Source: a virus. From it: a DNA stretch of 64,000 nt. The stretch covers positions 1 through 64,000 of the IMG/VR virus record IMGVR_UViG_3300037193_001286. One strand, given 5' to 3'. This document shows, piece by piece, positions 1 through 64,000 of this stretch; the first letter of the stretch is position 1; each line of letters starts with the position of its first letter. The position numbers were made by a program, and so were the translations under genes. The notes under the pieces were generated by a model, which was given only the letters and a program-made list of their open reading frames with translations, ran no database searches and was not told the origin of the DNA.

Positions 1-1
1 C

Positions 2-190
2 AACCACCAGGGCGGGGTGCAGGTCTCTGAGACGCCGAAAGGCTATCGGATTTCGACGACCGGCGAGACGCTGAACTATCGCGATTCCCGGATCAAAGTT
101 TCACCTGACGGCGAATACCACTGGTGCAGCGCTGGCGGGCGCGACACCGGCCGGACGATCTGCCTGTATGCACCGCCGAAAGGATTCTGA
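2..190 (+). CDS. hypothetical protein, C-terminal fragment (5' end outside window)
   Basis: Frame 2 is open from the window edge (...SPDGEYHWCSAGGRDTGRTICLYAPPKGF*); the next ATG follows at 192. Confidence 0.6.
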   Translation, partial: NHQGGVQVSETPKGYRISTTGETLNYRDSRIKVSPDGEYHWCSAGGRDTGRTICLYAPPKGF

Positions 191-191
191 G

Positions 192-389
192 ATGCCCGAC
201 GATGAGACCGCGACCGGATACACCGTCGAAGAATACCGGCAAACGGGCGCGCTGCTTCTGTCGAAGAACGCTGAGAGAGTGGCGACGGTCGCGCTGGAAC
301 GGCGTGACATCATCGTTCACGCACTGATGATCGCCGCCGCTTTGGAGGCGCGCACTGGCAAACGTGGAGGCGACGGCAATGCAGGTTGA
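192..389 (+). CDS. hypothetical phage protein
   Basis: ORF in a tightly packed + strand operon. Confidence 0.5.
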   Translation: MPDDETATGYTVEEYRQTGALLLSKNAERVATVALERRDIIVHALMIAAALEARTGKRGGDGNAG

Positions 390-588
390 TGCACCTTTCA
401 GCGATGAACAGGTCGAGCGCTTAAACGCATGGCAGCGGCGCGACGACGTTCACCCGTTCACCTGCCCCGGCGACCGGTTGGACTGCGAACAACACCGCGA
501 ACTGATCGCCACGCGCGAAGGATGGGTGTGCCAGTGCGGCGCGTATCGCCAATACTGGGCACATGCCTTCATGGCCGGAGAACGATGA
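379..588 (+). CDS. hypothetical Cys/His protein (HPFTC...WVCQC)
   Basis: GGAGG RBS upstream; overlaps its neighbours. Confidence 0.6.
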   Translation: MQVDAPFSDEQVERLNAWQRRDDVHPFTCPGDRLDCEQHRELIATREGWVCQCGAYRQYWAHAFMAGER

Positions 589-929
589 TGCGAATCCGCG
601 TCTATTGGCCGGACGGCCGTGACGAAATCAGGCAGGTGCCAGAGCCAAAGAATTTCCGCGATCTGGCGGACTCGCTTGAGGTCGAGTTCATCGTGCCACC
701 GATAGAGCACGTAACCGTCTTCTGGTCGTTCGATGACGGCGATGAGCCGCGCTACCTCGACGCCTTCGTTTGCGAAGAAGGCCATCGGCTCCGATTGCCC
801 CTCAATAAGAAGGCCACGGAAATCTATCGCAACAACGTCCGCGTCCATTGTCCATCCGAATATGAACCGGTCACCATGCCGTACATCGCCGGGACAATGG
901 TGCTTTTTGAGGAGAAGGTCTGGCAATGA
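585..929 (+). CDS. DUF3846-like phage protein
   Basis: Motif 'FVCEEG..LRLPLNKKAT...IAGTMVL'; ATGA coupling. Confidence 0.5.
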   Translation: MMRIRVYWPDGRDEIRQVPEPKNFRDLADSLEVEFIVPPIEHVTVFWSFDDGDEPRYLDAFVCEEGHRLRLPLNKKATEIYRNNVRVHCPSEYEPVTMPYIAGTMVLFEEKVWQ

Positions 930-1228
930 ATGACGACCACCCCTTCATCGACGATCCGCAGCTCAAGCGCGTCTATGAGATCACCATGCAGTGCAGGGGG
1001 CACCTCAGAGGCAATGAGCCGGAGATCCAAGGCGCGGTCCTCGCCGATCTCGTCGCCACGTTCCTCGCTGGCCATGCTCCGGCGCTACGCGATGCCGCCT
1101 ATGAGCGTCTGGTCGAGTGGATCCAGCCGCTGGTGCAGGTCAATGAGGCGCTGATGTTTAAGGGTAAGGGCCACCCGGCCAAAGGCTTTTCGTTCGATGA
1201 ACCGTGGAGTGAACCTGATGGACCGTAA
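926..1228 (+). CDS. hypothetical phage protein
   Basis: ATGA overlap with the previous gene. Confidence 0.55.
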   Translation: MNDDHPFIDDPQLKRVYEITMQCRGHLRGNEPEIQGAVLADLVATFLAGHAPALRDAAYERLVEWIQPLVQVNEALMFKGKGHPAKGFSFDEPWSEPDGP

Positions 1229-1475
1229 TCAAATTCGCCGGGCGATCTCGGTATGGGCAGCCGATCAGGTGAATACGTGCGACAGCGCCCAAGAGCAGCG
1301 TGTCTTCATCGAGGAATTCATCAAGGTGGCGGTTGGTCTTGGGATCGCCCGTCTTCGCAGACTCGATCAGAAGGAAAAGAGGCAGGGCATAGACGAACTC
1401 AGCAAATTCGTGGCGCAAGCCATGGCGGGATCGGCCGCAAAGCTGATGGCACTCAAATCGAAGGATAAGGAGTAG
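1218..1475 (+). CDS. hypothetical phage protein
   Basis: GGAG RBS; packed operon. Confidence 0.5.
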   Translation: MDRNQIRRAISVWAADQVNTCDSAQEQRVFIEEFIKVAVGLGIARLRRLDQKEKRQGIDELSKFVAQAMAGSAAKLMALKSKDKE

Positions 1476-1479
1476 GGTT

Positions 1480-1782
1480 ATGAAAGTTCTGCTTATCGCT
1501 ACCGCTGCGCTGCTCGCCTCTTGCACAATGACAATGGATCAACAGGCAGCTGCGGCTCGCAACTACGACAAGATTTGCACCGCAGAGCCGCCACTTTACG
1601 CGGCATTCGTCAACGCCGCGACGACCAAGGGCGCATCCGAAAAGACGATGCGGCGGGCAGAGAGTTTCCACGTCGTGGTTACGACAATGTGCAGCACCCG
1701 GCCAACCGATTTCGTCACGGCGCTCGTTACGCTGGCGGCAGCGTATACGCAGATCGTCCAGATCAACGCATCTGTCAGGTAA
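1480..1782 (+). CDS. lipoprotein
   Basis: Signal peptide with lipobox LASC; AAGGAG RBS. Confidence 0.65.
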   Translation: MKVLLIATAALLASCTMTMDQQAAAARNYDKICTAEPPLYAAFVNAATTKGASEKTMRRAESFHVVVTTMCSTRPTDFVTALVTLAAAYTQIVQINASVR

Positions 1783-1834
1783 AATCAAAGGCGGGAATTC
1801 AAAGGCAAGGCGTCGTAAAAACAAGGAAGAAGAA

Positions 1835-2044
1835 ATGACCGACGAAAACGACGGCTACCTGACAAGCAACAAGGTGCTTGCGCGCTTTGACAACATCTCG
1901 CGCATGACGCTTCAGCGATGGGTTCGCGATCCGGACCTTGGTTTTCCTCAGCCGCTGATCATCGGCAATCGCTGGTATTTCAAGAAGTCCGAACTGGACG
2001 AGTTTGAAAAGCGCCGGAAGGAAAAATCGAGGGTGACGCAATGA
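1835..2044 (+). CDS. AlpA-family excisionase / recombination directionality factor
   Basis: 'ISRMTLQRWVRD..LGFPQP..IG...FKKSELDEF' AlpA HTH; integrase 2 kb downstream. Confidence 0.75.
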   Translation: MTDENDGYLTSNKVLARFDNISRMTLQRWVRDPDLGFPQPLIIGNRWYFKKSELDEFEKRRKEKSRVTQ

Positions 2045-2403
2045 GTTTCTGTCCGGCGACGATGTGCCCATTGATCGCGCCGGACGGCTCGCCCTGGACT
2101 GGGCAGAAGAATGCCGAGTGCCCGCAGGCAAGTTCCGGCTGTCTATGGTTCGATGATCGTCGAGGCCAGTGCGACGGCTGCAACATGGCGCATGAGCAGA
2201 TCGCCAGCGCCGCCGATGGCAGACCGGTTCCTGTTGCCGGTCCAAACCAGCCCAAGAGGACCGACCAGCGCGCCGCTCGCGATTACGAGTGCCCGCGTGC
2301 GCATGAGTGCCGATGGCAGATCGAGGCGGATCGCGAGGGTGGCTTGTGCCCTCCCCGCACCGCGCTCCGGCTGGGCCTCGATCCCCGGCTCTCCCTCTAT
2401 TGA
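2041..2403 (+). CDS. Cys-rich hypothetical protein
   Basis: ATGA overlap; repeated CP/CxW motifs. Confidence 0.55.
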   Translation: MSFCPATMCPLIAPDGSPWTGQKNAECPQASSGCLWFDDRRGQCDGCNMAHEQIASAADGRPVPVAGPNQPKRTDQRAARDYECPRAHECRWQIEADREGGLCPPRTALRLGLDPRLSLY

Positions 2404-2564
2404 AAATAGATAAATGCAGATTTGTACTTTCTATGGGGAAGTCCAAATTTGGATTTGCTATCGTTTTCGCATGTAATAGTGGATAACTCTGTCAGTATAT
2501 CGACTCCAGTCGGCCACGACTGCTACCTCTACTAGCGTTCTTAATCAGTAGAGGATGTTGCTAG

Positions 2565-2786
2565 ATGAAAAAGAACCGGCGTTTGAAAGGGCATAAGCCG
2601 CAAAAGCCACGCAAACGGTTTTCGGGTGATTTTATTGTCCGCTTTACGCCTGAAGGCATGGAGTTTGCGAAGCGATTGCTGGCCACGCGCGCCGATCCAG
2701 CGCTAAGAGAGCAGTTTGTGAAGGACTATCCAGATTTTGAGGAATTATTGGATGGTCGGCCGTCGCCATCGACGCAATTCGATTGA
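2565..2786 (+). CDS. hypothetical protein
   Basis: GAGGA RBS after an AT-rich intergenic region. Confidence 0.4.
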   Translation: MKKNRRLKGHKPQKPRKRFSGDFIVRFTPEGMEFAKRLLATRADPALREQFVKDYPDFEELLDGRPSPSTQFD

Positions 2787-2793
2787 CCGAAGA

Positions 2794-2848
2794 ACGTAGC
2801 GCGTCATGCTACTTTTCGCTTGCGGTACGTAGCGCGTCATGCTACGTT
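2794..2848 (+). promoter_or_regulatory. higBA promoter with two palindromic operators
   Basis: ACGTAGCGCGTCATGCTAC at 2794-2812 and 2827-2845 (GTAGC-N7-GCTAC); TTGCGG-N17-TACGTT ends just before ATG 2855, suggesting a leaderless mRNA. Confidence 0.65.
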
Positions 2849-2854
2849 CCAGCC

Positions 2855-3136
2855 ATGATCAAGAGCACCAAAGGCAAATACGTTCCGGCACTCATCGAAG
2901 GGAAAAGCCCGAAAGGCTTCCCGGCCGATCTAGCCGCAGTCGCCAGACGCAAGCTGTTGCTGGTCCACACCGCAACGCAGTTGAGCGATCTGACCGTTCC
3001 ACCCGGTAACCGCCTTGAGGCCTTGAAGCGGGATCGGATCGGACAGCATTCGATCCGCATCAATGATCAATGGCGCATCTGCTTCCGCTGGATTGACGGC
3101 GGCGCTGAGGACGTCGAGATCGTCGACTATCACTGA
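2855..3136 (+). CDS. higB: HigB (RelE-superfamily) toxin
   Basis: 'PPGNRLEALKRDRIGQHSIRINDQWRICFRW...VEIVDYH'. Confidence 0.9.
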   Translation: MIKSTKGKYVPALIEGKSPKGFPADLAAVARRKLLLVHTATQLSDLTVPPGNRLEALKRDRIGQHSIRINDQWRICFRWIDGGAEDVEIVDYH

Positions 3137-3148
3137 CAGGAGAGCGAA

Positions 3149-3445
3149 ATGATTTATTTTACCCCACCCATCCACCCCGGCGAGGTATTGCGCGAGGAGT
3201 TCCTGATCCCGTTCGGCATCAAGCCATACACGCTCGCGAAGCACATCCACGTCCAGCGTTCGCGCATCGAGCGGATCGCCGCAGAGAAGCAGCCGATCAC
3301 GCCGGACACGGCATTGCGCCTTGCTCGCTTCTTCGGCACGACGCCGGAGTTCTGGCTGAACCTTCAGGCGACCTATGACCTATCCGCCACCATGGCGGAT
3401 CACGGCGCTGAGATTGAGGAAATTGAGCCGCTGGCAGCGGCGTGA
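3149..3445 (+). CDS. higA: HigA antitoxin (HTH)
   Basis: 'HPGEVLREEFL...ITPDTALRLARFFGTTPEFWLNLQ'. Confidence 0.92.
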   Translation: MIYFTPPIHPGEVLREEFLIPFGIKPYTLAKHIHVQRSRIERIAAEKQPITPDTALRLARFFGTTPEFWLNLQATYDLSATMADHGAEIEEIEPLAAA

Positions 3446-3459
3446 AGGATACTGGGATA

Positions 3460-3939
3460 ATGAAGACCTATATCGCACTCGTGGAACCCGGCGACGAAGC
3501 GACCGCCCATGGCGTCACGTTCCCTGATCTTCCCGGCGTTCATTCCGCCGCCGATGAAGAAGGCGACATTCTCCACAATGCAATCGAGGCATTGCGGTTG
3601 TGGGCGGAAGACGAGGACATGCCGGAACCGTCCACCAAGGAGGCGATCTTGCAGCGTGAGGACGTCCGTGCGGCACTGGCGGAAGGCTCCTACCTTTTGG
3701 AGGTTCCTTTGATGGCGCTGGAAACAACCCGCTTCGACATTCAGGATTTCATCACCACTCCGGAGCACCAGATCGGCGTTTTGGGAGCGGCCTTTGCTGA
3801 CGGCGATCCTGATCTGATCGCGACGATCATCGCCGACATTGCCGAATCGTGGCGTCGGATCGGGCTGAGGAATGTCGCAATCGCGCCAGAAGAGGACGAT
3901 TGCAAGCGAGCCGCGATAGAGTTAGACAACAGTCGATAA
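3460..3939 (+). CDS. hicB: HicB-like antitoxin fused to a HI1420-like antitoxin N-terminal segment
   Basis: N-terminal 'YIALVE...GVTFPDLPGVHSAAD...NAIEAL'; C-terminal 'TTRFDIQDFI...AAFADGDPDLIA...DIA'. Confidence 0.65.
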   Translation: MKTYIALVEPGDEATAHGVTFPDLPGVHSAADEEGDILHNAIEALRLWAEDEDMPEPSTKEAILQREDVRAALAEGSYLLEVPLMALETTRFDIQDFITTPEHQIGVLGAAFADGDPDLIATIIADIAESWRRIGLRNVAIAPEEDDCKRAAIELDNSR

Positions 3940-3954
3940 CAGCCCCTAGCAGTT

Positions 3955-4220
3955 GACTGTTTTACCCCTGTTGTTACCCCGAGCAAAAATCGAAATCGCT
4001 AAGTGATTGAAATGATTGCATACCCAGGATTATGGCGGAAAACGAAGGAGCAACCGCTGAGGTAACTTTTTTACCCCCAGTAGACAACAGCGCTCCCGAT
4101 ATTTCTCCTGATTATCCAATCATATCAATACTATGTACATCACAGTTGACGACACCGGAAAACAGCTGTAATCATACCCCAGCGGTACACGATTTACCCC
4201 GGACTTTTTACCCCAAGGAA
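3955..4220. promoter_or_regulatory. putative attP with integrase arm-type repeats
   Basis: TTACCCC/ATACCCC repeats near 3962, 3974, 4071, 4174, 4194 and 4208 directly upstream of int; IHF-like sites near 3999-4011 (minus strand) and 4123-4135. Confidence 0.55.
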
Positions 4221-4226
4221 GCACCC

Positions 4227-5537
4227 ATGACCAAGTCAACCAAGCGGCAGCTGACAGACATCGCTGTCCGAAATGCGACATCGACCGACAAGCGTCAGGA
4301 GATACCTGACGGCTTCGTCTCCGGCCTCTATCTGGTCGTGCAGCCCTCCGGCAAAAAGTCTTGGGCCATGCGCTACAAGTTCGGGGATCGCAACATCAAG
4401 CAGACCATCGGTTCCTACCCGGAAGTCTCGCTTGGCAAAGCCCGCGAACAGGCGAAGACGATTTCCGAGTGCCGGGAAATGGGCGGCAACCCGCTTGCCG
4501 ACATCGTGATCCAGAAGGACAACAATCTCCTAGAAGTCGTATTCGAGAAGTTCCTAACCCTGCACGTCGAGAAGAAGAATTCGGCGGGCACCGCCTCTCG
4601 CCGCCGCAACGTCTTCCACCGCGAGATCGAGCCGCGCTGGAAAGGACGTGTCGTTCAGTCGATCAAGCGCCGCGACATCATCGACATGCTGGATGAGATC
4701 GCCGAACGCGCGCCGGTCATGGCCAACCGCATCCACGGCTTCCTGCGCAAATTCTTCAACTGGTGCGTCGACCGCGAGTACATCGAGCACTCCCCGATGA
4801 ACCGGCTGAAGGCACCAGTGGACGAGGAAAGCCGCGACCGCGTCCTCGATCACGATGAACTCCGATTGGTATGGCTTGGCGCAGAGCGCATGGGTTATCC
4901 CTTCGGTCCTATCGTCCAAGCGCTCATCCTGTCGGCGCAGCGCCAGCAAGAAGTGGGCGCGATCAGCCGGAATGAATTGGGCGGCGCTCGCGAATTCGGC
5001 AGCAACACGCCAATGTGGACGATCCCGAAAGAGCGGACGAAGAACAAGAAGTCCGATCACATCGTCCCCCTCACCCCGATGCTCGACGACCTGTTCAGCG
5101 CCCAGCCGAAGATCATCGGCGATAAGGACTTCATCTTCACCTACACCGGCAAGCGCGCCGTCACCGGCTATAGCCATGCGAAGGACCGGCTCGACGATCT
5201 GATCCGTGCTGTCCAGCGCGAAGAAGCCAAGGCGCGCGGTGAGAACCCGTCGAAGGTTCCGCCGCTCGCACACTGGACGTTCCACGATCTTCGCCGGACG
5301 GCCGCGACCGGCATGGCCGCGCTCAAGGTCGATCCGCACGTCATCGAGGCGGTGATCAATCACAAGTCCGGCAACATCAAAGGCGTCGCCGCCGTGTACA
5401 ACCGCTATCAGTATTTCGATGAGAAATATGAGGCGTTGCTGAAGTGGGAGAACGCCGTTAAGCGGATCGTCACTGGCGAGGACAACGTCGTCTATCTCAA
5501 ATTCAACGTCGTGAACGACATGGATGGTAACGCGTGA
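4227..5537 (+). CDS. int: tyrosine integrase with Arm DNA-binding domain
   Basis: 'GLYLVVQPSGKKSW' Arm domain; catalytic R (SAQRQQE), K (TKN), HDLRR, H (INH) and Y (YNRY). Start placed at the ATG after AAGGAA. Confidence 0.93.
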   Translation: MTKSTKRQLTDIAVRNATSTDKRQEIPDGFVSGLYLVVQPSGKKSWAMRYKFGDRNIKQTIGSYPEVSLGKAREQAKTISECREMGGNPLADIVIQKDNNLLEVVFEKFLTLHVEKKNSAGTASRRRNVFHREIEPRWKGRVVQSIKRRDIIDMLDEIAERAPVMANRIHGFLRKFFNWCVDREYIEHSPMNRLKAPVDEESRDRVLDHDELRLVWLGAERMGYPFGPIVQALILSAQRQQEVGAISRNELGGAREFGSNTPMWTIPKERTKNKKSDHIVPLTPMLDDLFSAQPKIIGDKDFIFTYTGKRAVTGYSHAKDRLDDLIRAVQREEAKARGENPSKVPPLAHWTFHDLRRTAATGMAALKVDPHVIEAVINHKSGNIKGVAAVYNRYQYFDEKYEALLKWENAVKRIVTGEDNVVYLKFNVVNDMDGNA

Positions 5538-6070
5538 TGAAGCGATCCTGCGGTGAATGCACCCTCTGTTGCAAGCTGCTGCCGGTGCCTGAATTCGGCA
5601 AGATGGCGAACACGAAATGCCAGCATCAGCGGTCGCACAAAGGCTGCGCGATCTATTCCAAGCGGCCGTTGAGTTGCCAGTTTTGGTCCTGCGGCTGGCT
5701 CGCATGGGATGACGCTGGTGGTCTATCGCGGCCGGATCGCGTGCATTACGTGATCGACATCATGCCGGACTACATCAGCATTCAGGACGACTACAGCCCG
5801 GAACGACCGACACAGGTGCCGGTCATTCAAGTCTGGCTCGATCCGAAGTATCCAGACGCTCACCGCGATCCAGCGTTGCGCGCCCTGATCAACAGCCGCA
5901 GCGAGAAAGAAGGCTGCGCTGCGCTCATCCGCACCGGGACCGAACAATCGGCCATCATCCTGTTCCCGCCCGCGCTCACTGGCGACGGCGAATGGCATGA
6001 GCGGGAATCGAACGTGAAGGTCGAGCAGCACCGGTTCGATGAGATCATCTCGGTGCTGGCCGACAGGTGA
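5534..6070 (+). CDS. YkgJ-like Cys-cluster protein
   Basis: 'CGECTLCC...C.H....GCAIYSKRPLSC..WSC.W'; coupled to int. Confidence 0.65.
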   Translation: MMKRSCGECTLCCKLLPVPEFGKMANTKCQHQRSHKGCAIYSKRPLSCQFWSCGWLAWDDAGGLSRPDRVHYVIDIMPDYISIQDDYSPERPTQVPVIQVWLDPKYPDAHRDPALRALINSRSEKEGCAALIRTGTEQSAIILFPPALTGDGEWHERESNVKVEQHRFDEIISVLADR

Positions 6071-6074
6071 TCGC

Positions 6075-6293
6075 TTACGATCCGACCACGACTCCCGGAG
6101 CGACCAGACCGGCGAACTGAAGCAGCACCACGACGGCGATCAGGACGCCGATCACCATGGCGACGACCTTGATCACCCGCCCGATAGGATCGGCAACCGG
6201 GAGATGGTCAACCGCATAGTTGATCAGCCAGACGACAACGCCGATCACCAGCAAAGTGACGGCAAGCGATATCAGTCCAGAGACGGTGAGCAT
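6075..6293 (-). CDS. small two-TM membrane protein
   Basis: AAGGAGG RBS; two hydrophobic helices. Confidence 0.6.
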   Translation of the reverse strand: MLTVSGLISLAVTLLVIGVVVWLINYAVDHLPVADPIGRVIKVVAMVIGVLIAVVVLLQFAGLVAPGVVVGS

Positions 6294-6415
6294 GGCTACC
6301 TCCTTGATGGAGGCGCGGCGACAGAAAACCGCGCCTCCTAGCCGGGCAGATACCGGGTGGCTGAATGTCGATCCCAACCGCCACCACGGCGACTGGGCAT
6401 TCAGCACTCTGCCGA

Positions 6416-6619
6416 CTATTCCATAATCTCAAGATGCCGCCTTGCCTTCTCTGGTAGGCGCTCATAGGCGTCTTCCAGATTGCCTTGCAAAATCGCCGTG
6501 GCAACGAATTCCATCAACAGGGCAGTCTCATAGGCCGTGATGTCTTCCTGCGGCGCGTAACGAAAATTGCGCGGTGGCCTAACCTTGAACTCTGCCTTTG
6601 TCGAAAAATCCTGCTTCAT
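6416..6619 (-). CDS. hypothetical protein
   Basis: ORF with RBS; 'YAPQEDITAYE' motif. Confidence 0.5.
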   Translation of the reverse strand: MKQDFSTKAEFKVRPPRNFRYAPQEDITAYETALLMEFVATAILQGNLEDAYERLPEKARRHLEIME

Positions 6620-6705
6620 TCCCTGTCACCTCTGGCGTCTGCTTCGTTTTCCGCCATTGCGGGCACGATGATACCAGATAGGTAACAACGCGCGCCAGTG
6701 CCCCG

Positions 6706-7983
6706 CTACGTCGGTTTGTAGAACCGTATCCAATCGAGGGCCATGTCGCAGGGGAACGTCGTGTCGGTCGTCGGATCGCCCGGCCAACTGCCGCCCAGCG
6801 CCATGTTCAACAGCACATACCATGAGGCGGTCGGTGCGCGGTTCTCCATCTCCACCGTCTTCTTGCCGTCGATGTCAAAGACCAGACGCTGCGCGCCTAG
6901 CTCGATCCCGAAGGTGTGAAAGGCCGTCAGGTCTTCGGTGATTCCGAGCGCACGGATGTCGATGGGATAACCCAACTGCTGATGGCTGCCAGCCGCGCTC
7001 GACCAGTGCTGCGTCGTATAGAAGGTCCAAGCGTTATGACCGGAGTTGATCGGCCATTCCATCATGTCGATTTCCGGTGGCCAGTTAAAAGGCGGCATCG
7101 GCATTAGCCAGAACGCGGGCCATGCGGCGCGCTCGCCAAGAACCGGCATGGCAAACCGGGCTTCCACCCGGTCGCCGACCGTAACGGTGCGCAGCTTCCG
7201 GGATGTGATCATCGACGCGGTGTGCTTGAACGGCTCATATCCGATCACCTCCTTGGTCGTCGGCTCGACAACCGGCCGCCATGGGCAGAGCGTCGTCTTT
7301 CCGGCTGCATCCAGAACGCCGTCCGGGAAGTGTTCGGAGCGGAGAATTCGCTTGCCACTGACAATGGGGATTGGATCGGTTGCCGGATATAAGGCCGGAT
7401 CCACATAAAGCCCCAGCTCCTTATTGCCAGGCTGCGTCCGGCCGTGGGCTGGCCGTGATTGCCAGCAAGGCGAACCGTCTGGCGCTAACCCGGTATCGGT
7501 CGCCTGAAATCCGTCGATGAAGTTTGTCTCGTAGGCGACGGCAAACCCGGATTTGACGCCTGACGGAACGGTATCGCTAAAGGTGATCTTGCCGATCTGC
7601 CTCGCCACCGAAGCCCCGGCGATCGTCGAACTCAGGACTACCTCGATAGTTTTGCCGGGTGCATTGTTTCCCTTGAGCTGGATGACGATGTCCTGCTCTG
7701 TGGCCTCGCCCGGATGAAAGATGAACTTGCCAGACGCCCGAAGGTAGTTGGTGCCCTCATTGGTGCCGACGCCATTGCGCGTCAGCCACGAGCCGATGAC
7801 GGTATTACGGGGACTGCCGCTAAGCGAAAGCTTCAGGCGCGCTTCCAGCGCGTTCGGTAAGACGATGGCATCCGCAATAGTCACCTTGATCGATGTGGAT
7901 GCTTTCTCCGCAGTCAAGAAGTCCAGCCACCGCGAATTGAAGCCGATCAGATAGTCGATGTCTGGCGTGGATAGACGGGTCAT
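6706..7983 (-). CDS. GH16 endo-beta-glycanase (ExsH/laminarinase-like) with N-terminal Calx-beta-like domain
   Basis: 'WPAFWLMP...WPPEIDMME' (ExDxxE catalytic motif), 'FHTFG' and 'LNMALGGSWPG'. Confidence 0.8.
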   Translation of the reverse strand: MTRLSTPDIDYLIGFNSRWLDFLTAEKASTSIKVTIADAIVLPNALEARLKLSLSGSPRNTVIGSWLTRNGVGTNEGTNYLRASGKFIFHPGEATEQDIVIQLKGNNAPGKTIEVVLSSTIAGASVARQIGKITFSDTVPSGVKSGFAVAYETNFIDGFQATDTGLAPDGSPCWQSRPAHGRTQPGNKELGLYVDPALYPATDPIPIVSGKRILRSEHFPDGVLDAAGKTTLCPWRPVVEPTTKEVIGYEPFKHTASMITSRKLRTVTVGDRVEARFAMPVLGERAAWPAFWLMPMPPFNWPPEIDMMEWPINSGHNAWTFYTTQHWSSAAGSHQQLGYPIDIRALGITEDLTAFHTFGIELGAQRLVFDIDGKKTVEMENRAPTASWYVLLNMALGGSWPGDPTTDTTFPCDMALDWIRFYKPT

Positions 7984-8115
7984 AGCGAGTCCTTCCATGG
8001 GGAGTGGGCGTCATCTCGACGGCCGTTAATTTCAGAGGATGCCAGCGATCATGATGCTGCCGACCAACAATGCGGCGAGCACGAGAATCACGATGGCTTC
8101 GCTCTGGTGCATGGT

Positions 8116-8430
8116 TCACTGTCCGCTTGGCGGAACCCTCTTGCCTTCAAGAAGCGCGATCCTGCGGCGCAGATGGCGGATTGTGTTTTCCTGTCGCATC
8201 GCCAGCTTCTCTGCGATCACCAGTTCGTCACGCTGGCGCTGGATGATAGCGTTCAGTTCGCCGCGCTCCTCCTGCAACTGGTCGGTCAACTCTCGGAAGC
8301 CAGTCGTTATGGAAGAACCGAGATCGACGCGCGTTCGCGACCGCGCGACATAGACCGTTCCGAAGACGGTGACGATTGCGGTCACGACAGCGCCGCCAAA
8401 CGTGAGCAACGGAGCAAGGTCGAAATCCAC
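8116..8430 (-). CDS. single-TM coiled-coil protein, holin-like candidate
   Basis: N-terminal TM followed by a coiled coil; lies in the lysis cassette. Confidence 0.5.
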   Translation of the reverse strand: MDFDLAPLLTFGGAVVTAIVTVFGTVYVARSRTRVDLGSSITTGFRELTDQLQEERGELNAIIQRQRDELVIAEKLAMRQENTIRHLRRRIALLEGKRVPPSGQ

Positions 8431-8433
8431 ATC

Positions 8434-8619
8434 TCATTCCTTCGGCTCGACCGTCTCGACGAATTTCTGATGCTCGTTATGCATTCGTTCGATGTGTTCT
8501 TGAAAGGCGGTCGCTATTTCCTCTTTCGCTTGCCGGATCGAAATCCGGTAAGTGATGATTCCGCAGCTGATGGCAACTACGAACGTTGCGGTGACGGTGA
8601 CGAAGGCCGACATATCCAT
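8434..8619 (-). CDS. small single-TM protein
   Basis: Abuts the stop codon of the upstream gene; N-terminal hydrophobic helix. Confidence 0.5.
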   Translation of the reverse strand: MDMSAFVTVTATFVVAISCGIITYRISIRQAKEEIATAFQEHIERMHNEHQKFVETVEPKE

Positions 8620-9000
8620 TTATCCGGTCCTTTGCAGTCTGCGATCCGCAAGATAGTCGTTGATGACCATGCCCGCCGTTATGACAGAGACGGCAGCCAT
8701 TGCCGCGCGGATCAGGATGTCCAGACGGTACACGCCGGTAAACAGAGTGACGACCGATGTCAGGTGCGAAAGCCCGCATAGAAAAATGAATGCGCCGAAC
8801 AGGAGGCGCATCGAAGGCCTGATGCGGGTGCGCGGCACTTGCTTGATGAAAATCAGTGATATGCCGATGGCGAAGTATGCGGCGAACGTCGAGAGATCGG
8901 CGAGCACGTAAAGGAAGATCATCAGCGGATCGTTGGTGAGGCAGATCGCATGCTGGCTATAGCGCTCCGCGCCGAAAAAATTCAGAATGTTATTCCACAT
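8620..9000 (-). CDS. stand-alone ETR1-type ethylene/Cu-binding domain (3 TM)
   Basis: 'ADLSTFAAYFAIG...LLFGAFIFLCGLSHL...AAVSVITA' aligns to ETR1 'SDFFIAIAYFSIP...VQFGAFIVLCGATHL...AVVSCATA'; D35/Y42/I45/I72/C75/H79 correspond to ETR1 D25/Y32/I35/I62/C65/H69. Confidence 0.75.
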   Translation of the reverse strand: MWNNILNFFGAERYSQHAICLTNDPLMIFLYVLADLSTFAAYFAIGISLIFIKQVPRTRIRPSMRLLFGAFIFLCGLSHLTSVVTLFTGVYRLDILIRAAMAAVSVITAGMVINDYLADRRLQRTG

Positions 9001-9463
9001 TGCGCACTACCTCGAATGGGAACTGAACGAGCACGTCCTGTTGCGAGTGCGTCGGGCACGAGCTATCGACGACTGAGCGATAAAGCCACCGACCGGGATA
9101 AACGCTTTCCGGCAGCTGAATATAGATTGTGGCATCGTCGGTTCGCTTGATCTCGGTCGACATGATGGGGCGACTGAGCACCACTGTTACTGGCGGCCCT
9201 CCCCCTTGATAGGTGAAGCTGGAAATGATTGTGCCGGGACAGGAGGCATTCCGCCGCGTGGACATCCGATAATGGAGGGCACCCCTGTAAGGAACGCTCT
9301 GGGAAATGTCGCTTGGCCCTTCGGTGACCTGGACGACCGGCCCCTCGACCGCGAAGTTATAGAGCACGCCGAACGAGATCGCCCCGGCAATAAGCGCAAC
9401 GCCTGCCGCCTGAGCGAACCAATACCACACGGTCGCGAGATATGCGGGGAACCTCATCGGCAC
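8990..9463 (-). CDS. membrane-anchored protein with probable periplasmic beta domain
   Basis: One N-terminal TM and two Cys; AGGAGG RBS; overlaps the ethylene-binding-domain gene. Confidence 0.6.
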   Translation of the reverse strand: MPMRFPAYLATVWYWFAQAAGVALIAGAISFGVLYNFAVEGPVVQVTEGPSDISQSVPYRGALHYRMSTRRNASCPGTIISSFTYQGGGPPVTVVLSRPIMSTEIKRTDDATIYIQLPESVYPGRWLYRSVVDSSCPTHSQQDVLVQFPFEVVRNVE

Positions 9464-9466
9464 CTC

Positions 9467-9682
9467 CTACTTCCAGCACTTCTGCGCCCGGCCGAACGCA
9501 TTGTGTGCGGCGACGCCCTTCCCTGTGGGCGTCAATTCCGGATCACTTGCCAACTTGACGGCTCCTCCGGGGACTACGGGAATCTTCCTCCACCCCGCGC
9601 AATTGCTGGCATTCGTCGTGCACCCCGCCACCAAGAAGCTCATTGCAAAGAGCAATGCCATCCAAACCTTGAATCCTGTCAT
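9467..9682 (-). CDS. o-spanin (Rz1-like lipoprotein)
   Basis: Lipobox LVAGC; overlaps the i-spanin in another frame. Confidence 0.7.
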   Translation of the reverse strand: MTGFKVWMALLFAMSFLVAGCTTNASNCAGWRKIPVVPGGAVKLASDPELTPTGKGVAAHNAFGRAQKCWK

Positions 9683-9839
9683 CGATCCGCTCCCTTTTTT
9701 CGATAGCGGCTATCGTGTCCTTCAATTGCTCTGTCCGCAGATCGCTACGGCCCTTCAGATAGCCAGCGCCGAACAACAGCACGGCGGCGATAAGTACCCC
9801 GGCGACAGCGCCCCATCTGCCGGTCAACAGAGCGATCAC
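9543..9839 (-). CDS. i-spanin (Rz-like)
   Basis: N-terminal TM plus helical domain, directly after the endolysin. Confidence 0.65.
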   Translation of the reverse strand: MIALLTGRWGAVAGVLIAAVLLFGAGYLKGRSDLRTEQLKDTIAAIEKRERIDDRIQGLDGIALCNELLGGGVHDECQQLRGVEEDSRSPRRSRQVGK

Positions 9840-10708
9840 GCCAGAGCCTCCTCATTCAGATTGAGCGCATCGACCAGGCGCTCCTTCTTGCGCTTGGCAT
9901 ACCAGCGATAAGCGATCCCGCCAGCAGCGAGCATGGCACCGCCGATGGCGAGCACGGCAACTGTCGTCGTGATCCAGTCCCCGGCCGAACTGAATGGCGT
10001 GAGTTGTTCCTGCAAGGTTTGCAGGGTGCCAGCTATACCTCCGGCACCAATGCCGCCGCCTGTCGCCGCATCGGCGGGTGCTGGCGATGGCGGCTGCTGA
10101 GCGTCTTCGATCTGCGCCTTGTTCTCGCCCCCCGCGATGAAGGCGACCTGCGCGACTTGCTTGCTGCCTTCGGCTTCTGCCTTTCCGATCTTGCGGACGC
10201 TCTCGACTCGTCTTGTCCAGCCGCCAGCGAACGTCGGCCATGGCTTGAGCGCCTTCAGAAATGACATGCGACGGTCGCACATTCGGTCGACCAATGCCGC
10301 GTGATTTTCCGTAGCGTCAATCGCGGCAAGAGTGCCAACCCCGATTACGCCATCGATCTTGCCGTGATAGGTCGAGCCAAGCGCCCGCTGTAGCCACTTG
10401 ATCGACTGTCTTGGACCACTGTTTACGGCCCCGTCAAAGACCGCGTAATCGACGCCTTTGGGGAGCTTGTCGCCCTGTATCGTAACCCAATATTGCTCGC
10501 GATAAATTTCGTCGCGCTCGTGCGCCGTCATCTGCTTGACTGAACGCGTCGGCAGTTTCTTACGGCGTCGATAGGCATCGTAAACGCGCTGCGTCACGCC
10601 CTGGTTGGTGGCCCCGCCCGGATCGAGCGGATGGTTGCTGTATCCGCCCTCATGGACGAGCACCCGCGCGAGACATGTCTTGAAGCGTGTGGATCGTGTG
10701 GTAGCCAC
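9836..10708 (-). CDS. GH108 endolysin with PG-binding domain and C-terminal TM
   Basis: 'HEGGYSNHPLDPGGATNQGVT', 'FDGAVNSG' and 'FAGGWTRRV'. Confidence 0.9.
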   Translation of the reverse strand: MATTRSTRFKTCLARVLVHEGGYSNHPLDPGGATNQGVTQRVYDAYRRRKKLPTRSVKQMTAHERDEIYREQYWVTIQGDKLPKGVDYAVFDGAVNSGPRQSIKWLQRALGSTYHGKIDGVIGVGTLAAIDATENHAALVDRMCDRRMSFLKALKPWPTFAGGWTRRVESVRKIGKAEAEGSKQVAQVAFIAGGENKAQIEDAQQPPSPAPADAATGGGIGAGGIAGTLQTLQEQLTPFSSAGDWITTTVAVLAIGGAMLAAGGIAYRWYAKRKKERLVDALNLNEEALA

Positions 10709-10727
10709 GACGTTACCTCATAGTAGG

Positions 10728-11057
10728 TTAGGCCCCTCCTGCGGCGGCATAGGCGTTCGATCTGGCATCCCAAATCTGGCCCATGGCGTATTCGATATCG
10801 CCGTCCGGAACTGCGTCGCCGCCACCACTTTCGAGTGTCGCGGCAATCGTCGGGTTTGATGCCGCGATGTGAAGTGCGAGCAGAATCGCCTTGTCCTCGC
10901 CAGTCATGACGCGACCCGCATAGGCCATCCTGTTGGCGTGGTTCGGGGTAGTGTCCGCTTCTGTCGCGACGTTCTGCGCAGCCTTAAGCGCAATGAACGC
11001 GACGCGGGTGTAGAAGGTGGGATTGGACGCGGCAGTGATGATGTCTTTGGTCGCCAT
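10728..11057 (-). CDS. hypothetical virion-associated protein
   Basis: AAGGAG RBS; lies in the late operon. Confidence 0.55.
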   Translation of the reverse strand: MATKDIITAASNPTFYTRVAFIALKAAQNVATEADTTPNHANRMAYAGRVMTGEDKAILLALHIAASNPTIAATLESGGGDAVPDGDIEYAMGQIWDARSNAYAAAGGA

Positions 11058-11071
11058 CGGTCGGTATCTCC

Positions 11072-11389
11072 TTATTGCGTGGGGAAAAGCTGGTTTGTTG
11101 AGCCGAAAATATCGGCAAGGGATGGCCCGCCTGTCAGGTCGGCCGGCGCGGTGGTGATTTGCTCGTTAAGGCTGGCTGTCGGTGGAACGTAGGGCTGGCG
11201 CGGGAAGTCTGGATTGTCTGCGAGCCATTGCCGAATGAGCGGCGAGATCCCATAAGGATCGTCCGGGCGCGAAACAAACCGGGTGTCATGGGTCGCCCCG
11301 GTAGTGTCGGTGATGTTGCAATCAACGAGGAAAACGTCTGCCTCGTTGGTGGTGTAGACTGCCGATACGGAATTCAGTTGTGGTTCCAT
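11072..11389 (-). CDS. putative tail fibre assembly protein
   Basis: Coupled to the tail fibre gene; 'RPDDPYG...PYVPP'. Confidence 0.5.
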   Translation of the reverse strand: MEPQLNSVSAVYTTNEADVFLVDCNITDTTGATHDTRFVSRPDDPYGISPLIRQWLADNPDFPRQPYVPPTASLNEQITTAPADLTGGPSLADIFGSTNQLFPTQ

Positions 11390-12645
11390 CAGGCTACCCT
11401 TTCAGCAAGTGTGAAACTGGCACCGCTCACCGTCGCTACCCCGCGCGCTCGCCACGTCCCCGCAAGCGCCGTGCCGGTTCCTGACAGGGTGTACAGTGTT
11501 GTTCCGGTGGCTAACCGAACGACGGCGGTGGCATTCCTATTGACCGAAGCATCGTCAATCAGGACCGTATGGCCGACTGGGAAACTCGTAGTGGTGTCGA
11601 CCGTCGTCGTTGATACCTGCGCAAAGCCGGTGCTGTTGATGCCGTCGAGCGTTCCCGCATTCACGAGACCGGACAGAGCAGCTGCAAGCTGCGACGGAGT
11701 CGACGGGCGAAGGTAGTTATTCGATACCGTGTCGATCTGCGTCATGATGAAGCCGATGGTGGCGTTCGTCGTGTCGTATTCCGACCGGAACAGGCGGGCC
11801 GCTATGTCACCACTGGAATCACGCTTGGCGAGCGTGTTGGCCGTCCCTGCGAGGGCATCAACCGGCTGATTGCCCGCGTGCCAAATCTCGTTGCCGAACG
11901 TAAGGGCTTTGTTGGTATCCCCTTCGAGCTGCAATGGATACGGCGCTTCGTATGCGCCGTCGCCGGTACGGTCGACCAGCACATAGAAATTTTGTCCATC
12001 GACGTGCATCCAAAAGTCATAGGCGCTCGCCGTCGTATCGGTGAGCTTGATACTTGGCGCAGCCGCTTGGACCTCAATCCCGGCCGTTGTGTTGGTGCCG
12101 ATGATGACTGTCTGCCCGCCTTCGGAGATGTTCAGTGTCCCGTCGACCGTGACAACGCCAGCGGTCGAGATGTTCAGGTATGACGTGAAAACGCCGCTCA
12201 CCCATTTGCCGAGGCGAAGCGTGGCGTTGTTTGCGCCGATCAGCCCGGCGCTGTTGGCGTCGTTGCCGAACATGAGCGCTGGCGTCGTGCTGTTCTGCCG
12301 GTTGACGGCAAAGACCGAATTGCCTTCCGCACCCGTCGTGACGCGCGCATCCTGTACGGCAACGAGGGCATTGGCGACGGCTGTCGACGTGCCATTGAAA
12401 ACCACTGCACTGTCGAGTGTGACAGTGCCGCCCATGTACCTAGAAACCGCTTCCCATGCAGTGTTGGCCGAGTTGCGCACCTGCATCCGGCCGGTGGAGG
12501 TGTTGAACCAGAGCTGCCCGGCAACCTTGACGGTCGGCTCGACCGTGCCGGAATTCGAGGAGAATAGCGCCGCGAGCGCTGCGTTGATGTCGGTGCGCAC
12601 CGCAAGGCCGGGACCGTTATCAATAACCTGATCGTGTTGCGCCAT
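11389..12645 (-). CDS. tail fibre protein
   Basis: 'MAQHDQVIDN..GLAVRTDINAAL...AGQLW' anchor, 'WHAGN' and terminal 'GTWR.RG'; follows TipJ. Confidence 0.75.
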   Translation of the reverse strand: MAQHDQVIDNGPGLAVRTDINAALAALFSSNSGTVEPTVKVAGQLWFNTSTGRMQVRNSANTAWEAVSRYMGGTVTLDSAVVFNGTSTAVANALVAVQDARVTTGAEGNSVFAVNRQNSTTPALMFGNDANSAGLIGANNATLRLGKWVSGVFTSYLNISTAGVVTVDGTLNISEGGQTVIIGTNTTAGIEVQAAAPSIKLTDTTASAYDFWMHVDGQNFYVLVDRTGDGAYEAPYPLQLEGDTNKALTFGNEIWHAGNQPVDALAGTANTLAKRDSSGDIAARLFRSEYDTTNATIGFIMTQIDTVSNNYLRPSTPSQLAAALSGLVNAGTLDGINSTGFAQVSTTTVDTTTSFPVGHTVLIDDASVNRNATAVVRLATGTTLYTLSGTGTALAGTWRARGVATVSGASFTLAERVA

Positions 12646-12657
12646 GGCGCGTCCTCC

Positions 12658-15600
12658 TTAATAACCGTGCGCCGACCAGTCGAAGGTGCGCGCGGCAGCG
12701 ATAAGCGCACCCCCGTTCAAAAGTTCTAGGTCGAAGCCGGTTCTTGACTTGTTGGTGATGCGGAATGTGTCGCCAGCGACGCCATTCTGAATCGCTACGG
12801 ATATCGACGGCGTGTAGGAGAATTTCACAGTGAAGTTGACGCGCATCTTGGCTTGCGTCCAAGCGACGTCGGCACCCTGCTCCATCTTCGAAGAGACGTC
12901 GGCGATGATCGACAATTCCTCGACGGCGACGTTCTGCCCGTCCGGCGCGTCCAGCCACGCCTGAAACTGGAAGCCGCGCCCGATGTACTCGCCGGATATG
13001 AACTGCGCCCATGGGGACCATACCGCTGTCCCCGACGCCGGATCGTTATCGGTCTGGCGAACGCGGATCGAAACCATCCCATCGCCGTCGTCAAATGTGC
13101 TGTCGAAGCTCTGATAATTGTCCACCAGACCGTTGCGCTGGTCGATGAAGACGTCGGACTCGTAAAACGGGAAGGCCAGCATATCGACGGAAAGGATGAC
13201 CGGAAAAACGCCGCCCATGTCGATCCTGTTGCTGAACGTATAGATGCCGGTTCCCACGTTCTCGTCGGTAATGACAATCCATTCCTGCGGTAGGCGGATT
13301 GAGACGTTGGATTTGCTGCCAGCCCATGTCGGGCTTTCGCTGATGCGGATGTATTGCTTGATCCGCTGCGTCGTAAGATTCGTTACGACTGTGCTGGCAT
13401 TGGCGGAAAAGATGCCGCTGATGTCGATGGCTTTGATGAGATACGTCCCCGGACGATAGGGCAATTCCGCCGTCGTCGCCGTGCCGGGGATTGAGGTGAG
13501 AACCTTGTTCGCGTTCACCCACGTCACGCCGCTGGTGCGCGACGAGTGGCGAATTTCGTAAGCACCGCCAATCATGACATCGAGTTCGGCAGACGGTGCC
13601 CACTGGAAAAGCGCGATGTCGCCTTTGACCTGAATGCGGAAATTGGCGACGTCGGCAGGTGGTGCGGTGCGCCCAATGACGGTGTACTTGATCTTTGTCG
13701 TAGCGCCGCGCCGACCGAGCATGCTGATCGGCGTCACCCATATATCGTAGTCGCCCTCCTGAACCTCGATATCGTGTGCCGTCTGGTCGACGCGCGTCCT
13801 GATCCAGTTGCCGTCCTTCGGCCGCCAGGCGATCTCGAACGCTGGCGCGGCCGATTGCCACGAAACCAGCATGCGAACGCCGATGGATATGGGCGACAGA
13901 GCGACAAGATAGTCTTTCGCATTGAGGCCGGAGATGCCCGGCACGCCGCCGATATTGGAGATGTCGACCTTCGGGAGGGGAACGTTCTTTTCGACGTATG
14001 CCCACTTTTCCGGCAGATGCCGAACCGCCGTCATTTCGTAGCGGTCACTTTCGCGTTGCCGGGCGGTCATGACGCGCCAGAGCGTCGGATTAAGATCGCT
14101 CGATGCAATCACGTAAATTGTGTCGGGCAATGGTGCCGTCGTAAAGGAGACGCCAAGCACTGTCCGCGATCCGGCCGAGGCGGTTACCTGCGATGTCGCC
14201 ACCGTCCCGTCAGGCAGCACGCATGAAGCGTAATAGACGCGTCCGGATACGATGGTGATCGGCGCATCGAGCGTCAGCTGCGTCTTCGTCGCCGCGACAA
14301 GCCTGCCGCCCCGGCGCTCGCCGCCGATATTGACATCCGCCACTTTGACGATGTCGCCCGGCCGCGCCCATGCCGCCTCAAGCCCGGCCACGAAATCGAC
14401 CGTCTCGGCTTCATAGTTGTCGGTGTACATCGCCCATTTGCCGACACGGATAGCCTGAGCTTCAGACGTGCAGCCGATGGCGTCGATTTCCTCGCGCAGC
14501 AGACCGTATTTGGAAATCGACGTGACATCCTCGACGAGGGCTGGCCGCCGCTCGCCCAGATTTTCCGGGTCGTTCCAGTAGACGGTGTACATGTTATGAC
14601 GGGCGCGAACGTCGCCACCGTGATAGTTGAATGCGCCGTCGATGACGTTGGCGTTGGTATAGAGCGCGACGGGATCGGACGGCATGTCGGCGATGGCGAC
14701 CATCTGCCCGCCAGACCAGTAGGTGGCACCCCGGAAGACAGAGGCCATAGAGGCAAGAAGATCGAACGCTTCCTGTTGGGAGCTGATCACCGCGTTACAG
14801 GTGAAGCGCGGCTCGGTTCCTCCTTGCCCGTTAGGCACCAGCCCATCGCACCACTGGGCGATCTTGTAGAGCGTCCATTTGTCGATATCGGTAGCCTTGA
14901 CGAAATCGCCGAGGCCGTAGCGACTTTGCGTCACAAGATCATAGAAAACCCACGCCGGATTGTTGGTCCATGCCTGCTTGAATGTCCCGGTCCATGTGCC
15001 TGTATACTTCCGCGTCTCCGGGTCGTAGTTCGATGGCACCTGCACCAAGAGGCCCTTGATGTCGTAGGTGCGCTTCGGGATCGACTGAAATTGCTCCGCG
15101 TCGATGGTCACGCCCATCACGGCAGACAGCGTGTAGTTCACCTTCGAATCGATGATCGACGTGAAGGAATCCCAATAGAGATCGTTTTGCAGTTTCAGTT
15201 GCGTCGAGTCGGCGGTGATGCGCCTGATCTGGATATCCCACGGCGGATTCCCGATCAGGTCGAATGTCAGGGATCGCTGGTAGCGGGTGTTCGTCTTGCC
15301 GCTGATCTCATGCCGGGTGACCAGCTGATAGCCGCCGCCATTCGACTGCAAATATATTTCGAAGATCAGGCTGGTGCCTCTGATGTCGCCGTCGTCTTCC
15401 TGCCTCTGAAGTGCCGGAACAGAGACCGTGACGCGACAGCGATCAATATCCCCGTTTATGATCGTGCGGGTGATCGGGGTCGTAGTCTTGACTTGCAGGT
15501 TTACGGCGGTTTCCGCCTGTTGCGCGGCAAAGCCCGACAGTAGCGGTTGGTCCGGCCAACCAGAGTTCCCGGCGATTGTCCAGTTCGAAAAGTTAGACGT

Positions 15601-15819
15601 TCCGTCAGCGTTCTCAACCGGCACGCCGTCGAAATAAACCGACTTCGCACCATCGACCGGGCCGACGATAGGCCCCTCGCTCAAAAGGTCGATGATGCGA
15701 GCGGTCTGTCTCGACTTCAGCGAGTTCGGGGCTTCGGTTCCGCCGCCGCCACCGCGACCGCGTTTACCGCCACCACCACTACCCGCAATGATCGCCGGGA
15801 ACTGGGAACGCATGTTCAT
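12658..15819 (-). CDS. tail tip / host specificity protein J
   Basis: 'IIDLLSEGPIVG', 'AWTNNPAWVFYD' and 'EPRFTCN' lambda J motifs. Confidence 0.9.
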   Translation of the reverse strand: MNMRSQFPAIIAGSGGGGKRGRGGGGGTEAPNSLKSRQTARIIDLLSEGPIVGPVDGAKSVYFDGVPVENADGTSNFSNWTIAGNSGWPDQPLLSGFAAQQAETAVNLQVKTTTPITRTIINGDIDRCRVTVSVPALQRQEDDGDIRGTSLIFEIYLQSNGGGYQLVTRHEISGKTNTRYQRSLTFDLIGNPPWDIQIRRITADSTQLKLQNDLYWDSFTSIIDSKVNYTLSAVMGVTIDAEQFQSIPKRTYDIKGLLVQVPSNYDPETRKYTGTWTGTFKQAWTNNPAWVFYDLVTQSRYGLGDFVKATDIDKWTLYKIAQWCDGLVPNGQGGTEPRFTCNAVISSQQEAFDLLASMASVFRGATYWSGGQMVAIADMPSDPVALYTNANVIDGAFNYHGGDVRARHNMYTVYWNDPENLGERRPALVEDVTSISKYGLLREEIDAIGCTSEAQAIRVGKWAMYTDNYEAETVDFVAGLEAAWARPGDIVKVADVNIGGERRGGRLVAATKTQLTLDAPITIVSGRVYYASCVLPDGTVATSQVTASAGSRTVLGVSFTTAPLPDTIYVIASSDLNPTLWRVMTARQRESDRYEMTAVRHLPEKWAYVEKNVPLPKVDISNIGGVPGISGLNAKDYLVALSPISIGVRMLVSWQSAAPAFEIAWRPKDGNWIRTRVDQTAHDIEVQEGDYDIWVTPISMLGRRGATTKIKYTVIGRTAPPADVANFRIQVKGDIALFQWAPSAELDVMIGGAYEIRHSSRTSGVTWVNANKVLTSIPGTATTAELPYRPGTYLIKAIDISGIFSANASTVVTNLTTQRIKQYIRISESPTWAGSKSNVSIRLPQEWIVITDENVGTGIYTFSNRIDMGGVFPVILSVDMLAFPFYESDVFIDQRNGLVDNYQSFDSTFDDGDGMVSIRVRQTDNDPASGTAVWSPWAQFISGEYIGRGFQFQAWLDAPDGQNVAVEELSIIADVSSKMEQGADVAWTQAKMRVNFTVKFSYTPSISVAIQNGVAGDTFRITNKSRTGFDLELLNGGALIAAARTFDWSAHGY

Positions 15820-16223
15820 TAGGCATTCTCCGGAATCCAACGCCGCTTGGACCGACCAGGCGGATAGTAGGTTTCAGGATCGGGTAACGGCGGCGGCGGC
15901 TCCTGCCGCAGCGCCTGGATGCTTTGAGTGATCTCATCCGACGTCGTCTGCTCCGATGCGGTCTGATCGGATGTGCCGATCTCGCTTGGCTCCGCTGCGG
16001 GGGTTGGCGTTGGAGTCGGTGCTGCCGGTTCCGGCGCTGGTGCAGGAGTAGGCTCTGGCGTCGGCGCTGGTTGCGACGGCTCCGGGGTTGGAGTCGGAGT
16101 AGGCGTCGGCGCTGGAGTCGGCGTCGGAGTGCCGGGAGTGGCCGGGGTGGCAGGCGTAGCCGGAGTGGCTGGTACAGCCGGATCGGTAGCCTGTGATTTT
16201 GCTTTACGCGTAGCCATGCTCAT
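15819..16223 (-). CDS. Pro/Thr-rich low-complexity protein
   Basis: AGGAGG RBS; (PAT)n/(PT)n repeats; TAATG coupling to J. Confidence 0.55.
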   Translation of the reverse strand: MSMATRKAKSQATDPAVPATPATPATPATPGTPTPTPAPTPTPTPTPEPSQPAPTPEPTPAPAPEPAAPTPTPTPAAEPSEIGTSDQTASEQTTSDEITQSIQALRQEPPPPLPDPETYYPPGRSKRRWIPENA

Positions 16224-16228
16224 TCCTC

Positions 16229-16822
16229 CTATGCTGGACGGTTCCAAACCCAATTGTTGCCGCTGGTCGTGCCGAGGTTTTCGGAGACCTCAAGCCCGGC
16301 CGAAACCACGACTGAGCCAACGAAGCAGCGGCCGTAAACGAGAGGGACAGGAACCCCCTGTTCGGTGACATTCTCCGGTCCGCTGAAGATGTAATTTTCG
16401 TTCTTGTTGCTATCCGCGCCGGTCGGCTTTTTCGGTTTCGGCGAGAGAAGCAGTGACGCGCCGACCAGGAGGCCGAGCGTGATCACCCCGGCGAGGACGT
16501 TTGCGGTAACGCCAGCCCCGACCAGCGCCGTCGTCAACGACAGGATCGGCGCGAAAATCCGGCCTTCGATGATCGGGCAGATATCCATTTCGCGAGAGAC
16601 CGGAAAATTCGCCACGTCCGGGCAGTTGGTCTCGTCTCGCCAGTCACCATCGACCAGAAGCGCGTAATGACCGACAGCAAGGAAGTCGCGCCGGAAGCCG
16701 GGAAAATTGGCGTCGAGCGCTTCTATGGCCTCACGCGGGGATGAGATCGCAAAGTGATGCTCCGCGCCGTATTGGCTGGCGAGAGGACCATGCAGACGAA
16801 CGGTGACGAGGTTATTCCTCAT
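16229..16822 (-). CDS. tail assembly protein I
   Basis: 'VRLHGPL...EAIEAL' and 'YIFSGPENVTEQGVPVPLVYG'. Confidence 0.85.
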   Translation of the reverse strand: MRNNLVTVRLHGPLASQYGAEHHFAISSPREAIEALDANFPGFRRDFLAVGHYALLVDGDWRDETNCPDVANFPVSREMDICPIIEGRIFAPILSLTTALVGAGVTANVLAGVITLGLLVGASLLLSPKPKKPTGADSNKNENYIFSGPENVTEQGVPVPLVYGRCFVGSVVVSAGLEVSENLGTTSGNNWVWNRPA

Positions 16823-17576
16823 AGGCTCGCCCCCATACCTGATAGTCCTTGGGAAGCGGCGGCGGTGCATCCAGCAGCGTTTCGTGGCGCAAATGCAGAA
16901 CCGTCGCCTGTTGATAGACGCCGCCATAGACTTCGCGGACGGAAAGCCGCCCAAGCATCTGGTGGAGCATCACATCTGGATGCAGGAAAAGGCCAAGGTG
17001 GTTGACGACCTTCGACGGCCAGATACGCATGCCGATCACGTCGCAATGCCGCCACTCGTCATTGACCTCGACGAACCCGGCATCCTTGAACTGTTGCGTG
17101 ATGATGTCCTCGCCGCGCTCCCACCAGAGCCAGCGACGATCAAAGTCCGGCAGATCCAGACCGGCGTAATCCTTCAGCCCGTCCCGGATCAGCCCGAAGC
17201 AGTCATGCGTTCCCCATGCCCATTTGCGGCCGATGAGAGGTGCGCGCCAGCCGCTAGGCTCGATCACCGCATAATTGCCGAGCGGCCAAGAGACGATGAG
17301 CCACGGCTTGCCGGTGGACTCGCACATTGCTCGATCCGCATCCGACGCGATTGGCGGACCGTAAACGTGGCTATGAACGATAGCCTCGATTACATGCTCC
17401 TTCGCCAGCGCGAGATATTCCTTCATGTCCATGACGAAGGTGTCGTAATCCGTCGCCCGGTTGGTGATGGGGAAGAACTCGCCGTCAGCCACCACCCCGC
17501 ACGACTCAAGCGGCTGGCACTCTTCCGCATGCGCGAGAGCTGCTTCGATGATCGTGTCGTTCGCCGCCCACGTCAT
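16812..17576 (-). CDS. tail protein K (JAB + NlpC/P60)
   Basis: 'ESCG', 'HSH...S.AD', 'DCFGL' and 'NHLG'. Confidence 0.88.
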   Translation of the reverse strand: MTWAANDTIIEAALAHAEECQPLESCGVVADGEFFPITNRATDYDTFVMDMKEYLALAKEHVIEAIVHSHVYGPPIASDADRAMCESTGKPWLIVSWPLGNYAVIEPSGWRAPLIGRKWAWGTHDCFGLIRDGLKDYAGLDLPDFDRRWLWWERGEDIITQQFKDAGFVEVNDEWRHCDVIGMRIWPSKVVNHLGLFLHPDVMLHQMLGRLSVREVYGGVYQQATVLHLRHETLLDAPPPLPKDYQVWGRAYEE

Positions 17577-18268
17577 TGGCGCACCAACAGGCTTGCGGGG
17601 AATGCTGACGTGCGCAGTATTCCCTTGCCGAAACGCGCCTCACAGGCGGAAATTGTCTTACGGCATTGATCCTTGGCAGGGTCGGTCGTCGCGTTGCCGT
17701 CGATGTCCTGAACTGGCGGACCGGCATAGGAGCATTCGGCGGATCGATAAACCCACTGGCACACTCCGGCGATGACCTGACGGCGCGGCAGATGGACGCC
17801 CTGCACGTCGAACTTCACCGCAAGCTCGATCTCGACGAAAACCGGGTTTTCATTCGCCTTTCGGGCCACGTAATAGATTTCATCGGGAAATGACGTTGCA
17901 GAATTGGCGTAAGGATTGCCGTTCGGGAAGTTCGCCGCGTCGAGGTATTTGCCGAGTGTGCGCTTGCGCGTCACCTTGGCGTTAAGGCCATCGGCGATCG
18001 AGCGGAGATAGTTCCCAAGCTCCCCGCCGATGTTGGCGGCTCGCAGCGTCGGGCGCGGCAATTTGTCGGCTACCGAAACCTCAAACCCGGTCGCCTCGAT
18101 TGGCAGCGGATCGTAGGTCTGGCCCTGCCAAATGATCGCGCCATTCGTGACGGTCGTTCCCGGATGCCAGCGCAAGATGCCGCCGCCGATGGCGGTCGCA
18201 TCCCAGACGAACATCTCCACCATTTCGAGTGCGCCCAACTGAGTGACGTCTGAACGGACGGTGCTCAT
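17573..18268 (-). CDS. minor tail protein L
   Basis: 'RKRTLGKYLDAANF' and the Fe-S Cys motif 'CQWVYRSAEC.Y...DQC.K..SAC..RF'. Confidence 0.9.
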   Translation of the reverse strand: MSTVRSDVTQLGALEMVEMFVWDATAIGGGILRWHPGTTVTNGAIIWQGQTYDPLPIEATGFEVSVADKLPRPTLRAANIGGELGNYLRSIADGLNAKVTRKRTLGKYLDAANFPNGNPYANSATSFPDEIYYVARKANENPVFVEIELAVKFDVQGVHLPRRQVIAGVCQWVYRSAECSYAGPPVQDIDGNATTDPAKDQCRKTISACEARFGKGILRTSAFPASLLVRQ

Positions 18269-18657
18269 GCGGTCACCCCGTAGGCTTTGACGAACTCGGC
18301 GGAAAGCGTGCCCCAGAACTCAGGCACCTTCACCCACCCCACCCGTTTGTTGCGCTTGTAAGTCCAGTCGACCTTCCATTTGTCGCACCAGACCTGGTGC
18401 AGGTTGCCGGTCGGCTGCTCCTTGAATAGGAAGGAGCTGCCTTTGCGCGCGATCAGGTAGGCGACCATCGCCTCGACCACGTCCTTCGGCCGGTTTTCCC
18501 AAGTGAGCGTCCACTTCATGTCGACGGCGTTGATGCCATCGAGCGTCCGCTGGGCGTAGCCATCACCGAAGCTGGCGACGCGCAGTCGCACGTCTTGCTG
18601 CCGACCGATGGTCGGGATGTCCGGGATCCAGCAAGTGACTGTTCCGTCGAAGGCCAT
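18265..18657 (-). CDS. minor tail protein M (distal tail)
   Basis: 'FGDGYAQR..DGIN'. Confidence 0.85.
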   Translation of the reverse strand: MAFDGTVTCWIPDIPTIGRQQDVRLRVASFGDGYAQRTLDGINAVDMKWTLTWENRPKDVVEAMVAYLIARKGSSFLFKEQPTGNLHQVWCDKWKVDWTYKRNKRVGWVKVPEFWGTLSAEFVKAYGVTA

Positions 18658-21575
18658 TACGCAGGAACCCTCCGCAATAAACCGCCCGGCCGCGACTCGC
18701 GGACTATTTCGGCTTGGATCAGCTTCTGAATGTTGGCACCGAATTGCCGCGCGCTGTCGTTGTCGGCGGCGACCGATCCGGAGCGCGACATGTCGATGGA
18801 AATGTTGCCGAGCGAGGTGGATGAATTGTCGATGTAAGCGCCGCCAGTCTTGCCGACCATGTTGCGCGGGATGACTGCCTCGCCAGCCTGTAGGATCGCC
18901 GGATACTCATTCGGCAGGAGGCCGTTGTGCAGACGCGGCGCGTTGGCAAACAGCGCTGGTGACACGCGCCGCCTCGGTCCGCTCCATGCCGGTCCAACGA
19001 TGCCGCCGCCGTGCATGGTCGGAGCTGCCGGGAATGGAAGGCCGGGAATAATCCCGCCGCCGCCGAACATCCCGCCCAAGACGCCGCCAAGCGCGTTCTT
19101 GGCGAACAGCGCCTCGATCGCCATGTTGATCAGGCCGTCGATGACGCGATCCAGCATGTTCCTGAAGGCATCACCCGCCGAAACGCCATTGCGCAAATCA
19201 TTGACGAAGCCGGAGACCGCTGTCTGCGCCGTCTGGATGATCTGTTGATTGTACCGCTCTTGTTCAGCCGACAGCTGCTTCTGGGATCGCTGGAAGGCGT
19301 CCATTTGAGCCTTCGCAGTGGCAATTGCTGTCGTCTGTTGCAGAATGGCCTGGCTTTGCGCGGTGGTGACGGTCGCCCCCTGAGTGCGCAGTTGCTGCTC
19401 GATCCTCAGAGCTTCATTGGCGGCTTCTTGAGACACCTTGTTTTGATCGATGGCGACGCTTGACGCACCGAGCTGCACTACTTGTTGCGACAGCAGCGCG
19501 CTTTCCTCGCGCAGAGATTGAATGCGCGCCTCGAAACTTTCCGCCTGTTTAGACGCCTCCTGCATCCCCTTGATGCGGCCGTATTCGTCAGCCTGTCTCT
19601 TGAGTTCGGCAGTCTCGGCAGCTGTCAGCGTCCGCCCTTCTTCCGCCGCCTTCTTCGTCGCTTCGCGGCTGAGTTCGGCGAACTTCAGAGCTGCTTCTTC
19701 CTTGGCGACCTTCTGATCGATCCCGGCGTTGATCTCGCCGCGAATGGTCGCTTGTTCCCGGAGCGCCGAGTTCTCTTCGGCGATGTCGGACGCGCCTACA
19801 GTGGCCGCTGCGCCAGAGACCTTCTGCTGAAAAGCAGCAATCGTTTCAGCGACGGTGCGACCGCCGATCAAAGTCGGATTGAGTTCCGCTACGCGCCCGC
19901 CGAGGACATCGGCCGCACGCGCGTTGGGATTGGCCGACAGGAGTTTTGTCGCACCCCCTGGTCCAAGCACATGCGCCATGTAGCGCGATACATTGTTGAG
20001 GGCGACGCCATGCTTGGTGAGGATGGCGTCGTTCTGGCGAGTGAACTCGTCGAAGGCCGCTTTCTGAACGGCGACGTTGTTCTTTTGCGCCCTGATCTGC
20101 TCTGTCGTCAGCCCTGCGAATTGAGGCAGCGATTTCAGATACGGGATCAACCCCTCAAAGGTCTTGTTGATGAACTGAAAGAGGCCGCTTGCCGATGAGT
20201 TCGGATTCTGCGCGTTTGGTCTGCCGCCAGATTCAAGCTTGGAGACGATTTTCGCGTAGTCATCAAGACCGCCGACCGCGAGGTTGGCGAAATCCATTGC
20301 CGCCTGTGTGCCGATCTCTTGCAGCGCGTTGGCTTTGGCGAGGTTGGCGGCATAGATTTCCGCCTGGCCGTTGGCGTTCGCCAGCGCGAGCCTGTGCTGT
20401 TCCAGCACTTGCTGCACCTTGTCCAGCGCTGGCTTGCCGATCTTCTCTATCGCCTCGACAGCCTTGTTGTATTCCTTCTGCGCGTCTTCCGCCCGCTTCG
20501 CCTTTTCGGCCGAACCATCAAGTCCCTTTGTTAATTGGTTCGTCGCTTTCTCGTTCTTGACGATCTCGGCGATCAGCGTGCGCATGTTCCCGATGACGTC
20601 ACGGACGTCCGGACCGGCCGTGAGGAAGGCCTTCGCCAGCGCCTCGTCGAGTTCCACGAAGCTTACCGCGCCCTTGTCGGCTTGCTCGACCATCGCCTGC
20701 AGTTCGGGCGACAGGGCGCTGAACTCTTCGGCTATTCTTGCGACGCCGATGGCGGCTTGACCGGCCGCCGTTTTCAGGCCATCCCATTCCTCGCGTATCG
20801 CCTTGATGGCGGCGGAATCGTTAGCTTCGACGGCGGCCCTCATCTTCTGGGTAAGTTCTTGGACCTTCGCCAGAGCCGCCCGGCTGGCGTTCGGATCGAA
20901 CTCCATTGACGTTTCGAAGACCTGGGTGCGGAACCCTTCTCTCAGCTTTTGATATGCATCCCGCTGGGCCAATGCATTGGCGTCGGCGACCGCCTTGCTC
21001 GTTTCCCCGAATTCCGTCAGCCCATCCATCGCATCGCCGTAGGCCTCTTTAAGACCTGAGATGACTTCGGAATGCCGCTTCCACATCTCATCCGCTTTTT
21101 CTGCTTCATTTGACGAGCTGCTGACGTATTCAATTGCCGCCTGCGTGAGGTAACCGAAGCCGAGAATGAGACCGGAGATTGCCAGCGACGCTGGACTTAG
21201 CAGCGAGCCAAATGCGCTCATGAGGCCTTTCAAGAGGCCACCCTTGCCCAGCTCGCCGACCGCCTGCTGTACCTGCCCCGCCTGCTGGACCATGATCGTG
21301 AATGGTGAGGTGCCGGATAGCAGCCCTTGAGTGATATCGTTCAGTTGGAAGGACAGGTTACGCACGCCCTGTTGCGCTTGTTTCGCTCCTTTCTCGACCG
21401 ACCTGCCGATGTTGTTCATCTGCTGATCGACCTCGCGGCCAGCGCCAGTGAAGCCCTTCTCAATGCTGTCGGTGGTCTGCTTCGTCAGAACGCCAGCACG
21501 CTTGAGGGTGTTTTCGAGGCTTTTGATATTCGCCTCAATTTGCAGGACCAGTCTGGTTTCTTCAGGCGTTGCCAT
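18657..21575 (-). CDS. tape measure protein with lytic transglycosylase domain
   Basis: 972 aa, helical; 'NLSFQLNDI...SPF..MVQQ' and SLT-like 'ESGG.PNAQNP.SSASGLFQF'. Confidence 0.9.
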   Translation of the reverse strand: MATPEETRLVLQIEANIKSLENTLKRAGVLTKQTTDSIEKGFTGAGREVDQQMNNIGRSVEKGAKQAQQGVRNLSFQLNDITQGLLSGTSPFTIMVQQAGQVQQAVGELGKGGLLKGLMSAFGSLLSPASLAISGLILGFGYLTQAAIEYVSSSSNEAEKADEMWKRHSEVISGLKEAYGDAMDGLTEFGETSKAVADANALAQRDAYQKLREGFRTQVFETSMEFDPNASRAALAKVQELTQKMRAAVEANDSAAIKAIREEWDGLKTAAGQAAIGVARIAEEFSALSPELQAMVEQADKGAVSFVELDEALAKAFLTAGPDVRDVIGNMRTLIAEIVKNEKATNQLTKGLDGSAEKAKRAEDAQKEYNKAVEAIEKIGKPALDKVQQVLEQHRLALANANGQAEIYAANLAKANALQEIGTQAAMDFANLAVGGLDDYAKIVSKLESGGRPNAQNPNSSASGLFQFINKTFEGLIPYLKSLPQFAGLTTEQIRAQKNNVAVQKAAFDEFTRQNDAILTKHGVALNNVSRYMAHVLGPGGATKLLSANPNARAADVLGGRVAELNPTLIGGRTVAETIAAFQQKVSGAAATVGASDIAEENSALREQATIRGEINAGIDQKVAKEEAALKFAELSREATKKAAEEGRTLTAAETAELKRQADEYGRIKGMQEASKQAESFEARIQSLREESALLSQQVVQLGASSVAIDQNKVSQEAANEALRIEQQLRTQGATVTTAQSQAILQQTTAIATAKAQMDAFQRSQKQLSAEQERYNQQIIQTAQTAVSGFVNDLRNGVSAGDAFRNMLDRVIDGLINMAIEALFAKNALGGVLGGMFGGGGIIPGLPFPAAPTMHGGGIVGPAWSGPRRRVSPALFANAPRLHNGLLPNEYPAILQAGEAVIPRNMVGKTGGAYIDNSSTSLGNISIDMSRSGSVAADNDSARQFGANIQKLIQAEIVRESRPGGLLRRVPA

Positions 21576-21578
21576 GGG

Positions 21579-21797
21579 CTACTGCATCCTCGTCAGCGGA
21601 ACTGGTTGCTGCTGTTGCATCCATTCCCAGATTTCATCCGCTTCCTTCGATCCCAACGATCCAGACGAGTCCTCGCTTGAGTTCGCCTTGATCCAACCTT
21701 CGACCGCTGCCATGAATTCCCACATCGACAGCCGGTCCACGTCGCGAGGCGTCAGCCCGACGACAGCTCCGGTTCCGTAAATCGCGGCAAATCTCAA
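21579..21797 (-). CDS. tail assembly chaperone, frameshifted (GT-like) segment
   Basis: 'LTPRDVDRLSMWEFMAA'; frame is open upstream to a G-GGG-GAG slippery site. Confidence 0.65.
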   Translation of the reverse strand: MRFAAIYGTGAVVGLTPRDVDRLSMWEFMAAVEGWIKANSSEDSSGSLGSKEADEIWEWMQQQQPVPLTRMQ

Positions 21798-22198
21798 TTT
21801 ACCGTTGGGGAGATCGTCGAGTCGGTCTCCCCGCTTGGTGGACTTGCCGCTTCGCTCTCCCCCAAGCCTTCCTCCGGAGCGCCGATGAGACCGGCCCCAA
21901 GGACACGCTTGGCGAGCGCCATGTTTTCCATGGGCGGCCGTTCCTCGACGTACATCTGGACGAGCTTGACGGCTCTGGCCGGGGCCATGCCGCCACCGAT
22001 CAGTCCGCAGCGGATGATTTCCCGGATGTCCTCAACCCGCCACGCGCCGGACTCCAGAAGCCCGAAGATGAACAGCGGTCCCATGTCGCGGGATTCCTGC
22101 AACATCCGGATCGCCCCGTAGTTCATGCAGAAGTCGTAGGTGCCATCGGCGAATTCGGCCGTGAACCGGGCGTTGCGAATTGCGTTCTCAGCCATCAC
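21794..22198 (-). CDS. tail assembly chaperone (GTA-gp10-like)
   Basis: 'WRVEDIREIIRCGLIGGGM'; lies between the major tail and tape measure genes. Confidence 0.75.
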   Translation of the reverse strand: MMAENAIRNARFTAEFADGTYDFCMNYGAIRMLQESRDMGPLFIFGLLESGAWRVEDIREIIRCGLIGGGMAPARAVKLVQMYVEERPPMENMALAKRVLGAGLIGAPEEGLGESEAASPPSGETDSTISPTVN

Positions 22199-22203
22199 TC
22201 ACC

Positions 22204-22902
22204 TCACGCCGGGGTCCAGACGTCGGCGATCTGGCCGTCCGATTGAGCGTTGAAGCCGAGCGTGACGCGACCACCCTGCTCCGCACCGAACGTCAGCTGG
22301 TCGACGATGAAGTCGCCAGTGAACGTCTTCATGCCGGTGGTGAACTCGATCTCGACCTTGAGCGGGATTGAGAAGGTCGAGATTGCAGCGTCGTTCCAAT
22401 CAGGCACGGACTCGGCTGCGGCAACGCCGTCGCCGGATACAGTGATCGACAGGTTCTGAACGTCGCGGGCGATCCACGATGGAGCGTCCGGATCGTCGCA
22501 ATCGGGAATATCGATCTCTTGCAGGTTCTTGGAGATTTGCAGGTTCTTGGTGGTAAGACCGCACGGCGAAGAATAGGTGATCGTGCCGCTTGGGTCAGTC
22601 ACGCCCGCTACGCCGGTCGTCTGCGCTGACGGTGCGGCGGAAAGATCGACGCCGATGGTGAACGTGTTGTTGGTCGTGTTGACGTTGGAAACCATCCGTC
22701 TGCCGTTGGCCACGGCCATGGCACCCGTCAGGCCGGAAATCTCGACCGTGTCGCCGTTGTGGAATTTGGAGATATCGGCGCTGGCGACCGTGGCGACCGC
22801 TGGATTGGCGTTCGACACGCTTGTCAGATTGACCGCCACTTCCGGATAGGAACCGAGCAGGACTCGCATCTTGCCGAATTTTGCTGTGGTAGGCTGTGCC
22901 AT
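22204..22902 (-). CDS. major tail tube protein with inserted beta domain
   Basis: 'PCGLTTK...PDCDDPDAPSW...SITVSGDG'; AAGGAG RBS. Confidence 0.8.
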   Translation of the reverse strand: MAQPTTAKFGKMRVLLGSYPEVAVNLTSVSNANPAVATVASADISKFHNGDTVEISGLTGAMAVANGRRMVSNVNTTNNTFTIGVDLSAAPSAQTTGVAGVTDPSGTITYSSPCGLTTKNLQISKNLQEIDIPDCDDPDAPSWIARDVQNLSITVSGDGVAAAESVPDWNDAAISTFSIPLKVEIEFTTGMKTFTGDFIVDQLTFGAEQGGRVTLGFNAQSDGQIADVWTPA

Positions 22903-23019
22903 GGATGAGGCTCCTTCAGAACGCCGCGTAAGTCGGCCGTTACGGGGATGGGGCGTCTCCGACGCTCCTTAAGGCCTTGCCCAAGGGCCGTTACGGGCAG
23001 GAAGGTTAGGCCCTCCAAA

Positions 23020-23430
23020 CTATGGTCTGCGCTCGATGAACGCGTTGAGATCGACGACACCGTGGCTCGTGAGGCCGTCTGGATCGCGCAGCACGCGGAT
23101 GCCACGACACTGGATCATCACCAGAGCGTTTTCGGTGAGCTGAATGTCGCGCTCATGCACGGCATTCCGGACTGCGTTGCAAATGCGCTTCGCTTCCGGG
23201 AAGCCGACCGCGCGCGACCAAACGTCCAGCTGGAAACTGATGTCGGAACCGAAAATGCAGTCGGCATCGTCCTCGACGTCGAAGGTCGGTCCGCAAGAGA
23301 TGTAAGGGAAAACCACGTTTTCCGGGACGCGATCATAGGCGCGTCTATCGACGAGCTGGACCAATTCCGGGTCGTTTCTCAGCACGTCCACGACAACACC
23401 CTGTAACTCCAGATCAGGAGAGATCGCCAT
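23020..23430 (-). CDS. tail terminator (DUF3168)
   Basis: 'YDRVP...FPYI..G...LDVWSR...RDPDGLTSHG'. Confidence 0.85.
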   Translation of the reverse strand: MAISPDLELQGVVVDVLRNDPELVQLVDRRAYDRVPENVVFPYISCGPTFDVEDDADCIFGSDISFQLDVWSRAVGFPEAKRICNAVRNAVHERDIQLTENALVMIQCRGIRVLRDPDGLTSHGVVDLNAFIERRP

Positions 23431-23963
23431 TAAGCCGCCTCCCCTTTCTGTACGCCCTGGTTCTTAAGCGCCTTCTGAACGGCAACCCTCATAGCGCGCG
23501 AGATGCGACGTTCCATATTCTTCCGCTCTGAGCGGTAGGTCGGGAAGATGTGCGGCTGCGCCGGCGAGCCTGGATGAGTGACCTCAATCGCCGATCTCAG
23601 CTGCCCGTCACGGCCACGGAAGACGAGGCGGGGCGCGTTCTTTGCGCGGATCGTGTGCGGCAGGGTGCCGAATTCAATGAAGTGCCAAGTCCACAAGGCG
23701 AAGATACCGACAGCGTTTGGATCGGTGGTCTTCCGAATGCCGCCTACCAACTTGGAATCTGGTCGATCCGCCAGCCGCGCTGCATGAATGGATTGGCGAT
23801 ACTTGCCGGTAGCACCGACCGGCGCTCTGGTCTGGATCTTCTCAGCCAGCTCGCGCCCAACCTTCATCTGCATGCCCGCAATCGCGGTGACGACGTTTGG
23901 CTCGATCTGCGCCATCCGCTTCAGGAGATCGTTGCGGCCGTTGAACTTAGCTTTCAGCGCCAT
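23430..23963 (-). CDS. HK97 gp10-like tail completion protein
   Basis: 'APVGATG...SI', 'HFIEFGT' and 'AQPHIFP'. Confidence 0.8.
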   Translation of the reverse strand: MALKAKFNGRNDLLKRMAQIEPNVVTAIAGMQMKVGRELAEKIQTRAPVGATGKYRQSIHAARLADRPDSKLVGGIRKTTDPNAVGIFALWTWHFIEFGTLPHTIRAKNAPRLVFRGRDGQLRSAIEVTHPGSPAQPHIFPTYRSERKNMERRISRAMRVAVQKALKNQGVQKGEAA

Positions 23964-24135
23964 CTTCGCTTGCCTTCGCCTTTCTGGCCGGTGCCTTTGC
24001 TTCTTCGGCGGCACCTGCGGCGATTGCCGCTTCACCAGCGGCGCGCGTCACGTTCTCCTGCCGACCGGCGCGATAGGTGATGGTCACCTGCGCTGTCGGC
24101 TTCCAGTCGAAGTCGCGATTGAAGGTAACCCACAT
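23947..24135 (-). CDS. small virion protein
   Basis: GAGGA RBS; 'VTFNRDFDW...YRAG...AIAAGAA'. Confidence 0.55.
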   Translation of the reverse strand: MWVTFNRDFDWKPTAQVTITYRAGRQENVTRAAGEAAIAAGAAEEAKAPARKAKASEDGAES

Positions 24136-24145
24136 GACACTGTCC

Positions 24146-24496
24146 TCACGTTGCAACGTTGGATTCGATCATCATTTCGAAGATCGCTTGGGTTCTGTCC
24201 TGATGGATTTCGCGGATATTGAAGACCGTGCCGCGCCGAACGTCAGTGACCTGCCAGTCCGGAGTGACCTGTTCAGTCTGGTCCGAAGCCCAGACCTGCA
24301 TCAAGACGACGCTCTTACTGTCCAGCCGTGCGGCCATGACGGTTTCGCTGCCCCTGAGATGAGTGAACTTGGCCGGTTCGCGAAACCGCTCGATCCAGTC
24401 ACCGGCAACTTCATTGCCGTAACCATCGTCCAGCATCTCGCGAGAGGAGAAGGCGACCAAGTCCTTCATCTGGCCAGCGCCGAACTTCTGCGGCAT
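24146..24496 (-). CDS. head closure / head-tail adaptor
   Basis: 'DDGYGNE...W...G.ETVMAARL'. Confidence 0.8.
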   Translation of the reverse strand: MPQKFGAGQMKDLVAFSSREMLDDGYGNEVAGDWIERFREPAKFTHLRGSETVMAARLDSKSVVLMQVWASDQTEQVTPDWQVTDVRRGTVFNIREIHQDRTQAIFEMMIESNVAT

Positions 24497-24593
24497 GGCG
24501 AATCCTCATACGGAAAACCCCGGCTGGCGGCCGGGGCGTTCTCGAAACCTATTTTTCAGGAGTACCGTATTGTTGACTCAGACGTGCGCACAG

Positions 24594-25040
24594 TCAACGC
24601 TCTTTGTCGATCAGGAGCGCAATTTCCGTCAGGTGAATCTTCAGCATATCGACAGCGGTATCACGCTCGCGGCGCGTCTTGTAGAGATCGCGGATATGAA
24701 ATCCGTCACCGCAGACCTTTGAGAGAAGCTGGAAACCGTGGACCCCGACCACCGTCCGGTAGCGCGCCAATTCCTTCTTCGCGGTATCCCTTGCCGCTAC
24801 ACGGTCGGACGTTCTTGGCGCGTTATCGACGCGTTCGAACATCATCGCCGGGCGTGACACATCGACGAACCGTTCCCAGAGATCGCGGAAGCGAAGCGCT
24901 GCGGCAACCTGCGCCGCGTCAAGAAGGCCGTGGCTGGCCAGCGAGACGATCGATGACTCCCGCATCGCGACAACGGGCGCTTTCTCCCTTTGTTGGGGGT
25001 AGTCCGTCGTCTGCGGTTTTGGGTTTCGAAGCGCCATCAA
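24594..25040 (-). CDS. hypothetical protein (DUF6456-like)
   Basis: 'GLLDAAQVAAALRFRDLWE'; followed by a hairpin near 24518-24537. Confidence 0.45.
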   Translation of the reverse strand: MMALRNPKPQTTDYPQQREKAPVVAMRESSIVSLASHGLLDAAQVAAALRFRDLWERFVDVSRPAMMFERVDNAPRTSDRVAARDTAKKELARYRTVVGVHGFQLLSKVCGDGFHIRDLYKTRRERDTAVDMLKIHLTEIALLIDKER

Positions 25041-25041
25041 T

Positions 25042-25587
25042 TCATGCCCTTGGTATCCAGTTGCCGAGAAGCAGGTCGTTCATCCATTGCGGCACCTGCT
25101 CTAGGCTGTAGGAAGCGATACTCTCGCGGTTCTCATAGAAGTATGCGGTGAGCCTCAGCGTAATATCGGTCACCGATGGCGGAAGGTTGGCCATGCTCGC
25201 AAAGCCCGCGATCAGCGTCACCTTTAGACCGGCCGGGATCGCCGCTTTGTCGAGCCGTTCGAAGTACCACCGCAAGGTCTCATGATTGGCGTAGATTCGG
25301 TACTGCGCGGTGACGTCGCTACCAAGGCTGTCCAATGCCGTCATGCCGTCAATCGGCTGGACTGGCGTCGGCAGCAACACCTTTCCGTTGGGTGGCGTCC
25401 ATTCGACGGTCCTTGTGAAGACGAACCATCCGGCGTGTCTTTCGAACAGGTCGATGGCACGCGACAAGCAGAGCCTGATGTACTCGTCATCATCGTCGAA
25501 TGTCACGCGCAGATGCGACTTGGCGATAGACAGCATATTCGCTGGGAGTGTCGCCCGGTCCACGCCGATGATCAGCCAATCGCTCAT
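25042..25587 (-). CDS. head-tail connector (HK97 gp6-like)
   Basis: 'AKSHLRV...DDEYI' and 'AYFYENRE'. Confidence 0.85.
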   Translation of the reverse strand: MSDWLIIGVDRATLPANMLSIAKSHLRVTFDDDDEYIRLCLSRAIDLFERHAGWFVFTRTVEWTPPNGKVLLPTPVQPIDGMTALDSLGSDVTAQYRIYANHETLRWYFERLDKAAIPAGLKVTLIAGFASMANLPPSVTDITLRLTAYFYENRESIASYSLEQVPQWMNDLLLGNWIPRA

Positions 25588-25591
25588 TGGA

Positions 25592-27121
25592 TCAAGCCCC
25601 TATGCTGTCAACTGTCGTCGGAATGTCGATTGCCACCCATGCGCCATTCTGTCGGACATACATCTTTCCATCGCTGGGAGCGTCGCCAATCTTGCTGGCG
25701 ATCCCGGCGTCATACGTTGTTTTGAGGACCGTTTCGGCCCATGCCAAGCTTCGACGGGCGTAAGCTTTCCCGTCGTTTGGCGCTTCGCTGGTTTTGCTGG
25801 CAATGCCCGCGTCGTAGGTGGCCTTTGTTACGGTCGCAACCCACGCCGCGCCCTGCCGTCCATAGATATTCGTGTCGTTCGGCGCATCACCGATCTTGCT
25901 GGCGATACCCGCATCGTAAGTCGCCTTTGTGACAGTCGTAACCCATGCCCCGCCCTGACGCCCATAGATGTTTGTATCGTTGGGAGCGTCGCCGATTTTG
26001 CTCGCGATCCCAGCGTCATAGGTGGTCTTCAGGACCGTTTCGGCCCATGCAAGGCTGCGGCGCGCATAGGCTTTACCGTCGTTCGGTGCCTCGCTCGTCT
26101 TGCCGTTGATTGAGGTTTGCAGGGACGCGACGGCGGCATCGTGCGTCGCTTTCGTGACCGTCACGATCCACGCCGCGTTTTGCCGCGCATAGGGGTTACC
26201 ATCAGTTGGTGCGTCTTCCGGAATACCATCGGCACCTGCCGGGCCTTGCGGCCCCTCTGGCCCTTGTGGTCCGGTTAAGCCTTGTGGCCCTTCCGGTCCC
26301 GCTGGTCCGATTGGCCCAATTTCGCCCTGCGGTCCGGCCGGACCTTGCGGACCGATCAAGCCTTGCGGCCCCGGCTCACCCTGCGGTCCAGCCGGTCCAG
26401 TTAAACCTATCGGCCCTTGCGGCCCTTCTGGCCCCATGATGCTTCTGCCGGTATCGGTCCACTGCGTGCCGTTCCACTGCCAGAGTTGGCCATTCAAGCG
26501 ATTGAGCCATGTATCGCCGAACTCCATTCCGGTCTGGACGGGATCGCCCTCGCCGGAATACATCGAAACGCCGTCAACGCCAGCGGGACCAGCTGGCCCC
26601 TGCGGCCCGGCTGCACCTTCTGGTCCCGGTGGTCCCACTGGACCCTCCGGCCCAATCGGCCCGATTTCGCCCTGCGGCCCCTGCGGTCCCGGTTCACCCT
26701 GCGGCCCGGCTGGACCGGTTAAGCCTATCGGCCCTTGTGGCCCTTCCGGCCCAATTGGTCCAATCTCGCCCTGCGGTCCAGTTAATCCCTGCGGCCCTTG
26801 CGGCCCCTGCGGACCTTGAGGGCCTGGCGGACCGGGAACGCCGTCGCCACTGCCGCCGCCGCCACCACCGCCACTGCCGGTAACGTCGCTAAGTGGCACC
26901 CATTCGCCGTAACGGCGGGCGTAAGTTTCCCCACCATCCTCCGGCACGTCTTTTACCAGCGGAATTCGCTCACCACCGATCAGGAGCTGTTCCTGTTCTT
27001 CGTCGAAAACAAGTGTCTCGCTGCCCTTCAACCGACTGTCGCCTTCCCAGACGGCAATCTGATCCTTCTTACCTGATCCGATCAGGGCTCGTTGGTGAAG
27101 GGTAAGCGGTTGATCGTTCAT
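25592..27121 (-). CDS. collagen-like head fibre/decoration protein
   Basis: Two Gly-X-Y tracts plus repeated (D/E)APxDxxxYxRxxxxW units. Confidence 0.75.
25650..26220. repeat. intragenic tandem repeats of ~90 bp
   Basis: Repeated '[15 protein letters not shown]' and '[14 protein letters not shown]...[12 protein letters not shown]' units. Confidence 0.75.
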
Positions 27122-28572
27122 TCACCGCGTTCCTCGTGATAACGGTCGAAGAAGCCGCGCAAACTTACAGGCTGCCGACGCCCATCCTCGAATACGAAGA
27201 TGATACCGAAATTATCAATGTCCTCGATCACCTTTTCGATACCAGGACCAGTTGGCCCTGCCGGGCCGCGCGGTCCGCGTTCGCCCTGCTTGCCGCGACT
27301 GCCTGCCTTGGCCGCAAGCATCCAGCCATCACCGGGCAGCGGTCCGGGATTGTTCCGCCGTGCCATCCAAAGCGATCCGTCCATCGCTACGAAGTCTCGC
27401 GCCCGGTAGTCGGCATCGGGATCATAGAGGCCACGCGCTTCGCCGGGGTAGGTATCCTCACCCTTGAGAGCGACTGGTGCCCAATCCTCATGCGGCGGTC
27501 GCTTCGCCGTCAGGCAGCGCGCCGCCCATGTCGAGCCATCGCAGTGAACAAGCACGCCTTTCTCGTAAGCCCCGCCTTCCTCCCATACGAGAGGAGGATC
27601 GAAGGTGCCGCGTTCACCTTTTTCACCGCGTTCGCCCTTTGGGCCGGGTGGCCCTGCTTCGCCGCGCAAACCGCGAGGACCGGTTTCGCCTTGCGGTCCG
27701 GGATCGCCGCGTTCGCCGCGCTCACCCCGCTCGCCTTGCGGTCCTGGTTCGCCTCTCTCTCCTCTTTCACCGGCTGGACCGGTTTCGCCGCGCTCGCCTT
27801 TTTCACCGCGCTCGCCGCGTTCACCGGGATCGCCCTTTTCCCCCTTCTCACCGGGATCGCCACGTTCACCGGGTTCACCGCGCTCACCCTTTTCGCCTTG
27901 TGGACCTTGCTCGCCGGGCGGACCTTGCTCGCCGTCCAGCCCAGCCGGGCCGGGTTCACCTTGCGGCCCCTGTTCACCGGGATCACCTTTTTCACCTTTT
28001 TCGCCGGGTGGCCCCTGCTCGCCCTGCGGACCGGGTTCGCCATCCTTGCCAGCTGGACCAGCCTCACCGGGTTCACCCTTCTCACCCGGTTCACCTTGCA
28101 AGCCCCGCTCGCCCTGCGGACCGGGTGGTCCTGCTTCACCGGGATCACCGCGCTCGCCGGGTTCGCCGCGCTCGCCTTGTGGCCCTTGCTCGCCGCGTTC
28201 GCCAGCCGGACCTGTTTCGCCCGGATCGCCGCGCTCGCCCTTCTCACCCTGCTTGCCTCTTTCGAGCGCAGTCACGACTGCCAGTTTCTCGCGGATGTCG
28301 AGTGATAGTTCGCGGAAGTTTTGACGTTGTGTGTCGTGCTCACTTTCCATGCACACGACAACACGTTCCACCACGTCTGCGGTGATCTCCTCGATGAGGC
28401 CGTCAAGGCGCGTGCGCAGTTCGTCGGCGGTCCTGCCGGTTTCTTCTTCCCGCGCCATGATCTGATCAGCGATCTCGCGGACTTCATCGATACGGGCGTT
28501 CAGCTCCTTTTCGGCTTCACCTATTGCGAGGCCGCATGCCCTGAGAATGTGATCCTGGTCAAGCCGCATCAC
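27118..28572 (-). CDS. collagen-like protein with N-terminal coiled coil
   Basis: About 70 contiguous Gly-X-Y triplets and C-terminal carbohydrate-binding-like W/Y motifs. Start uncertain (28572 or 28602). Confidence 0.75.
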
Positions 28573-30064
28573 GCGCCTCTTTTCTCGCGCCACGGATGGC
28601 ATCCAGCGCGAACATGTCTTTCACCTGATCGGGGACGCCGTCCTTTTCTTCTTCCTCAGCTTCGGCCGCCGGCGGCGGCGCAGGCGGGGCTTCCGGAGCT
28701 TCCGGCGCTGGCGTTACCGGTTGCTCATTCTCTGTCTGCGCCCATGCCGACAGCGGAACGACTTGCTGCTGAACGCGCGGTTCTTTGCCATATCCGCCCG
28801 GAACGGCTGGCAGTTCCTCAGTGTTGCGGGCCTCGTCCGGTGCATAGATACCACCTTGCACGCCTCGCGCCAGTGCCTCGATCCGGTCCTTGTAAGCGAC
28901 GCGAAGAAGCGCGCGCGTATCAAATTCCACGTACTCATCAGGCCATCCCTTGAGGCCGAAGAACTGGTCGAACGCCACCTCGATGTGGTTGATCGCATAG
29001 CCGAGGCCACGAGAGAGCCAGAACTGCATCAGCGCTTCCGTCGAGGAAAACGTGCCCTTGTCGGCGAGACCGAGGATTGCTGGCGGGACGCCATAGACCA
29101 TGAAGATTTCGTCTTGCGTCAGCTTCAGCGCTTGGGCGACTTCCGAGTCCTTGGCGCTCATCGCCACGCCCTTGAACTTCATGCCGTTGGTGAGGATCGG
29201 CGGTCCCGCGTCGAGATTGTCGATGCCACGCCACGTCTCATTCAGCCGCGCGCGCAGTTCGGTGATTTGCTCCTTGGTGAAATTCAGATCGGTTTCGATC
29301 ACGCCGGGCGGGCGGTTCATGTTGCCGAAGAAGTTGATCAGCTGCTGGCCGATCAGGCGTTGCGCCATGATGGCGTCGGAAGCGTGCCGGAGCGGCGGCA
29401 CGCCCTTCAGCCAGTTGCCGCGTTCGGCTTCAAGCTTGACATGCAGCACGTCGCGCGCGGGCACGATCCGCTTCTTGTTCATGTGAGCGTAGCCGCCCAA
29501 TGAGACCGCCATCGGATCATAGCCAGCTGCGGAAACAGCGTCGGCCTCAAGGACGTTGTTGCCCGCCAGCTCATAGAAAATCTGCTGGTCATCGCCGACG
29601 ATTGCCTGTGATTGCCTTGGATCGAACGGATGCAGCGCGTCCACCTCGAAACGCGAATTGCGTGTGGCCAGGTGGTAGCTATTGCCGTCGATATAAAGGT
29701 TGCGGACGAGATTGAGGATGAAATCCGAACGCGACTGATAGTCGTTCGGATCTCTGAGGATCCGCGACAGCGCCGAATTGGTCACCCGCTCGCGCCCGCC
29801 GTCTCCGGTTGCGCGCCAGTGGTCACCGGGACACTGGGCTATCGTCTGGGCATAAGCTGAAACACATGCCTCGACCACTGCCGACACGCCGCCATTGCCG
29901 CGTATCGGATCGTAGTTCATTTGCCAGTAGTTCCAATGCTTACCCCATTCGTTCGGCAGAGCGCCGTCCGGGAAATGAACTACCCACGGTCCTTCGCGCG
30001 GCGCTCCCTCTTGTTTGGAAGCGCCTCGAAAAGGCTTGAGCAACGTGTCAAGCCAGCTTGCCAT
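28559..30064 (-). CDS. HK97-type portal protein
   Basis: 'LYIDGNSY', 'DVLHVK...GVPPL' and 'YGVPPAILG'. Confidence 0.92.
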
Positions 30065-30070
30065 CGGATT

Positions 30071-30421
30071 TTACTCGTCCTTTGGCTTGGATACCGATCT
30101 GGTTTTGTAGGCTTCGCCGGTCTTGTCGGCTTCAAGCGTTCGCGTCTGCGCAGATGTCGTGGTCTCCGACCCTTCATCCTGCGTGGCGGTTTTCCGCGTC
30201 CTTTTGGCCGGTTCTTCCTCGCCGCGAAGCTTCCGAGCTGCCGTCACGGCCGCCTCCAACGCTTTTTCGTGATCATATTCCTTGGCTGGCTCATCGCTCG
30301 CCGCAGCGTATGGATCGATTGCCCAGCCATCCCGGATCGCTGCTTTTGCGACATCGGCCGGGACATCAATATGTTGCCCCGCGTAGGGGCCAACGGTCGC
30401 TTGAATGCGCTGTGTCGTCAT
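30071..30421 (-). CDS. hypothetical head-region protein
   Basis: GGGAG RBS; lies between the capsid and portal genes. Confidence 0.55.
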   Translation of the reverse strand: MTTQRIQATVGPYAGQHIDVPADVAKAAIRDGWAIDPYAAASDEPAKEYDHEKALEAAVTAARKLRGEEEPAKRTRKTATQDEGSETTTSAQTRTLEADKTGEAYKTRSVSKPKDE

Positions 30422-30443
30422 GGCGGTCTCCCTTTGCCAAAGG

Positions 30444-30472
30444 AACCGGCCCGGCGCTAAACCGGGCCGGAA
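30444..30472 (-). terminator. hairpin terminator after the capsid gene
   Basis: CCGGCCCGG-N8-CCGGGCCGG followed by TTCCTTT on the minus strand. Confidence 0.55.
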
Positions 30473-30489
30473 GAAGGTTGTTCAAAGGA

Positions 30490-32457
30490 TCACCAGTTGA
30501 CGCCCTGTACGGCTGCGATCATCCCGGCGCGACGCATTGCCCACTCGACATAGAGGGTCATGCGAACGCCGACAGTGTCAGTCTGCCAGAGCGAGCGGAT
30601 CGGGCTTGCCGTTGCTGGCGTAGCACCGCCAGTGACGAGCGGCGCGGGCGTCGTGTCTTCCTCGTGGATCGTTGCCTGATCGGAGATCGAGAACCGGGGC
30701 GTATCGCCGTTCGCCGAGGCGAAGTCGGCAGCATCGACCGCGATGACGGTATCCGCAGGCACCGTGTTGGAGACGAGGAAGGTGACGTTCAGCCGCTGGG
30801 CAGCTTCCGCCTGGTTGAAGATGAACTCGCCCGTCGAGGACTGCGCCCAGTTGACGCCCATGCTCTGGACCGGGTTCATGATGATGGCGATGTTGCGGCC
30901 ACCGCCATTCGCGGTGATCGCTCCCACGAGCGCCTTGAAGTCGGCGATCATGGCCAGCGGACCGCTGGGGTTCGCGTCGGGCGTTAGCGGGGTGACACCG
31001 TTCAGGAGACCTGCCGGGCGCACCACCGATCCAGCGACATCGTCGAGCAGGTAGGAGTCGATGGACTCCATCGTGTCGTCGGCCATCGCCTGACGAATGA
31101 CCGCCTCGATCGCCGGGACCGAATGCATGGCCAGTTCTTCAGTGAAGGTCGAGATCACTGCCAGCTTCTTGGGCGTCAGCGTGATAGTGGTGAGACCGAT
31201 GCGGCGAACCGGCTTCGGTGCACCCTCACCTACCCAAGAACCTGCGAGCTTCGGCGTATTGGCGCGGGCCGGAATCTTGAGCGACGCGTTCGCGCCGAAC
31301 GAGAACCGGACGCCAAGGTTGGACAGCCTCGTATAGATCGACTCCGGCATCAACCGGTCGATAAAGTCGAGGTTGGCCTGCTGCACCAATTCGGCAGCCC
31401 AGCCCGGCGTGGTCGTGTTTGCCGGGTTGGTCACGGCCCTGAGAACGACTTCCGTCATTTCGTCGTTGCCATAGACCGCCTGCATGGCTTCAAGCGGGTT
31501 CTGCTGGCGCATGCGCGCGAGGAAGTGCACGACGCCCGCACGGACGAGGAAGTCGCCCGGCTCGACCTTCTTCTTCGCCATGGCGAATGGTCGCTTCTGA
31601 TCAGCCGGTGCCTGACGCTGCGGCTGCTGAAGCTGCGGCTGCGGTTCTTCCGAGTCCCTGGAATTGGCCGTCGTAAGCGCGAGGGCGCGTTCGGCCGACT
31701 GAAGGGTGACGAGCTGCTTCTGAGCGACGGCGATACGGCCGTCCTCGCCGCGAGCCAGTTCTTCCAGCTCAATCTGTTCGGCTTCGTCGAGTTCTTCCAT
31801 GCCGGTAAGCACGGTGAGGCGGTCGCGCAGGTCATTCAGAGTCGTCTGCGCCGCCTTGATGCGATCAGCGAGTTTCATTGATTTTCTCCCGGATGCAGGG
31901 AGTTGCGGCTTGGCGATCTTGCCTGGGGAACCGCCTTCTCCATCCAGCTCCGGTGCGGCGATCTTGCCATAGAGCTGGCGGCTAACGTCGGCGGGAAGAG
32001 CCAACGAGCGGCCGATTTGCAGCGCGTTGGGATTGGCGGGAACGGCGACAAGCGAGCATTCGACAAGCTCGCTCTTGAGGTAACGGTATGGCCCCCAGCT
32101 GCCAGCGTCCTTGTCTATCGGCTCCTTGTCGATGGGGCGGAAACCGACCGACACGGCCTTGAGGATGCCTTGCTTCCAGAGGCGACGAATATTGTCGACG
32201 AGTTGACTGGTGCCTTCCTCAGCCAGCTTGAGGCGGCCGATCAGACGGCGACCCTCGACGCGCACATTCTCCCAAGTTCCGACGATGGCGTCGGAATGGT
32301 GATTGAACAGCGCGATGGGGTTCTTCTTGAAGGACGATAAATCCCAACCGGCAGCGAGAATGATCTCGCCGTAACGGTCTACAGTTTCGTCGGAAAGGAC
32401 ATATTCGGAAGGATCGCGTTCGGACTGCCTGGCGGTGCGATAGACGATCTCTTTCAT
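30490..32457 (-). CDS. prohead protease-major capsid fusion (HK97 fold)
   Basis: N-terminal 'NPIALFNH', 'VSVGF' and 'ECSLVAVPANPNA'; C-terminal 'WVGEG..KP' and 'SLWQ'. Confidence 0.92.
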   Translation of the reverse strand: MKEIVYRTARQSERDPSEYVLSDETVDRYGEIILAAGWDLSSFKKNPIALFNHHSDAIVGTWENVRVEGRRLIGRLKLAEEGTSQLVDNIRRLWKQGILKAVSVGFRPIDKEPIDKDAGSWGPYRYLKSELVECSLVAVPANPNALQIGRSLALPADVSRQLYGKIAAPELDGEGGSPGKIAKPQLPASGRKSMKLADRIKAAQTTLNDLRDRLTVLTGMEELDEAEQIELEELARGEDGRIAVAQKQLVTLQSAERALALTTANSRDSEEPQPQLQQPQRQAPADQKRPFAMAKKKVEPGDFLVRAGVVHFLARMRQQNPLEAMQAVYGNDEMTEVVLRAVTNPANTTTPGWAAELVQQANLDFIDRLMPESIYTRLSNLGVRFSFGANASLKIPARANTPKLAGSWVGEGAPKPVRRIGLTTITLTPKKLAVISTFTEELAMHSVPAIEAVIRQAMADDTMESIDSYLLDDVAGSVVRPAGLLNGVTPLTPDANPSGPLAMIADFKALVGAITANGGGRNIAIIMNPVQSMGVNWAQSSTGEFIFNQAEAAQRLNVTFLVSNTVPADTVIAVDAADFASANGDTPRFSISDQATIHEEDTTPAPLVTGGATPATASPIRSLWQTDTVGVRMTLYVEWAMRRAGMIAAVQGVNW

Positions 32458-32501
32458 GACTCAGCAACCCTGCTTGAAAAGGTTGCTGGTCCATTTACAC
32501 C

Positions 32502-32720
32502 CTACCTGCGTAACATGTCCGTTACGTCAGCCCTGTTATGCCGGTCGGCGAGCGACTTAAGGCGGGCATAGGTGTCGTATGAAGGTCTGGACGTTTCCCC
32601 AATGGACAGTCGCCAGAGGGTTTGACGCGAGAGGCCTGTTTCGCGGGCTATCTCGCTCTTGGTCATGCCGGTACTTTCGATGCCAGCTATGATCGCTGCG
32701 AACTTTTCCGCATCCGTCAA
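32502..32720 (-). CDS. HTH DNA-binding protein
   Basis: 'MTKSEIARETGLSRQTLWRL..G..RPSY'. Confidence 0.7.
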   Translation of the reverse strand: MTDAEKFAAIIAGIESTGMTKSEIARETGLSRQTLWRLSIGETSRPSYDTYARLKSLADRHNRADVTDMLRR

Positions 32721-32858
32721 TCGTCTTCCCTATCCATCTATCCTTGTTGCGCAAATTATAAACCAGTGCTGGATCGCAACAAAATCATCAAATTTGCCTT
32801 TACAATTGAGCAAATCTGACTATATTTGCCACATCTCCCCACGCAAGGAACAACAGAC

Positions 32859-33137
32859 ATGGACGCATACGATCTGATCAAATGGCGCGAGATGCATTTT
32901 GGCCCGGACCGCAAGAGTGCGGCTGAGGCGATGGGGATCGCGTACAATTCTCTGAAGGCCTACGAGACCGGCAAAAGCATCCCGGCGTATATCCCGCTGG
33001 TCTGCGCGGCGATTGCGGCCGACATCGGCCCATGGAAACTGCCAGCCAAGCTGATGAAGGAGAAGAAAGCCAACCCCGTAATCACCCCGACGTCGAGGCC
33101 TCGCGGCAACCCAAATTGGACGAGCAAAGCATCATGA
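32859..33137 (+). CDS. HTH (XRE-like) protein
   Basis: 'AAEAMGIAYNSLKAYETG'; AAGGAA RBS; promoter upstream. Confidence 0.65.
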   Translation: MDAYDLIKWREMHFGPDRKSAAEAMGIAYNSLKAYETGKSIPAYIPLVCAAIAADIGPWKLPAKLMKEKKANPVITPTSRPRGNPNWTSKAS

Positions 33138-33490
33138 AGACCTACGTCCTCTTGCCTAATCGGATGATCGCTGAAGCTGGCTTCATGGACTGGGCGGTCT
33201 GGTTCGAAGATGCTGGCGATGAGCGGGTTGTCGCACAGTCTGAAACAGAGATGCATGCGGTAAGCACCGTCTTTATCGGGATCGATTATCGGGTTTTCGG
33301 CAAGGGTCCGCCGCTTGTGTTCGAAACGATGGTCGTTTCGAAAGGTGGCGGTGAATTCGACTGGGAAGATGATCACGGCCAATGGCGTTATTCGTCATGG
33401 GATGACGCTGAGGCTGGCCATCACGCGGCTCTGCGGCGGGTGCTCAAGGCCGAAGCCGAGGCAGCAAAGACGATTGCGGGGCAAGCATGA
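33134..33490 (+). CDS. hypothetical phage protein
   Basis: 'VSTVFIGID...PPLVFETMV...RYSSW.DAEAGH'; ATGA coupling. Confidence 0.65.
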   Translation: MKTYVLLPNRMIAEAGFMDWAVWFEDAGDERVVAQSETEMHAVSTVFIGIDYRVFGKGPPLVFETMVVSKGGGEFDWEDDHGQWRYSSWDDAEAGHHAALRRVLKAEAEAAKTIAGQA

Positions 33491-33780
33491 TTGCAAAATC
33501 GGAAAATTTCCGGAATCGCAACATACCCGGAAAATGGATCGTCACCGTGCCGCTCTGGCGCAATGGAAAGGGCGTTCCCATCGATGAGCGCCTAGGGCAG
33601 CTGGAAGCGTTCAAAGAGTTGACCGGGCACTATGCCGCGCCCTTTGAAAGCGAGGAAAAGGCCGACAGCGCCGCCTATTTATGGTCTCAGGCGTTGGGTT
33701 TCAGCGTCGAGGCAAAACGGCGCGGACCGGCCATTTCAGCAGAAGACTCCGACAGGATCGTTGCCGCAGCCACAAAATAA
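33487..33780 (+). CDS. hypothetical protein
   Basis: ATGA coupling; followed by a hairpin at 33783-33806. Confidence 0.5.
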   Translation: MIAKSENFRNRNIPGKWIVTVPLWRNGKGVPIDERLGQLEAFKELTGHYAAPFESEEKADSAAYLWSQALGFSVEAKRRGPAISAEDSDRIVAAATK

Positions 33781-34087
33781 AAAGGCCGGGGATGATACCC
33801 GGCCAAGATCAGGAGAAAATGTGAACGACAAGCCAAAGAGCCACTTGAACGTTGACAGTGTGCGGTCATGCCGTAGCCGCGTCAAGTCTGCCGTTAGCTA
33901 GGCTTCTTTCTCCTTGATAGTCGGCCTATCACGAAACCGGTCACGAACAGACATGCCATGCGTCCAACCGGTTTGAAAAACTGGAAGAGAATTTCGCTAA
34001 GCAGGAGGATGTTGTCGAAGTGCGTGGTTACGAAATTGGTAACGATGCCCACGGACAACATGCGCGCCAGCGAGCGCGCCCTGCTTA

Positions 34088-34483
34088 TCATTGCAGCGTC
34101 TTCTTCACTTCGCTCGAATATGCAACAAGTTCGTCGCCTTGAAAGACCAGCAACAGGTCCGCATTGCGCTCGACGATGTGCTGGATCGTCGGCAGATCAA
34201 TGAAGTCGACACCGTCGTCACCGCCGAATGTGGCGCGTTTCGCTTCCCACCAATCGTCAAACTCCATCGTCGTCGGATCGCACTCATCGGCATAGACGAC
34301 AGGAGGCTTTTCCCCTTCGCCGAACACGCCGTTATGCATCAGATAGACGCCGTGGTCACCAACCAGCCAAAAGCCCGGCCCAGTCTCCTCGTCATGAAGG
34401 GTTCGGACACCCTTCAGCCAAGCGACTTCCGCCGCCAGTAGCAGTTCCTTCAGCTTGTCGTGTTTGAACGTTAACTTCCTCAT
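34088..34483 (-). CDS. DUF3085-like protein
   Basis: 'LVGDHGVYLM...YA..CDP...WW......FGGDDGV.FI'. Confidence 0.75.
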   Translation of the reverse strand: MRKLTFKHDKLKELLLAAEVAWLKGVRTLHDEETGPGFWLVGDHGVYLMHNGVFGEGEKPPVVYADECDPTTMEFDDWWEAKRATFGGDDGVDFIDLPTIQHIVERNADLLLVFQGDELVAYSSEVKKTLQ

Positions 34484-34692
34484 TGCCCCAACCCCATAAT
34501 GCGGCGCACACTTCGCGCCAGTTTTGCTGCTTCTCTTTGATGGACGCGCGCATCGCGCAGGTCGTCATCGGTAGTTTCGCCCTTTTGCCATGACCGCGAG
34601 CTGCAATATTCCTTGGCGGCGCGGTCCTGTAACCTCGCCACGACGTCCAAGCTGGCGATGCCCGTATTGCGATCCTCGTTGGTCATGACCAT
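34480..34692 (-). CDS. hypothetical protein
   Basis: Coupled to the DUF3085-like gene. Confidence 0.45.
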   Translation of the reverse strand: MVMTNEDRNTGIASLDVVARLQDRAAKEYCSSRSWQKGETTDDDLRDARVHQREAAKLARSVRRIMGLGQ

Positions 34693-34741
34693 TTGCCCCT
34701 TTGTTTTGGATGGGGGCCAGCATACGCCAGCCCCCTTTTAT

Positions 34742-34990
34742 TCAGCAGGAAAGGCTGTAGCTGCAATCCGTGCCGAAGGAGTCATACGACTTCTGTTGGC
34801 CGACCTTGCCAGTGTAGGGATTCGTATTCCCCTGATAGGAGTAATTGTTATCCCGGACACCGTCAGCCGATGAGCGGAAGTGTCCCTGAACGTAGGTGCC
34901 GTCGCTACGCGTGTAGCCGTTGACATATTCATCGGCGAAAGCGGGTGCGGCAGTAACAATAATCGCCATAGCAGCGAGCATGCTTTTCAT
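34742..34990 (-). CDS. small secreted protein
   Basis: Signal peptide; 'YVNGYTRSDGTYVQGH...NNYS..GNTNPYTG'. Confidence 0.7.
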   Translation of the reverse strand: MKSMLAAMAIIVTAAPAFADEYVNGYTRSDGTYVQGHFRSSADGVRDNNYSYQGNTNPYTGKVGQQKSYDSFGTDCSYSLSC

Positions 34991-35067
34991 TTCGGTTTTC
35001 CCATCTGAGCGTGCCATCTTCGGGATCGGAATGCTCAATCCGACCGACGCCCTCGCGAGCGTTTCGG

Positions 35068-35514
35068 CTATTTTCCGGGACGCTTCCATTTGTCGCCCAA
35101 CTCGGCATTCGGGCCGCACCAGTGGCGCAGCCGCGCCAGCTTGGCGTCTCTGCCGGGCTGGTATGGTAGGGCGACGCCATCGCGGATCATTTGCTGGCCA
35201 ATATTGACTTCGCCGACATAAACATGGGCCAGCATACGACCGTAACGATCCCTGCCAGTTGCCTCATAGGATACGGTTCCGCTGTCGAGCAGGGCGCGAA
35301 GATGCTCCTTTGCCGCAAGGCCGAGGATCAGTTCATTCTCGCAACGCGATCTGAATGTCTCAGGCGTATCGAGTTCCGTGATCCGGATCGTGACGCCATC
35401 AACACGGATGGTATCGCCGTCGATAATGTTTACGTTGCTCGCATTGGCAGTAGAAAAGGCAAGCGTCGTCGACGCGACAGCGAATGCCGCTACTAAAGGA
35501 AGTATTTTGTACAT
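35068..35514 (-). CDS. secreted thermonuclease (SNase family)
   Basis: Signal peptide; 'IDGDTI...IR...DTPE' and 'DRYGRMLA'. Confidence 0.85.
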   Translation of the reverse strand: MYKILPLVAAFAVASTTLAFSTANASNVNIIDGDTIRVDGVTIRITELDTPETFRSRCENELILGLAAKEHLRALLDSGTVSYEATGRDRYGRMLAHVYVGEVNIGQQMIRDGVALPYQPGRDAKLARLRHWCGPNAELGDKWKRPGK

Positions 35515-35517
35515 AGT

Positions 35518-36021
35518 TTATCCCAGCATGGCGCGTATTGCGCCGATAAGAGTCGACCCTATTACGATAAGTAATATGATTTCTGCTATATTGTACATTT
35601 TAGACTTCGGTGAATTACAAGACATTGGTCTTGGCTCCACATCAGACTTTAGTCTTACTGTCACGAACGTACCGCTATAACGAATCGCATCCTCCATTTC
35701 GAAGGTGAGCCGACGAAGGTCGTTGACCAGCGGTCGATACCGGCGCACGAAAGCTCCACCCGCTCTCATTAGTTGTGGTTCCAGCGGCTCTAGGTTGCGT
35801 AGCATGCCCTCTATCAGGGTGCGTTGGTGAGTAACCTGCTCGACAATATTGGGTATCGGGTGGGCGCGCAGCATCTGGACAGTTTGCGACGCCATCATAT
35901 AAGTGCGGGAAAGGTTCTCGATGACCGAGTCGCCTTCCTCTTGCAGCGGCAGAAGGTCATCGTTCTCATCCGCGTCCCGATGACGCTCAAAGGCCGGATG
36001 CGCGGTGATGTCGATAATCAT
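35518..36021 (-). CDS. hypothetical protein with C-terminal TM
   Basis: AGGAAA RBS. Confidence 0.45.
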   Translation of the reverse strand: MIIDITAHPAFERHRDADENDDLLPLQEEGDSVIENLSRTYMMASQTVQMLRAHPIPNIVEQVTHQRTLIEGMLRNLEPLEPQLMRAGGAFVRRYRPLVNDLRRLTFEMEDAIRYSGTFVTVRLKSDVEPRPMSCNSPKSKMYNIAEIILLIVIGSTLIGAIRAMLG

Positions 36022-36050
36022 CGAAGTTTCCTAATAGGTTACACAACCGT

Positions 36051-36248
36051 CTAATATAATCTCAACGCGCGGCTGTCGGCCTCAAGCTGAAGCGCTTCCT
36101 TGAGCAGCGGTGTGGTGACATTGCCCCTGATACGCGATACGCGAAGTTGGCCCTCGCCTCGCTCGTTTCGGTACTCAAAAAGGTCCAAAACCCACCTTTC
36201 ACCCTCGTATTCGACGGCAAAATCGATGTCAGACCGCACTTTCCTCAT
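36051..36248 (-). CDS. hypothetical protein
   Basis: Short ORF only. Confidence 0.35.
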   Translation of the reverse strand: MRKVRSDIDFAVEYEGERWVLDLFEYRNERGEGQLRVSRIRGNVTTPLLKEALQLEADSRALRLY

Positions 36249-36406
36249 AGAAACACACATAGCGAGATACCCCCTAAAAATGTATGGGTCTTGTCATTTC
36301 TCTGTGTACTTGTTTTTATGCCTTGTCATTTCCCTGCGTACTTGCTTAACTTGGAATTACCCCGAGGGCAAGTGTTAATGTACATAAATGTTGGATAGAG
36401 AAGGCT

Positions 36407-36619
36407 ATGGCAATCCGATCACCGAACGGCACGGTTACGATGCACGTCAACCTTTCGCTGCTCGGCGACATGCCTCAGCGCATCGACCAGGCGCGAGAGA
36501 CTGGCGAGACAAGAGCCGCATTTATTCGAGGTGCGATTGAGCGCGAGCTGGAACGCCGTGCCTATCGCGATGATGTCGCCGCACAAAAACGAGAAGCCAA
36601 TGGATTGGCCGCAAAATAA
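36407..36619 (+). CDS. ribbon-helix-helix-like regulator
   Basis: 'RID......ETRAAFIRGAIERELERR'. Confidence 0.6.
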   Translation: MAIRSPNGTVTMHVNLSLLGDMPQRIDQARETGETRAAFIRGAIERELERRAYRDDVAAQKREANGLAAK

Positions 36620-36654
36620 CCCCCCGTCAAAACCTTTGAGAGAGGACTCCTTTG

Positions 36655-36939
36655 ATGGCAAACGTTGTGCCAATCGCATCAGCTACGGCTTTCAAGAAAG
36701 CCAAGACTGTCCATACGGACGATGGAGAAGTGAATTTCGCTAACGTCTATGAACTGACAAAATTCGTCGCCGCAGAAATACGCGCCTCGAAAATGAAGTT
36801 CACCAAACTTGCGGACAAAGCTGGCTGCTGCCCGGCCACCGTTTCAAATCTCGCTCATGGCGTTACCCGCGATCCGCGCACCGGAACGATGTTGAACATT
36901 CTCCGCGTTCTGGGCTTCCGCGTCATCGTCCGCCGATGA
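36655..36939 (+). CDS. HTH regulator
   Basis: 'LADKAGCCPATVSNLAHG..RDPR..TM..IL..LG'. Confidence 0.65.
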   Translation: MANVVPIASATAFKKAKTVHTDDGEVNFANVYELTKFVAAEIRASKMKFTKLADKAGCCPATVSNLAHGVTRDPRTGTMLNILRVLGFRVIVRR

Positions 36940-36977
36940 CCGCTCCCTTCTACAAAATCGAAAGGTGAGGCAGCAAC

Positions 36978-37430
36978 ATGGATATCCTTGACAAGATCAG
37001 AGATGAGATCGCAGAGCATGAGCGCGAGATCGAGCGGCTTACTATCGCCCTCGACGTGATGGAAAGGCTGGCCAAGAAGGGCGTACTGAAACCCACTTCG
37101 TCGAAGCCCGCACCGATGTTCACGGTGAAGAGGGTTGGCGGGAAGAAGGCTGCGCCAGCGAAACCTTCCGGTATGCCAATGACGGACCGGATCATCGCGG
37201 CGGTCGAAGCTAACGGCCCTCTGACGTCGAAGCAGATGAAAACTCTGATCGACTTCAGTGGGCGGAAACCGAACTCGCTTTATACCTCGCTGGGCGATCT
37301 ACTTAAGCAGAACAAGCTGATACGGGATGGCAAAGTTTATCGCCTTGCTTCGCGCAAGGAGACGACGCCAGAAGCGCCGGTTGAAACGGAAGCTGAAAGC
37401 AGCGAAGGCGGTCATGCAGCTGCCGCCTGA
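36978..37430 (+). CDS. hypothetical protein with coiled coil and wHTH-like C-terminus
   Basis: GAGG RBS. Confidence 0.55.
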   Translation: MDILDKIRDEIAEHEREIERLTIALDVMERLAKKGVLKPTSSKPAPMFTVKRVGGKKAAPAKPSGMPMTDRIIAAVEANGPLTSKQMKTLIDFSGRKPNSLYTSLGDLLKQNKLIRDGKVYRLASRKETTPEAPVETEAESSEGGHAAAA

Positions 37431-37656
37431 CAATGTGTTGCCAATGTGGGTGGTCTGTCGGTCTCCGGCAGACTATCCGGGCAAGTTCACCGCCCGGTGT
37501 CAGTACGTTTGCGCTGGGGGCGTCACTCTTGTTGCAAGGGAAGTGATGGTTTGCGACCGCCTGATCACTATCCGGCGCAAGATGATCGGTGCAGGGCTGA
37601 CGCGCCTTCCGCGACAGCCTGACGATGAACCGCAAATCCTTGAGGTTTGGGTGTGA
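37414..37656 (+). CDS. hypothetical phage protein
   Basis: 'P.DYPGKF.AR...L.RLPR...D.PQILEVW'. Confidence 0.55.
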   Translation: MQLPPDNVLPMWVVCRSPADYPGKFTARCQYVCAGGVTLVAREVMVCDRLITIRRKMIGAGLTRLPRQPDDEPQILEVWV

Positions 37657-37964
37657 AGAAGCGTGACTGGTATGTCGAGCATCGACAGCGTTGGATCATG
37701 GAGATGCTGGACATCTATGGCTTCATCAATCGAAACCATCTGATGAAGAAGTTTGGCGTCTCGACGGCGCAAGCAGCGCTCGACTTCCGCGATCTGCAAG
37801 ACCGCTATCCAGACGCGATGATCTACAACGAGAGCGCCAAGCGTTACGAAAAGCTGGAAAGAGACGTCGAAGATGGCCCGCAAGAGTCGCAGGAAGTACA
37901 GGACCACTATGTTCGATTGCGGCGACGGCGCGCATCGCGTCGCAACCGTCGTGTCGCCCAATGA
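37653..37964 (+). CDS. stand-alone CapW/BrxR-like winged-helix domain
   Basis: 'GFINRNHLMKKFGVSTAQAALD...YP.AM.YN.SAKRY'; GTGA coupling. Confidence 0.6.
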   Translation: MKKRDWYVEHRQRWIMEMLDIYGFINRNHLMKKFGVSTAQAALDFRDLQDRYPDAMIYNESAKRYEKLERDVEDGPQESQEVQDHYVRLRRRRASRRNRRVAQ

Positions 37965-38349
37965 AGGTCCGCTTCGATTTCGGCGTACCCCTTGCGCGGA
38001 ATGCCCATGGCGCAAGGATGCGCCCCTTGAGGCCTTCCCAGCAAACGCCTACCGCCATTCGGCCGTGACCGCATGGGACATGGCCCAGAATGTTTTCTCC
38101 TGTCACATGTCAGGGATCGAGAAAGGTGCCGTCTGCGCCGGGTTCCTGCATCGTGGCGCTGAGCACAATCTGTCGATCCGGATGGCGATCATCACCAACC
38201 GGTTTGACTGGGCCGATCTGCCTGACAGCCCGGTCGATCTTTACGAGAGTTATCGCGCCATGGCTGAAGCCAACGGCGTTCCGGCCGACGATCCGATGCT
38301 GACGCCATGCCGGGCAAACAGGAAGTTTGAACGAAGGACAACTCGATGA
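37873..38349 (+). CDS. DUF6283-like Cys/His protein
   Basis: 'PCAECPWR...FSCH...CAGFL...HNL'. Confidence 0.6.
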   Translation: MARKSRRKYRTTMFDCGDGAHRVATVVSPNEGPLRFRRTPCAECPWRKDAPLEAFPANAYRHSAVTAWDMAQNVFSCHMSGIEKGAVCAGFLHRGAEHNLSIRMAIITNRFDWADLPDSPVDLYESYRAMAEANGVPADDPMLTPCRANRKFERRTTR

Positions 38350-38531
38350 GCGGCATGATGGAACAGTACCGCTGCGAGCGGTGCAAGGAAGAGTTCTATT
38401 CGAACTGGACCGACGCCGAGGCGCGCGAGGAATTCGCCCTCACCTTTGGACGCGAAACAAAGCCCGAGGACGCCGTGATTTGTGACGATTGCTACAAAGA
38501 ACTGAAGGCCAAGTTGCTGGCCGCTGATTAA
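38346..38531 (+). CDS. small Zn-finger protein
   Basis: CxxC...CxxC. Confidence 0.55.
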   Translation: MSGMMEQYRCERCKEEFYSNWTDAEAREEFALTFGRETKPEDAVICDDCYKELKAKLLAAD

Positions 38532-38555
38532 CTATTTGAGGGAAAGGACCATACG

Positions 38556-38993
38556 ATGCAGAAGGCACTCAGCAAAGGGGAGTTCAAGACACCTGCCCGC
38601 GCTCCGCAGCAGCGGAACAGGAAGGTCAATGACCGCGAAAAGGAAATCAGCGTCATCGTCGGCCAGAATCTGAAGACGCTGCGCGCGATGGTCGGGATGT
38701 CGCAAATGACGTTGGCCGACTATCTGGGGGTTACATTCCAACAGGTGCAGAAATACGAGAGTGGGGCGAACCGTGTCAGCGCCCCGAAACTGGTGATGAT
38801 GTCGGAAATCTTCAACACGCCGGTCACGACCTTCTTCTCCAATACTGGAATAACGGCGAAGGAAGAGAGCGTTTTGCCAACCTTCGGAAAGCATGGCATT
38901 CGCGCGGCAAGGCTCATCGAGACAATGCGGCCGGGGATGCGCGGCGCGGCGATCCGGGTATTGCAGACGCTTGCGGATGATAGTGACGTCTGA
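38556..38993 (+). CDS. XRE-family regulator
   Basis: 'GMSQ..LA..LGVTFQQVQKYESGANRV'. Confidence 0.85.
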   Translation: MQKALSKGEFKTPARAPQQRNRKVNDREKEISVIVGQNLKTLRAMVGMSQMTLADYLGVTFQQVQKYESGANRVSAPKLVMMSEIFNTPVTTFFSNTGITAKEESVLPTFGKHGIRAARLIETMRPGMRGAAIRVLQTLADDSDV

Positions 38994-39244
38994 TGAACGA
39001 TGATAACGACAACGTCACTCCCTTCCAAAAACGGAAACGGAAAACCCCTCCGGAGTACGGGCGACTGATTCCACCAGCAAGCAACGACCCCAGAGACCTT
39101 CTGATGGGGAGGATCATCGATCAGCTCTATCACCTGCAAAATCGCGTTGCATGGCAAGAGAGGATCAGCCTCGTGCTGTTTATCGCACTCGTTCTTGTGT
39201 CGTTAGGTGATGTGCTTCGGCTGATTGACAGGTGGCTGAAATGA
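38993..39244 (+). CDS. hypothetical membrane protein
   Basis: TGATG coupling; C-terminal TM. Confidence 0.45.
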   Translation: MNDDNDNVTPFQKRKRKTPPEYGRLIPPASNDPRDLLMGRIIDQLYHLQNRVAWQERISLVLFIALVLVSLGDVLRLIDRWLK

Positions 39245-39441
39245 CAGAGACCGCAGATCGCGTAAGTTTCACCGAAAATGGCACGCTCGATGAGATCGTC
39301 GCCTCGCGCGGCGCGCACTTAGAGCGCGTCGGCAAAAGCGAATGGTTCCTGACCTTCGGTCATGGTGACGGATCGGAGACAGCGCTCTGGTTTACATCGA
39401 AGGATTTGGTTCGGCCGAATTTGGAGAAGCGTGCACCATGA
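39241..39441 (+). CDS. hypothetical protein
   Basis: ATGA coupling. Confidence 0.45.
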   Translation: MTETADRVSFTENGTLDEIVASRGAHLERVGKSEWFLTFGHGDGSETALWFTSKDLVRPNLEKRAP

Positions 39442-39620
39442 CGATGGATGTGATCCGCGAAACAGCGACCACGGCATCGCTTTTGGCCATGGTCATGTAT
39501 GCTCTGTTTCAGCTTCGAATTAACCGCCTGATGCGCAAACGGATCGAGCTGCTTGAGATGCTGGTATACTGGCAAGGACAGTTCAATGATGGGACATCGC
39601 GAAAGAACGAAGGCGGCTGA
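39438..39620 (+). CDS. hypothetical membrane protein
   Basis: ATGA coupling. Confidence 0.4.
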   Translation: MTMDVIRETATTASLLAMVMYALFQLRINRLMRKRIELLEMLVYWQGQFNDGTSRKNEGG

Positions 39621-39742
39621 GACGGCCGTCTTCTCCGATTGGCGCAAGGTGACCAAATACATGCGGAAGCCTCGCCGCGTGCACTACTGGAAGAAGCTGT
39701 TCTCACGGCGCGTCCGCAGGGAAGCCAAGGCGGAACTGCGCG

Positions 39743-39964
39743 ATGACCGATAGATTCTATTTCAAGGAGTGGCGCAAGTTCGCCGGGCTCTCGCAAGAGG
39801 AGGTGGCGCGCGAGCTGGGAATGAAGCGCCAGACACTTTCTCGCATAGAGAGCGGGCAAGCTGATTGCTCCATCAGTTTTGTGAAGGGGTTCGCCGATCT
39901 GGTCGGATGTCGGCATTTTACCGATCCCCTCACGCGCCCGCCTGACGGTCGTCCTGATGACTGA
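39743..39964 (+). CDS. XRE-family HTH protein
   Basis: 'KEWRKFAGLSQEEVARELGMKRQTLSRIESG'. Confidence 0.8.
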   Translation: MTDRFYFKEWRKFAGLSQEEVARELGMKRQTLSRIESGQADCSISFVKGFADLVGCRHFTDPLTRPPDGRPDD

Positions 39965-40046
39965 GCGCGCGGCATTCTGGATTTCCGTTGCCATCGCCCT
40001 CGCCCTGGTCTTTTTCTTGGCTGCCGCCGCGCTATGATGGGGCGTC

Positions 40047-40274
40047 ATGAACCTCGTTCGTACCCAATCGATGCCGCCATTTGACCTGAAGGTCTATTAT
40101 CAACGGCGGCACCACCGCTTCATCGTGCAGGTGTCGCATCAAGACGGCCGGAGCATCGTCGAGCACGTCGATGCGACCTATGAGCCGGTGGTCGGCATCG
40201 ACTTTTCAGACAATGAAGAGATCAGCCTCGTGGCTGAGGAAATCTGCCGCCGCATGGAGCAAGGCGCGCAATGA
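40047..40274 (+). CDS. hypothetical protein
   Basis: ORF in a packed operon. Confidence 0.45.
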   Translation: MNLVRTQSMPPFDLKVYYQRRHHRFIVQVSHQDGRSIVEHVDATYEPVVGIDFSDNEEISLVAEEICRRMEQGAQ

Positions 40275-40537
40275 AGTCTATCCGTGAAATCATCGCTTAC
40301 AACAAGGAGCGGATGAAGGACTGCGAGGATGAGATCGCTCGCATCCAGAAGCTGCGCGAGAGCAAGGCTGTCACGACCGATGATCACGACAAGTGGATCG
40401 AGGGCTGGCGCGAGACGCGGGCGTTCTGCCGCGACACTATCGCCTATCTGACGACTCTTGAGCACTTCCAGAAGGCGTTAAAGAAGAAGCCCCCAAGCGG
40501 CGGCAACCGTGGGGGCTTCAACACTACTCGTCAGTAG
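40271..40537 (+). CDS. hypothetical protein
   Basis: ATGA coupling. Confidence 0.45.
   Translation: MKSIREIIAYNKERMKDCEDEIARIQKLRESKAVTTDDHDKWIEGWRETRAFCRDTIAYLTTLEHFQKALKKKPPSGGNRGGFNTTRQ
40480..40518 (-). terminator. terminator downstream of the TROVE gene
   Basis: AAGCCCCCA...TGGGGGCTT hairpin with a T-rich tail on the minus strand. Confidence 0.55.
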
Positions 40538-41855
40538 CTTCCTGTAGCACCGGCTGGCCGATGCCTTCGGCAGCTGCGATGTATCGCAGGATGCCTTCAG
40601 AGAAGCCGTCGATGTGCGTCCAGCCATTGCCGTAACCGACGCCGTTCCGGTAGGAAGCGACGTTGATCATGTAGGCACGATCCGCACGCGGCGGCGGCAC
40701 AACGTCTGCCGTCTGCTCATCGGAGATGACGATCAGGCGGTCATGCCACTCACGGTTCGCACGCTCGATGGCCCTACCAAGATAGGTGCCCATGTGCATC
40801 TGCGAGCTGATCACCGCATCGACGCCAGCCATGCCGCGACGCGCCGGGACTTCCTTGATGTCATTCGAGAACGAAAACACCCGCAAGTCGCCGTTGATCA
40901 CCGACGCCAGAGCGGCGGCGGCATCCATCCGCATCATGTCCGAACGCTGCGATAGCCGCGTGTTCATCGAGCCGGAGACATCGACGAGGACAATCGTCTT
41001 GCCCGGCAGCTCGACGCCTTCAGACACCGCCTCGACCAGCGCCTGATCGATCACCCCTTCCAGCTGCGGCGCGGCGCGAGCGGCAGCAACGTAGCGGAAC
41101 GGGAAGACCATCTTGGCACCACGGCGAGCAAGGATCGCCTCCTTGACCAGATCGAGGTCGGCACCTGCCTCGACCATGTTGCGCAGGTTGCGCAACAGAG
41201 CGAGGTAGCCGATCTTCCCCTCCCGGATCAGGCGTTCGAACGTCTCCTTCTTGTCGGCACCCCCGGACAGCGCGACTTCCCACGTATCCGGCGTCACCAG
41301 CTCACGGTTGGCGAGCCGCTTGTAGAGCGATTCACGCTCCGGCGTCTTGCCCTTGGCGTGCGACAGGAACAGCACGTCGCGAAGGCGGACCATGCCGTCA
41401 CGGTCATACTTCGCCAGCGAATACTCGTTGAACTTGTCGAAGGCAGCAGCCAGCCCGCGCTTCATCTGGGCGGACAGCGGACGCTTGCCGCCACGCCAGT
41501 AGAGCGCAACCAGTTCTGCCAGCTCATCCGGGCGCGTGATCGTCGCGGTGATCGCCTCGGCAACGCCGGGACCGCCTCGACGGACCAGATCGAGAAGCAG
41601 CATCAGTGGTGCATGGCGAAGGCCGTGGACGGTACGCGCCTCGACAGCGAGCGCCGCAACGTCGTCCTTCTTCACCTTCTCTGCGGTCACCATGATGCGG
41701 TCGGCGATGGTCTCCCCGTCCTCGTAGAACTGGTTTTCCCATAGGAGACATGCGAGCACGGACCGGCGCAGCTGCAAGATCGGCGAAAGTCCGCCGACAG
41801 CGCGAGCGCCCTCGTGGGTGAACTCAGTCTTCCGGATTGGCTTGTTGGTGCGCAT
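40524..41855 (-). CDS. rsr: Ro60/Rsr TROVE-domain RNA-binding protein with vWA domain
   Basis: 'LRRSVLACLLWE..FYE', 'RPDEL', 'Y.LAKY', 'TWE', 'ALLRNLRN' and MIDAS 'DVSGSM'; AAAGGAA RBS before ATG 41855. Confidence 0.9.
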   Translation of the reverse strand: MRTNKPIRKTEFTHEGARAVGGLSPILQLRRSVLACLLWENQFYEDGETIADRIMVTAEKVKKDDVAALAVEARTVHGLRHAPLMLLLDLVRRGGPGVAEAITATITRPDELAELVALYWRGGKRPLSAQMKRGLAAAFDKFNEYSLAKYDRDGMVRLRDVLFLSHAKGKTPERESLYKRLANRELVTPDTWEVALSGGADKKETFERLIREGKIGYLALLRNLRNMVEAGADLDLVKEAILARRGAKMVFPFRYVAAARAAPQLEGVIDQALVEAVSEGVELPGKTIVLVDVSGSMNTRLSQRSDMMRMDAAAALASVINGDLRVFSFSNDIKEVPARRGMAGVDAVISSQMHMGTYLGRAIERANREWHDRLIVISDEQTADVVPPPRADRAYMINVASYRNGVGYGNGWTHIDGFSEGILRYIAAAEGIGQPVLQEATDE

Positions 41856-41919
41856 GATCGAAATTCCTTTGGTTGGCCTACGCCACCGTGGGTTTTCCAT
41901 CAGCGCCCAGGAGGAAGGT

Positions 41920-41988
41920 GGGCGGGAATAATCGCCAGACGGTCTGGACATCATTTCAAGTGAAGTAACCGTCAGCTTCGCCACGCCC
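41920..41988 (-). ncRNA. Y RNA-like unit (short); 4th of array in transcription order
   Basis: GGGCG-TGGCGAAG-CTGACGG-TTACTTC-insert-CCGTCTG-..ATTCC-CGCCC, with self-complementary ends. Confidence 0.75.
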
Positions 41989-41997
41989 GTTTTCCGG

Positions 41998-42104
41998 TCC
42001 AGCGGGAACTATCGATACGGTCACATGCCTGATTTGAACAGGCACCACCCGGCTTAAAGCCGATGGTTCATCCACGAAGTATCCGTATCTTACGCCACGC
42101 CGGA
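41998..42104 (-). ncRNA. Y RNA-like unit with hairpin and T-arm; 3rd of array
   Basis: Same scaffold (GATACGG/CCGTATC); insert has TCGG-CTTTAAG-CCGG and T-arm GCCTG-TTCAAAT-CAGGC. Confidence 0.78.
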
Positions 42105-42113
42105 GAAAACGAA

Positions 42114-42251
42114 GGGTCTGGCGGGAATTGACGAAATCGGGCTTTTTGCTGTTGCTCTACCGCTGAGCTAACCCCCTTTCGGGGGTACTGGATTCGAACC
42201 AATGACCTACAGTTTATGAGAAGTATCCGATCTCTTCGCCACGCCAGACCC
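42114..42251 (-). ncRNA. yrlA: YrlA-type Y RNA (circularly permuted tRNA mimic); 2nd of array
   Basis: 10-bp terminal stem GGGTCTGGCG/CGCCAGACCC; T-arm ATTGG-TTCGAAT-CCAGT; acceptor stem ACCCCC-GAAA-GGGGGT; D-arm GCTC-AGCGGTA-GAGC. Confidence 0.88.
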
Positions 42252-42273
42252 TATAAGAATCTCCATAGCGCCA

Positions 42274-42337
42274 ACGGGAATAAGCGGAAACGGTCTGGCT
42301 CTCTATTGACAAGAAGTAACCGTTACCTTCGCCACGT
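42274..42337 (-). ncRNA. Y RNA-like unit (short); 1st of array
   Basis: ACG-TGGCGAAG-GTAACGG-TTACTTC-19 nt insert-CCGTTTC-..ATTCC-CGT. Confidence 0.72.
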
Positions 42338-42347
42338 CAGCAATTAA

Positions 42348-42376
42348 GGAGTAAATGCAAATTTGTCGGATTGCAA
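42348..42376 (-). promoter_or_regulatory. promoter of the Y RNA-rsr operon with CAAATTTG operator
   Basis: TTGCAA-tccGACAAATTTGCAtt-TACTCC (17-bp spacer), ending about 10 nt before the first Y RNA. Confidence 0.55.
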
Positions 42377-42461
42377 GCTTGTAATTACCTAATAGGCATA
42401 TTATCACTATGTACAGAGACGGCCGCTGGGGCTGTCTTCGCTAATTTTGGAGAAACTCATC

Positions 42462-43565
42462 GTGTCGGACGTAATCATTTGCGGCTTCGCCGCCACCATC
42501 CAGTACATCAATCCCAAAAATGTTGAATTCGATATTCACCCGGCAGCCAAGCTGTTTCCAGTCCCGACTTCGGAGGATCGCGCGGCGCTCAAGGCGTCGC
42601 TCGTCGAGCACGGTTTCAGCTCGACCAATCCGATCATCGTCTATGCGGATCGCAATCAGATCGTCGATGGACGGACACGCTGGGCCATCGAAAAGGAGCT
42701 GAAGCGCGACTTGGAAATCCCGGTTGCGTTCGTCCAATTTCCCGATGACGAAGCTGCAAAGCGCTTCGCGCTGTCGCAGAACCTTGGCCGTCGCCACCTC
42801 ACCCGCGAGCAGCGCGACCAGATGATCAACGATCTCGTTTTCGACGGCTGGGCGGTCAAGGACTTGGCCGAGATGTTCGGCATCTCCGAATCGGCCGTCA
42901 CCAAGATCACGACGGAAACCCGCGATCTCATCGAAGAAGAACGCAACAAGAAGATCGTCGCCCTTGTCGACGAAGGTAAAACGCAGCGCGAAGTGGCTGA
43001 GGAAGTCGGCGTCAACGCGGCGACCGTGAACCGCGTGTTGCAGAAACGGACAAAATCCGAAATCGCAACGGACGGCAGCTGGCTGAACAAAAAGCCCGCC
43101 GTCGAGCCTGTCGTCAAGCCGACCGAAATCGATCCGCTGAAGATCACCGCCGTCCAAGCCAAGCAGGACGAGAAGATCGAGCGTCAGGTCGCCAAGAAGG
43201 TCGAACAGGCTCTCAAGGTCGAGCGCAAGAAGCTCGACAAGGAATTCGACGTGAAGGTCCGCGAGGCTGCCGACGCCTTCGTCAACCAGAACATCCTGCC
43301 GGTCTATGGCAAGCGCATCGAGCTGGCCGAACAGATCATCGCCTCGCACAAGGGCGTCATGACGAAGTCCCAGTTCCGCAAGGTGCTGTCTGTCCTTCAC
43401 CCGGATTCGACGCAGGATGAGGAACACAAGAAGAAGCTCGCTGCTGTCTTCGACATGTTCAAGTCGCTGGAACCGGTGCTGATCGAACCCAAGACGGCCG
43501 AAATCGAGCCGCTGGCGGCAACCGTCGAAGAATTCACCGCCAAGAAGACGCGGAAGGCTGCATGA
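42462..43565 (+). CDS. ParB/Srx N-terminal domain protein with HTH motifs
   Basis: 'HPAAKLFP...LKASL.EHG...PI......IVDGRTR...NLGRRHLT'; GGAGA RBS before GTG. Start uncertain. Confidence 0.7.
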   Translation: MSDVIICGFAATIQYINPKNVEFDIHPAAKLFPVPTSEDRAALKASLVEHGFSSTNPIIVYADRNQIVDGRTRWAIEKELKRDLEIPVAFVQFPDDEAAKRFALSQNLGRRHLTREQRDQMINDLVFDGWAVKDLAEMFGISESAVTKITTETRDLIEEERNKKIVALVDEGKTQREVAEEVGVNAATVNRVLQKRTKSEIATDGSWLNKKPAVEPVVKPTEIDPLKITAVQAKQDEKIERQVAKKVEQALKVERKKLDKEFDVKVREAADAFVNQNILPVYGKRIELAEQIIASHKGVMTKSQFRKVLSVLHPDSTQDEEHKKKLAAVFDMFKSLEPVLIEPKTAEIEPLAATVEEFTAKKTRKAA

Positions 43566-43966
43566 TGCGCGCGATCCTGATCGATGCCGTCGAAAAGACG
43601 GTGACAGAAATTGACATGGACGGGAAGCTTCAGAGCCTTTACCGGCTGCTTGGCTGCAATCTGGTCGAGGCAGTGGAGCTGGATGATCGTCATTCCCTCT
43701 GGGTCGACGAGGAAGGCTTGATGGTCGAAAATCCCGGCCCGTTCTTCGCCTTCAAGGGTGGCGAGCGCCCCTACCCGTTCAAAGGCGTCATCCTTGGTGA
43801 CAACCACCAAACTGGAAGCAACACCGATGCCGTCGTTCCGCTGGACGTCGTCCAAAGCGTGATCGAATGGCCCGATGTCGAGTTTGCCGGTTTCGAGGAA
43901 ATCAATGAACCCGGCATTCTTTACGGCGTGCGGGCGGCATTCAGGGACAAAGGGGCGGACGAATGA
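43562..43966 (+). CDS. DUF3846-like protein
   Basis: 'LQSLYRLLGC..VE......LWVDEEGL'. Confidence 0.6.
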   Translation: MMRAILIDAVEKTVTEIDMDGKLQSLYRLLGCNLVEAVELDDRHSLWVDEEGLMVENPGPFFAFKGGERPYPFKGVILGDNHQTGSNTDAVVPLDVVQSVIEWPDVEFAGFEEINEPGILYGVRAAFRDKGADE

Positions 43967-44133
43967 AAGCGATCATCTGTCTCTGCGCCGTGATCGTCAC
44001 GGCCATCGCCATCTACTTCTTCTGGCAGGATCGCGCCGAAAAGGCGGCTTACGCCAAGAATGAAATCTGGCGGAAGCACGATCAAGCGGTCCGGGGCCTT
44101 GAAGAGGCCTACGGCATAGATTTGGACAAATGA
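43963..44133 (+). CDS. small single-TM protein
   Basis: MKAIICLCAVIVTAIAIYFFWQD...; ATGA coupling. Confidence 0.4.
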   Translation: MKAIICLCAVIVTAIAIYFFWQDRAEKAAYAKNEIWRKHDQAVRGLEEAYGIDLDK

Positions 44134-44135
44134 GA

Positions 44136-44396
44136 ATGAAGAGATTCCTCATCGCTGCCGCAGCGATTCTTGCGGCAACTGGCGCATATGCCGTCGATAC
44201 CTACGAGATCGAAGTCGCCGCCGACGATGAACTGTTCATCATCAACGGCGAGCGGTTCGAGTCGAAAACCTACTGCCTCGGATGGGAAGAAGGCGAAGAC
44301 GTGATCTTCATCGACGGTAGCGCGAACGGCGTCTGCCTCTCAGCCGAACTCTACAATTTGAATCGCAGGGAATCCTGCGAAGTCTGGTGCGAATGA
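44136..44396 (+). CDS. small secreted Cys protein
   Basis: Signal peptide; 'DELFIINGE.F..KTYC...C.VWCE'. Confidence 0.6.
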   Translation: MKRFLIAAAAILAATGAYAVDTYEIEVAADDELFIINGERFESKTYCLGWEEGEDVIFIDGSANGVCLSAELYNLNRRESCEVWCE

Positions 44397-44428
44397 TTAC
44401 TGTCGCACCTAAATCAACAAACGAAATG

Positions 44429-44451
44429 AACCGCCTTCGGGCGGTTTTTTT
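44429..44451 (+). terminator. rho-independent terminator
   Basis: AACCGCC-TTCG-GGCGGTT-TTTTT between convergent genes. Confidence 0.8.
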
Positions 44452-46057
44452 ACGCGATCAGCGCGTCGATATCGACCGAGTTTTCCGTCTCAAGCTTCAG
44501 TGCCGCAATCGCCATGATCGCCGCCACGGCAGGGTCTATGCGCCCGGTGGACTTCGATTTTTCCGGCTTGCGGTTGTTCGCGGCGTCGAAAGCGACCACG
44601 ACGTTGGACATCGCCCAGCGCAGCACCGGATGCCCGCCATGGCGGATGCGCCCCTGTAGCGCCAGCTCCTCGACCAGATCGAGCGACGGCCCCATATCCT
44701 TGAAGCCTTGGCCGTGGCTCATCAGCGGTATGATAAGCCCCTGCCGCGCCAAGGATTGCCGGAAAACGTCGATCCGCCAGCGGTCGTAAGCGATCTTGTG
44801 GAACGGGATCGTCTTCGACAGCTCGCCGATGTCACGCGCAAGGAAGTCGTAATCAAGCGCCTCGCCCGGAACCGGGATCATCAGATCGCGATCCGCCCAT
44901 GCCCGGTATGGCGCACGGTCGCGGATGGCGCGCGCGTCGAGCGTATCATTCGGCGTCCAGATGCGCGGCATCAGATGGATGATGCCCTCGTCATCCTCGA
45001 CCGCCATCACCAGCGCCGAAAGGTCCACCCTCGCCGACAGGTCGAGGCCCGCGCCGACTTTGCGATCCGAATAGAACAATGCCTCATTGATTGCCTCATC
45101 CCCCCTCGCCCAGACCGCCTGAGTGAGGAATGGAGCTTTAGCCTGGACGCGCTGGTTCAGGTACAGATTGCGCACCGACGCTTCCAGCGCGGGCAGCTTC
45201 ACGGCGCGGCCCATCATCGTGCGGAACTCGTCGATGTCGCGATAATCGCCCAGTGTCGGATTGGCCTTCAGCCACTGCTTTTCGTCGAGCAGCTTGCACT
45301 CTGGATCGGCGGCATAGAGGTGAACCGTGAAGGTCTCGTCCTCGATCACGCCCGCCTTCACTTTGAGGCCATAGTCGATCAGTTCGGAAAGAAGGTGCTC
45401 ATCGCTCGCCGCTTGCGTCGAAATAACCATCATCAGCGGCTCGACCTGCGATCCAAGCGACGTCATCAGCGCGTCATAGAGCGCCGAATTCTTCGACTGG
45501 GCCAGCTCGTCATAGATCACGAAATCCAGACCCTCGCCGAATGCGCCACCGGCATCCGCTGAGATCGCCGTGTAGGTCGAGCCGTCCTCCTTGTGGACGA
45601 TCACCTTCGACGAGTTGATCACCTTCAGCTTCTTCATCAAGGCGCGATTGCGGAAGACGATGGTCGCGACCAGGCGGTGGATGATGCCAGCTTGCTTGCG
45701 GGTCGTCGCGGCGCTGACGATCGTCGAGTTCGGCTTCTTGAATGGACCGACCAGGTGCAGCAGCAAGATCACCGCCGCAAGCAGCGATTTCCCAGCGCGC
45801 CGGCCGACTGAAAGTATCCCTTGCCGCCTTTTGCGCCGCCCATCCTCTGTTCTGGGGTTATAGACGTCCCGGATGAAGTCGATCTGGAACTGTCGAAGGC
45901 GAAGCGGCTGGTTGACATATTTACCGGCCGGGACGACCAGCGAATGAGCGAACGCGATGGCCAAGCCCGATGGCAGATCCCAGTCCTCTTTGGGAACGTC
46001 CAGCGCCTTCATGCGTCGATGCCGGAGTTGCCGTTTGTCCTTCACGATCTGGTCCAT
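44450..46057 (-). CDS. terL: terminase large subunit
   Basis: Walker A 'GRRAGKS', Walker B 'VIYDEL', 'ISTQ', nuclease 'GLDLS...DLSA' and 'RIDPAVA'. Confidence 0.93.
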   Translation of the reverse strand: MDQIVKDKRQLRHRRMKALDVPKEDWDLPSGLAIAFAHSLVVPAGKYVNQPLRLRQFQIDFIRDVYNPRTEDGRRKRRQGILSVGRRAGKSLLAAVILLLHLVGPFKKPNSTIVSAATTRKQAGIIHRLVATIVFRNRALMKKLKVINSSKVIVHKEDGSTYTAISADAGGAFGEGLDFVIYDELAQSKNSALYDALMTSLGSQVEPLMMVISTQAASDEHLLSELIDYGLKVKAGVIEDETFTVHLYAADPECKLLDEKQWLKANPTLGDYRDIDEFRTMMGRAVKLPALEASVRNLYLNQRVQAKAPFLTQAVWARGDEAINEALFYSDRKVGAGLDLSARVDLSALVMAVEDDEGIIHLMPRIWTPNDTLDARAIRDRAPYRAWADRDLMIPVPGEALDYDFLARDIGELSKTIPFHKIAYDRWRIDVFRQSLARQGLIIPLMSHGQGFKDMGPSLDLVEELALQGRIRHGGHPVLRWAMSNVVVAFDAANNRKPEKSKSTGRIDPAVAAIMAIAALKLETENSVDIDALIA

Positions 46058-46067
46058 GGATCAAAGC

Positions 46068-46532
46068 TCAATCCCCGGCACCATCCATCAGCCAACCCAT
46101 CTCGTCATCGGGATCGACTTTCGTCGCCATGATCCGCTGGCGAGCGACCGGCGACAGCCCCAGCTCCGCGCCGCAGGCATGCATCTCCCGCTGTAACCCG
46201 TTCATGGCCGAAAGCAGCGGATGTTTGATCACCCCTTGAGGCGTCTTCACCAGCATCCCATCCGCCTTGACCGCCTCGTCAGCCTCCCGCCACCTCGCCC
46301 AAGCGACCACGTACCTCTCCATGATCGACGTGTCGGCCCTGGCGAGCACTCCGGCCGGTAAAGAGGCGACAACGAAGCGCCAAAGTGCCTTTTCGGTCGG
46401 CGTGAGATGATCTGGTGGTTCCAACGTGCCAACGCCCTCGATGCGTGGTCCCTGGCCCTTTTTCCCTACATGGGAGCGGTCGCCCTCGCTTTCCTTGACG
46501 ATTGCGAGCTTTGGTTTGCGTCCTTGCATCAC
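46068..46532 (-). CDS. terS: terminase small subunit (P27 family)
   Basis: 'GRKPK', 'PPDHL', 'HPLL' and 'ELGLSPVAR'. Confidence 0.88.
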   Translation of the reverse strand: MMQGRKPKLAIVKESEGDRSHVGKKGQGPRIEGVGTLEPPDHLTPTEKALWRFVVASLPAGVLARADTSIMERYVVAWARWREADEAVKADGMLVKTPQGVIKHPLLSAMNGLQREMHACGAELGLSPVARQRIMATKVDPDDEMGWLMDGAGD

Positions 46533-46629
46533 TGATACCCGTCAAAATGCGTTTTTCCTCATATAGGGCTACAGGTTACCGGAAAGGCAACCATTTCGCC
46601 AAATAGGGCCAAAAAGATTTTCCCGAAAG

Positions 46630-46710
46630 TGGTAGTTGTTGGGGGCCGCCGGTCCCGGCCGGGGTATATGACGTTTTGCTAATACCCCCCCCCTCCTCCG
46701 CCCTGGTTGG
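46630..46710. other. probable cos / packaging site
   Basis: Intergenic between HNH and terS (HK97-type layout), with a G9 run on the minus strand and GC-rich inverted repeats. Confidence 0.5.
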
Positions 46711-46777
46711 CGGCCGTCCCGCCTGCCGTTCGACGATCGTCGAGAGGCCGGAGCACTTCGAGCCTTTCGGCCTAGGC

Positions 46778-47155
46778 CTATCGGCCGCTATGCCGCCTCT
46801 TTAGCCGGGCTTGCGTTGTCGGATCGATTGGAGCGGGACGGTTGACCGTGTCGATTGCGGCCGTGTTGTCGGATTGGTTCCATGGGTGATTAGGATCGAT
46901 AGGCATGCCGGACTCGTCGCATGCTCCGGCTAACGTGCCACGGTCATAAGCGGCCGTAAGGACTCCATGGTGAAACTTGCATAACGATTGCAGATTGGAC
47001 GGATCGAGTCGGCGATTAGGCGCATTCTTGACCGTGACAATATGGTCCACAAAAACCGCACGCTTTCCGCATCCTTTAACGACGCATGCAGGATTGTGCT
47101 TTAGATGCTTTGCCCGGAGTCGGTTCCATTCTTTGCTCTGGTAAAATCCCGGCAT
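46778..47155 (-). CDS. HNH endonuclease (gp74-like terminase cofactor)
   Basis: 'FYQSKEW...C...C....VDHI...NLQSLC..HH'; adjacent to terS. Confidence 0.85.
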   Translation of the reverse strand: MPGFYQSKEWNRLRAKHLKHNPACVVKGCGKRAVFVDHIVTVKNAPNRRLDPSNLQSLCKFHHGVLTAAYDRGTLAGACDESGMPIDPNHPWNQSDNTAAIDTVNRPAPIDPTTQARLKRRHSGR

Positions 47156-47179
47156 TTCATCAAACCTGCAAAATAGGCC

Positions 47180-47208
47180 TTGCTATTCGTCAAACTTGCC
47201 TTTATGTA
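47180..47208 (+). promoter_or_regulatory. early promoter (related copies at 48026, 49073, 50445)
   Basis: TTGCTA-N17-TATGTA with GTCAAACTTGCC in the spacer. Confidence 0.65.
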
Positions 47209-47246
47209 CATGGTCAACAACAACCACACACATAAGAGGCAAGGCA

Positions 47247-47729
47247 ATGATAACCGCTCAAGAGCTAGTTAACCGTGAAGTGCACTATTGCGTTTCCAGT
47301 CTCGTTTCCACGCTTGCCGGTGGCTATTCGGTAGTTGACCATAAAGCCCGCGACCTAAGCGAGCTTACCGAGCAAGCGGCCGAATTGTGCTACCCCATAG
47401 ACGATTACGAGGAAGCCGCTATTCAAGCCGGTTGGACTCGCAATGCGCATAACGGCATGTTCGTTGCGCCTACCGGGCATGAGCCACGCATGGCCGATTA
47501 TGACGATTGGCGCGAGCTTTGCGAAGATAACGACATTGAACCGTATCAGCGCGAAGTGTTCGAACACTGGATTGTGTCAGATTGGTTTGCGGACAAGCTC
47601 GCCGAAAAAGGCGAAAAGGTCGACAAGGACTTTGCCGGTTTGACCGTTTGGGCACGTACCACGACGGGACAAGCAATCTACATGGATAGCGTCATTGAAA
47701 CCATTCACGCGGAATTGGTTGCGCGCTAA
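47247..47729 (+). CDS. hypothetical early protein
   Basis: AGGCAAGGCAATG start motif; 'EVFEHWIVS.W...WARTTTGQAI'. Confidence 0.7.
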   Translation: MITAQELVNREVHYCVSSLVSTLAGGYSVVDHKARDLSELTEQAAELCYPIDDYEEAAIQAGWTRNAHNGMFVAPTGHEPRMADYDDWRELCEDNDIEPYQREVFEHWIVSDWFADKLAEKGEKVDKDFAGLTVWARTTTGQAIYMDSVIETIHAELVAR

Positions 47730-47765
47730 CGCGCGCGACTCTCTCTTATTAGGGAAGGCAAGGCA

Positions 47766-48011
47766 ATGAAGCGCTGGAATAACACAAACAAAGTTATCGT
47801 TTCGCGGGACGAAGTCGCACGGTTCAACAGTCAATGGCCGTGCAGCGAATTGCGCGACTCGCGTTCCTATTGGTTTGAGTTTGACGACAATGGCGACTTA
47901 GTCGACCACGATGTCCCGCAACAGGATGACGGGACGGCGGCGCGCGCGATGGCGGACGATTGCCGCGCATGGCTCTTCGATGACGACACTCCGGAATGGT
48001 CCGACAAATAA
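47766..48011 (+). CDS. hypothetical early protein
   Basis: AAGGCAAGGCAATG start. Confidence 0.65.
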   Translation: MKRWNNTNKVIVSRDEVARFNSQWPCSELRDSRSYWFEFDDNGDLVDHDVPQQDDGTAARAMADDCRAWLFDDDTPEWSDK

Positions 48012-48090
48012 TCACATTTGCCCTATTGCTATTAGTCAAACTTGCCATATGGATATGTGCATAGACAACGCGTCACGAAAGGCAAGGCAA

Positions 48091-48339
48091 ATGAAACGCA
48101 TTCTCGCAACCGCAACCGCTCTTTTCGCGCTCGCAAGCTCCGGCTTTGCGGCCGAGTCCGCACGCTATGAATTGCGCGTGGAATACAGCGGAAACGTCTA
48201 TACGGCCGATTATGGCCTAACCGGAGACGATTGCTTGATTGCTCTGGATCAATTCCGGGCAAAGCGCATGCTTGAAATCAGCTCCGGAGACTTCGTTTTG
48301 ATAGCGGACGACTCCGCAAGCTCTTGCGTAGGGGAGTAG
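48091..48339 (+). CDS. secreted hypothetical protein
   Basis: AAGGCAAGGCAAATG start; signal peptide. Confidence 0.6.
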   Translation: MKRILATATALFALASSGFAAESARYELRVEYSGNVYTADYGLTGDDCLIALDQFRAKRMLEISSGDFVLIADDSASSCVGE

Positions 48340-48344
48340 CGGCA

Positions 48345-48650
48345 ATGGCAAAAGTCACGGTTGATAATTCGGGCAATCTGTATCCGGGCACGGTCTCAAT
48401 TGCGGACTTGGCCCAGTTTCTTCCAATCCTGAACAACGACTCCAATTGGCTCGACATCTATCTAGTCGAGTCCGCGATGGCGGAAGCATGGCCGCATGAA
48501 ATCGAGCGGTTCGAATATGAGTTTGCAACCGGCTATTCGGCTTATTTCAAGGACGGGACGGCAATTCATATAGGCGCGTGGATGGATAGGGACGAACACG
48601 AGTCCGCGCGTCTGTGGCGCGCTATGAAGGCAAAGGAAGCAAGGCAATGA
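48345..48650 (+). CDS. hypothetical early protein
   Basis: GGAG RBS and GGCAATG start. Confidence 0.6.
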   Translation: MAKVTVDNSGNLYPGTVSIADLAQFLPILNNDSNWLDIYLVESAMAEAWPHEIERFEYEFATGYSAYFKDGTAIHIGAWMDRDEHESARLWRAMKAKEARQ

Positions 48651-48877
48651 ATTTTGCACAATCGGCAACATGCGGCTTTGTGGAGCTGCTAGACGCAAAA
48701 GGAGACGGTTCGCACTTCATTCGTGCAGCTCATATCGTCCGGATTAGTCCGGCATTTGACGCGGATGGCGTATGGACGCATTGCGACGTTTGGACAATCG
48801 ACGGCCGCACGACATGCGTTAACGCGACGTTTGAGCAAATTGCGGAAGCGATTGAAGCGGAGACGGCAAGGCAATGA
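48647..48877 (+). CDS. hypothetical early protein
   Basis: AAGCAAGGCAATG start. Confidence 0.6.
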   Translation: MNFAQSATCGFVELLDAKGDGSHFIRAAHIVRISPAFDADGVWTHCDVWTIDGRTTCVNATFEQIAEAIEAETARQ

Positions 48878-49050
48878 CAACGGTCAACAGCTACGAAAAA
48901 GCCGCGCGTCTAGCTGGTTGGGAGCTTCGCACTTTCGGCAATGGAGTCGCGAAATGGTGGAATCCGCAAAATGATGACGGAAGCCGCTATGTCAACAACG
49001 AACGCGCGTCTCGGTACATCTGCGAAGATTACGGCATAAAGCCGGAATAG
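48874..49050 (+). CDS. hypothetical early protein (58 aa, not in ORF track)
   Basis: GGCAAGGCAATG start; MTTVNSYEKAARLAGW...ICEDYGIKPE. Confidence 0.6.
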   Translation: MTTVNSYEKAARLAGWELRTFGNGVAKWWNPQNDDGSRYVNNERASRYICEDYGIKPE

Positions 49051-49138
49051 GCACAATTAATCAAATTTGCCATTGCTATTAAGCAAGTTTGCCTATATGT
49101 AAGAAGGCATAGGGCAAACACGCTTTGGAGCGAGGCAA

Positions 49139-49279
49139 ATGCATAACCTACCGGCTTTCATTTCTTTCAACGTCGCGGCCGTCGCGCTGATTCTCATGAT
49201 TGCGATTCCCGGCAATCCGCTGAACGAACTAACGCGCGGCGCAATCCAGACTTTCGTTTGTGAAGGGGCTTGCAAATGA
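49139..49279 (+). CDS. small membrane protein
   Basis: GGAG RBS and AGGCAAATG start after promoter 49073. Confidence 0.45.
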   Translation: MHNLPAFISFNVAAVALILMIAIPGNPLNELTRGAIQTFVCEGACK

Positions 49280-49800
49280 TCACGGCAAAACCAGAGATGA
49301 CCGCTCACTATTTGGGAGTCGTTCGCGGCCGTTGCGACGGTCAACCGATTGTTGACGTCATGACGGGAAAGGTTTTGCCCGGTATCTGCCGGACATACGT
49401 TCCATGCCAACTAGACGGCAATCATGCTTATTTCGATCTGGGCGGCTATTCGTGGCGCGTTCCGCTCGATGGCACGGCTTGTGAGCGGTTGCCACGGACT
49501 CACGTTTACGTGTTGCACCTTTCCAAGTCCCGCAACGGATTCGGAAAGCCAACCGTGCCCGCTATCCGCTCCGCTCACACTGGGCACTATATCGCGGAGA
49601 CAGGCACAACAGTTAAGCCGGATTCGGCCGCTATTCGCGCGGCATTGCCTCACTACTACCGGAAAGCGTTTGACCGCGCGTGCGGCGCAATCTGGTTTGA
49701 TAAACACGACGACAACAAACCGGCTTACATAACGTTACGGGACGCGCGCGGCCGTTACCTGAACACGGTCTATTGTCTATTGAGCAAGATGGAAGGTTAA
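49276..49800 (+). CDS. hypothetical early protein
   Basis: ATGA coupling. Confidence 0.55.
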   Translation: MITAKPEMTAHYLGVVRGRCDGQPIVDVMTGKVLPGICRTYVPCQLDGNHAYFDLGGYSWRVPLDGTACERLPRTHVYVLHLSKSRNGFGKPTVPAIRSAHTGHYIAETGTTVKPDSAAIRAALPHYYRKAFDRACGAIWFDKHDDNKPAYITLRDARGRYLNTVYCLLSKMEG

Positions 49801-49804
49801 GGCA

Positions 49805-50416
49805 ATGCCGGAATTCATCCTGAACACTGACGGCGCAACGGCCGATAATTGGCACAATCTCGACTCCTTCACGCAAGGCTTTATTGAAGCCGCGTTTTTC
49901 TCCGATTCCTCTTGCTTTGACTCGTCCGAGTTCTTCGGAGATGAGGCACAAGAGCGAGTCCGCGAAGGACAAGCGGACGGAAGCATTCCGAATGATGCGG
50001 GACCGTCCGATATAGACGCGGAGTCCCTTGCCAAGGTTAAGGCCTTTTGCGCGGCATTCCAGACGCGTGCAGCGGACGTTCTAACGGAAGCTTACGAACG
50101 CGAGTATGACGAAACGCAAGCCGGACGGGACTTGTATTTCACCTATGCCGGGCACGGAGTCGGCTATTGGGATAGGGATGCATTGAAAGCCAATGACGCG
50201 GACTTAGAAGAGTATGAGCGTTTGACGGCCGTTATGATTGCAAACCGCGACAACAATGCAAAATGGGATGAAGCGCTATCCGCACGGCATGAGGTGGAAT
50301 CGCGAGGCATAGGGAAACGGCTTTCCAAGCTTTGCGGCCGTGGCGAAATCAATCTGGATGCATACGAGTCGGAAGAGTCGGAAAGCGGTTTTTACGTGTC
50401 GTTTTATATCGGCTGA
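49805..50416 (+). CDS. acidic hypothetical early protein
   Basis: AAGGCAATG start; 'GRDLYFTYAGHGVGYWDR'. Confidence 0.65.
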   Translation: MPEFILNTDGATADNWHNLDSFTQGFIEAAFFSDSSCFDSSEFFGDEAQERVREGQADGSIPNDAGPSDIDAESLAKVKAFCAAFQTRAADVLTEAYEREYDETQAGRDLYFTYAGHGVGYWDRDALKANDADLEEYERLTAVMIANRDNNAKWDEALSARHEVESRGIGKRLSKLCGRGEINLDAYESEESESGFYVSFYIG

Positions 50417-50511
50417 TTTATGTACATTTTTTTGATTTAGGCTCTTGCCTATTCGTCAAATTTGCTCTTATATACCTCTCAGGCAAACACAAATGCATGA
50501 GAGGTTTTTTT

Positions 50512-50739
50512 ATGAAGAACATGACTCGCCATACCGGCAAGCTTGAAATTATCAAGCGCTTGCCTTCGTCCGCAAACGGCAATCCGCGATACCTGCTTAA
50601 GGTTGACGGTTGGACTTGCCGCACGGCCGTAGACTCTTCGCTCGGTTATTCCGTCACCAATTTTGACGGCAAAACCGTGCACGCGACAATCGGCACACAT
50701 TACGGCAATGCAACACTGGACTCGGTTCAGCTCGCTTAA
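50512..50739 (+). CDS. hypothetical early protein
   Basis: GAGG RBS after promoter 50445; 'SANGNPRY'. Confidence 0.6.
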   Translation: MKNMTRHTGKLEIIKRLPSSANGNPRYLLKVDGWTCRTAVDSSLGYSVTNFDGKTVHATIGTHYGNATLDSVQLA

Positions 50740-50756
50740 CTCCGAAAGGCAAGGCA

Positions 50757-51005
50757 ATGACAACGGTTATGCTCGACTCATACGATCCGGTAAAGAATAG
50801 CGGCGGACTCTGCCGTGACTTCACGACAGACGGTTTTCCTATTCGCCTTTATCAGCATAGGACGCGGAAAGAACGCGGCTTTGCGGTTCAGTACGGAAAG
50901 CAATTCGACATTTACCTAACCTATTCGGAAGCGTGCAAAAAACTAGGCGAAGCGCTCATGCATGACGCGGCTTGCCGTGGCGAACTCGACAACGAAAGGG
51001 ATTAA
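50757..51005 (+). CDS. hypothetical early protein
   Basis: AAGGCAAGGCAATG start. Confidence 0.65.
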   Translation: MTTVMLDSYDPVKNSGGLCRDFTTDGFPIRLYQHRTRKERGFAVQYGKQFDIYLTYSEACKKLGEALMHDAACRGELDNERD

Positions 51006-51007
51006 TC

Positions 51008-51250
51008 ATGATACCGATTAACGTTCGCGTCTTTAACTTTGGCACGGTTCAATTCTGGAATAGTTACCGCAAACATACGAACGCGCGGACGTGGCGCGGA
51101 GCAATGCGCACATTTGCCGCGCAACACGGCAAAGCAATTGCAATGCGTTGCGACGGTTCAGCATTCCTCGTTTATCGCGACGAAGGCAATAAGAGCGGAT
51201 TCCGGCAGGAAACGATTCCCGCGTCCAATGTTCAATGGCTCAACATTTGA
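51008..51250 (+). CDS. hypothetical early protein
   Basis: AAAGGG RBS. Confidence 0.5.
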   Translation: MIPINVRVFNFGTVQFWNSYRKHTNARTWRGAMRTFAAQHGKAIAMRCDGSAFLVYRDEGNKSGFRQETIPASNVQWLNI

Positions 51251-51318
51251 ACGGCTTATAGAGCGGCCAATCTGGGCCGCTCCGGTAAACCGTTAATCAG
51301 GCAAGGAAAGACAAGGCA

Positions 51319-51717
51319 ATGACATACCATTTCAAATGGCAATCCGGATACATGGGAACCGTCGATTATATGGTGACGGATTCAACCGGGACATTTCGCG
51401 CGGAGCTTAGAACGCAATTAGGCGATTACGAGCGCTCGATTTTGAACTATGACGCGGACGGAATCGCAAAGCACGTCGAGTCCACAATCGGACTTCTTAC
51501 ACGTTGCGTTTGCGACAACCACGGCGAAATTTTACCGGAGACAATCGCCGCTTTTAACGCATGGCGCGCGGACGAACACGCGCGGCAAATGGCGCATATG
51601 CGCGCGCATCCGGAGCGATACGGGACGGAATTTAATGAGCCATGGTTTCAACCGCCTAAACCGGTGCACGCGGGACGTTGGAGTGAACAAACCGGCTGGA
51701 CTCGTGTAGGGGAATAA
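51319..51717 (+). CDS. hypothetical early protein
   Basis: AAGACAAGGCAATG start. Confidence 0.6.
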   Translation: MTYHFKWQSGYMGTVDYMVTDSTGTFRAELRTQLGDYERSILNYDADGIAKHVESTIGLLTRCVCDNHGEILPETIAAFNAWRADEHARQMAHMRAHPERYGTEFNEPWFQPPKPVHAGRWSEQTGWTRVGE

Positions 51718-51722
51718 CGGCA

Positions 51723-52046
51723 ATGGAAAAGCAAACGACGTTCCGCAAACATAGCTGGAAAGTCCCGGTGCGTGCGGGAAAGACTGTCGAGCAAAACGGC
51801 TATGCTACGGCTAATTTCGGCATACATAAACACTATGACAATTGGTGTGTAACGCATTTGCCTACCGGGCTTGCGATTGACTATTTCCGCTCCAAACGGC
51901 TTTCCATGGTCAAATCAATTGTTGCGCGTGCGGAAACGGTTTTCGATTGGTCAACCGGAGCGGACGTCTATGAAATCGCGGCACATAACCGAATTGACGC
52001 GCGCGCATTCAATGACGCGGTGCGGGACATTGGACGCGGTCAATAG
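51723..52046 (+). CDS. hypothetical early protein
   Basis: GGCAATG start; 'W.VTHLPTGL'. Confidence 0.6.
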   Translation: MEKQTTFRKHSWKVPVRAGKTVEQNGYATANFGIHKHYDNWCVTHLPTGLAIDYFRSKRLSMVKSIVARAETVFDWSTGADVYEIAAHNRIDARAFNDAVRDIGRGQ

Positions 52047-52058
52047 AAAGGCAAGGCA

Positions 52059-52448
52059 ATGGCAAATCACGACACAAGCCGCTTTTGGGCATGGTTTGAC
52101 GCCACGCGGAACGCTGCAATCCAGACGGATGACGGCCGCAAGTTTCATGCGGCTGGATTCGACCTAACCCATACCGGAGGAGGTTGCACGGCATGGGAAC
52201 GCGCCATACCGGGCACGGATTGGCTTATATGGATTGCTACCAGTGAAGCCGGGCATGAATTGACTCCAGCGGATATTGAAGCCGGAGACGATTTTGGCGC
52301 GTGGATTGTGCACAAGGAAGAGTCGCACCATTCGCGCGCGCAAAACGCGAACACGGTTGAAGGCGTATTGAAGATAGCGGACGAAATGGCCGCGACCGTG
52401 CAGCGTGGCGAAATAGACTCGCTTCATATGGAATACGTCCACTACTGA
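52059..52448 (+). CDS. hypothetical early protein
   Basis: AAGGCAAGGCAATG start; 'HTGGGCTAW'. Confidence 0.65.
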   Translation: MANHDTSRFWAWFDATRNAAIQTDDGRKFHAAGFDLTHTGGGCTAWERAIPGTDWLIWIATSEAGHELTPADIEAGDDFGAWIVHKEESHHSRAQNANTVEGVLKIADEMAATVQRGEIDSLHMEYVHY

Positions 52449-52540
52449 CGGCTTATAGACGGCCGCGCGTTGCGTTTTCGGAGCAATTCCGATTCCGCAA
52501 TGCGGCCGTTCAATAAACTGTTGAGAGGAAAGGCAAGGCA

Positions 52541-52735
52541 ATGCCCGAGTTTGTTGTAATCGCGCATAGGCGCAACGGAAGCGTTTTCGGAGCGGCAACC
52601 GCTATCTGTAAAGACGCGGACGGCAAAGAAAAGACTTATCCAACGCGCGACGCGGCCGACTCCGCTGCAAAGCGCTATAACGACAGAACCACGTCACCAA
52701 ACGTCTATTACACTGTTGAGGAAATGGCGCGATGA
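52541..52735 (+). CDS. hypothetical early protein
   Basis: AAGGCAAGGCAATG start. Confidence 0.6.
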   Translation: MPEFVVIAHRRNGSVFGAATAICKDADGKEKTYPTRDAADSAAKRYNDRTTSPNVYYTVEEMAR

Positions 52736-52959
52736 ATGACTCCATTCTAGCGGACGATACCCGCTATATCATGCGCCGCGACGCGGACGGCCGTTTATTG
52801 GTTCTGACGTTCAGCAATGATGAATTTGCCGACTATTGGACGGCCGCGCAAATAGAGCGTTTCGGCCGCGCGTTACCAGTGACGCGGGACGGATGCACCT
52901 TCGCGGACATGGCCGCATGTACGGCCGAAACAATGCAGCATTGGAGCGAAACGCCGTGA
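52732..52959 (+). CDS. hypothetical early protein
   Basis: ATGA coupling; GAGG RBS. Confidence 0.5.
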   Translation: MNDSILADDTRYIMRRDADGRLLVLTFSNDEFADYWTAAQIERFGRALPVTRDGCTFADMAACTAETMQHWSETP

Positions 52960-53592
52960 TTGCTCCGGAGCTTGAAAATGATGGATAGACCGTTGCGCGC
53001 TGCTAGTCCGCTAGTGGCGCGTTTCCGCATGTTTCGGAGTCTTGCCGTGAACCGTCCAACCGGTTGACGGGACGACTCCGCGTGGCTTGCGGCCGTGGCG
53101 CGGCCGTGCAGCGCGATTCCAGCTCCGGCATGGTGGTTGACCGTCCGGAGCGAAGAAAACGCGTGTACGGCCGTTTATGGCGGTTTGCCTTGCGTGGTTT
53201 CGTTGCCGCATCCCGTTCCATGCTCCGGCATTGGCGCGGAGACGTATGGAAGCGGTTGCGACTCGTCCGGCATGCCGGGAACGGCAAGGCTTAAGACGCG
53301 TTGTGCGGCCGTCTGTGGCGGTTTGGCCGCTTGCCGCTCCGGTTCCATGCCCGGCGATTGGCTAATGGAAGGTGGCGGAAGCGTTCTATGCGCAATGCAA
53401 CCGACGCGTTGCAAAGCAGCCCCTTGAAGCCCCAGCCCATCCCCTAGATTGCGAATTTGGTAGCGACCAGGGCCGGGGGGGGTATCCCGGTTGCTTTTAA
53501 AAAAAATTTTTGGGCACGCTTCCCAAGGCCGGGCGCAAAAAAAGGGCCGGTGAAAAAAATCCGGCCCGAAAAATCTGGGAGGGAATTCCATT

Positions 53593-53898
53593 CTACACGA
53601 CGTCGTATTTTTCATCAGGGAGTTTTTTCTCCAACCGCTTTGTCTTTTCGTTCAGCCCAGCGACGACGCATTCTAGGGCGTCATCCCTGTCCCTGTATTT
53701 GTGCAGGAACCGCTTGATCAATCTGTCCAGTTTCCTGTCGAAATCATCGTCCATCGAGGTGTCGGCAACGCGGTCCGGTTCAGGTGGACCATACAGGCGG
53801 GAATTGATCAGACATTCCAAGTCATCCACCACTAGGTCGAGCGTTGCGAGCCTCGTCGCGATCTTAGTTACGTCATCAGCATCTTCTTCTTCTCTCAT
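53593..53898 (-). CDS. hypothetical protein
   Basis: GGAGG RBS. Confidence 0.45.
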   Translation of the reverse strand: MREEEDADDVTKIATRLATLDLVVDDLECLINSRLYGPPEPDRVADTSMDDDFDRKLDRLIKRFLHKYRDRDDALECVVAGLNEKTKRLEKKLPDEKYDVV

Positions 53899-53919
53899 AG
53901 CGACATCCTCCCATGGCGC

Positions 53920-54294
53920 TTAAATACCGGCTCTGATCCGGGTGATTTCAGAGCGCATGGCTTGCACCAGTGCTTCCAGATCGCCGGATGCCTCATGCAC
54001 CGCCTTGAAGATCGGGGAGGTCGGCCGTTCTGCGCGGTCGATTTCTGCCGGGGATGCCGGTCCGACGAGGCTGTCCGCCAGCTTGATCAGGTCGTGATAA
54101 ACCTCATCGACGGCGCGGATCGCCAGATGCAGGTGCTCGACCGGGCCGGTGGTCACCACCTGGCGGGGTTTGGCTTGCGGTAAAGCGCCCAGCCGCGTGG
54201 CACCTCCTGCGCTGGGAGCGAACTTGCGTGCAATCGACACGTCGTCGGCGGCAATAGCCTCGGCAAGGCCAGCTTCAAGTGTCTTGTCATTCAT
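53920..54294 (-). CDS. hypothetical protein
   Basis: GAGGAG RBS before MNDKT. Confidence 0.55.
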   Translation of the reverse strand: MNDKTLEAGLAEAIAADDVSIARKFAPSAGGATRLGALPQAKPRQVVTTGPVEHLHLAIRAVDEVYHDLIKLADSLVGPASPAEIDRAERPTSPIFKAVHEASGDLEALVQAMRSEITRIRAGI

Positions 54295-54547
54295 TTGGGT
54301 TTCTCCTCTGGTGATAACGTTCACGAAGTTTGTCCATCAATAGGTCGATTGCAGTCGTGTCGTCCAACGGCCCTTCCCGCTCCTGATCGAACAACTCGAC
54401 GATCATGCGCATGTAGGCCATGTATTCGGTATTCTTCGCGTGCTTGCAGATAGTGCCCGCCATTATTCCGGTGACATAGACCGCCAACTGGACTGGCATG
54501 TCGCTGGTCTCGATCTCTTTGATCAGCGCGTCGATATTTGTCATCAT
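54287..54547 (-). CDS. hypothetical protein
   Basis: GGAGGAG RBS. Confidence 0.5.
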   Translation of the reverse strand: MMTNIDALIKEIETSDMPVQLAVYVTGIMAGTICKHAKNTEYMAYMRMIVELFDQEREGPLDDTTAIDLLMDKLRERYHQRRNPNE

Positions 54548-54562
54548 CGCTCCTCCGCTCTC

Positions 54563-54760
54563 CTACCTGAGCGTGATTTCGATGTGCAGTTGACCGCCTT
54601 CATCTTCCCAAAAGGTTGTTCCGCCAGCTTTGACATAGCCGTTCAGCCCTTCTTGCCTGTCAGACGAGACGTAATCACCGCTCTGCGGGACCACCGGCAA
54701 ATCCAATTCGAACATCTGATATTCAGGACCATCGGTGTATTTCTTGATGGCGATCTTCAT
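54563..54760 (-). CDS. hypothetical protein
   Basis: GGAGG RBS. Confidence 0.5.
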   Translation of the reverse strand: MKIAIKKYTDGPEYQMFELDLPVVPQSGDYVSSDRQEGLNGYVKAGGTTFWEDEGGQLHIEITLR

Positions 54761-54855
54761 TGCACCCTCCTATATCGCCGTCCACGCCCAGAGGCTGAGC
54801 GCGAGGATCGAGAACAGCACGAGGGCAAGCGCGGAATTGATTAGCGCGTCGTAGC

Positions 54856-55239
54856 TCATGACACCGCCTTTAGAACGCGGACATACCAGACGTTCTCGAT
54901 GTCCTGATTGGTGATCTGCTTCAGATCGTCGGGGGTCTCGATGGTCGACCACCAGCTTTCGAAGCCATAGACCAGCTCGCCGGTTTCGAAGACGAACATG
55001 CAGGGATTGGAGTAGGTGCGCTGAAGCGTCAACAGCTCGCCGTTCTTGACGACGGGGGCGACGCCGATGGGCATGTCGCCCAGATAGAGGCCAAGCCGGG
55101 TGATGTCTTCGCTCGCCTTGCGGACGGCGACATAGGAACCCTGCGCGGATTGCTTGAACAGCGGCTGCTTGACGCGCGGCACCATGACTTCATCGACGTC
55201 GATCTGAACGACGCCTTGCGGGATGTTGACGACGCTCAT
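54856..55239 (-). CDS. hypothetical phage protein
   Basis: 'GLYLGDMP...NP..FV......YG.ESWW..I....DL..IT..DI.NVWYV'. Confidence 0.6.
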   Translation of the reverse strand: MSVVNIPQGVVQIDVDEVMVPRVKQPLFKQSAQGSYVAVRKASEDITRLGLYLGDMPIGVAPVVKNGELLTLQRTYSNPCMFVFETGELVYGFESWWSTIETPDDLKQITNQDIENVWYVRVLKAVS

Positions 55240-55595
55240 TCCGTCTCCCTCCCCTTTATGGCGTGCAGCACTGCAAGGCAGATCGCCAGCGGTTCGGTGC
55301 TTCCCCTTACATCAAACGGGTGATTGAGCGAGCCGATGCCCCAGCCGCCTTCCGCATCCGCATCGCGCTGCTCATAGGTGATGCGCGCTGCCGGATTCAG
55401 GCCGGTCCAGATGGTCATTGAGTATCGGCGATCCGGTGTATCCGGGAAAACCGTCTTAAACAGGATGAGCGCCGCGTCGATGGAGGCGGTGGGATACCCC
55501 TCGATCATCTCGAAATATTCGTTCAGCATCTCGTCGAGGTTGGCGTCTGGGCCGGTCGCGGCCCGCAGTTTTTCGATCAGTTCTTCGATCATCAT
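55236..55595 (-). CDS. hypothetical phage protein
   Basis: 'LRAATGPD..LD...T.SIDAA..L...PLAICLA.L'. Confidence 0.6.
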   Translation of the reverse strand: MMIEELIEKLRAATGPDANLDEMLNEYFEMIEGYPTASIDAALILFKTVFPDTPDRRYSMTIWTGLNPAARITYEQRDADAEGGWGIGSLNHPFDVRGSTEPLAICLAVLHAIKGRETE

Positions 55596-55613
55596 GACCC
55601 TTCTCCTCGTTGG

Positions 55614-55853
55614 TCACTGGCGTCCGTCGAATTGCTCCACTTCCTCGCGGCCGTGCAGCCTGACGAGGCGGATAAGCATCTGCCTTTCGGTCGCCAGCTG
55701 CCGGGCCATGTCGGTCACCCAAGGCAGTCTCTCTTCATCCGCCGCCATCAACGGCATCCATTGCCCGTTTATCGAGACTGCGCATAGGCCTTCGATCCCG
55801 TCTGTGTCGACAGAAACCGCTACCCACACCTGGTCGATCCTGGTAATGTTCAC
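55614..55853 (-). CDS. hypothetical protein
   Basis: GAGGGGG RBS. Confidence 0.5.
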   Translation of the reverse strand: MNITRIDQVWVAVSVDTDGIEGLCAVSINGQWMPLMAADEERLPWVTDMARQLATERQMLIRLVRLHGREEVEQFDGRQ

Positions 55854-55994
55854 TGATTCCCCCTCACCCTTGGATTTTTAGCCTAGCCCGAGCGGGCCAG
55901 GTATACTTACCCATTGGGTATTATTTGTCCACCGCTATTCTTTGTATATGGATAGCTTCAGCTCGACCTGTGGAAGCCTCTACAGAAAAGGTCT

Positions 55995-56216
55995 GTAATT
56001 TATCCCCCGCAGTGGGTTCTATAAAAATCAATGACTTAACAATGGAGTGCGGGGTATGCGGGGTATGAAATAGGTCAAACGCGCGGAACTAACAGTCGTG
56101 CACGACTGATTGTTTGGGTGAAAGTAACGGAATCATACCCCGCACACCCCGCAGCGGTTCGCTAACGTATTGATTTTCCACAAACGGGTGCGGGGGAAGC
56201 GCGGGGGATAAAATTT
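55995..56216. other. dyad-symmetric candidate replication origin (CCCCGC iterons and two IHF sites)
   Basis: Nested inverted repeats centred on the palindrome CAGTCGTGCACGACTG (56093-56108). Confidence 0.6.
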
Positions 56217-56229
56217 TCGCGAGCGGATT

Positions 56230-56520
56230 TCAGTCGAGAAAGACGATCTCAAGCCCAAGATATTCAGCAAGAGCGTGCTCCACCTTCGCACCCTTGGAAT
56301 GTTCCCAACCGGGAAGCATCGCCATGCCCTCAGCATGGGCAATAATCCATGCGATACCGACCAGCATGTATTCGACAGGCTCGCCATCGGTGTGGTCCGT
56401 CATCTCGGCCGGATTGAAGACGAAGTGCCCGGCAGCGCGCAGATCGACCGCTGCCTTGTGAAATGTCGGATAGTTGTATTCGGGATGACCGTTCATCGGG
56501 CCAGCCAGATAGAGCCGCAT
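56230..56520 (-). CDS. DUF4406 / nucleoside deoxyribosyltransferase-like protein
   Basis: 'YLAGPMNG.PEYNYP.F...NPA...LPGWE.S.GA..E..LA'. Confidence 0.8.
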   Translation of the reverse strand: MRLYLAGPMNGHPEYNYPTFHKAAVDLRAAGHFVFNPAEMTDHTDGEPVEYMLVGIAWIIAHAEGMAMLPGWEHSKGAKVEHALAEYLGLEIVFLD

Positions 56521-56529
56521 GGATGCCTC

Positions 56530-58080
56530 CTATTCGAGCGTCTGTAACGTCCAGCGCATGATGCCGTTACGGTCCGGCTTGCCGACCAGTTTCCGCCGCA
56601 GCAGCACACGATCCTTCCATCGCTTCAGCCAGTAGCCGAACTGGCGCGCGTCGAGGTCGCCCTTGACGTTGCTGGCTACCTGCTTGACGACTTCCTGCCA
56701 GATGCCGGTGTCGGAAGTGATCAGGTGCGCGGCCGTGTCCTGAATGAAACCACCGTCAAGTTCGGTCGGCCAGTTCATGAAGACCGCTTCCGCCTTGTTG
56801 CGCTCCTCGTCATTGGCGCGAAGGCTGGTCATCGACACGCAAGGGTCTTCGTAGCCCAGCCAGCAGAGCGCTTCGCGAACCGTCTTCGACCATCGCTCAT
56901 AGGACGCCAGCGGCGGCAGACGCGCCGGGCGCTTGGCCTTGAGGTAGGAGCTGACGACGGTCAAGGCTGCGGCGACATACCGTCCCCGGTCAACGAGGAT
57001 GTGCCGATCCGGGCGGCCCCGATATTCGTGCTCCTCCGGCTTCTCCTCGTTGCGGTCCACGGTTGCCAGAATGGTGCGGCGCGTCAGGTCCGCCATCACC
57101 TGCAAATGGTTGCCGTTGGCGAACCATGTCACCCGTTGCTCGATCCGCGTGAGACTGGATGTGCCCAGCGGCCGGACGTCCACCACCGGTTCCGTCAGCG
57201 CCTGGCACAAGAGCGGCGAGTTGATCCGGTTGACGACGTTGTCGAGCGAGATGATCGGCATCCCCGCCATCATCACCGCCGTCAGGCGCTTTTCGAATTC
57301 CTCGCCCTTCTCTGCCGGTGGAATGACCGGGCATGGTCGGCCGGTGGCGATAAGGCTGGCGAGAGTCGACAGGTAGCTCTTGCCTGAACCGGGTGTCGGC
57401 GCTGTCACCGCGTGCAGCGGTGCTGTCGGCAGGATGCCACGGCAGACCGGCGTGATCAGCATCGAGAGCGCCACCGAACGCGATTCCTCGCCGACGAACT
57501 GGTATTCCTCAAGCAGCTCGTGCAGGACGTTGATCGCGCCGATGGCCTCGCCCTTGTCCGGCTCACTCTTTATCGCTGGCAGCGCCGGAAGATCGGCGAG
57601 CAACAACCTCGACGGTCGGTGCACGCCGGGTTCATCGACGATGTCGCCGTTTGATTCCAGCGTCTGCGCCGGGACGATGTTCGTCACTTCCGGAAATGGC
57701 CAGTGGCCGATCCGCGAGAGGATCAGCCTGGCGATGCTCTCCGGCGCATCGGTCATCACCCAATCGCGCCGCCGATTGTCGTACTTGAAGAAGATGCAGG
57801 CTTCTTCCATCAGATGGATCATTCGGCCCATGGTCACCGCCACAAGCCGGACGTTGCGGACCGGGATGTATTCGCCACCTTCCTCGCCAACCGTGTCGGC
57901 CTCGATTGCTATCACCAGCTGGCCAGCCGAGACGTAAACCGGGACATCGCGTTCCAGAATTGCGTCCTCGACTTCGATGCAGGTCGCGACCTGAGTGCCG
58001 GGCATGAGTTCGATTCGTTTGCGGTCCAGTTTTGGCGTCTTGTTGAGCATTTTTTCTTTCCCGTCATCGTCATCGGTCAT
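56530..58080 (-). CDS. replicative AAA+/SF3-like helicase (no primase domain visible)
   Basis: Walker A 'APTPGSGKS', Walker B 'ISLDN', 'RPLG' and 'FANGN...DLTRR'; ATGA coupling at 58080. Confidence 0.75.
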   Translation of the reverse strand: MTDDDDGKEKMLNKTPKLDRKRIELMPGTQVATCIEVEDAILERDVPVYVSAGQLVIAIEADTVGEEGGEYIPVRNVRLVAVTMGRMIHLMEEACIFFKYDNRRRDWVMTDAPESIARLILSRIGHWPFPEVTNIVPAQTLESNGDIVDEPGVHRPSRLLLADLPALPAIKSEPDKGEAIGAINVLHELLEEYQFVGEESRSVALSMLITPVCRGILPTAPLHAVTAPTPGSGKSYLSTLASLIATGRPCPVIPPAEKGEEFEKRLTAVMMAGMPIISLDNVVNRINSPLLCQALTEPVVDVRPLGTSSLTRIEQRVTWFANGNHLQVMADLTRRTILATVDRNEEKPEEHEYRGRPDRHILVDRGRYVAAALTVVSSYLKAKRPARLPPLASYERWSKTVREALCWLGYEDPCVSMTSLRANDEERNKAEAVFMNWPTELDGGFIQDTAAHLITSDTGIWQEVVKQVASNVKGDLDARQFGYWLKRWKDRVLLRRKLVGKPDRNGIMRWTLQTLE

Positions 58081-59540
58081 GCGAACAACCATTGATTTGA
58101 GCGAAGCATCAGCACCTGTTTCTTGGCGCGGGTGATGCCGGTGTAGACCAGACGTCGCGCTTCCAGAGCGTCGCCGTTCCAGCCGGAATAGAGAAAGATC
58201 ACGCGCCCGAACTCCGCGCCCTGGACGGCGTGAACCGTCACGGCCCACGCGTATTCCAGCACCGTTACCAGCGCTTCGCGATCATAGGTTTCCTGAAAGT
58301 ATTCGACTTCGCCCTTGGCCTTATCGATGGCCCGGCGATAGTCCGCCTCGTCGCCGTCCTGATAGGCCCATTGCAGCATCGAAAGCGGGAAATAAAGCGG
58401 CTCCGGCTCAAACACTCTCGGCATCTCCCGGTTCGGCGTGCCGTCCTCATACGCCCGCTTCAGCCAGATTCTCCGCAGATGTTCGTGGTCGATCAGATCG
58501 AGCCGCAGATAGCCCTCCGGCGCATAGTCCGCATCCTTCGGCGGGAACGCCAGCTCCTTGCCCAGCGTCAGCATCATGGCGTTCTCAAAACCGTACTTGT
58601 TGCGCCGCCGCACGAGGAACCGGTCGCCGCGCATCAGCGGCCGGTCAATGCCGCAGCGGAATAGCGCCCTGCGGATCGCCGTCGTCGCCAGCCGTCTCAG
58701 CCGGTGATAAGGGGCGATGATGATGTCGGCCGCCCTTCCCCATCGTCCCCATTCCTCGTCATCGATATTGGCGAATGGCTGCTGGCGGCGGAAGGACGGC
58801 GAGGTGCGGACCGTGAACTGGCCATAATCGCCATCGTCGAAATGCGCCTGATCCTGCCGGAACAGGTTGCCGATCTGCGGGATGTTTGTCCCGCTGCCGC
58901 GCTCGATCTTCGTCAGCTCGTAGCCGACCGGGATCGTCTCGAATGCATTGTGGTGATGGCCAACCGGTGGGAGCTGGAAACTGTCGCCCAGAAGCAGGAT
59001 GCGGCATTTGGTATGCTCGACGATGTAATCGTAAATTTCCGGCTTCACCATCGAGTATTCGTCGATCACGAGGATGTCATTCTCGCCAAGCTTCGTCACT
59101 TGGCCTTGCGTGTCGAGGACGAAAATGTCCTTGAGGTATCGATCAACGTCGACCAGTTTCGAGCGCAACCATGGCCGCGTGTCCTGCGTCAGCTCGCCGC
59201 GCTCAACCCGCTGTTCCAGTCCGGCGAGCGCCTTGAGATATTCAGGTGTCTCGATCTTCTCGTGGCGGTAAAAGAGGGCGGCGACGGTCTTGCAGGGGAT
59301 CGGGCAATTCTTCAATTCGAGGCTGTTGGACAACCGTTTGGTGGCGATGTGCGAGACGCTTGATCCGATGGCTTCGACGCCGGGAAGCCGATTGAGAATG
59401 TGCGGGACGGTGTATGTCTTGCCGGTTCCGGCCGCGCCGTCGAGTTTGAACCATCGGTCGTTTTCGAAGGCCTTCAGCGCTGCCTCGACTGCGTGCTGCT
59501 GCCCGCCGTTCAGGACGCTCGCGCCGGTCCGCCGCCTCAT
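58077..59540 (-). CDS. RecD/Dda-like SF1B helicase
   Basis: 'GAAGTGKT', 'IDEYSM', 'GD.FQLPPV', 'YA.TVH.VQG.E' and 'YTGITRA'. Confidence 0.88.
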   Translation of the reverse strand: MRRRTGASVLNGGQQHAVEAALKAFENDRWFKLDGAAGTGKTYTVPHILNRLPGVEAIGSSVSHIATKRLSNSLELKNCPIPCKTVAALFYRHEKIETPEYLKALAGLEQRVERGELTQDTRPWLRSKLVDVDRYLKDIFVLDTQGQVTKLGENDILVIDEYSMVKPEIYDYIVEHTKCRILLLGDSFQLPPVGHHHNAFETIPVGYELTKIERGSGTNIPQIGNLFRQDQAHFDDGDYGQFTVRTSPSFRRQQPFANIDDEEWGRWGRAADIIIAPYHRLRRLATTAIRRALFRCGIDRPLMRGDRFLVRRRNKYGFENAMMLTLGKELAFPPKDADYAPEGYLRLDLIDHEHLRRIWLKRAYEDGTPNREMPRVFEPEPLYFPLSMLQWAYQDGDEADYRRAIDKAKGEVEYFQETYDREALVTVLEYAWAVTVHAVQGAEFGRVIFLYSGWNGDALEARRLVYTGITRAKKQVLMLRSNQWLFA

Positions 59541-60109
59541 TGATCACCTCCCATGGGGTTTTCGCGCGCGATCCGCTTCAGCGCCGTAAGCATCTCGGCG
59601 CGTGTCAATCGCAAGCCTTGCCGCAGCAAATACTCATAGAGGCCGGAGGCATCCGTCTCGGTGAGCACCCGCATGGTGAAGTCCGGTTCCCAGTCGTCCG
59701 GAAGGCGACCCTTGAGCATGATCTTTTTGGTCGCCAGATCGAAACCAAGGATACCAGAAAGCGCCGGGTCTTCCCTCATCGCAATCGCGGCGTTTGCCGC
59801 TCCCTTGAGCGGTTTGCCGGTGTCGTCCCGGATGAGTTGCTGATGCCATTCCGGCGTTTGCGGCTTTCGCGGTCGCGGCGGATTGAAGCCGCGCTGCCGG
59901 TATTCCTCGGCGAATTTGCGGAACTGATCTTTCTGGCAATCCGGCCGGTGCGTCTCGCCCTGGTCGGCGTCGCACCAGAGGCATCCGCCATCGTGGCGAA
60001 CGGCTTGCTCGAATTCCGGGCCGAACGTCCCGTTCCTCAGCGCCATGAAGAAAGTCACGAACGATCGACGATCGAGGTCAACGAGGAAGCGGAGCATATC
60101 CTTAGACAT
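59537..60109 (-). CDS. hypothetical replication-region protein (VapE N-terminus-like C-terminal half)
   Basis: GGGAGGGG RBS; 'N...A...DP.L.G.LGFD'. Confidence 0.45.
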   Translation of the reverse strand: MSKDMLRFLVDLDRRSFVTFFMALRNGTFGPEFEQAVRHDGGCLWCDADQGETHRPDCQKDQFRKFAEEYRQRGFNPPRPRKPQTPEWHQQLIRDDTGKPLKGAANAAIAMREDPALSGILGFDLATKKIMLKGRLPDDWEPDFTMRVLTETDASGLYEYLLRQGLRLTRAEMLTALKRIARENPMGGDQ

Positions 60110-61412
60110 CGCCCCTCCCCCAGTCCTCGACGAGCTGGATGCGCTCGCCAACCCAACGACCGACATTGACCGCCCATGCGTTGCCTATCGCCCGGTAGCG
60201 TGGCCCGTCCGGCGAGTGTGCCCTGCCGCGCCATGGAACATTGGTCCAGTCGTCCGGCAGCCCTTGCAGACGTTCGCATTCTCGCGGGGTTAATCGGCGA
60301 ACCGCGTAGGCGGTCGGCACGAAGGCACCCTGATCGAGATCGTTGCGCCAACCGCGCGCGCCGTCGCCAGCGCCCAACGGCTGGGCCACCGCCAGCTGGC
60401 CGCCGGCGTTTGCGTGGCTGCCGTCGAAGTTCATCGCCCGCATCGCAGGTGTTGCGCCGTCGTCGCCGAAACCATGCCGTTTGGAATCGAAGGCGACCGC
60501 TTGGCTGTAGCCGTCCTCGTCGAGGGAACCGGGGATGTCGGCGGGCACAGGATCCTGTCGCGCATTGAACGCGATCAGCGCGCCTCGCTCGCTCGGCATG
60601 CGGTTGGTGCTCGCGGCCATGCCAGCGGTGAGCGCATGAGCGATCATCGTCTGGCCTTCATCCATGGTGGTATTGACGCCCTTGTGCATGCGGGCTGTCA
60701 GGCCGTTGGCAACTCCGGGGACGGCGATGATGTCGTCCTGTCCTCTGGAGTCTCCGGGTCGTTCAACGCCCCGGCCACTGCCTGTAAGGCATGAAGCAGT
60801 AGGTCGGGCATAACCTTGCCCCGACGCGCGGCGCGGCGCAGGATTCCAGCGCAGGCTTTCCGGCTCAAGTAATACTTGCGCGGGACGTCGCCAGTCGGTT
60901 CCAAGATATCCGACAACGAACACACGGTTCCGTCGTTGGGGGACGGCGCGAGCGTGACCGGCCACTCGGACATATTGAGCGTCAAGCACTCGCCAGGCCG
61001 CAGAATACCCGCTGACTTCCAGCCCTCTGAGGAGCGTTTCAAAAGCCCGTCCTTGGTCCTGCGACAGGACACCGGGGACATTCTCCCATATGATCCACTG
61101 GGGGCGATAATGGCGAATGATCGCCAGATAGGCGAACATGAGTCCGCCACGCGGGTCATCCAGTCCCTTGCGCAATCCGGCGATAGAAAATGACTGACAG
61201 GGGCTTCCGCCGCAAACAAGGTCAACTGATCCAAGGTCTGGCCACCCTTCATATGCGGTCACGTCACCAAGGTTGGCGACATCCGGGAACCGATGCGCGA
61301 GAACGGCGGATGCGAACCTGTCCACCTCGGCATGGGCGACGCACTGCCAGCCAAGCGGCTCGAATGCGAGCGATGCAGTGCCGATGCCTGAGAACAGGTC
61401 GAGATAACGCAT
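60102..61412 (-). CDS. C5-cytosine DNA methyltransferase (alpha chain)
   Basis: 'LFSGIG', 'GGSPCQSFS', 'ENVPG', 'QRRNR', 'RRLTPRECERLQGLP' and 'GNA'. Confidence 0.93.
   Translation of the reverse strand: MRYLDLFSGIGTASLAFEPLGWQCVAHAEVDRFASAVLAHRFPDVANLGDVTAYEGWPDLGSVDLVCGGSPCQSFSIAGLRKGLDDPRGGLMFAYLAIIRHYRPQWIIWENVPGVLSQDQGRAFETLLRGLEVSGYSAAWRVLDAQYVRVAGHARAVPQRRNRVFVVGYLGTDWRRPAQVLLEPESLRWNPAPRRASGQGYARPTASCLTGSGRGVERPGDSRGQDDIIAVPGVANGLTARMHKGVNTTMDEGQTMIAHALTAGMAASTNRMPSERGALIAFNARQDPVPADIPGSLDEDGYSQAVAFDSKRHGFGDDGATPAMRAMNFDGSHANAGGQLAVAQPLGAGDGARGWRNDLDQGAFVPTAYAVRRLTPRECERLQGLPDDWTNVPWRGRAHSPDGPRYRAIGNAWAVNVGRWVGERIQLVEDWGRGDV
60698..61252 (-). CDS. overprinted methyltransferase beta polypeptide (EcoHK31I-type)
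   Basis: Alternate frame inside the MTase gene: 'CSLSDILE...VP.KYYLS.KAC.GILRRA..RGK'. Confidence 0.65.
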   Translation of the reverse strand: MKGGQTLDQLTLFAAEAPVSHFLSPDCARDWMTRVADSCSPIWRSFAIIAPSGSYGRMSPVSCRRTKDGLLKRSSEGWKSAGILRPGECLTLNMSEWPVTLAPSPNDGTVCSLSDILEPTGDVPRKYYLSRKACAGILRRAARRGKVMPDLLLHALQAVAGALNDPETPEDRTTSSPSPELPTA

Positions 61413-61419
61413 TTCAGGC

Positions 61420-61617
61420 TCACTCTCCTTCTTCTCCTCTGGCCTTCATCATCTCGTCGGCAATGAAGTACGCGCGATCCCAGACGTCGCCGCCCGCGTT
61501 GTTGGCGAGCAGCCCGACAAGCGCCTGTCCGGCGAACCAATCACGCAGGTCCATGCCGCGAGCCGGATCGCCCCAGCTCTCAGGTGGCGACAGCGCTGGG
61601 AAGGCTGGGATGCTCAT
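61420..61617 (-). CDS. hypothetical phage protein
   Basis: 'GMDLRDWFAGQAL...AY.IAD.M..AR'. Confidence 0.7.
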   Translation of the reverse strand: MSIPAFPALSPPESWGDPARGMDLRDWFAGQALVGLLANNAGGDVWDRAYFIADEMMKARGEEGE

Positions 61618-62132
61618 GCCATCTTCTCCCAGAAGCGGATTTCATGGACGGATGAGGCCCAGAGGCCGATCAGGATCGCCTCGGCTTCATCGACGGATCG
61701 GTATTTGATGTTCAGGTGCTGGCAGGTCTCTTTGGCGCGGCGCTTGGCCACCTCGCGCGACAGCTTTCCGTCGCCCAGAATTGCCGCTCGCCATGTGGCG
61801 ACCGCGACGCCCAGAAGGTGGATGTCGAGCGCTGCGCCGACGCCAATGATCGCGCCTTCGATATTGTGCAGGATCATCGACGCCGCGTTCGGCGTGACGA
61901 ACCCTTCGTTACCGGGCAGCAGTCCCTTCTTGCCGTACATCTTGATCGAGCGGATCGCCCGTTCGAAGACAATGACCTTCGGTCGCCACTCGCCGACAAG
62001 CAGCGTGAACTTCTGGGCGAAGTCCTCGACGCCATCGGATCGCAACGTGCCGGATGCCATGCACTCTCGACCGTCGAAGATCGCCCAACCGGACGCGGTC
62101 TTGGATGGATCGACGGCGAGGACGCGCATCAT
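61614..62132 (-). CDS. RuvC-like Holliday junction resolvase
   Basis: 'VLAVDPS...GWA', 'IVFE', 'TWR' and 'DEAEA'. Confidence 0.75.
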   Translation of the reverse strand: MMRVLAVDPSKTASGWAIFDGRECMASGTLRSDGVEDFAQKFTLLVGEWRPKVIVFERAIRSIKMYGKKGLLPGNEGFVTPNAASMILHNIEGAIIGVGAALDIHLLGVAVATWRAAILGDGKLSREVAKRRAKETCQHLNIKYRSVDEAEAILIGLWASSVHEIRFWEKMA

Positions 62133-63607
62133 GCCGCACCCCCGAACAATGGCCCGGCGTCGAGTTCGGCTTTTCCGGATCGCTTGATAATCTCGCGCGC
62201 TTTCTCATCCGGCCCGGCGAGGCAGAGCCGCATGCGTTCGGCGATGTCTTGCTGATATTCCGGTTCGCGCTCGACCAGGATCGCGTTGAAGCCTTCGCGC
62301 CAAGCCGCCTCGCCGGTCGTTCCGGTTCCAGCGAATGGATCGAGCACGGTGCCACCGGGCGGTGTCACCAGCCGCACGAGGTATTGCATCAGATCGACAG
62401 GCTTCACGGTCGGATGTTTCGATCCGATGCGGTCCTCGGCGTCGGCTTTGGCAGAATAGAAAAGGCTCGATGGCGGCACGCCCGCACGGCGCGCGCCCGG
62501 TAGCATGGCGAAGTCGGTCGCGCCTGCCTTGTCGTAGCGCCGCAAGGCCGATGGCTCGTCCGGCCGGGCCGCATAGAAGAAGCGAGCTGCGGAACCTGTG
62601 TCCTTCACGCCGGGGCGCGTGATCCCGTTCGCCCCACCATGGTAGCCCATCGTTCCGTTGGGATCGTTGTTCCCGCCGATCTGCCCATCGACCTGCGGGA
62701 AGCACGCGATCACCTCGTCGCTGCCGTCGTGGATGACGTTCGCGGGCCAGCGGCCGGTCGAGGTGTCGATCTCGCCGGTCCGGTTGCTGCCGTTCTTTCC
62801 ATCGCCATAGCAGTTCAGAGCCGCTTCGCCGCGATGCGTGAACTTCGGTACGCCGTCCGGAGCATGAACCCGGCACGCGTCGATGTTCACCGCGCCCGTT
62901 TCCCAGAACAGGATGTTGGCCGCGCCGTTCCTTTCGGTGAAGGGCTTCTGGCCCATATAGATCGGCTCGATGGCTGGTTTCAGCGACTGCCCGCCGTAGT
63001 GCCAGCCGTTCCACCTTGCCGCTTCCGCCGATCCCGGAACGTAAGCGCCCGGTTGATAGACGCGATCCTCAAGCTTTTCCCAGCTGCCGTCCTTGTTCTG
63101 GTCCGCGCCTGGTCGGATGCGGCGCACGGTATTGCCGTTCGCCATCTTCTCACCTTCCCGGCCCAGCTCCTTGTCGATGGCGCGGGCGGCATTGTGTGCC
63201 TTCGGGAACCCGGAACCGAAAATCCATGCGATCAGCGGATGGGTGATGAAGCCCGCGTCTTCGATGGCGACCGACATTCGGCCGAAGCCGCGCGTCGAGG
63301 CGAAGGCCAAAACGTAACCGCCCGGTTTCAGAACGTGGAAGACGGCTTTCCATGTCTCGACACGGAAAGCGACGTCGCCGCCGTCCCAGAGCTTGTTCAT
63401 AAAGCCGCGAGCGGTGCGCTGATGCGGCCCGCTTTTCGTCCGAGTCTTGTCGGTTCGACCGGTCTTGGCGAAGCGCTTGGTGATACTGTGAAGATGGTAC
63501 GGCGGATCGCAGACGACGGCATCGACGGAATTCTCCGGCATGGCCGCGAGCGCGTCGAGGCAGTCGCCGGGATACAGGATGACGCGGCCGTCGAGGAACG
63601 AGATCAT
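62129..63607 (-). CDS. N4/N6 DNA methyltransferase (beta class)
   Basis: 'DPPY', 'HPTVKP' and 'LDPFAGTGTT'; ATGA coupling at 63607. Confidence 0.9.
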   Translation of the reverse strand: MISFLDGRVILYPGDCLDALAAMPENSVDAVVCDPPYHLHSITKRFAKTGRTDKTRTKSGPHQRTARGFMNKLWDGGDVAFRVETWKAVFHVLKPGGYVLAFASTRGFGRMSVAIEDAGFITHPLIAWIFGSGFPKAHNAARAIDKELGREGEKMANGNTVRRIRPGADQNKDGSWEKLEDRVYQPGAYVPGSAEAARWNGWHYGGQSLKPAIEPIYMGQKPFTERNGAANILFWETGAVNIDACRVHAPDGVPKFTHRGEAALNCYGDGKNGSNRTGEIDTSTGRWPANVIHDGSDEVIACFPQVDGQIGGNNDPNGTMGYHGGANGITRPGVKDTGSAARFFYAARPDEPSALRRYDKAGATDFAMLPGARRAGVPPSSLFYSAKADAEDRIGSKHPTVKPVDLMQYLVRLVTPPGGTVLDPFAGTGTTGEAAWREGFNAILVEREPEYQQDIAERMRLCLAGPDEKAREIIKRSGKAELDAGPLFGGAA

Positions 63608-63816
63608 CGGCGAGGTCTCCGATGGTCCCGCTGGTGCCAACAGCGGTCATGGTGCTCTTCGCAAAAAAACGAGCCGCGAATGACCGGCTTGCCACAAAAC
63701 ATATACCAACCTGTGATGGTATGGTCCTCATGAACCGGGAACCGACACTGCCGGTCATTGAGGGTATGGAGGGGTGCATTGCATTGTGACTGCTGGGCCG
63801 GTTCAGCTGGCTGCAT
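63604..63816 (-). CDS. GcrA C-terminal (sigma70-interacting, Cys/His) domain only
   Basis: 'L.TL..RQCRFPV........FCG.P...GS.FC.EH'; GGGAGG RBS before ATG 63816. Confidence 0.7.
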   Translation of the reverse strand: MQPAEPAQQSQCNAPLHTLNDRQCRFPVHEDHTITGWYMFCGKPVIRGSFFCEEHHDRCWHQRDHRRPRR

Positions 63817-63883
63817 GATGGTCCTCCCAAACAATAGTACAGGCACGCGAGCGCGGGACGCTCAACGCGAGGGCGGCTGCCTA

Positions 63884-64000
63884 CTAGGTTGCGAACACGT
63901 CCGGCCGCAGTCGTTCACGCGGGATTCCGAAGTGCTTTTCGATAAGGACTGCCTTCTCAGCCGTAATGCGCTTGAGGCCGGTTTCGTAGCGTGAGACCTG
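63884..64000 (-). CDS. Cro/YdaS-like HTH protein, C-terminal part
   Basis: QVSRYETGLKRITAEKAVLIEKHFGIPRERLRPDVFAT*. Confidence 0.7.
   Translation of the reverse strand, partial: QVSRYETGLKRITAEKAVLIEKHFGIPRERLRPDVFAT

Follow-up and report, generated by a model that had tools for sequence, protein, structure and literature searches.

Why should one block of a phage genome, lying beside the packaging genes, use DNA words so differently from the rest of that genome? The locus was analyzed in a 64,000-nt window of a 73.9-kb phage genome, to which all coordinates refer, and the island was delimited as 47160-53460 (6301 nt). The first-pass annotation had counted about 50 GANTC and about 4 GATC sites by hand, and program counts gave 47 and 4. 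Its expectation that both densities would differ from those elsewhere was also borne out: GANTC occurs at 7.46/kb in the island versus 1.72/kb (116 sites) in the other 67.6 kb of the genome, and GATC at 0.63/kb versus 9.15/kb (618 sites), with GC contents of 53.7% and 59.2%, respectively. Order-1 and order-2 Markov simulations of the island yielded z-scores of +5.0 and +6.0 for GANTC and of -3.9 and -2.4 for GATC, compared with -14 and -12 for GANTC in the backbone. When synonymous codons of the island genes were shuffled, 0 of 500 shuffles reached the 41 GANTC observed (26.6 +/- 3.2 expected) and 0 of 500 fell as low as the 4 GATC observed (14.1 +/- 3.0 expected). Backbone genes behaved in the opposite way, with 79 GANTC observed versus 139 and 546 GATC versus 397. 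Among all 4-mers compared between island and backbone, GATC was the most strongly depleted, and among all 5-mers, GACTC/GAGTC was the most strongly enriched. The tetranucleotide signature as a whole is an outlier (island-backbone r = 0.485, against 0.933 +/- 0.021 for backbone windows).

The description of the island as GANTC-rich holds only in part, as the excess is real but confined to GASTC (GAGTC/GACTC), with 33 sites versus 9.1 expected (z 7.6), whereas GAWTC (GAATC/GATTC) is neutral at 14 versus 11.8; the backbone purges both. This preference extends to the encoded proteins. Asp/Glu-Ser dipeptides are doubled in the island (25 versus 12.9 expected; backbone, 86 versus 118 expected), their serine is written TCN in 23 of 25 cases, and Glu-Ser uses GAG in 8 of 9, although GAA is the commoner Glu codon. 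In the relative G002 (83% identity), 23 of 32 island sites (72%) are conserved compared with 52% for all xxNxx control words (p = 0.016), and 1 of 7 backbone sites is kept. Cassettes private to G000 or G002 have a site density equal to that of cassettes found in both, and homologues of island genes in other phages have coding sequence free of GANTC. GAGTC/GACTC is held about 3.6-fold over expectation by selection that bends both codon choice and amino-acid sequence. Since the same kind of island is found in many unrelated phages, the DNA words themselves appear to be under selection.

Much of the island's dialect (more CTAG, TTAA and TAA; less CAG and ATC) resembles the outcome of relaxed codon adaptation, not of a specific signal. 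The same relaxed codon usage, with its few ATC codons, accounts for part of the GATC purge; the other part is an avoidance of its own. Such features bear on a first alternative, in which common promoter and start boxes let phages exchange the small genes of the island, which would be a hyperplastic region; the k-mer usage would then be the inherited dialect of a circulating cassette pool plus weak codon adaptation, and the words would have no role in this phage. The outlier signature, shifted in the same direction in unrelated phages, is compatible with this idea, as are a GC3 of 0.60 versus 0.73 in the backbone, non-optimal Ile and Leu codons, rapid turnover of gene content between G000, G002 and G001, conserved boxes at cassette borders that could mediate exchange, and the mere return of GAWTC, CTAG and TTAA to expectation. 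Hyperplastic regions of the lambda b/nin and T4 early type, with promoter-stem-loop borders, and morons offer a close parallel: they too differ from the backbone in composition, contain small unknown genes with promoters of their own, have repeated sequences at their borders, turn over rapidly and sit at module junctions. However, foreign composition alone predicts no single over-represented, conserved word common to the islands of unrelated phages. The GASTC excess is more than absent purging would give, ongoing selection is suggested both by the excess in codon context and dipeptides and by the preferential conservation of sites, the same gene families lack GANTC in other phages, and a bias across the pool would itself still need a cause. 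We regard this explanation as possible but rather doubtful.

The island is organized as an operon-like block. It contains 16-17 ORFs, all on the + strand, close to the ~18 short co-oriented ORFs described earlier, arranged in four units with one common promoter/operator design. The repeated promoters proposed at first reading were recovered as four promoter-like elements on the + strand by repeat families, alignment and matrix scan: P1 (47180..47210; TTGCTA-N17-TATGTA with a TCAAAyTTGC direct repeat), P2 (48026..48056), P3 (49073..49103) and P4 (50446..50476). Most island genes share the start box GGCAAGGCAATG. ORF 1 (47247..47729; 160 aa, acidic, pI 4.5) matches phrog_26364 (3.6e-6) and shares 78% identity with a Rhizobium phage RHph_N65 hypothetical protein (tblastn). 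ORFs 2-4 (47766-48011, 48091-48339 and 48345-48650), called as genes with orthologs in G002, are small and acidic; the N-terminus of ORF 3 is signal-peptide-like, and ORF 4 matches phrog_31325. ORFs 5-6 (48874-49050, 49139-49279) are supported by gene calls and the common start box. ORF 7 (49276..49800; 174 aa) matches phrog_8778 (1.2e-16), and run X2 carries a variant of it with an in-frame 243-nt deletion (49493-49737). ORF 8 (49805..50416; 203 aa, acidic, pI 4.3) contains 9 GANTC and matches phrog_1915 (5e-23). The remaining gene calls are ORFs 9-16 (50512-50739, 50757-51005, 51008-51250, 51319-51717, 51723-52046, 52059-52448, 52541-52735, 52732-52959), a group with matches to phrog_20597 and phrog_36600 and orthologs in G002 and G001. 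The anti-defence roles first proposed for the island ORFs are putative; none of them matched Pfam or NCBIfam, and all PHROG matches were to families of unknown function.

The left flank is a packaging module on the - strand, comprising terL (44450..46057; Pfam TerL_nuclease 4.6e-40, TerL_ATPase 1.8e-18), a Terminase_4/P27-type terS (46068..46529; PF05119 3.5e-21) and an HNH endonuclease (46778..47155; Pfam HNH 0.001; 19.6 bits against a cut-off of 21.4) whose ortholog lies at the end of G001. A G/C-rich tract, GGGGGCCGCCGGTCCCGGCCGGGG ... TACCCCCCCCCTCCTCC, separates the start of terS from the stop of the HNH gene and marks the putative cos region (46640..46700). We infer this location from the tract, the gene order (HNH, G/C-rich tract, terS, terL) and contig breaks: in runs X1 and X2, the Logan contigs are interrupted between 46595/46641 and 46685, and the contig of the relative G001 starts at the equivalent of ~46637, but run X4 bridges the site (46077-46895). 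The adjacency to cos suggested in the first-pass annotation is thus likely. Its left limit of 46.71 kb needs correction, because the HNH gene is rich in GANTC (4 sites) without being poor in GATC (4 sites in 46735-47002); the two-sided bias begins at ~47.0 kb. The right boundary (52960..53592) is gene-poor with 4 GANTC; in the sequence and terminator scan, a G8 run (53473-53480) mirrors the C9 run at 46685-46693 and is followed by A/T tracts and terminator-like hairpins. A 20-nt inverted repeat lies near both borders (46902-46921 / 53257-53276). On one side the island is bounded by the HNH/cos end and on the other by the tail of the cro-side (replication) operon; it is divergent from HNH, terS and terL and oriented for transcription inward from the HNH/cos end.

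By analogy with lambda, the HNH/cos end might be the one that enters first. A second alternative builds on this geometry and treats the island as a first-entering anti-restriction segment like the first-step-transfer DNA of T5, which lacks EcoRI sites. Kept free of GATC, this end would escape a GATC-cutting host system and supply proteins that counter restriction before the GATC-rich rest of the genome becomes accessible, and its GANTC would be harmless because virion DNA is methylated. The composition switch, the ORFs, several of them small and acidic, and a location next to the likely cos, at the flank expected to be packaged last, agree with this part of the earlier proposal, as do promoters pointing inward from the end, as in T7, and a GATC depletion exceeding the codon-usage effect. 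The T5 pre-early and T7 early regions likewise combine terminal small genes of host-takeover type, several host-type promoters directed inward from the entering end and scarcity of one restriction-type palindrome common elsewhere in the genome. Terminase-adjacent, divergent islands in G013, G014, G015, G016 and G009, and the marker gene ORF 8 in terminal repeats of phiCbK-like phages, point the same way. The proposal falters elsewhere. In six phages with lambda-type terminases the island follows the primase gene at a distance of 22-30 kb from terL, and it therefore need not adjoin cos; 618 GATC remain in the backbone; no sign of stepwise or transcription-driven entry was seen; GATC is near Markov expectation in G001 and in the CcrRogue terminal repeat; distant terL relatives have no island upstream; and the active GASTC enrichment is left unexplained and has no counterpart in T5 or T7. 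No homology of island genes to T5 or T7 genes was found. We consider this explanation unlikely.

Recurrence of the island was traced through ORF 8, which marks equivalent islands in many phages and has relatives in the terminal repeats of phiCbK-like Caulobacter phages (tblastn). Of 59 loci with an ORF 8 homolog, 51 had less GATC and 37 had more GANTC close to that gene. G003, G005, G009, G013 and G016 each have a single discrete island, and the island-bearing phages carry unrelated terminases. Across seven phages, island/backbone 4-mer ratio vectors correlated with one another (r = 0.59-0.76), the most consistent loser being GATC and the most consistent gainer GACTC/GAGTC; the phiCbK-type terminal repeat shows a similar trend. 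We found no published description of a GASTC-rich/GATC-poor phage island of this kind. The ORF 8 AlphaFold model is confident (pLDDT 94.4); no Pfam domain was detected in its homologs (0/247), and no solved structural relative of it was found.

What could maintain such words? The phage is a temperate soil phage, probably of cos type and with an alphaproteobacterial host, and the island is probably an immediate-early accessory gene block. Our preferred reading, a tentative one, treats the island as an array of methylation sites linked to CcrM/GcrA-type control of this early accessory operon. Its words would be N6-adenine methylation sites (GANTC) written by host CcrM, a phage beta-class methyltransferase, or both, and incoming virion DNA would present a dense array of fully methylated sites confined to the block. 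Host GcrA, which binds methylated GANTC clusters, also in coding DNA, and travels with sigma-70 RNA polymerase, could thereby be concentrated at the island and raise its transcription right after entry. Replication would then dilute the marks while a phage protein resembling only the C-terminal part of GcrA may compete with GcrA on sigma-70, and together these effects would switch the block off.

Two genes at the head of the cro operon fit this scheme. A beta-class N6/N4 DNA methyltransferase (62129..63607, - strand; 492 aa; PF01555 2.6e-24), with DPPY near its N-terminus and an AdoMet motif near its C-terminus, is the candidate writer of the marks. Its best solved relative is CcrM (6pbd, 1.1e-18), but it scores 67 bits against the NCBIfam CcrM equivalog cut-off of 830, which makes CcrM-type specificity only putative. 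Between it and cro lies a GcrA C-terminal-only ORF (63604..63846, - strand; 70-80 aa), which resembles the sigma-70-binding part and has a homolog in G001; its PF07750 match (4.6e-7, 25.9 bits, below the cut-off of 26.9) was obtained by reading through one TGA. The methyltransferase is present in G002 and absent from G001, whose island is weaker. A PF01555 enzyme was found in 7 of 10 strong-island phages versus 3 of 20 without an island (Fisher p = 0.005), an association that may partly reflect shared ancestry; the enzymes of G003 and G005 are 45% and 38% identical to that of this phage. In a set of 10 further phages picked solely by methyltransferase family, a moderate island is present in 3-4, and GANTC is purged throughout in 4. 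The link of this family to islands is weak.

In known CcrM/GcrA systems, GANTC is under-represented in host genomes and GcrA binds methylated clusters, one in a coding region (Fioravanti 2013, PMC3667746; PMC7987155); in Caulobacter, the highest-ranking GcrA ChIP target lies in coding DNA and contains three GANTC (PMC3667746). The phage shares the word family, an under-representing backbone, a CcrM-like methyltransferase and a GcrA-like ORF. However, known GcrA control depends on one or two sites inside the promoter (PMC3667746; PMC7987155), whereas here ~47 sites are spread over 6 kb of gene bodies, the enrichment is limited to the S-centred subset, and the GcrA-like ORF has no DNA-binding half. 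P1-P4 contain no GANTC and 41 of the 47 sites are intragenic, so canonical GcrA activation at promoters does not fit, a point against the first-pass reading as the cause of the bias. CcrM and GcrA accept any central base, and the GASTC-only excess counts against a CcrM/GcrA reading.

That restriction raises a third alternative, in which a phage or host protein, such as a sequence-specific nuclease or nickase or some other DNA-binding protein, targets GAGTC/GACTC, and the sites mark the block for nicking, recombination or protection independently of adenine methylation. PleI, MlyI and Nt.BstNBI-type enzymes recognize GAGTC/GACTC, only the S-centred form of GANTC is in excess, the sites have an even spread through the genes (127 nt apart on average), and an HNH nuclease gene adjoins the island. 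Yet the word occurs in either orientation (+ strand: 20 GACTC, 13 GAGTC), no flanking consensus extends beyond S on either side, no candidate reader was found, and phages with lambda-type terminases have islands, one annotated flank showing no terminase-adjacent HNH. We judge this explanation highly improbable.

For the methylation-site array, two further comparisons are informative. Adenine-methylation site clusters near P1 pac and Mu mom read out methylation state near a packaging site or regulated gene, with 3-7 GATC within ~160 bp of non-coding or control DNA; the island, in contrast, is a kilobase-scale intragenic array. Phage GANTC methyltransferases are frequent in Sinorhizobium phages (PMC5537653). 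The Sinorhizobium/Paracoccus phage enzymes have been proposed to mimic host CcrM, those tested are reported to lack sequence similarity to CcrM, the family motif is stated as NPPY/F/W, explicitly only for small enzymes, and no site-rich island is described (PMC5537653). The enzyme of this phage, a putative GANTC methyltransferase, differs in having DPPY; as in those temperate alphaproteobacterial phages, its gene lies within the replication/early operon or at its head.

The island, a plus-strand block of small ORFs at positions 47160-53460, differs from the rest of the phage genome (the backbone) in its use of two short words. GANTC, the methylation site of CcrM, occurs 47 times in the island (7.46/kb) and 116 times in the other 67.6 kb (1.72/kb), whereas GATC occurs 4 times in the island (0.63/kb) and 618 times elsewhere (9.15/kb). 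GC content is 53.7% in the island and 59.2% elsewhere, and the tetranucleotide usage of the island has a z score of -21. In Markov simulations of order 1 and order 2, GANTC in the island reached z scores of +5 and +6 and GATC -3.9 and -2.4, while GANTC in the backbone reached -14 and -12. The first-pass annotation had described a GANTC-rich, GATC-poor segment here and had proposed k-mer statistics as a check; the computed densities do differ, and in the direction described. Its choice of GANTC as the enriched word was too broad. When all 4-mers and all 5-mers were compared between island and backbone, GATC was the most depleted 4-mer and GACTC/GAGTC (GASTC) the most enriched 5-mer. The enrichment was confirmed for GASTC (33 observed, 9.1 expected, z 7.6) but not for GAATC/GATTC (GAWTC; 14 observed, 11.8 expected), and both words fell below expectation in the backbone (GASTC 49 versus 100; GAWTC 67 versus 210).

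The bias extends into the coding sequences, in which 41 of the 47 island GANTC sites lie; of those 41, 23 fall in frame 0, where GAS-TCN encodes Asp/Glu-Ser. Synonymous-codon shuffling of the island genes gave 26.6 +/- 3.2 GANTC sites against 41 observed, and 14.1 +/- 3.0 GATC sites against 4 observed, with neither observed value reached in 500 shuffles, whereas the backbone deviated in the opposite direction. Asp/Glu-Ser dipeptides were also in excess in the island (25 versus 12.9 expected from composition) and in deficit in the backbone (86 versus 118). The serine codon was TCN in 23 of the 25 island dipeptides, and Glu-Ser used GAG in eight of nine cases even though Glu is more often encoded by GAA. 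From the shuffles and the dipeptide excess together, it follows that the word is favoured in the island at some cost in both codons and residues, and disfavoured elsewhere. The Markov and synonymous-shuffle controls rule out chance and repeats as the source of the bias, the largest GANTC-bearing repeat family having only four copies. A property of the encoded proteins was likewise rejected, as the coding sequences of homologs in RHph_N65, L100, and L101 contain zero or almost zero GANTC. An oriented signal of the Chi type was not supported (20 GACTC and 13 GAGTC on the plus strand), and the search for a longer motif around the sites returned a preference for S alone at -1 and +1, which the backbone shares. 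The island is firmly established as a real compartment with sharp boundaries, where selection favours GAGTC/GACTC and acts against GATC, the reverse of the backbone.

Two relatives share this backbone. G002 is syntenic with the window's phage at approximately 80% DNA identity; its island holds 43 GASTC and 22 GAWTC sites in 7 kb with GATC at approximately 2.7-3.4/kb, and the backbone after its island has no GASTC and 13 GATC per kb. G001, at approximately 70% DNA identity (86% for terL), carries a weaker island (GANTC 3.7/kb, GATC 4.3/kb) and has only 3-4 island genes in common with the window's phage. Cassettes have been swapped between the islands of G002 and the window's phage, and the unshared cassettes equal the shared ones in site richness. 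A rival explanation that retains some probability is that the words are an inherited dialect of the pool from which such cassettes are drawn. Across 3,388 aligned island positions with 83% identity between these two phages, 23 of 32 GANTC sites were conserved, a higher fraction than the 52% seen for xxNxx words as a whole (p = 0.016), and 9 and 12 lineage-specific sites were present besides; in the adjoining backbone, one GANTC site in seven was conserved.

Equivalent islands recur in many other phages, one per genome. Using the 203-aa protein of island ORF 8 (49805-50416, plus strand) as a marker, we compared sequence within 2.5 kb of the gene with sequence further away at 59 high-GC loci with a homolog. 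GATC was lower near the gene in 51 of the 59 (p = 9e-9) and GANTC higher in 37, several loci showing GANTC at 10-15/kb against approximately 2. Five whole-genome profiles (G003, G005, G009, G013, and G016) each contained exactly one GASTC-high/GATC-low segment; these phages have almost nothing else in common with the window, and their terminases differ from that of the window's phage, being mostly of the lambda GpA type. Across seven phages, the island/backbone 4-mer ratio vectors correlated at r = 0.59-0.76; the 4-mer depleted most consistently was GATC, and the 5-mer enriched most consistently was GACTC/GAGTC. The other common shifts, towards more CTAG, TTAA, and TAA and less CAG and ATC, resemble relaxed codon adaptation. 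The 10-kb terminal repeat of the phage CcrRogue shows a milder form of the same profile (GANTC 3.7/kb versus 1.2; GATC 4.8/kb versus 8.8). The only other GANTC peak of CcrRogue, at 47.5-55 kb, coincides with a tRNA gene cluster and presumably reflects the conserved T-loop sequence; such clusters are a trap for GANTC density scans. At the other extreme, RHph_N65 (MN988536.1) has four GANTC sites in 48.7 kb, and near-total avoidance was also found in the IMG/VR genomes L129, L130, L139, L157, L169, L173, G044, and G058. Alphaproteobacterial phages therefore seem to split into those that are GANTC-free and those that combine a purged backbone with one rich island. No description of GANTC-rich phage regions or islands was found in the literature.

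The window covers the initial 64 kb of an IMG/VR record of 73,858 nt whose ends overlap and which is rated complete. Gene calls and family scans show a temperate tailed phage, with a tyrosine integrase (4227-5537), a cI/cro pair (approximately 63.9-64.6 kb), and a minus-strand cro operon running from 64.1 to 53.6 kb that carries a GcrA-like ORF, an N6 methyltransferase, a RuvC-like gene, a C5 methyltransferase, a helicase, and a DUF4406 gene. The packaging and structural operon, also on the minus strand, begins with HNH (46778-47155), terS (Terminase_4), and terL. The source runs containing phage DNA are soil and rhizosphere metagenomes, and reference genomes yielded no close prophage. Among cultured phages, the nearest link is to the Rhizobium phage RHph_N65, through a single island gene with 78% amino-acid identity, and another island gene has homologs in Mesorhizobium, Hartmannibacter, and Paracoccus. 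On the basis of these links, the host is likely an alphaproteobacterium.

The alphaproteobacterial cell cycle is run by GANTC methylation together with GcrA, and both GANTC methyltransferases and GcrA homologs have been described in phages of these bacteria. In the window, the gene at 62129-63607 encodes a 492-aa beta-class N6/N4 methyltransferase (PF01555, N6_N4_Mtase, 2.6e-24) with the motif order of that class, DPPY at residues 34-37 followed by DPFAGTGTT near residue 423; a large insertion separates the two motif blocks. Among solved structures it is closest to CcrM (6pbd), and it scored 67.3 bits against the CcrM equivalog NF050803, far below the cut-off of 830; it is a candidate writer of GANTC marks. 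Just upstream lies an ORF of 70-80 aa (63604-63846, minus strand) resembling the GcrA C-terminus. The Pfam GcrA match scored 25.9 bits, below the cut-off of 26.9, over profile positions 41-149 and across a TGA; the open ORF holds only the C-terminal Cys/His motif, the predicted sigma-70-binding part. The 492-aa enzyme is present in G002 and absent from G001. Among phages with the 203-aa gene, a PF01555 enzyme was encoded by 7 of 10 with a strong island and by 3 of 20 that lack one (p = 0.005); in G003 and G005, which have islands, the enzyme is 45% and 38% identical, respectively, to that of the window. In a second sample of ten further phages, picked only by enzyme family and all without the 203-aa gene, three or four had a moderate island and four were purged of GANTC throughout. 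Because the association was weaker there, the methyltransferase-island link is suggestive rather than firm. A second methyltransferase gene of the cro operon, at 60102-61412 (minus strand), encodes a C5-cytosine enzyme of the dcm superfamily (7.8e-54) and is conserved in G001.

The first-pass annotation had also placed the co-oriented island ORFs behind repeated promoters, and this arrangement was recovered: all island genes lie on the plus strand, with four homologous promoter-like intergenic elements at 47180, 48026, 49073, and 50446. Each comprises TTGCTA, a 17-nt spacer, and TATGTA, plus a TCAAAyTTGC direct repeat, and a start box, GGCAAGGCAATG, precedes eight or nine island genes. GANTC is absent from all four elements, and thus none carries the site inside or beside the -35/-10 hexamers, as a GcrA/CcrM promoter would. 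The island separates the packaging operon from the replication operon; it diverges from HNH/terS/terL and converges with the cro operon, and its right end is a gene-poor stretch of 630 nt containing terminator-like hairpins and a G8 run. Its distinct composition, own promoter-like elements, position at a module junction, and variable gene content are those of a moron or hyperplastic region. Mirrored runs bracket the island (C9 at 46685-46693, beside the putative cos, and G8 at 53473-53480), as does a 20-nt inverted repeat (46902-46921 and 53257-53276) that matches at 18 of 20 positions and has GACTC/GAGTC in each arm; approximately 0.04 such pairs would be expected by chance in the region.

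We favour the interpretation that the island is an array of methylation sites whose reader would be a methyl-sensitive factor. The enriched word is a subset of the host methylation site, the phage has matching enzyme and reader-like genes, and in Caulobacter the strongest-bound of all GcrA sites is a coding-region GANTC cluster (PMC3667746). The GANTC-free promoters, the enrichment restricted to GASTC, and the loose methyltransferase association are its weak points, and a rival explanation would treat the sites as marks for a nuclease or nickase. If the methylation reading is extended to a mechanism, temperate phages of alphaproteobacteria would maintain a kilobase-scale, intragenic GAGTC/GACTC array in the island block alone, with its sites written by CcrM-type methyltransferases and its marks read by GcrA or another methyl-DNA reader. 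The marks could set a newly entered, fully methylated genome apart from its replicated copies, or report the host cell-cycle stage, and the read-out would set the timing of phage takeover genes. Such an epigenetic timer, built on a methyl-marked early segment, is in our judgment a speculative and rather unlikely proposal; if true, it would represent a type of timer not yet described in phages. An array that is selected and local to one accessory block of the genome, recurring across phages with unrelated packaging modules, offers a concrete and testable target for the GANTC/GcrA machinery. Even if the words are inert, the case shows how sharply two genome compartments can differ in motif selection.

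A further rival explanation regards the island as a restriction-proof first segment of the T5 type. Like the first-step-transfer DNA of T5, it is poor in a putative target site, GATC (0.63/kb versus 9.15/kb, beyond codon usage). The order HNH, G+C-rich tract, Terminase_4 terS, and terL is typical of HK97-type cos packaging modules; here the HNH match falls short of the Pfam threshold. Logan contigs from two soil runs end at 46595 and 46641 and both resume at 46685, the contig of G001 begins at the equivalent of approximately 46637, and a contig from a third sample bridges the 46641-46685 break site; contigs are unbroken at the G8 run at the far end of the island. These breaks, which are assembled contig ends rather than read starts, fit a putative physical genome end at approximately 46.64-46.69 kb. 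That the island end would enter the cell first is suggested only by analogy with lambda. As in the window, the island is divergent from terL and 1-3 kb from it in G009, G013, G014, G015, and G016. It is 22-30 kb from terL in G003, G005, G006, G007, G010, and G011, and closeness to cos is therefore not a general cause of the bias, though it may still matter in the window's phage itself. In the four of these whose flanks were examined (G003, G005, G006, and G011), the island lies directly behind a gene for approximately 820-840 aa, annotated in G005, the sole annotated copy, as a Prim-Pol/VapE primase. The island as a feature of the HNH-terS-terL lineage was rejected, as none of 19 prophage loci with distant terL relatives has an island upstream.

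The island proteins are entirely uncharacterised. Six ORFs match PHROG families, all of unknown function; Pfam scans of all island ORFs and NCBIfam scans of four gave no match, and the ESM Atlas search returned viral hypotheticals only. Nine of 17 are acidic (pI 4.3-5.8, with seven no higher than 4.9), and the N-terminus of one resembles a signal peptide. The 203-aa protein has a confidently predicted fold (pLDDT 94), a helical domain with a C-terminal hairpin, for which no solved relative was found (best Foldseek E value against the PDB 0.24; best VIA-align wide Z 3.7). Its 247 homologs, none with a Pfam domain, share invariant motifs including GHGVG(Y/F)W and QAGRD and are widespread in alphaproteobacterial phages and prophages, some within the terminal repeats of phiCbK-like Caulobacter phages. 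The GASTC-high/GATC-low profile provides a simple signature for finding putative takeover or anti-defence blocks in uncultured alphaproteobacterial phages. In soil run X2, the phage has an in-frame 243-nt deletion (49493-49737) inside island ORF 7.

Several features outside the island were also observed. A 12-kb accessory block (32500-44400) of mixed orientation and lower GC (51-58%) lies between terL and the capsid and portal genes and shows no GANTC richness; the operator word TCAAATTTGC turns up again at 32788, ahead of a small plus-strand operon. Neither the Rfam scan nor the tRNA scan gave a hit in the window, and no Rfam family, Y RNA included, reached its gathering score. A Ro60/TROVE plus VWA protein gene (40524-41855, minus strand, and 41900-42400) shares approximately 65-69% DNA identity with genes from phages of Xanthomonas, Brevundimonas, and Caulobacter, and a weaker copy of the island-type promoter/operator at 42376 (minus strand) points at it. 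One 655-aa ORF (30490-32457, minus strand) fuses an S78 prohead protease with a major capsid domain, and the portal gene (28559-30064, minus strand) lies downstream of it, an unusual order. The region 25592-28569 (minus strand) encodes two long proteins with collagen repeats, probably fibres, one of which terminates in a fibritin C-terminal domain.
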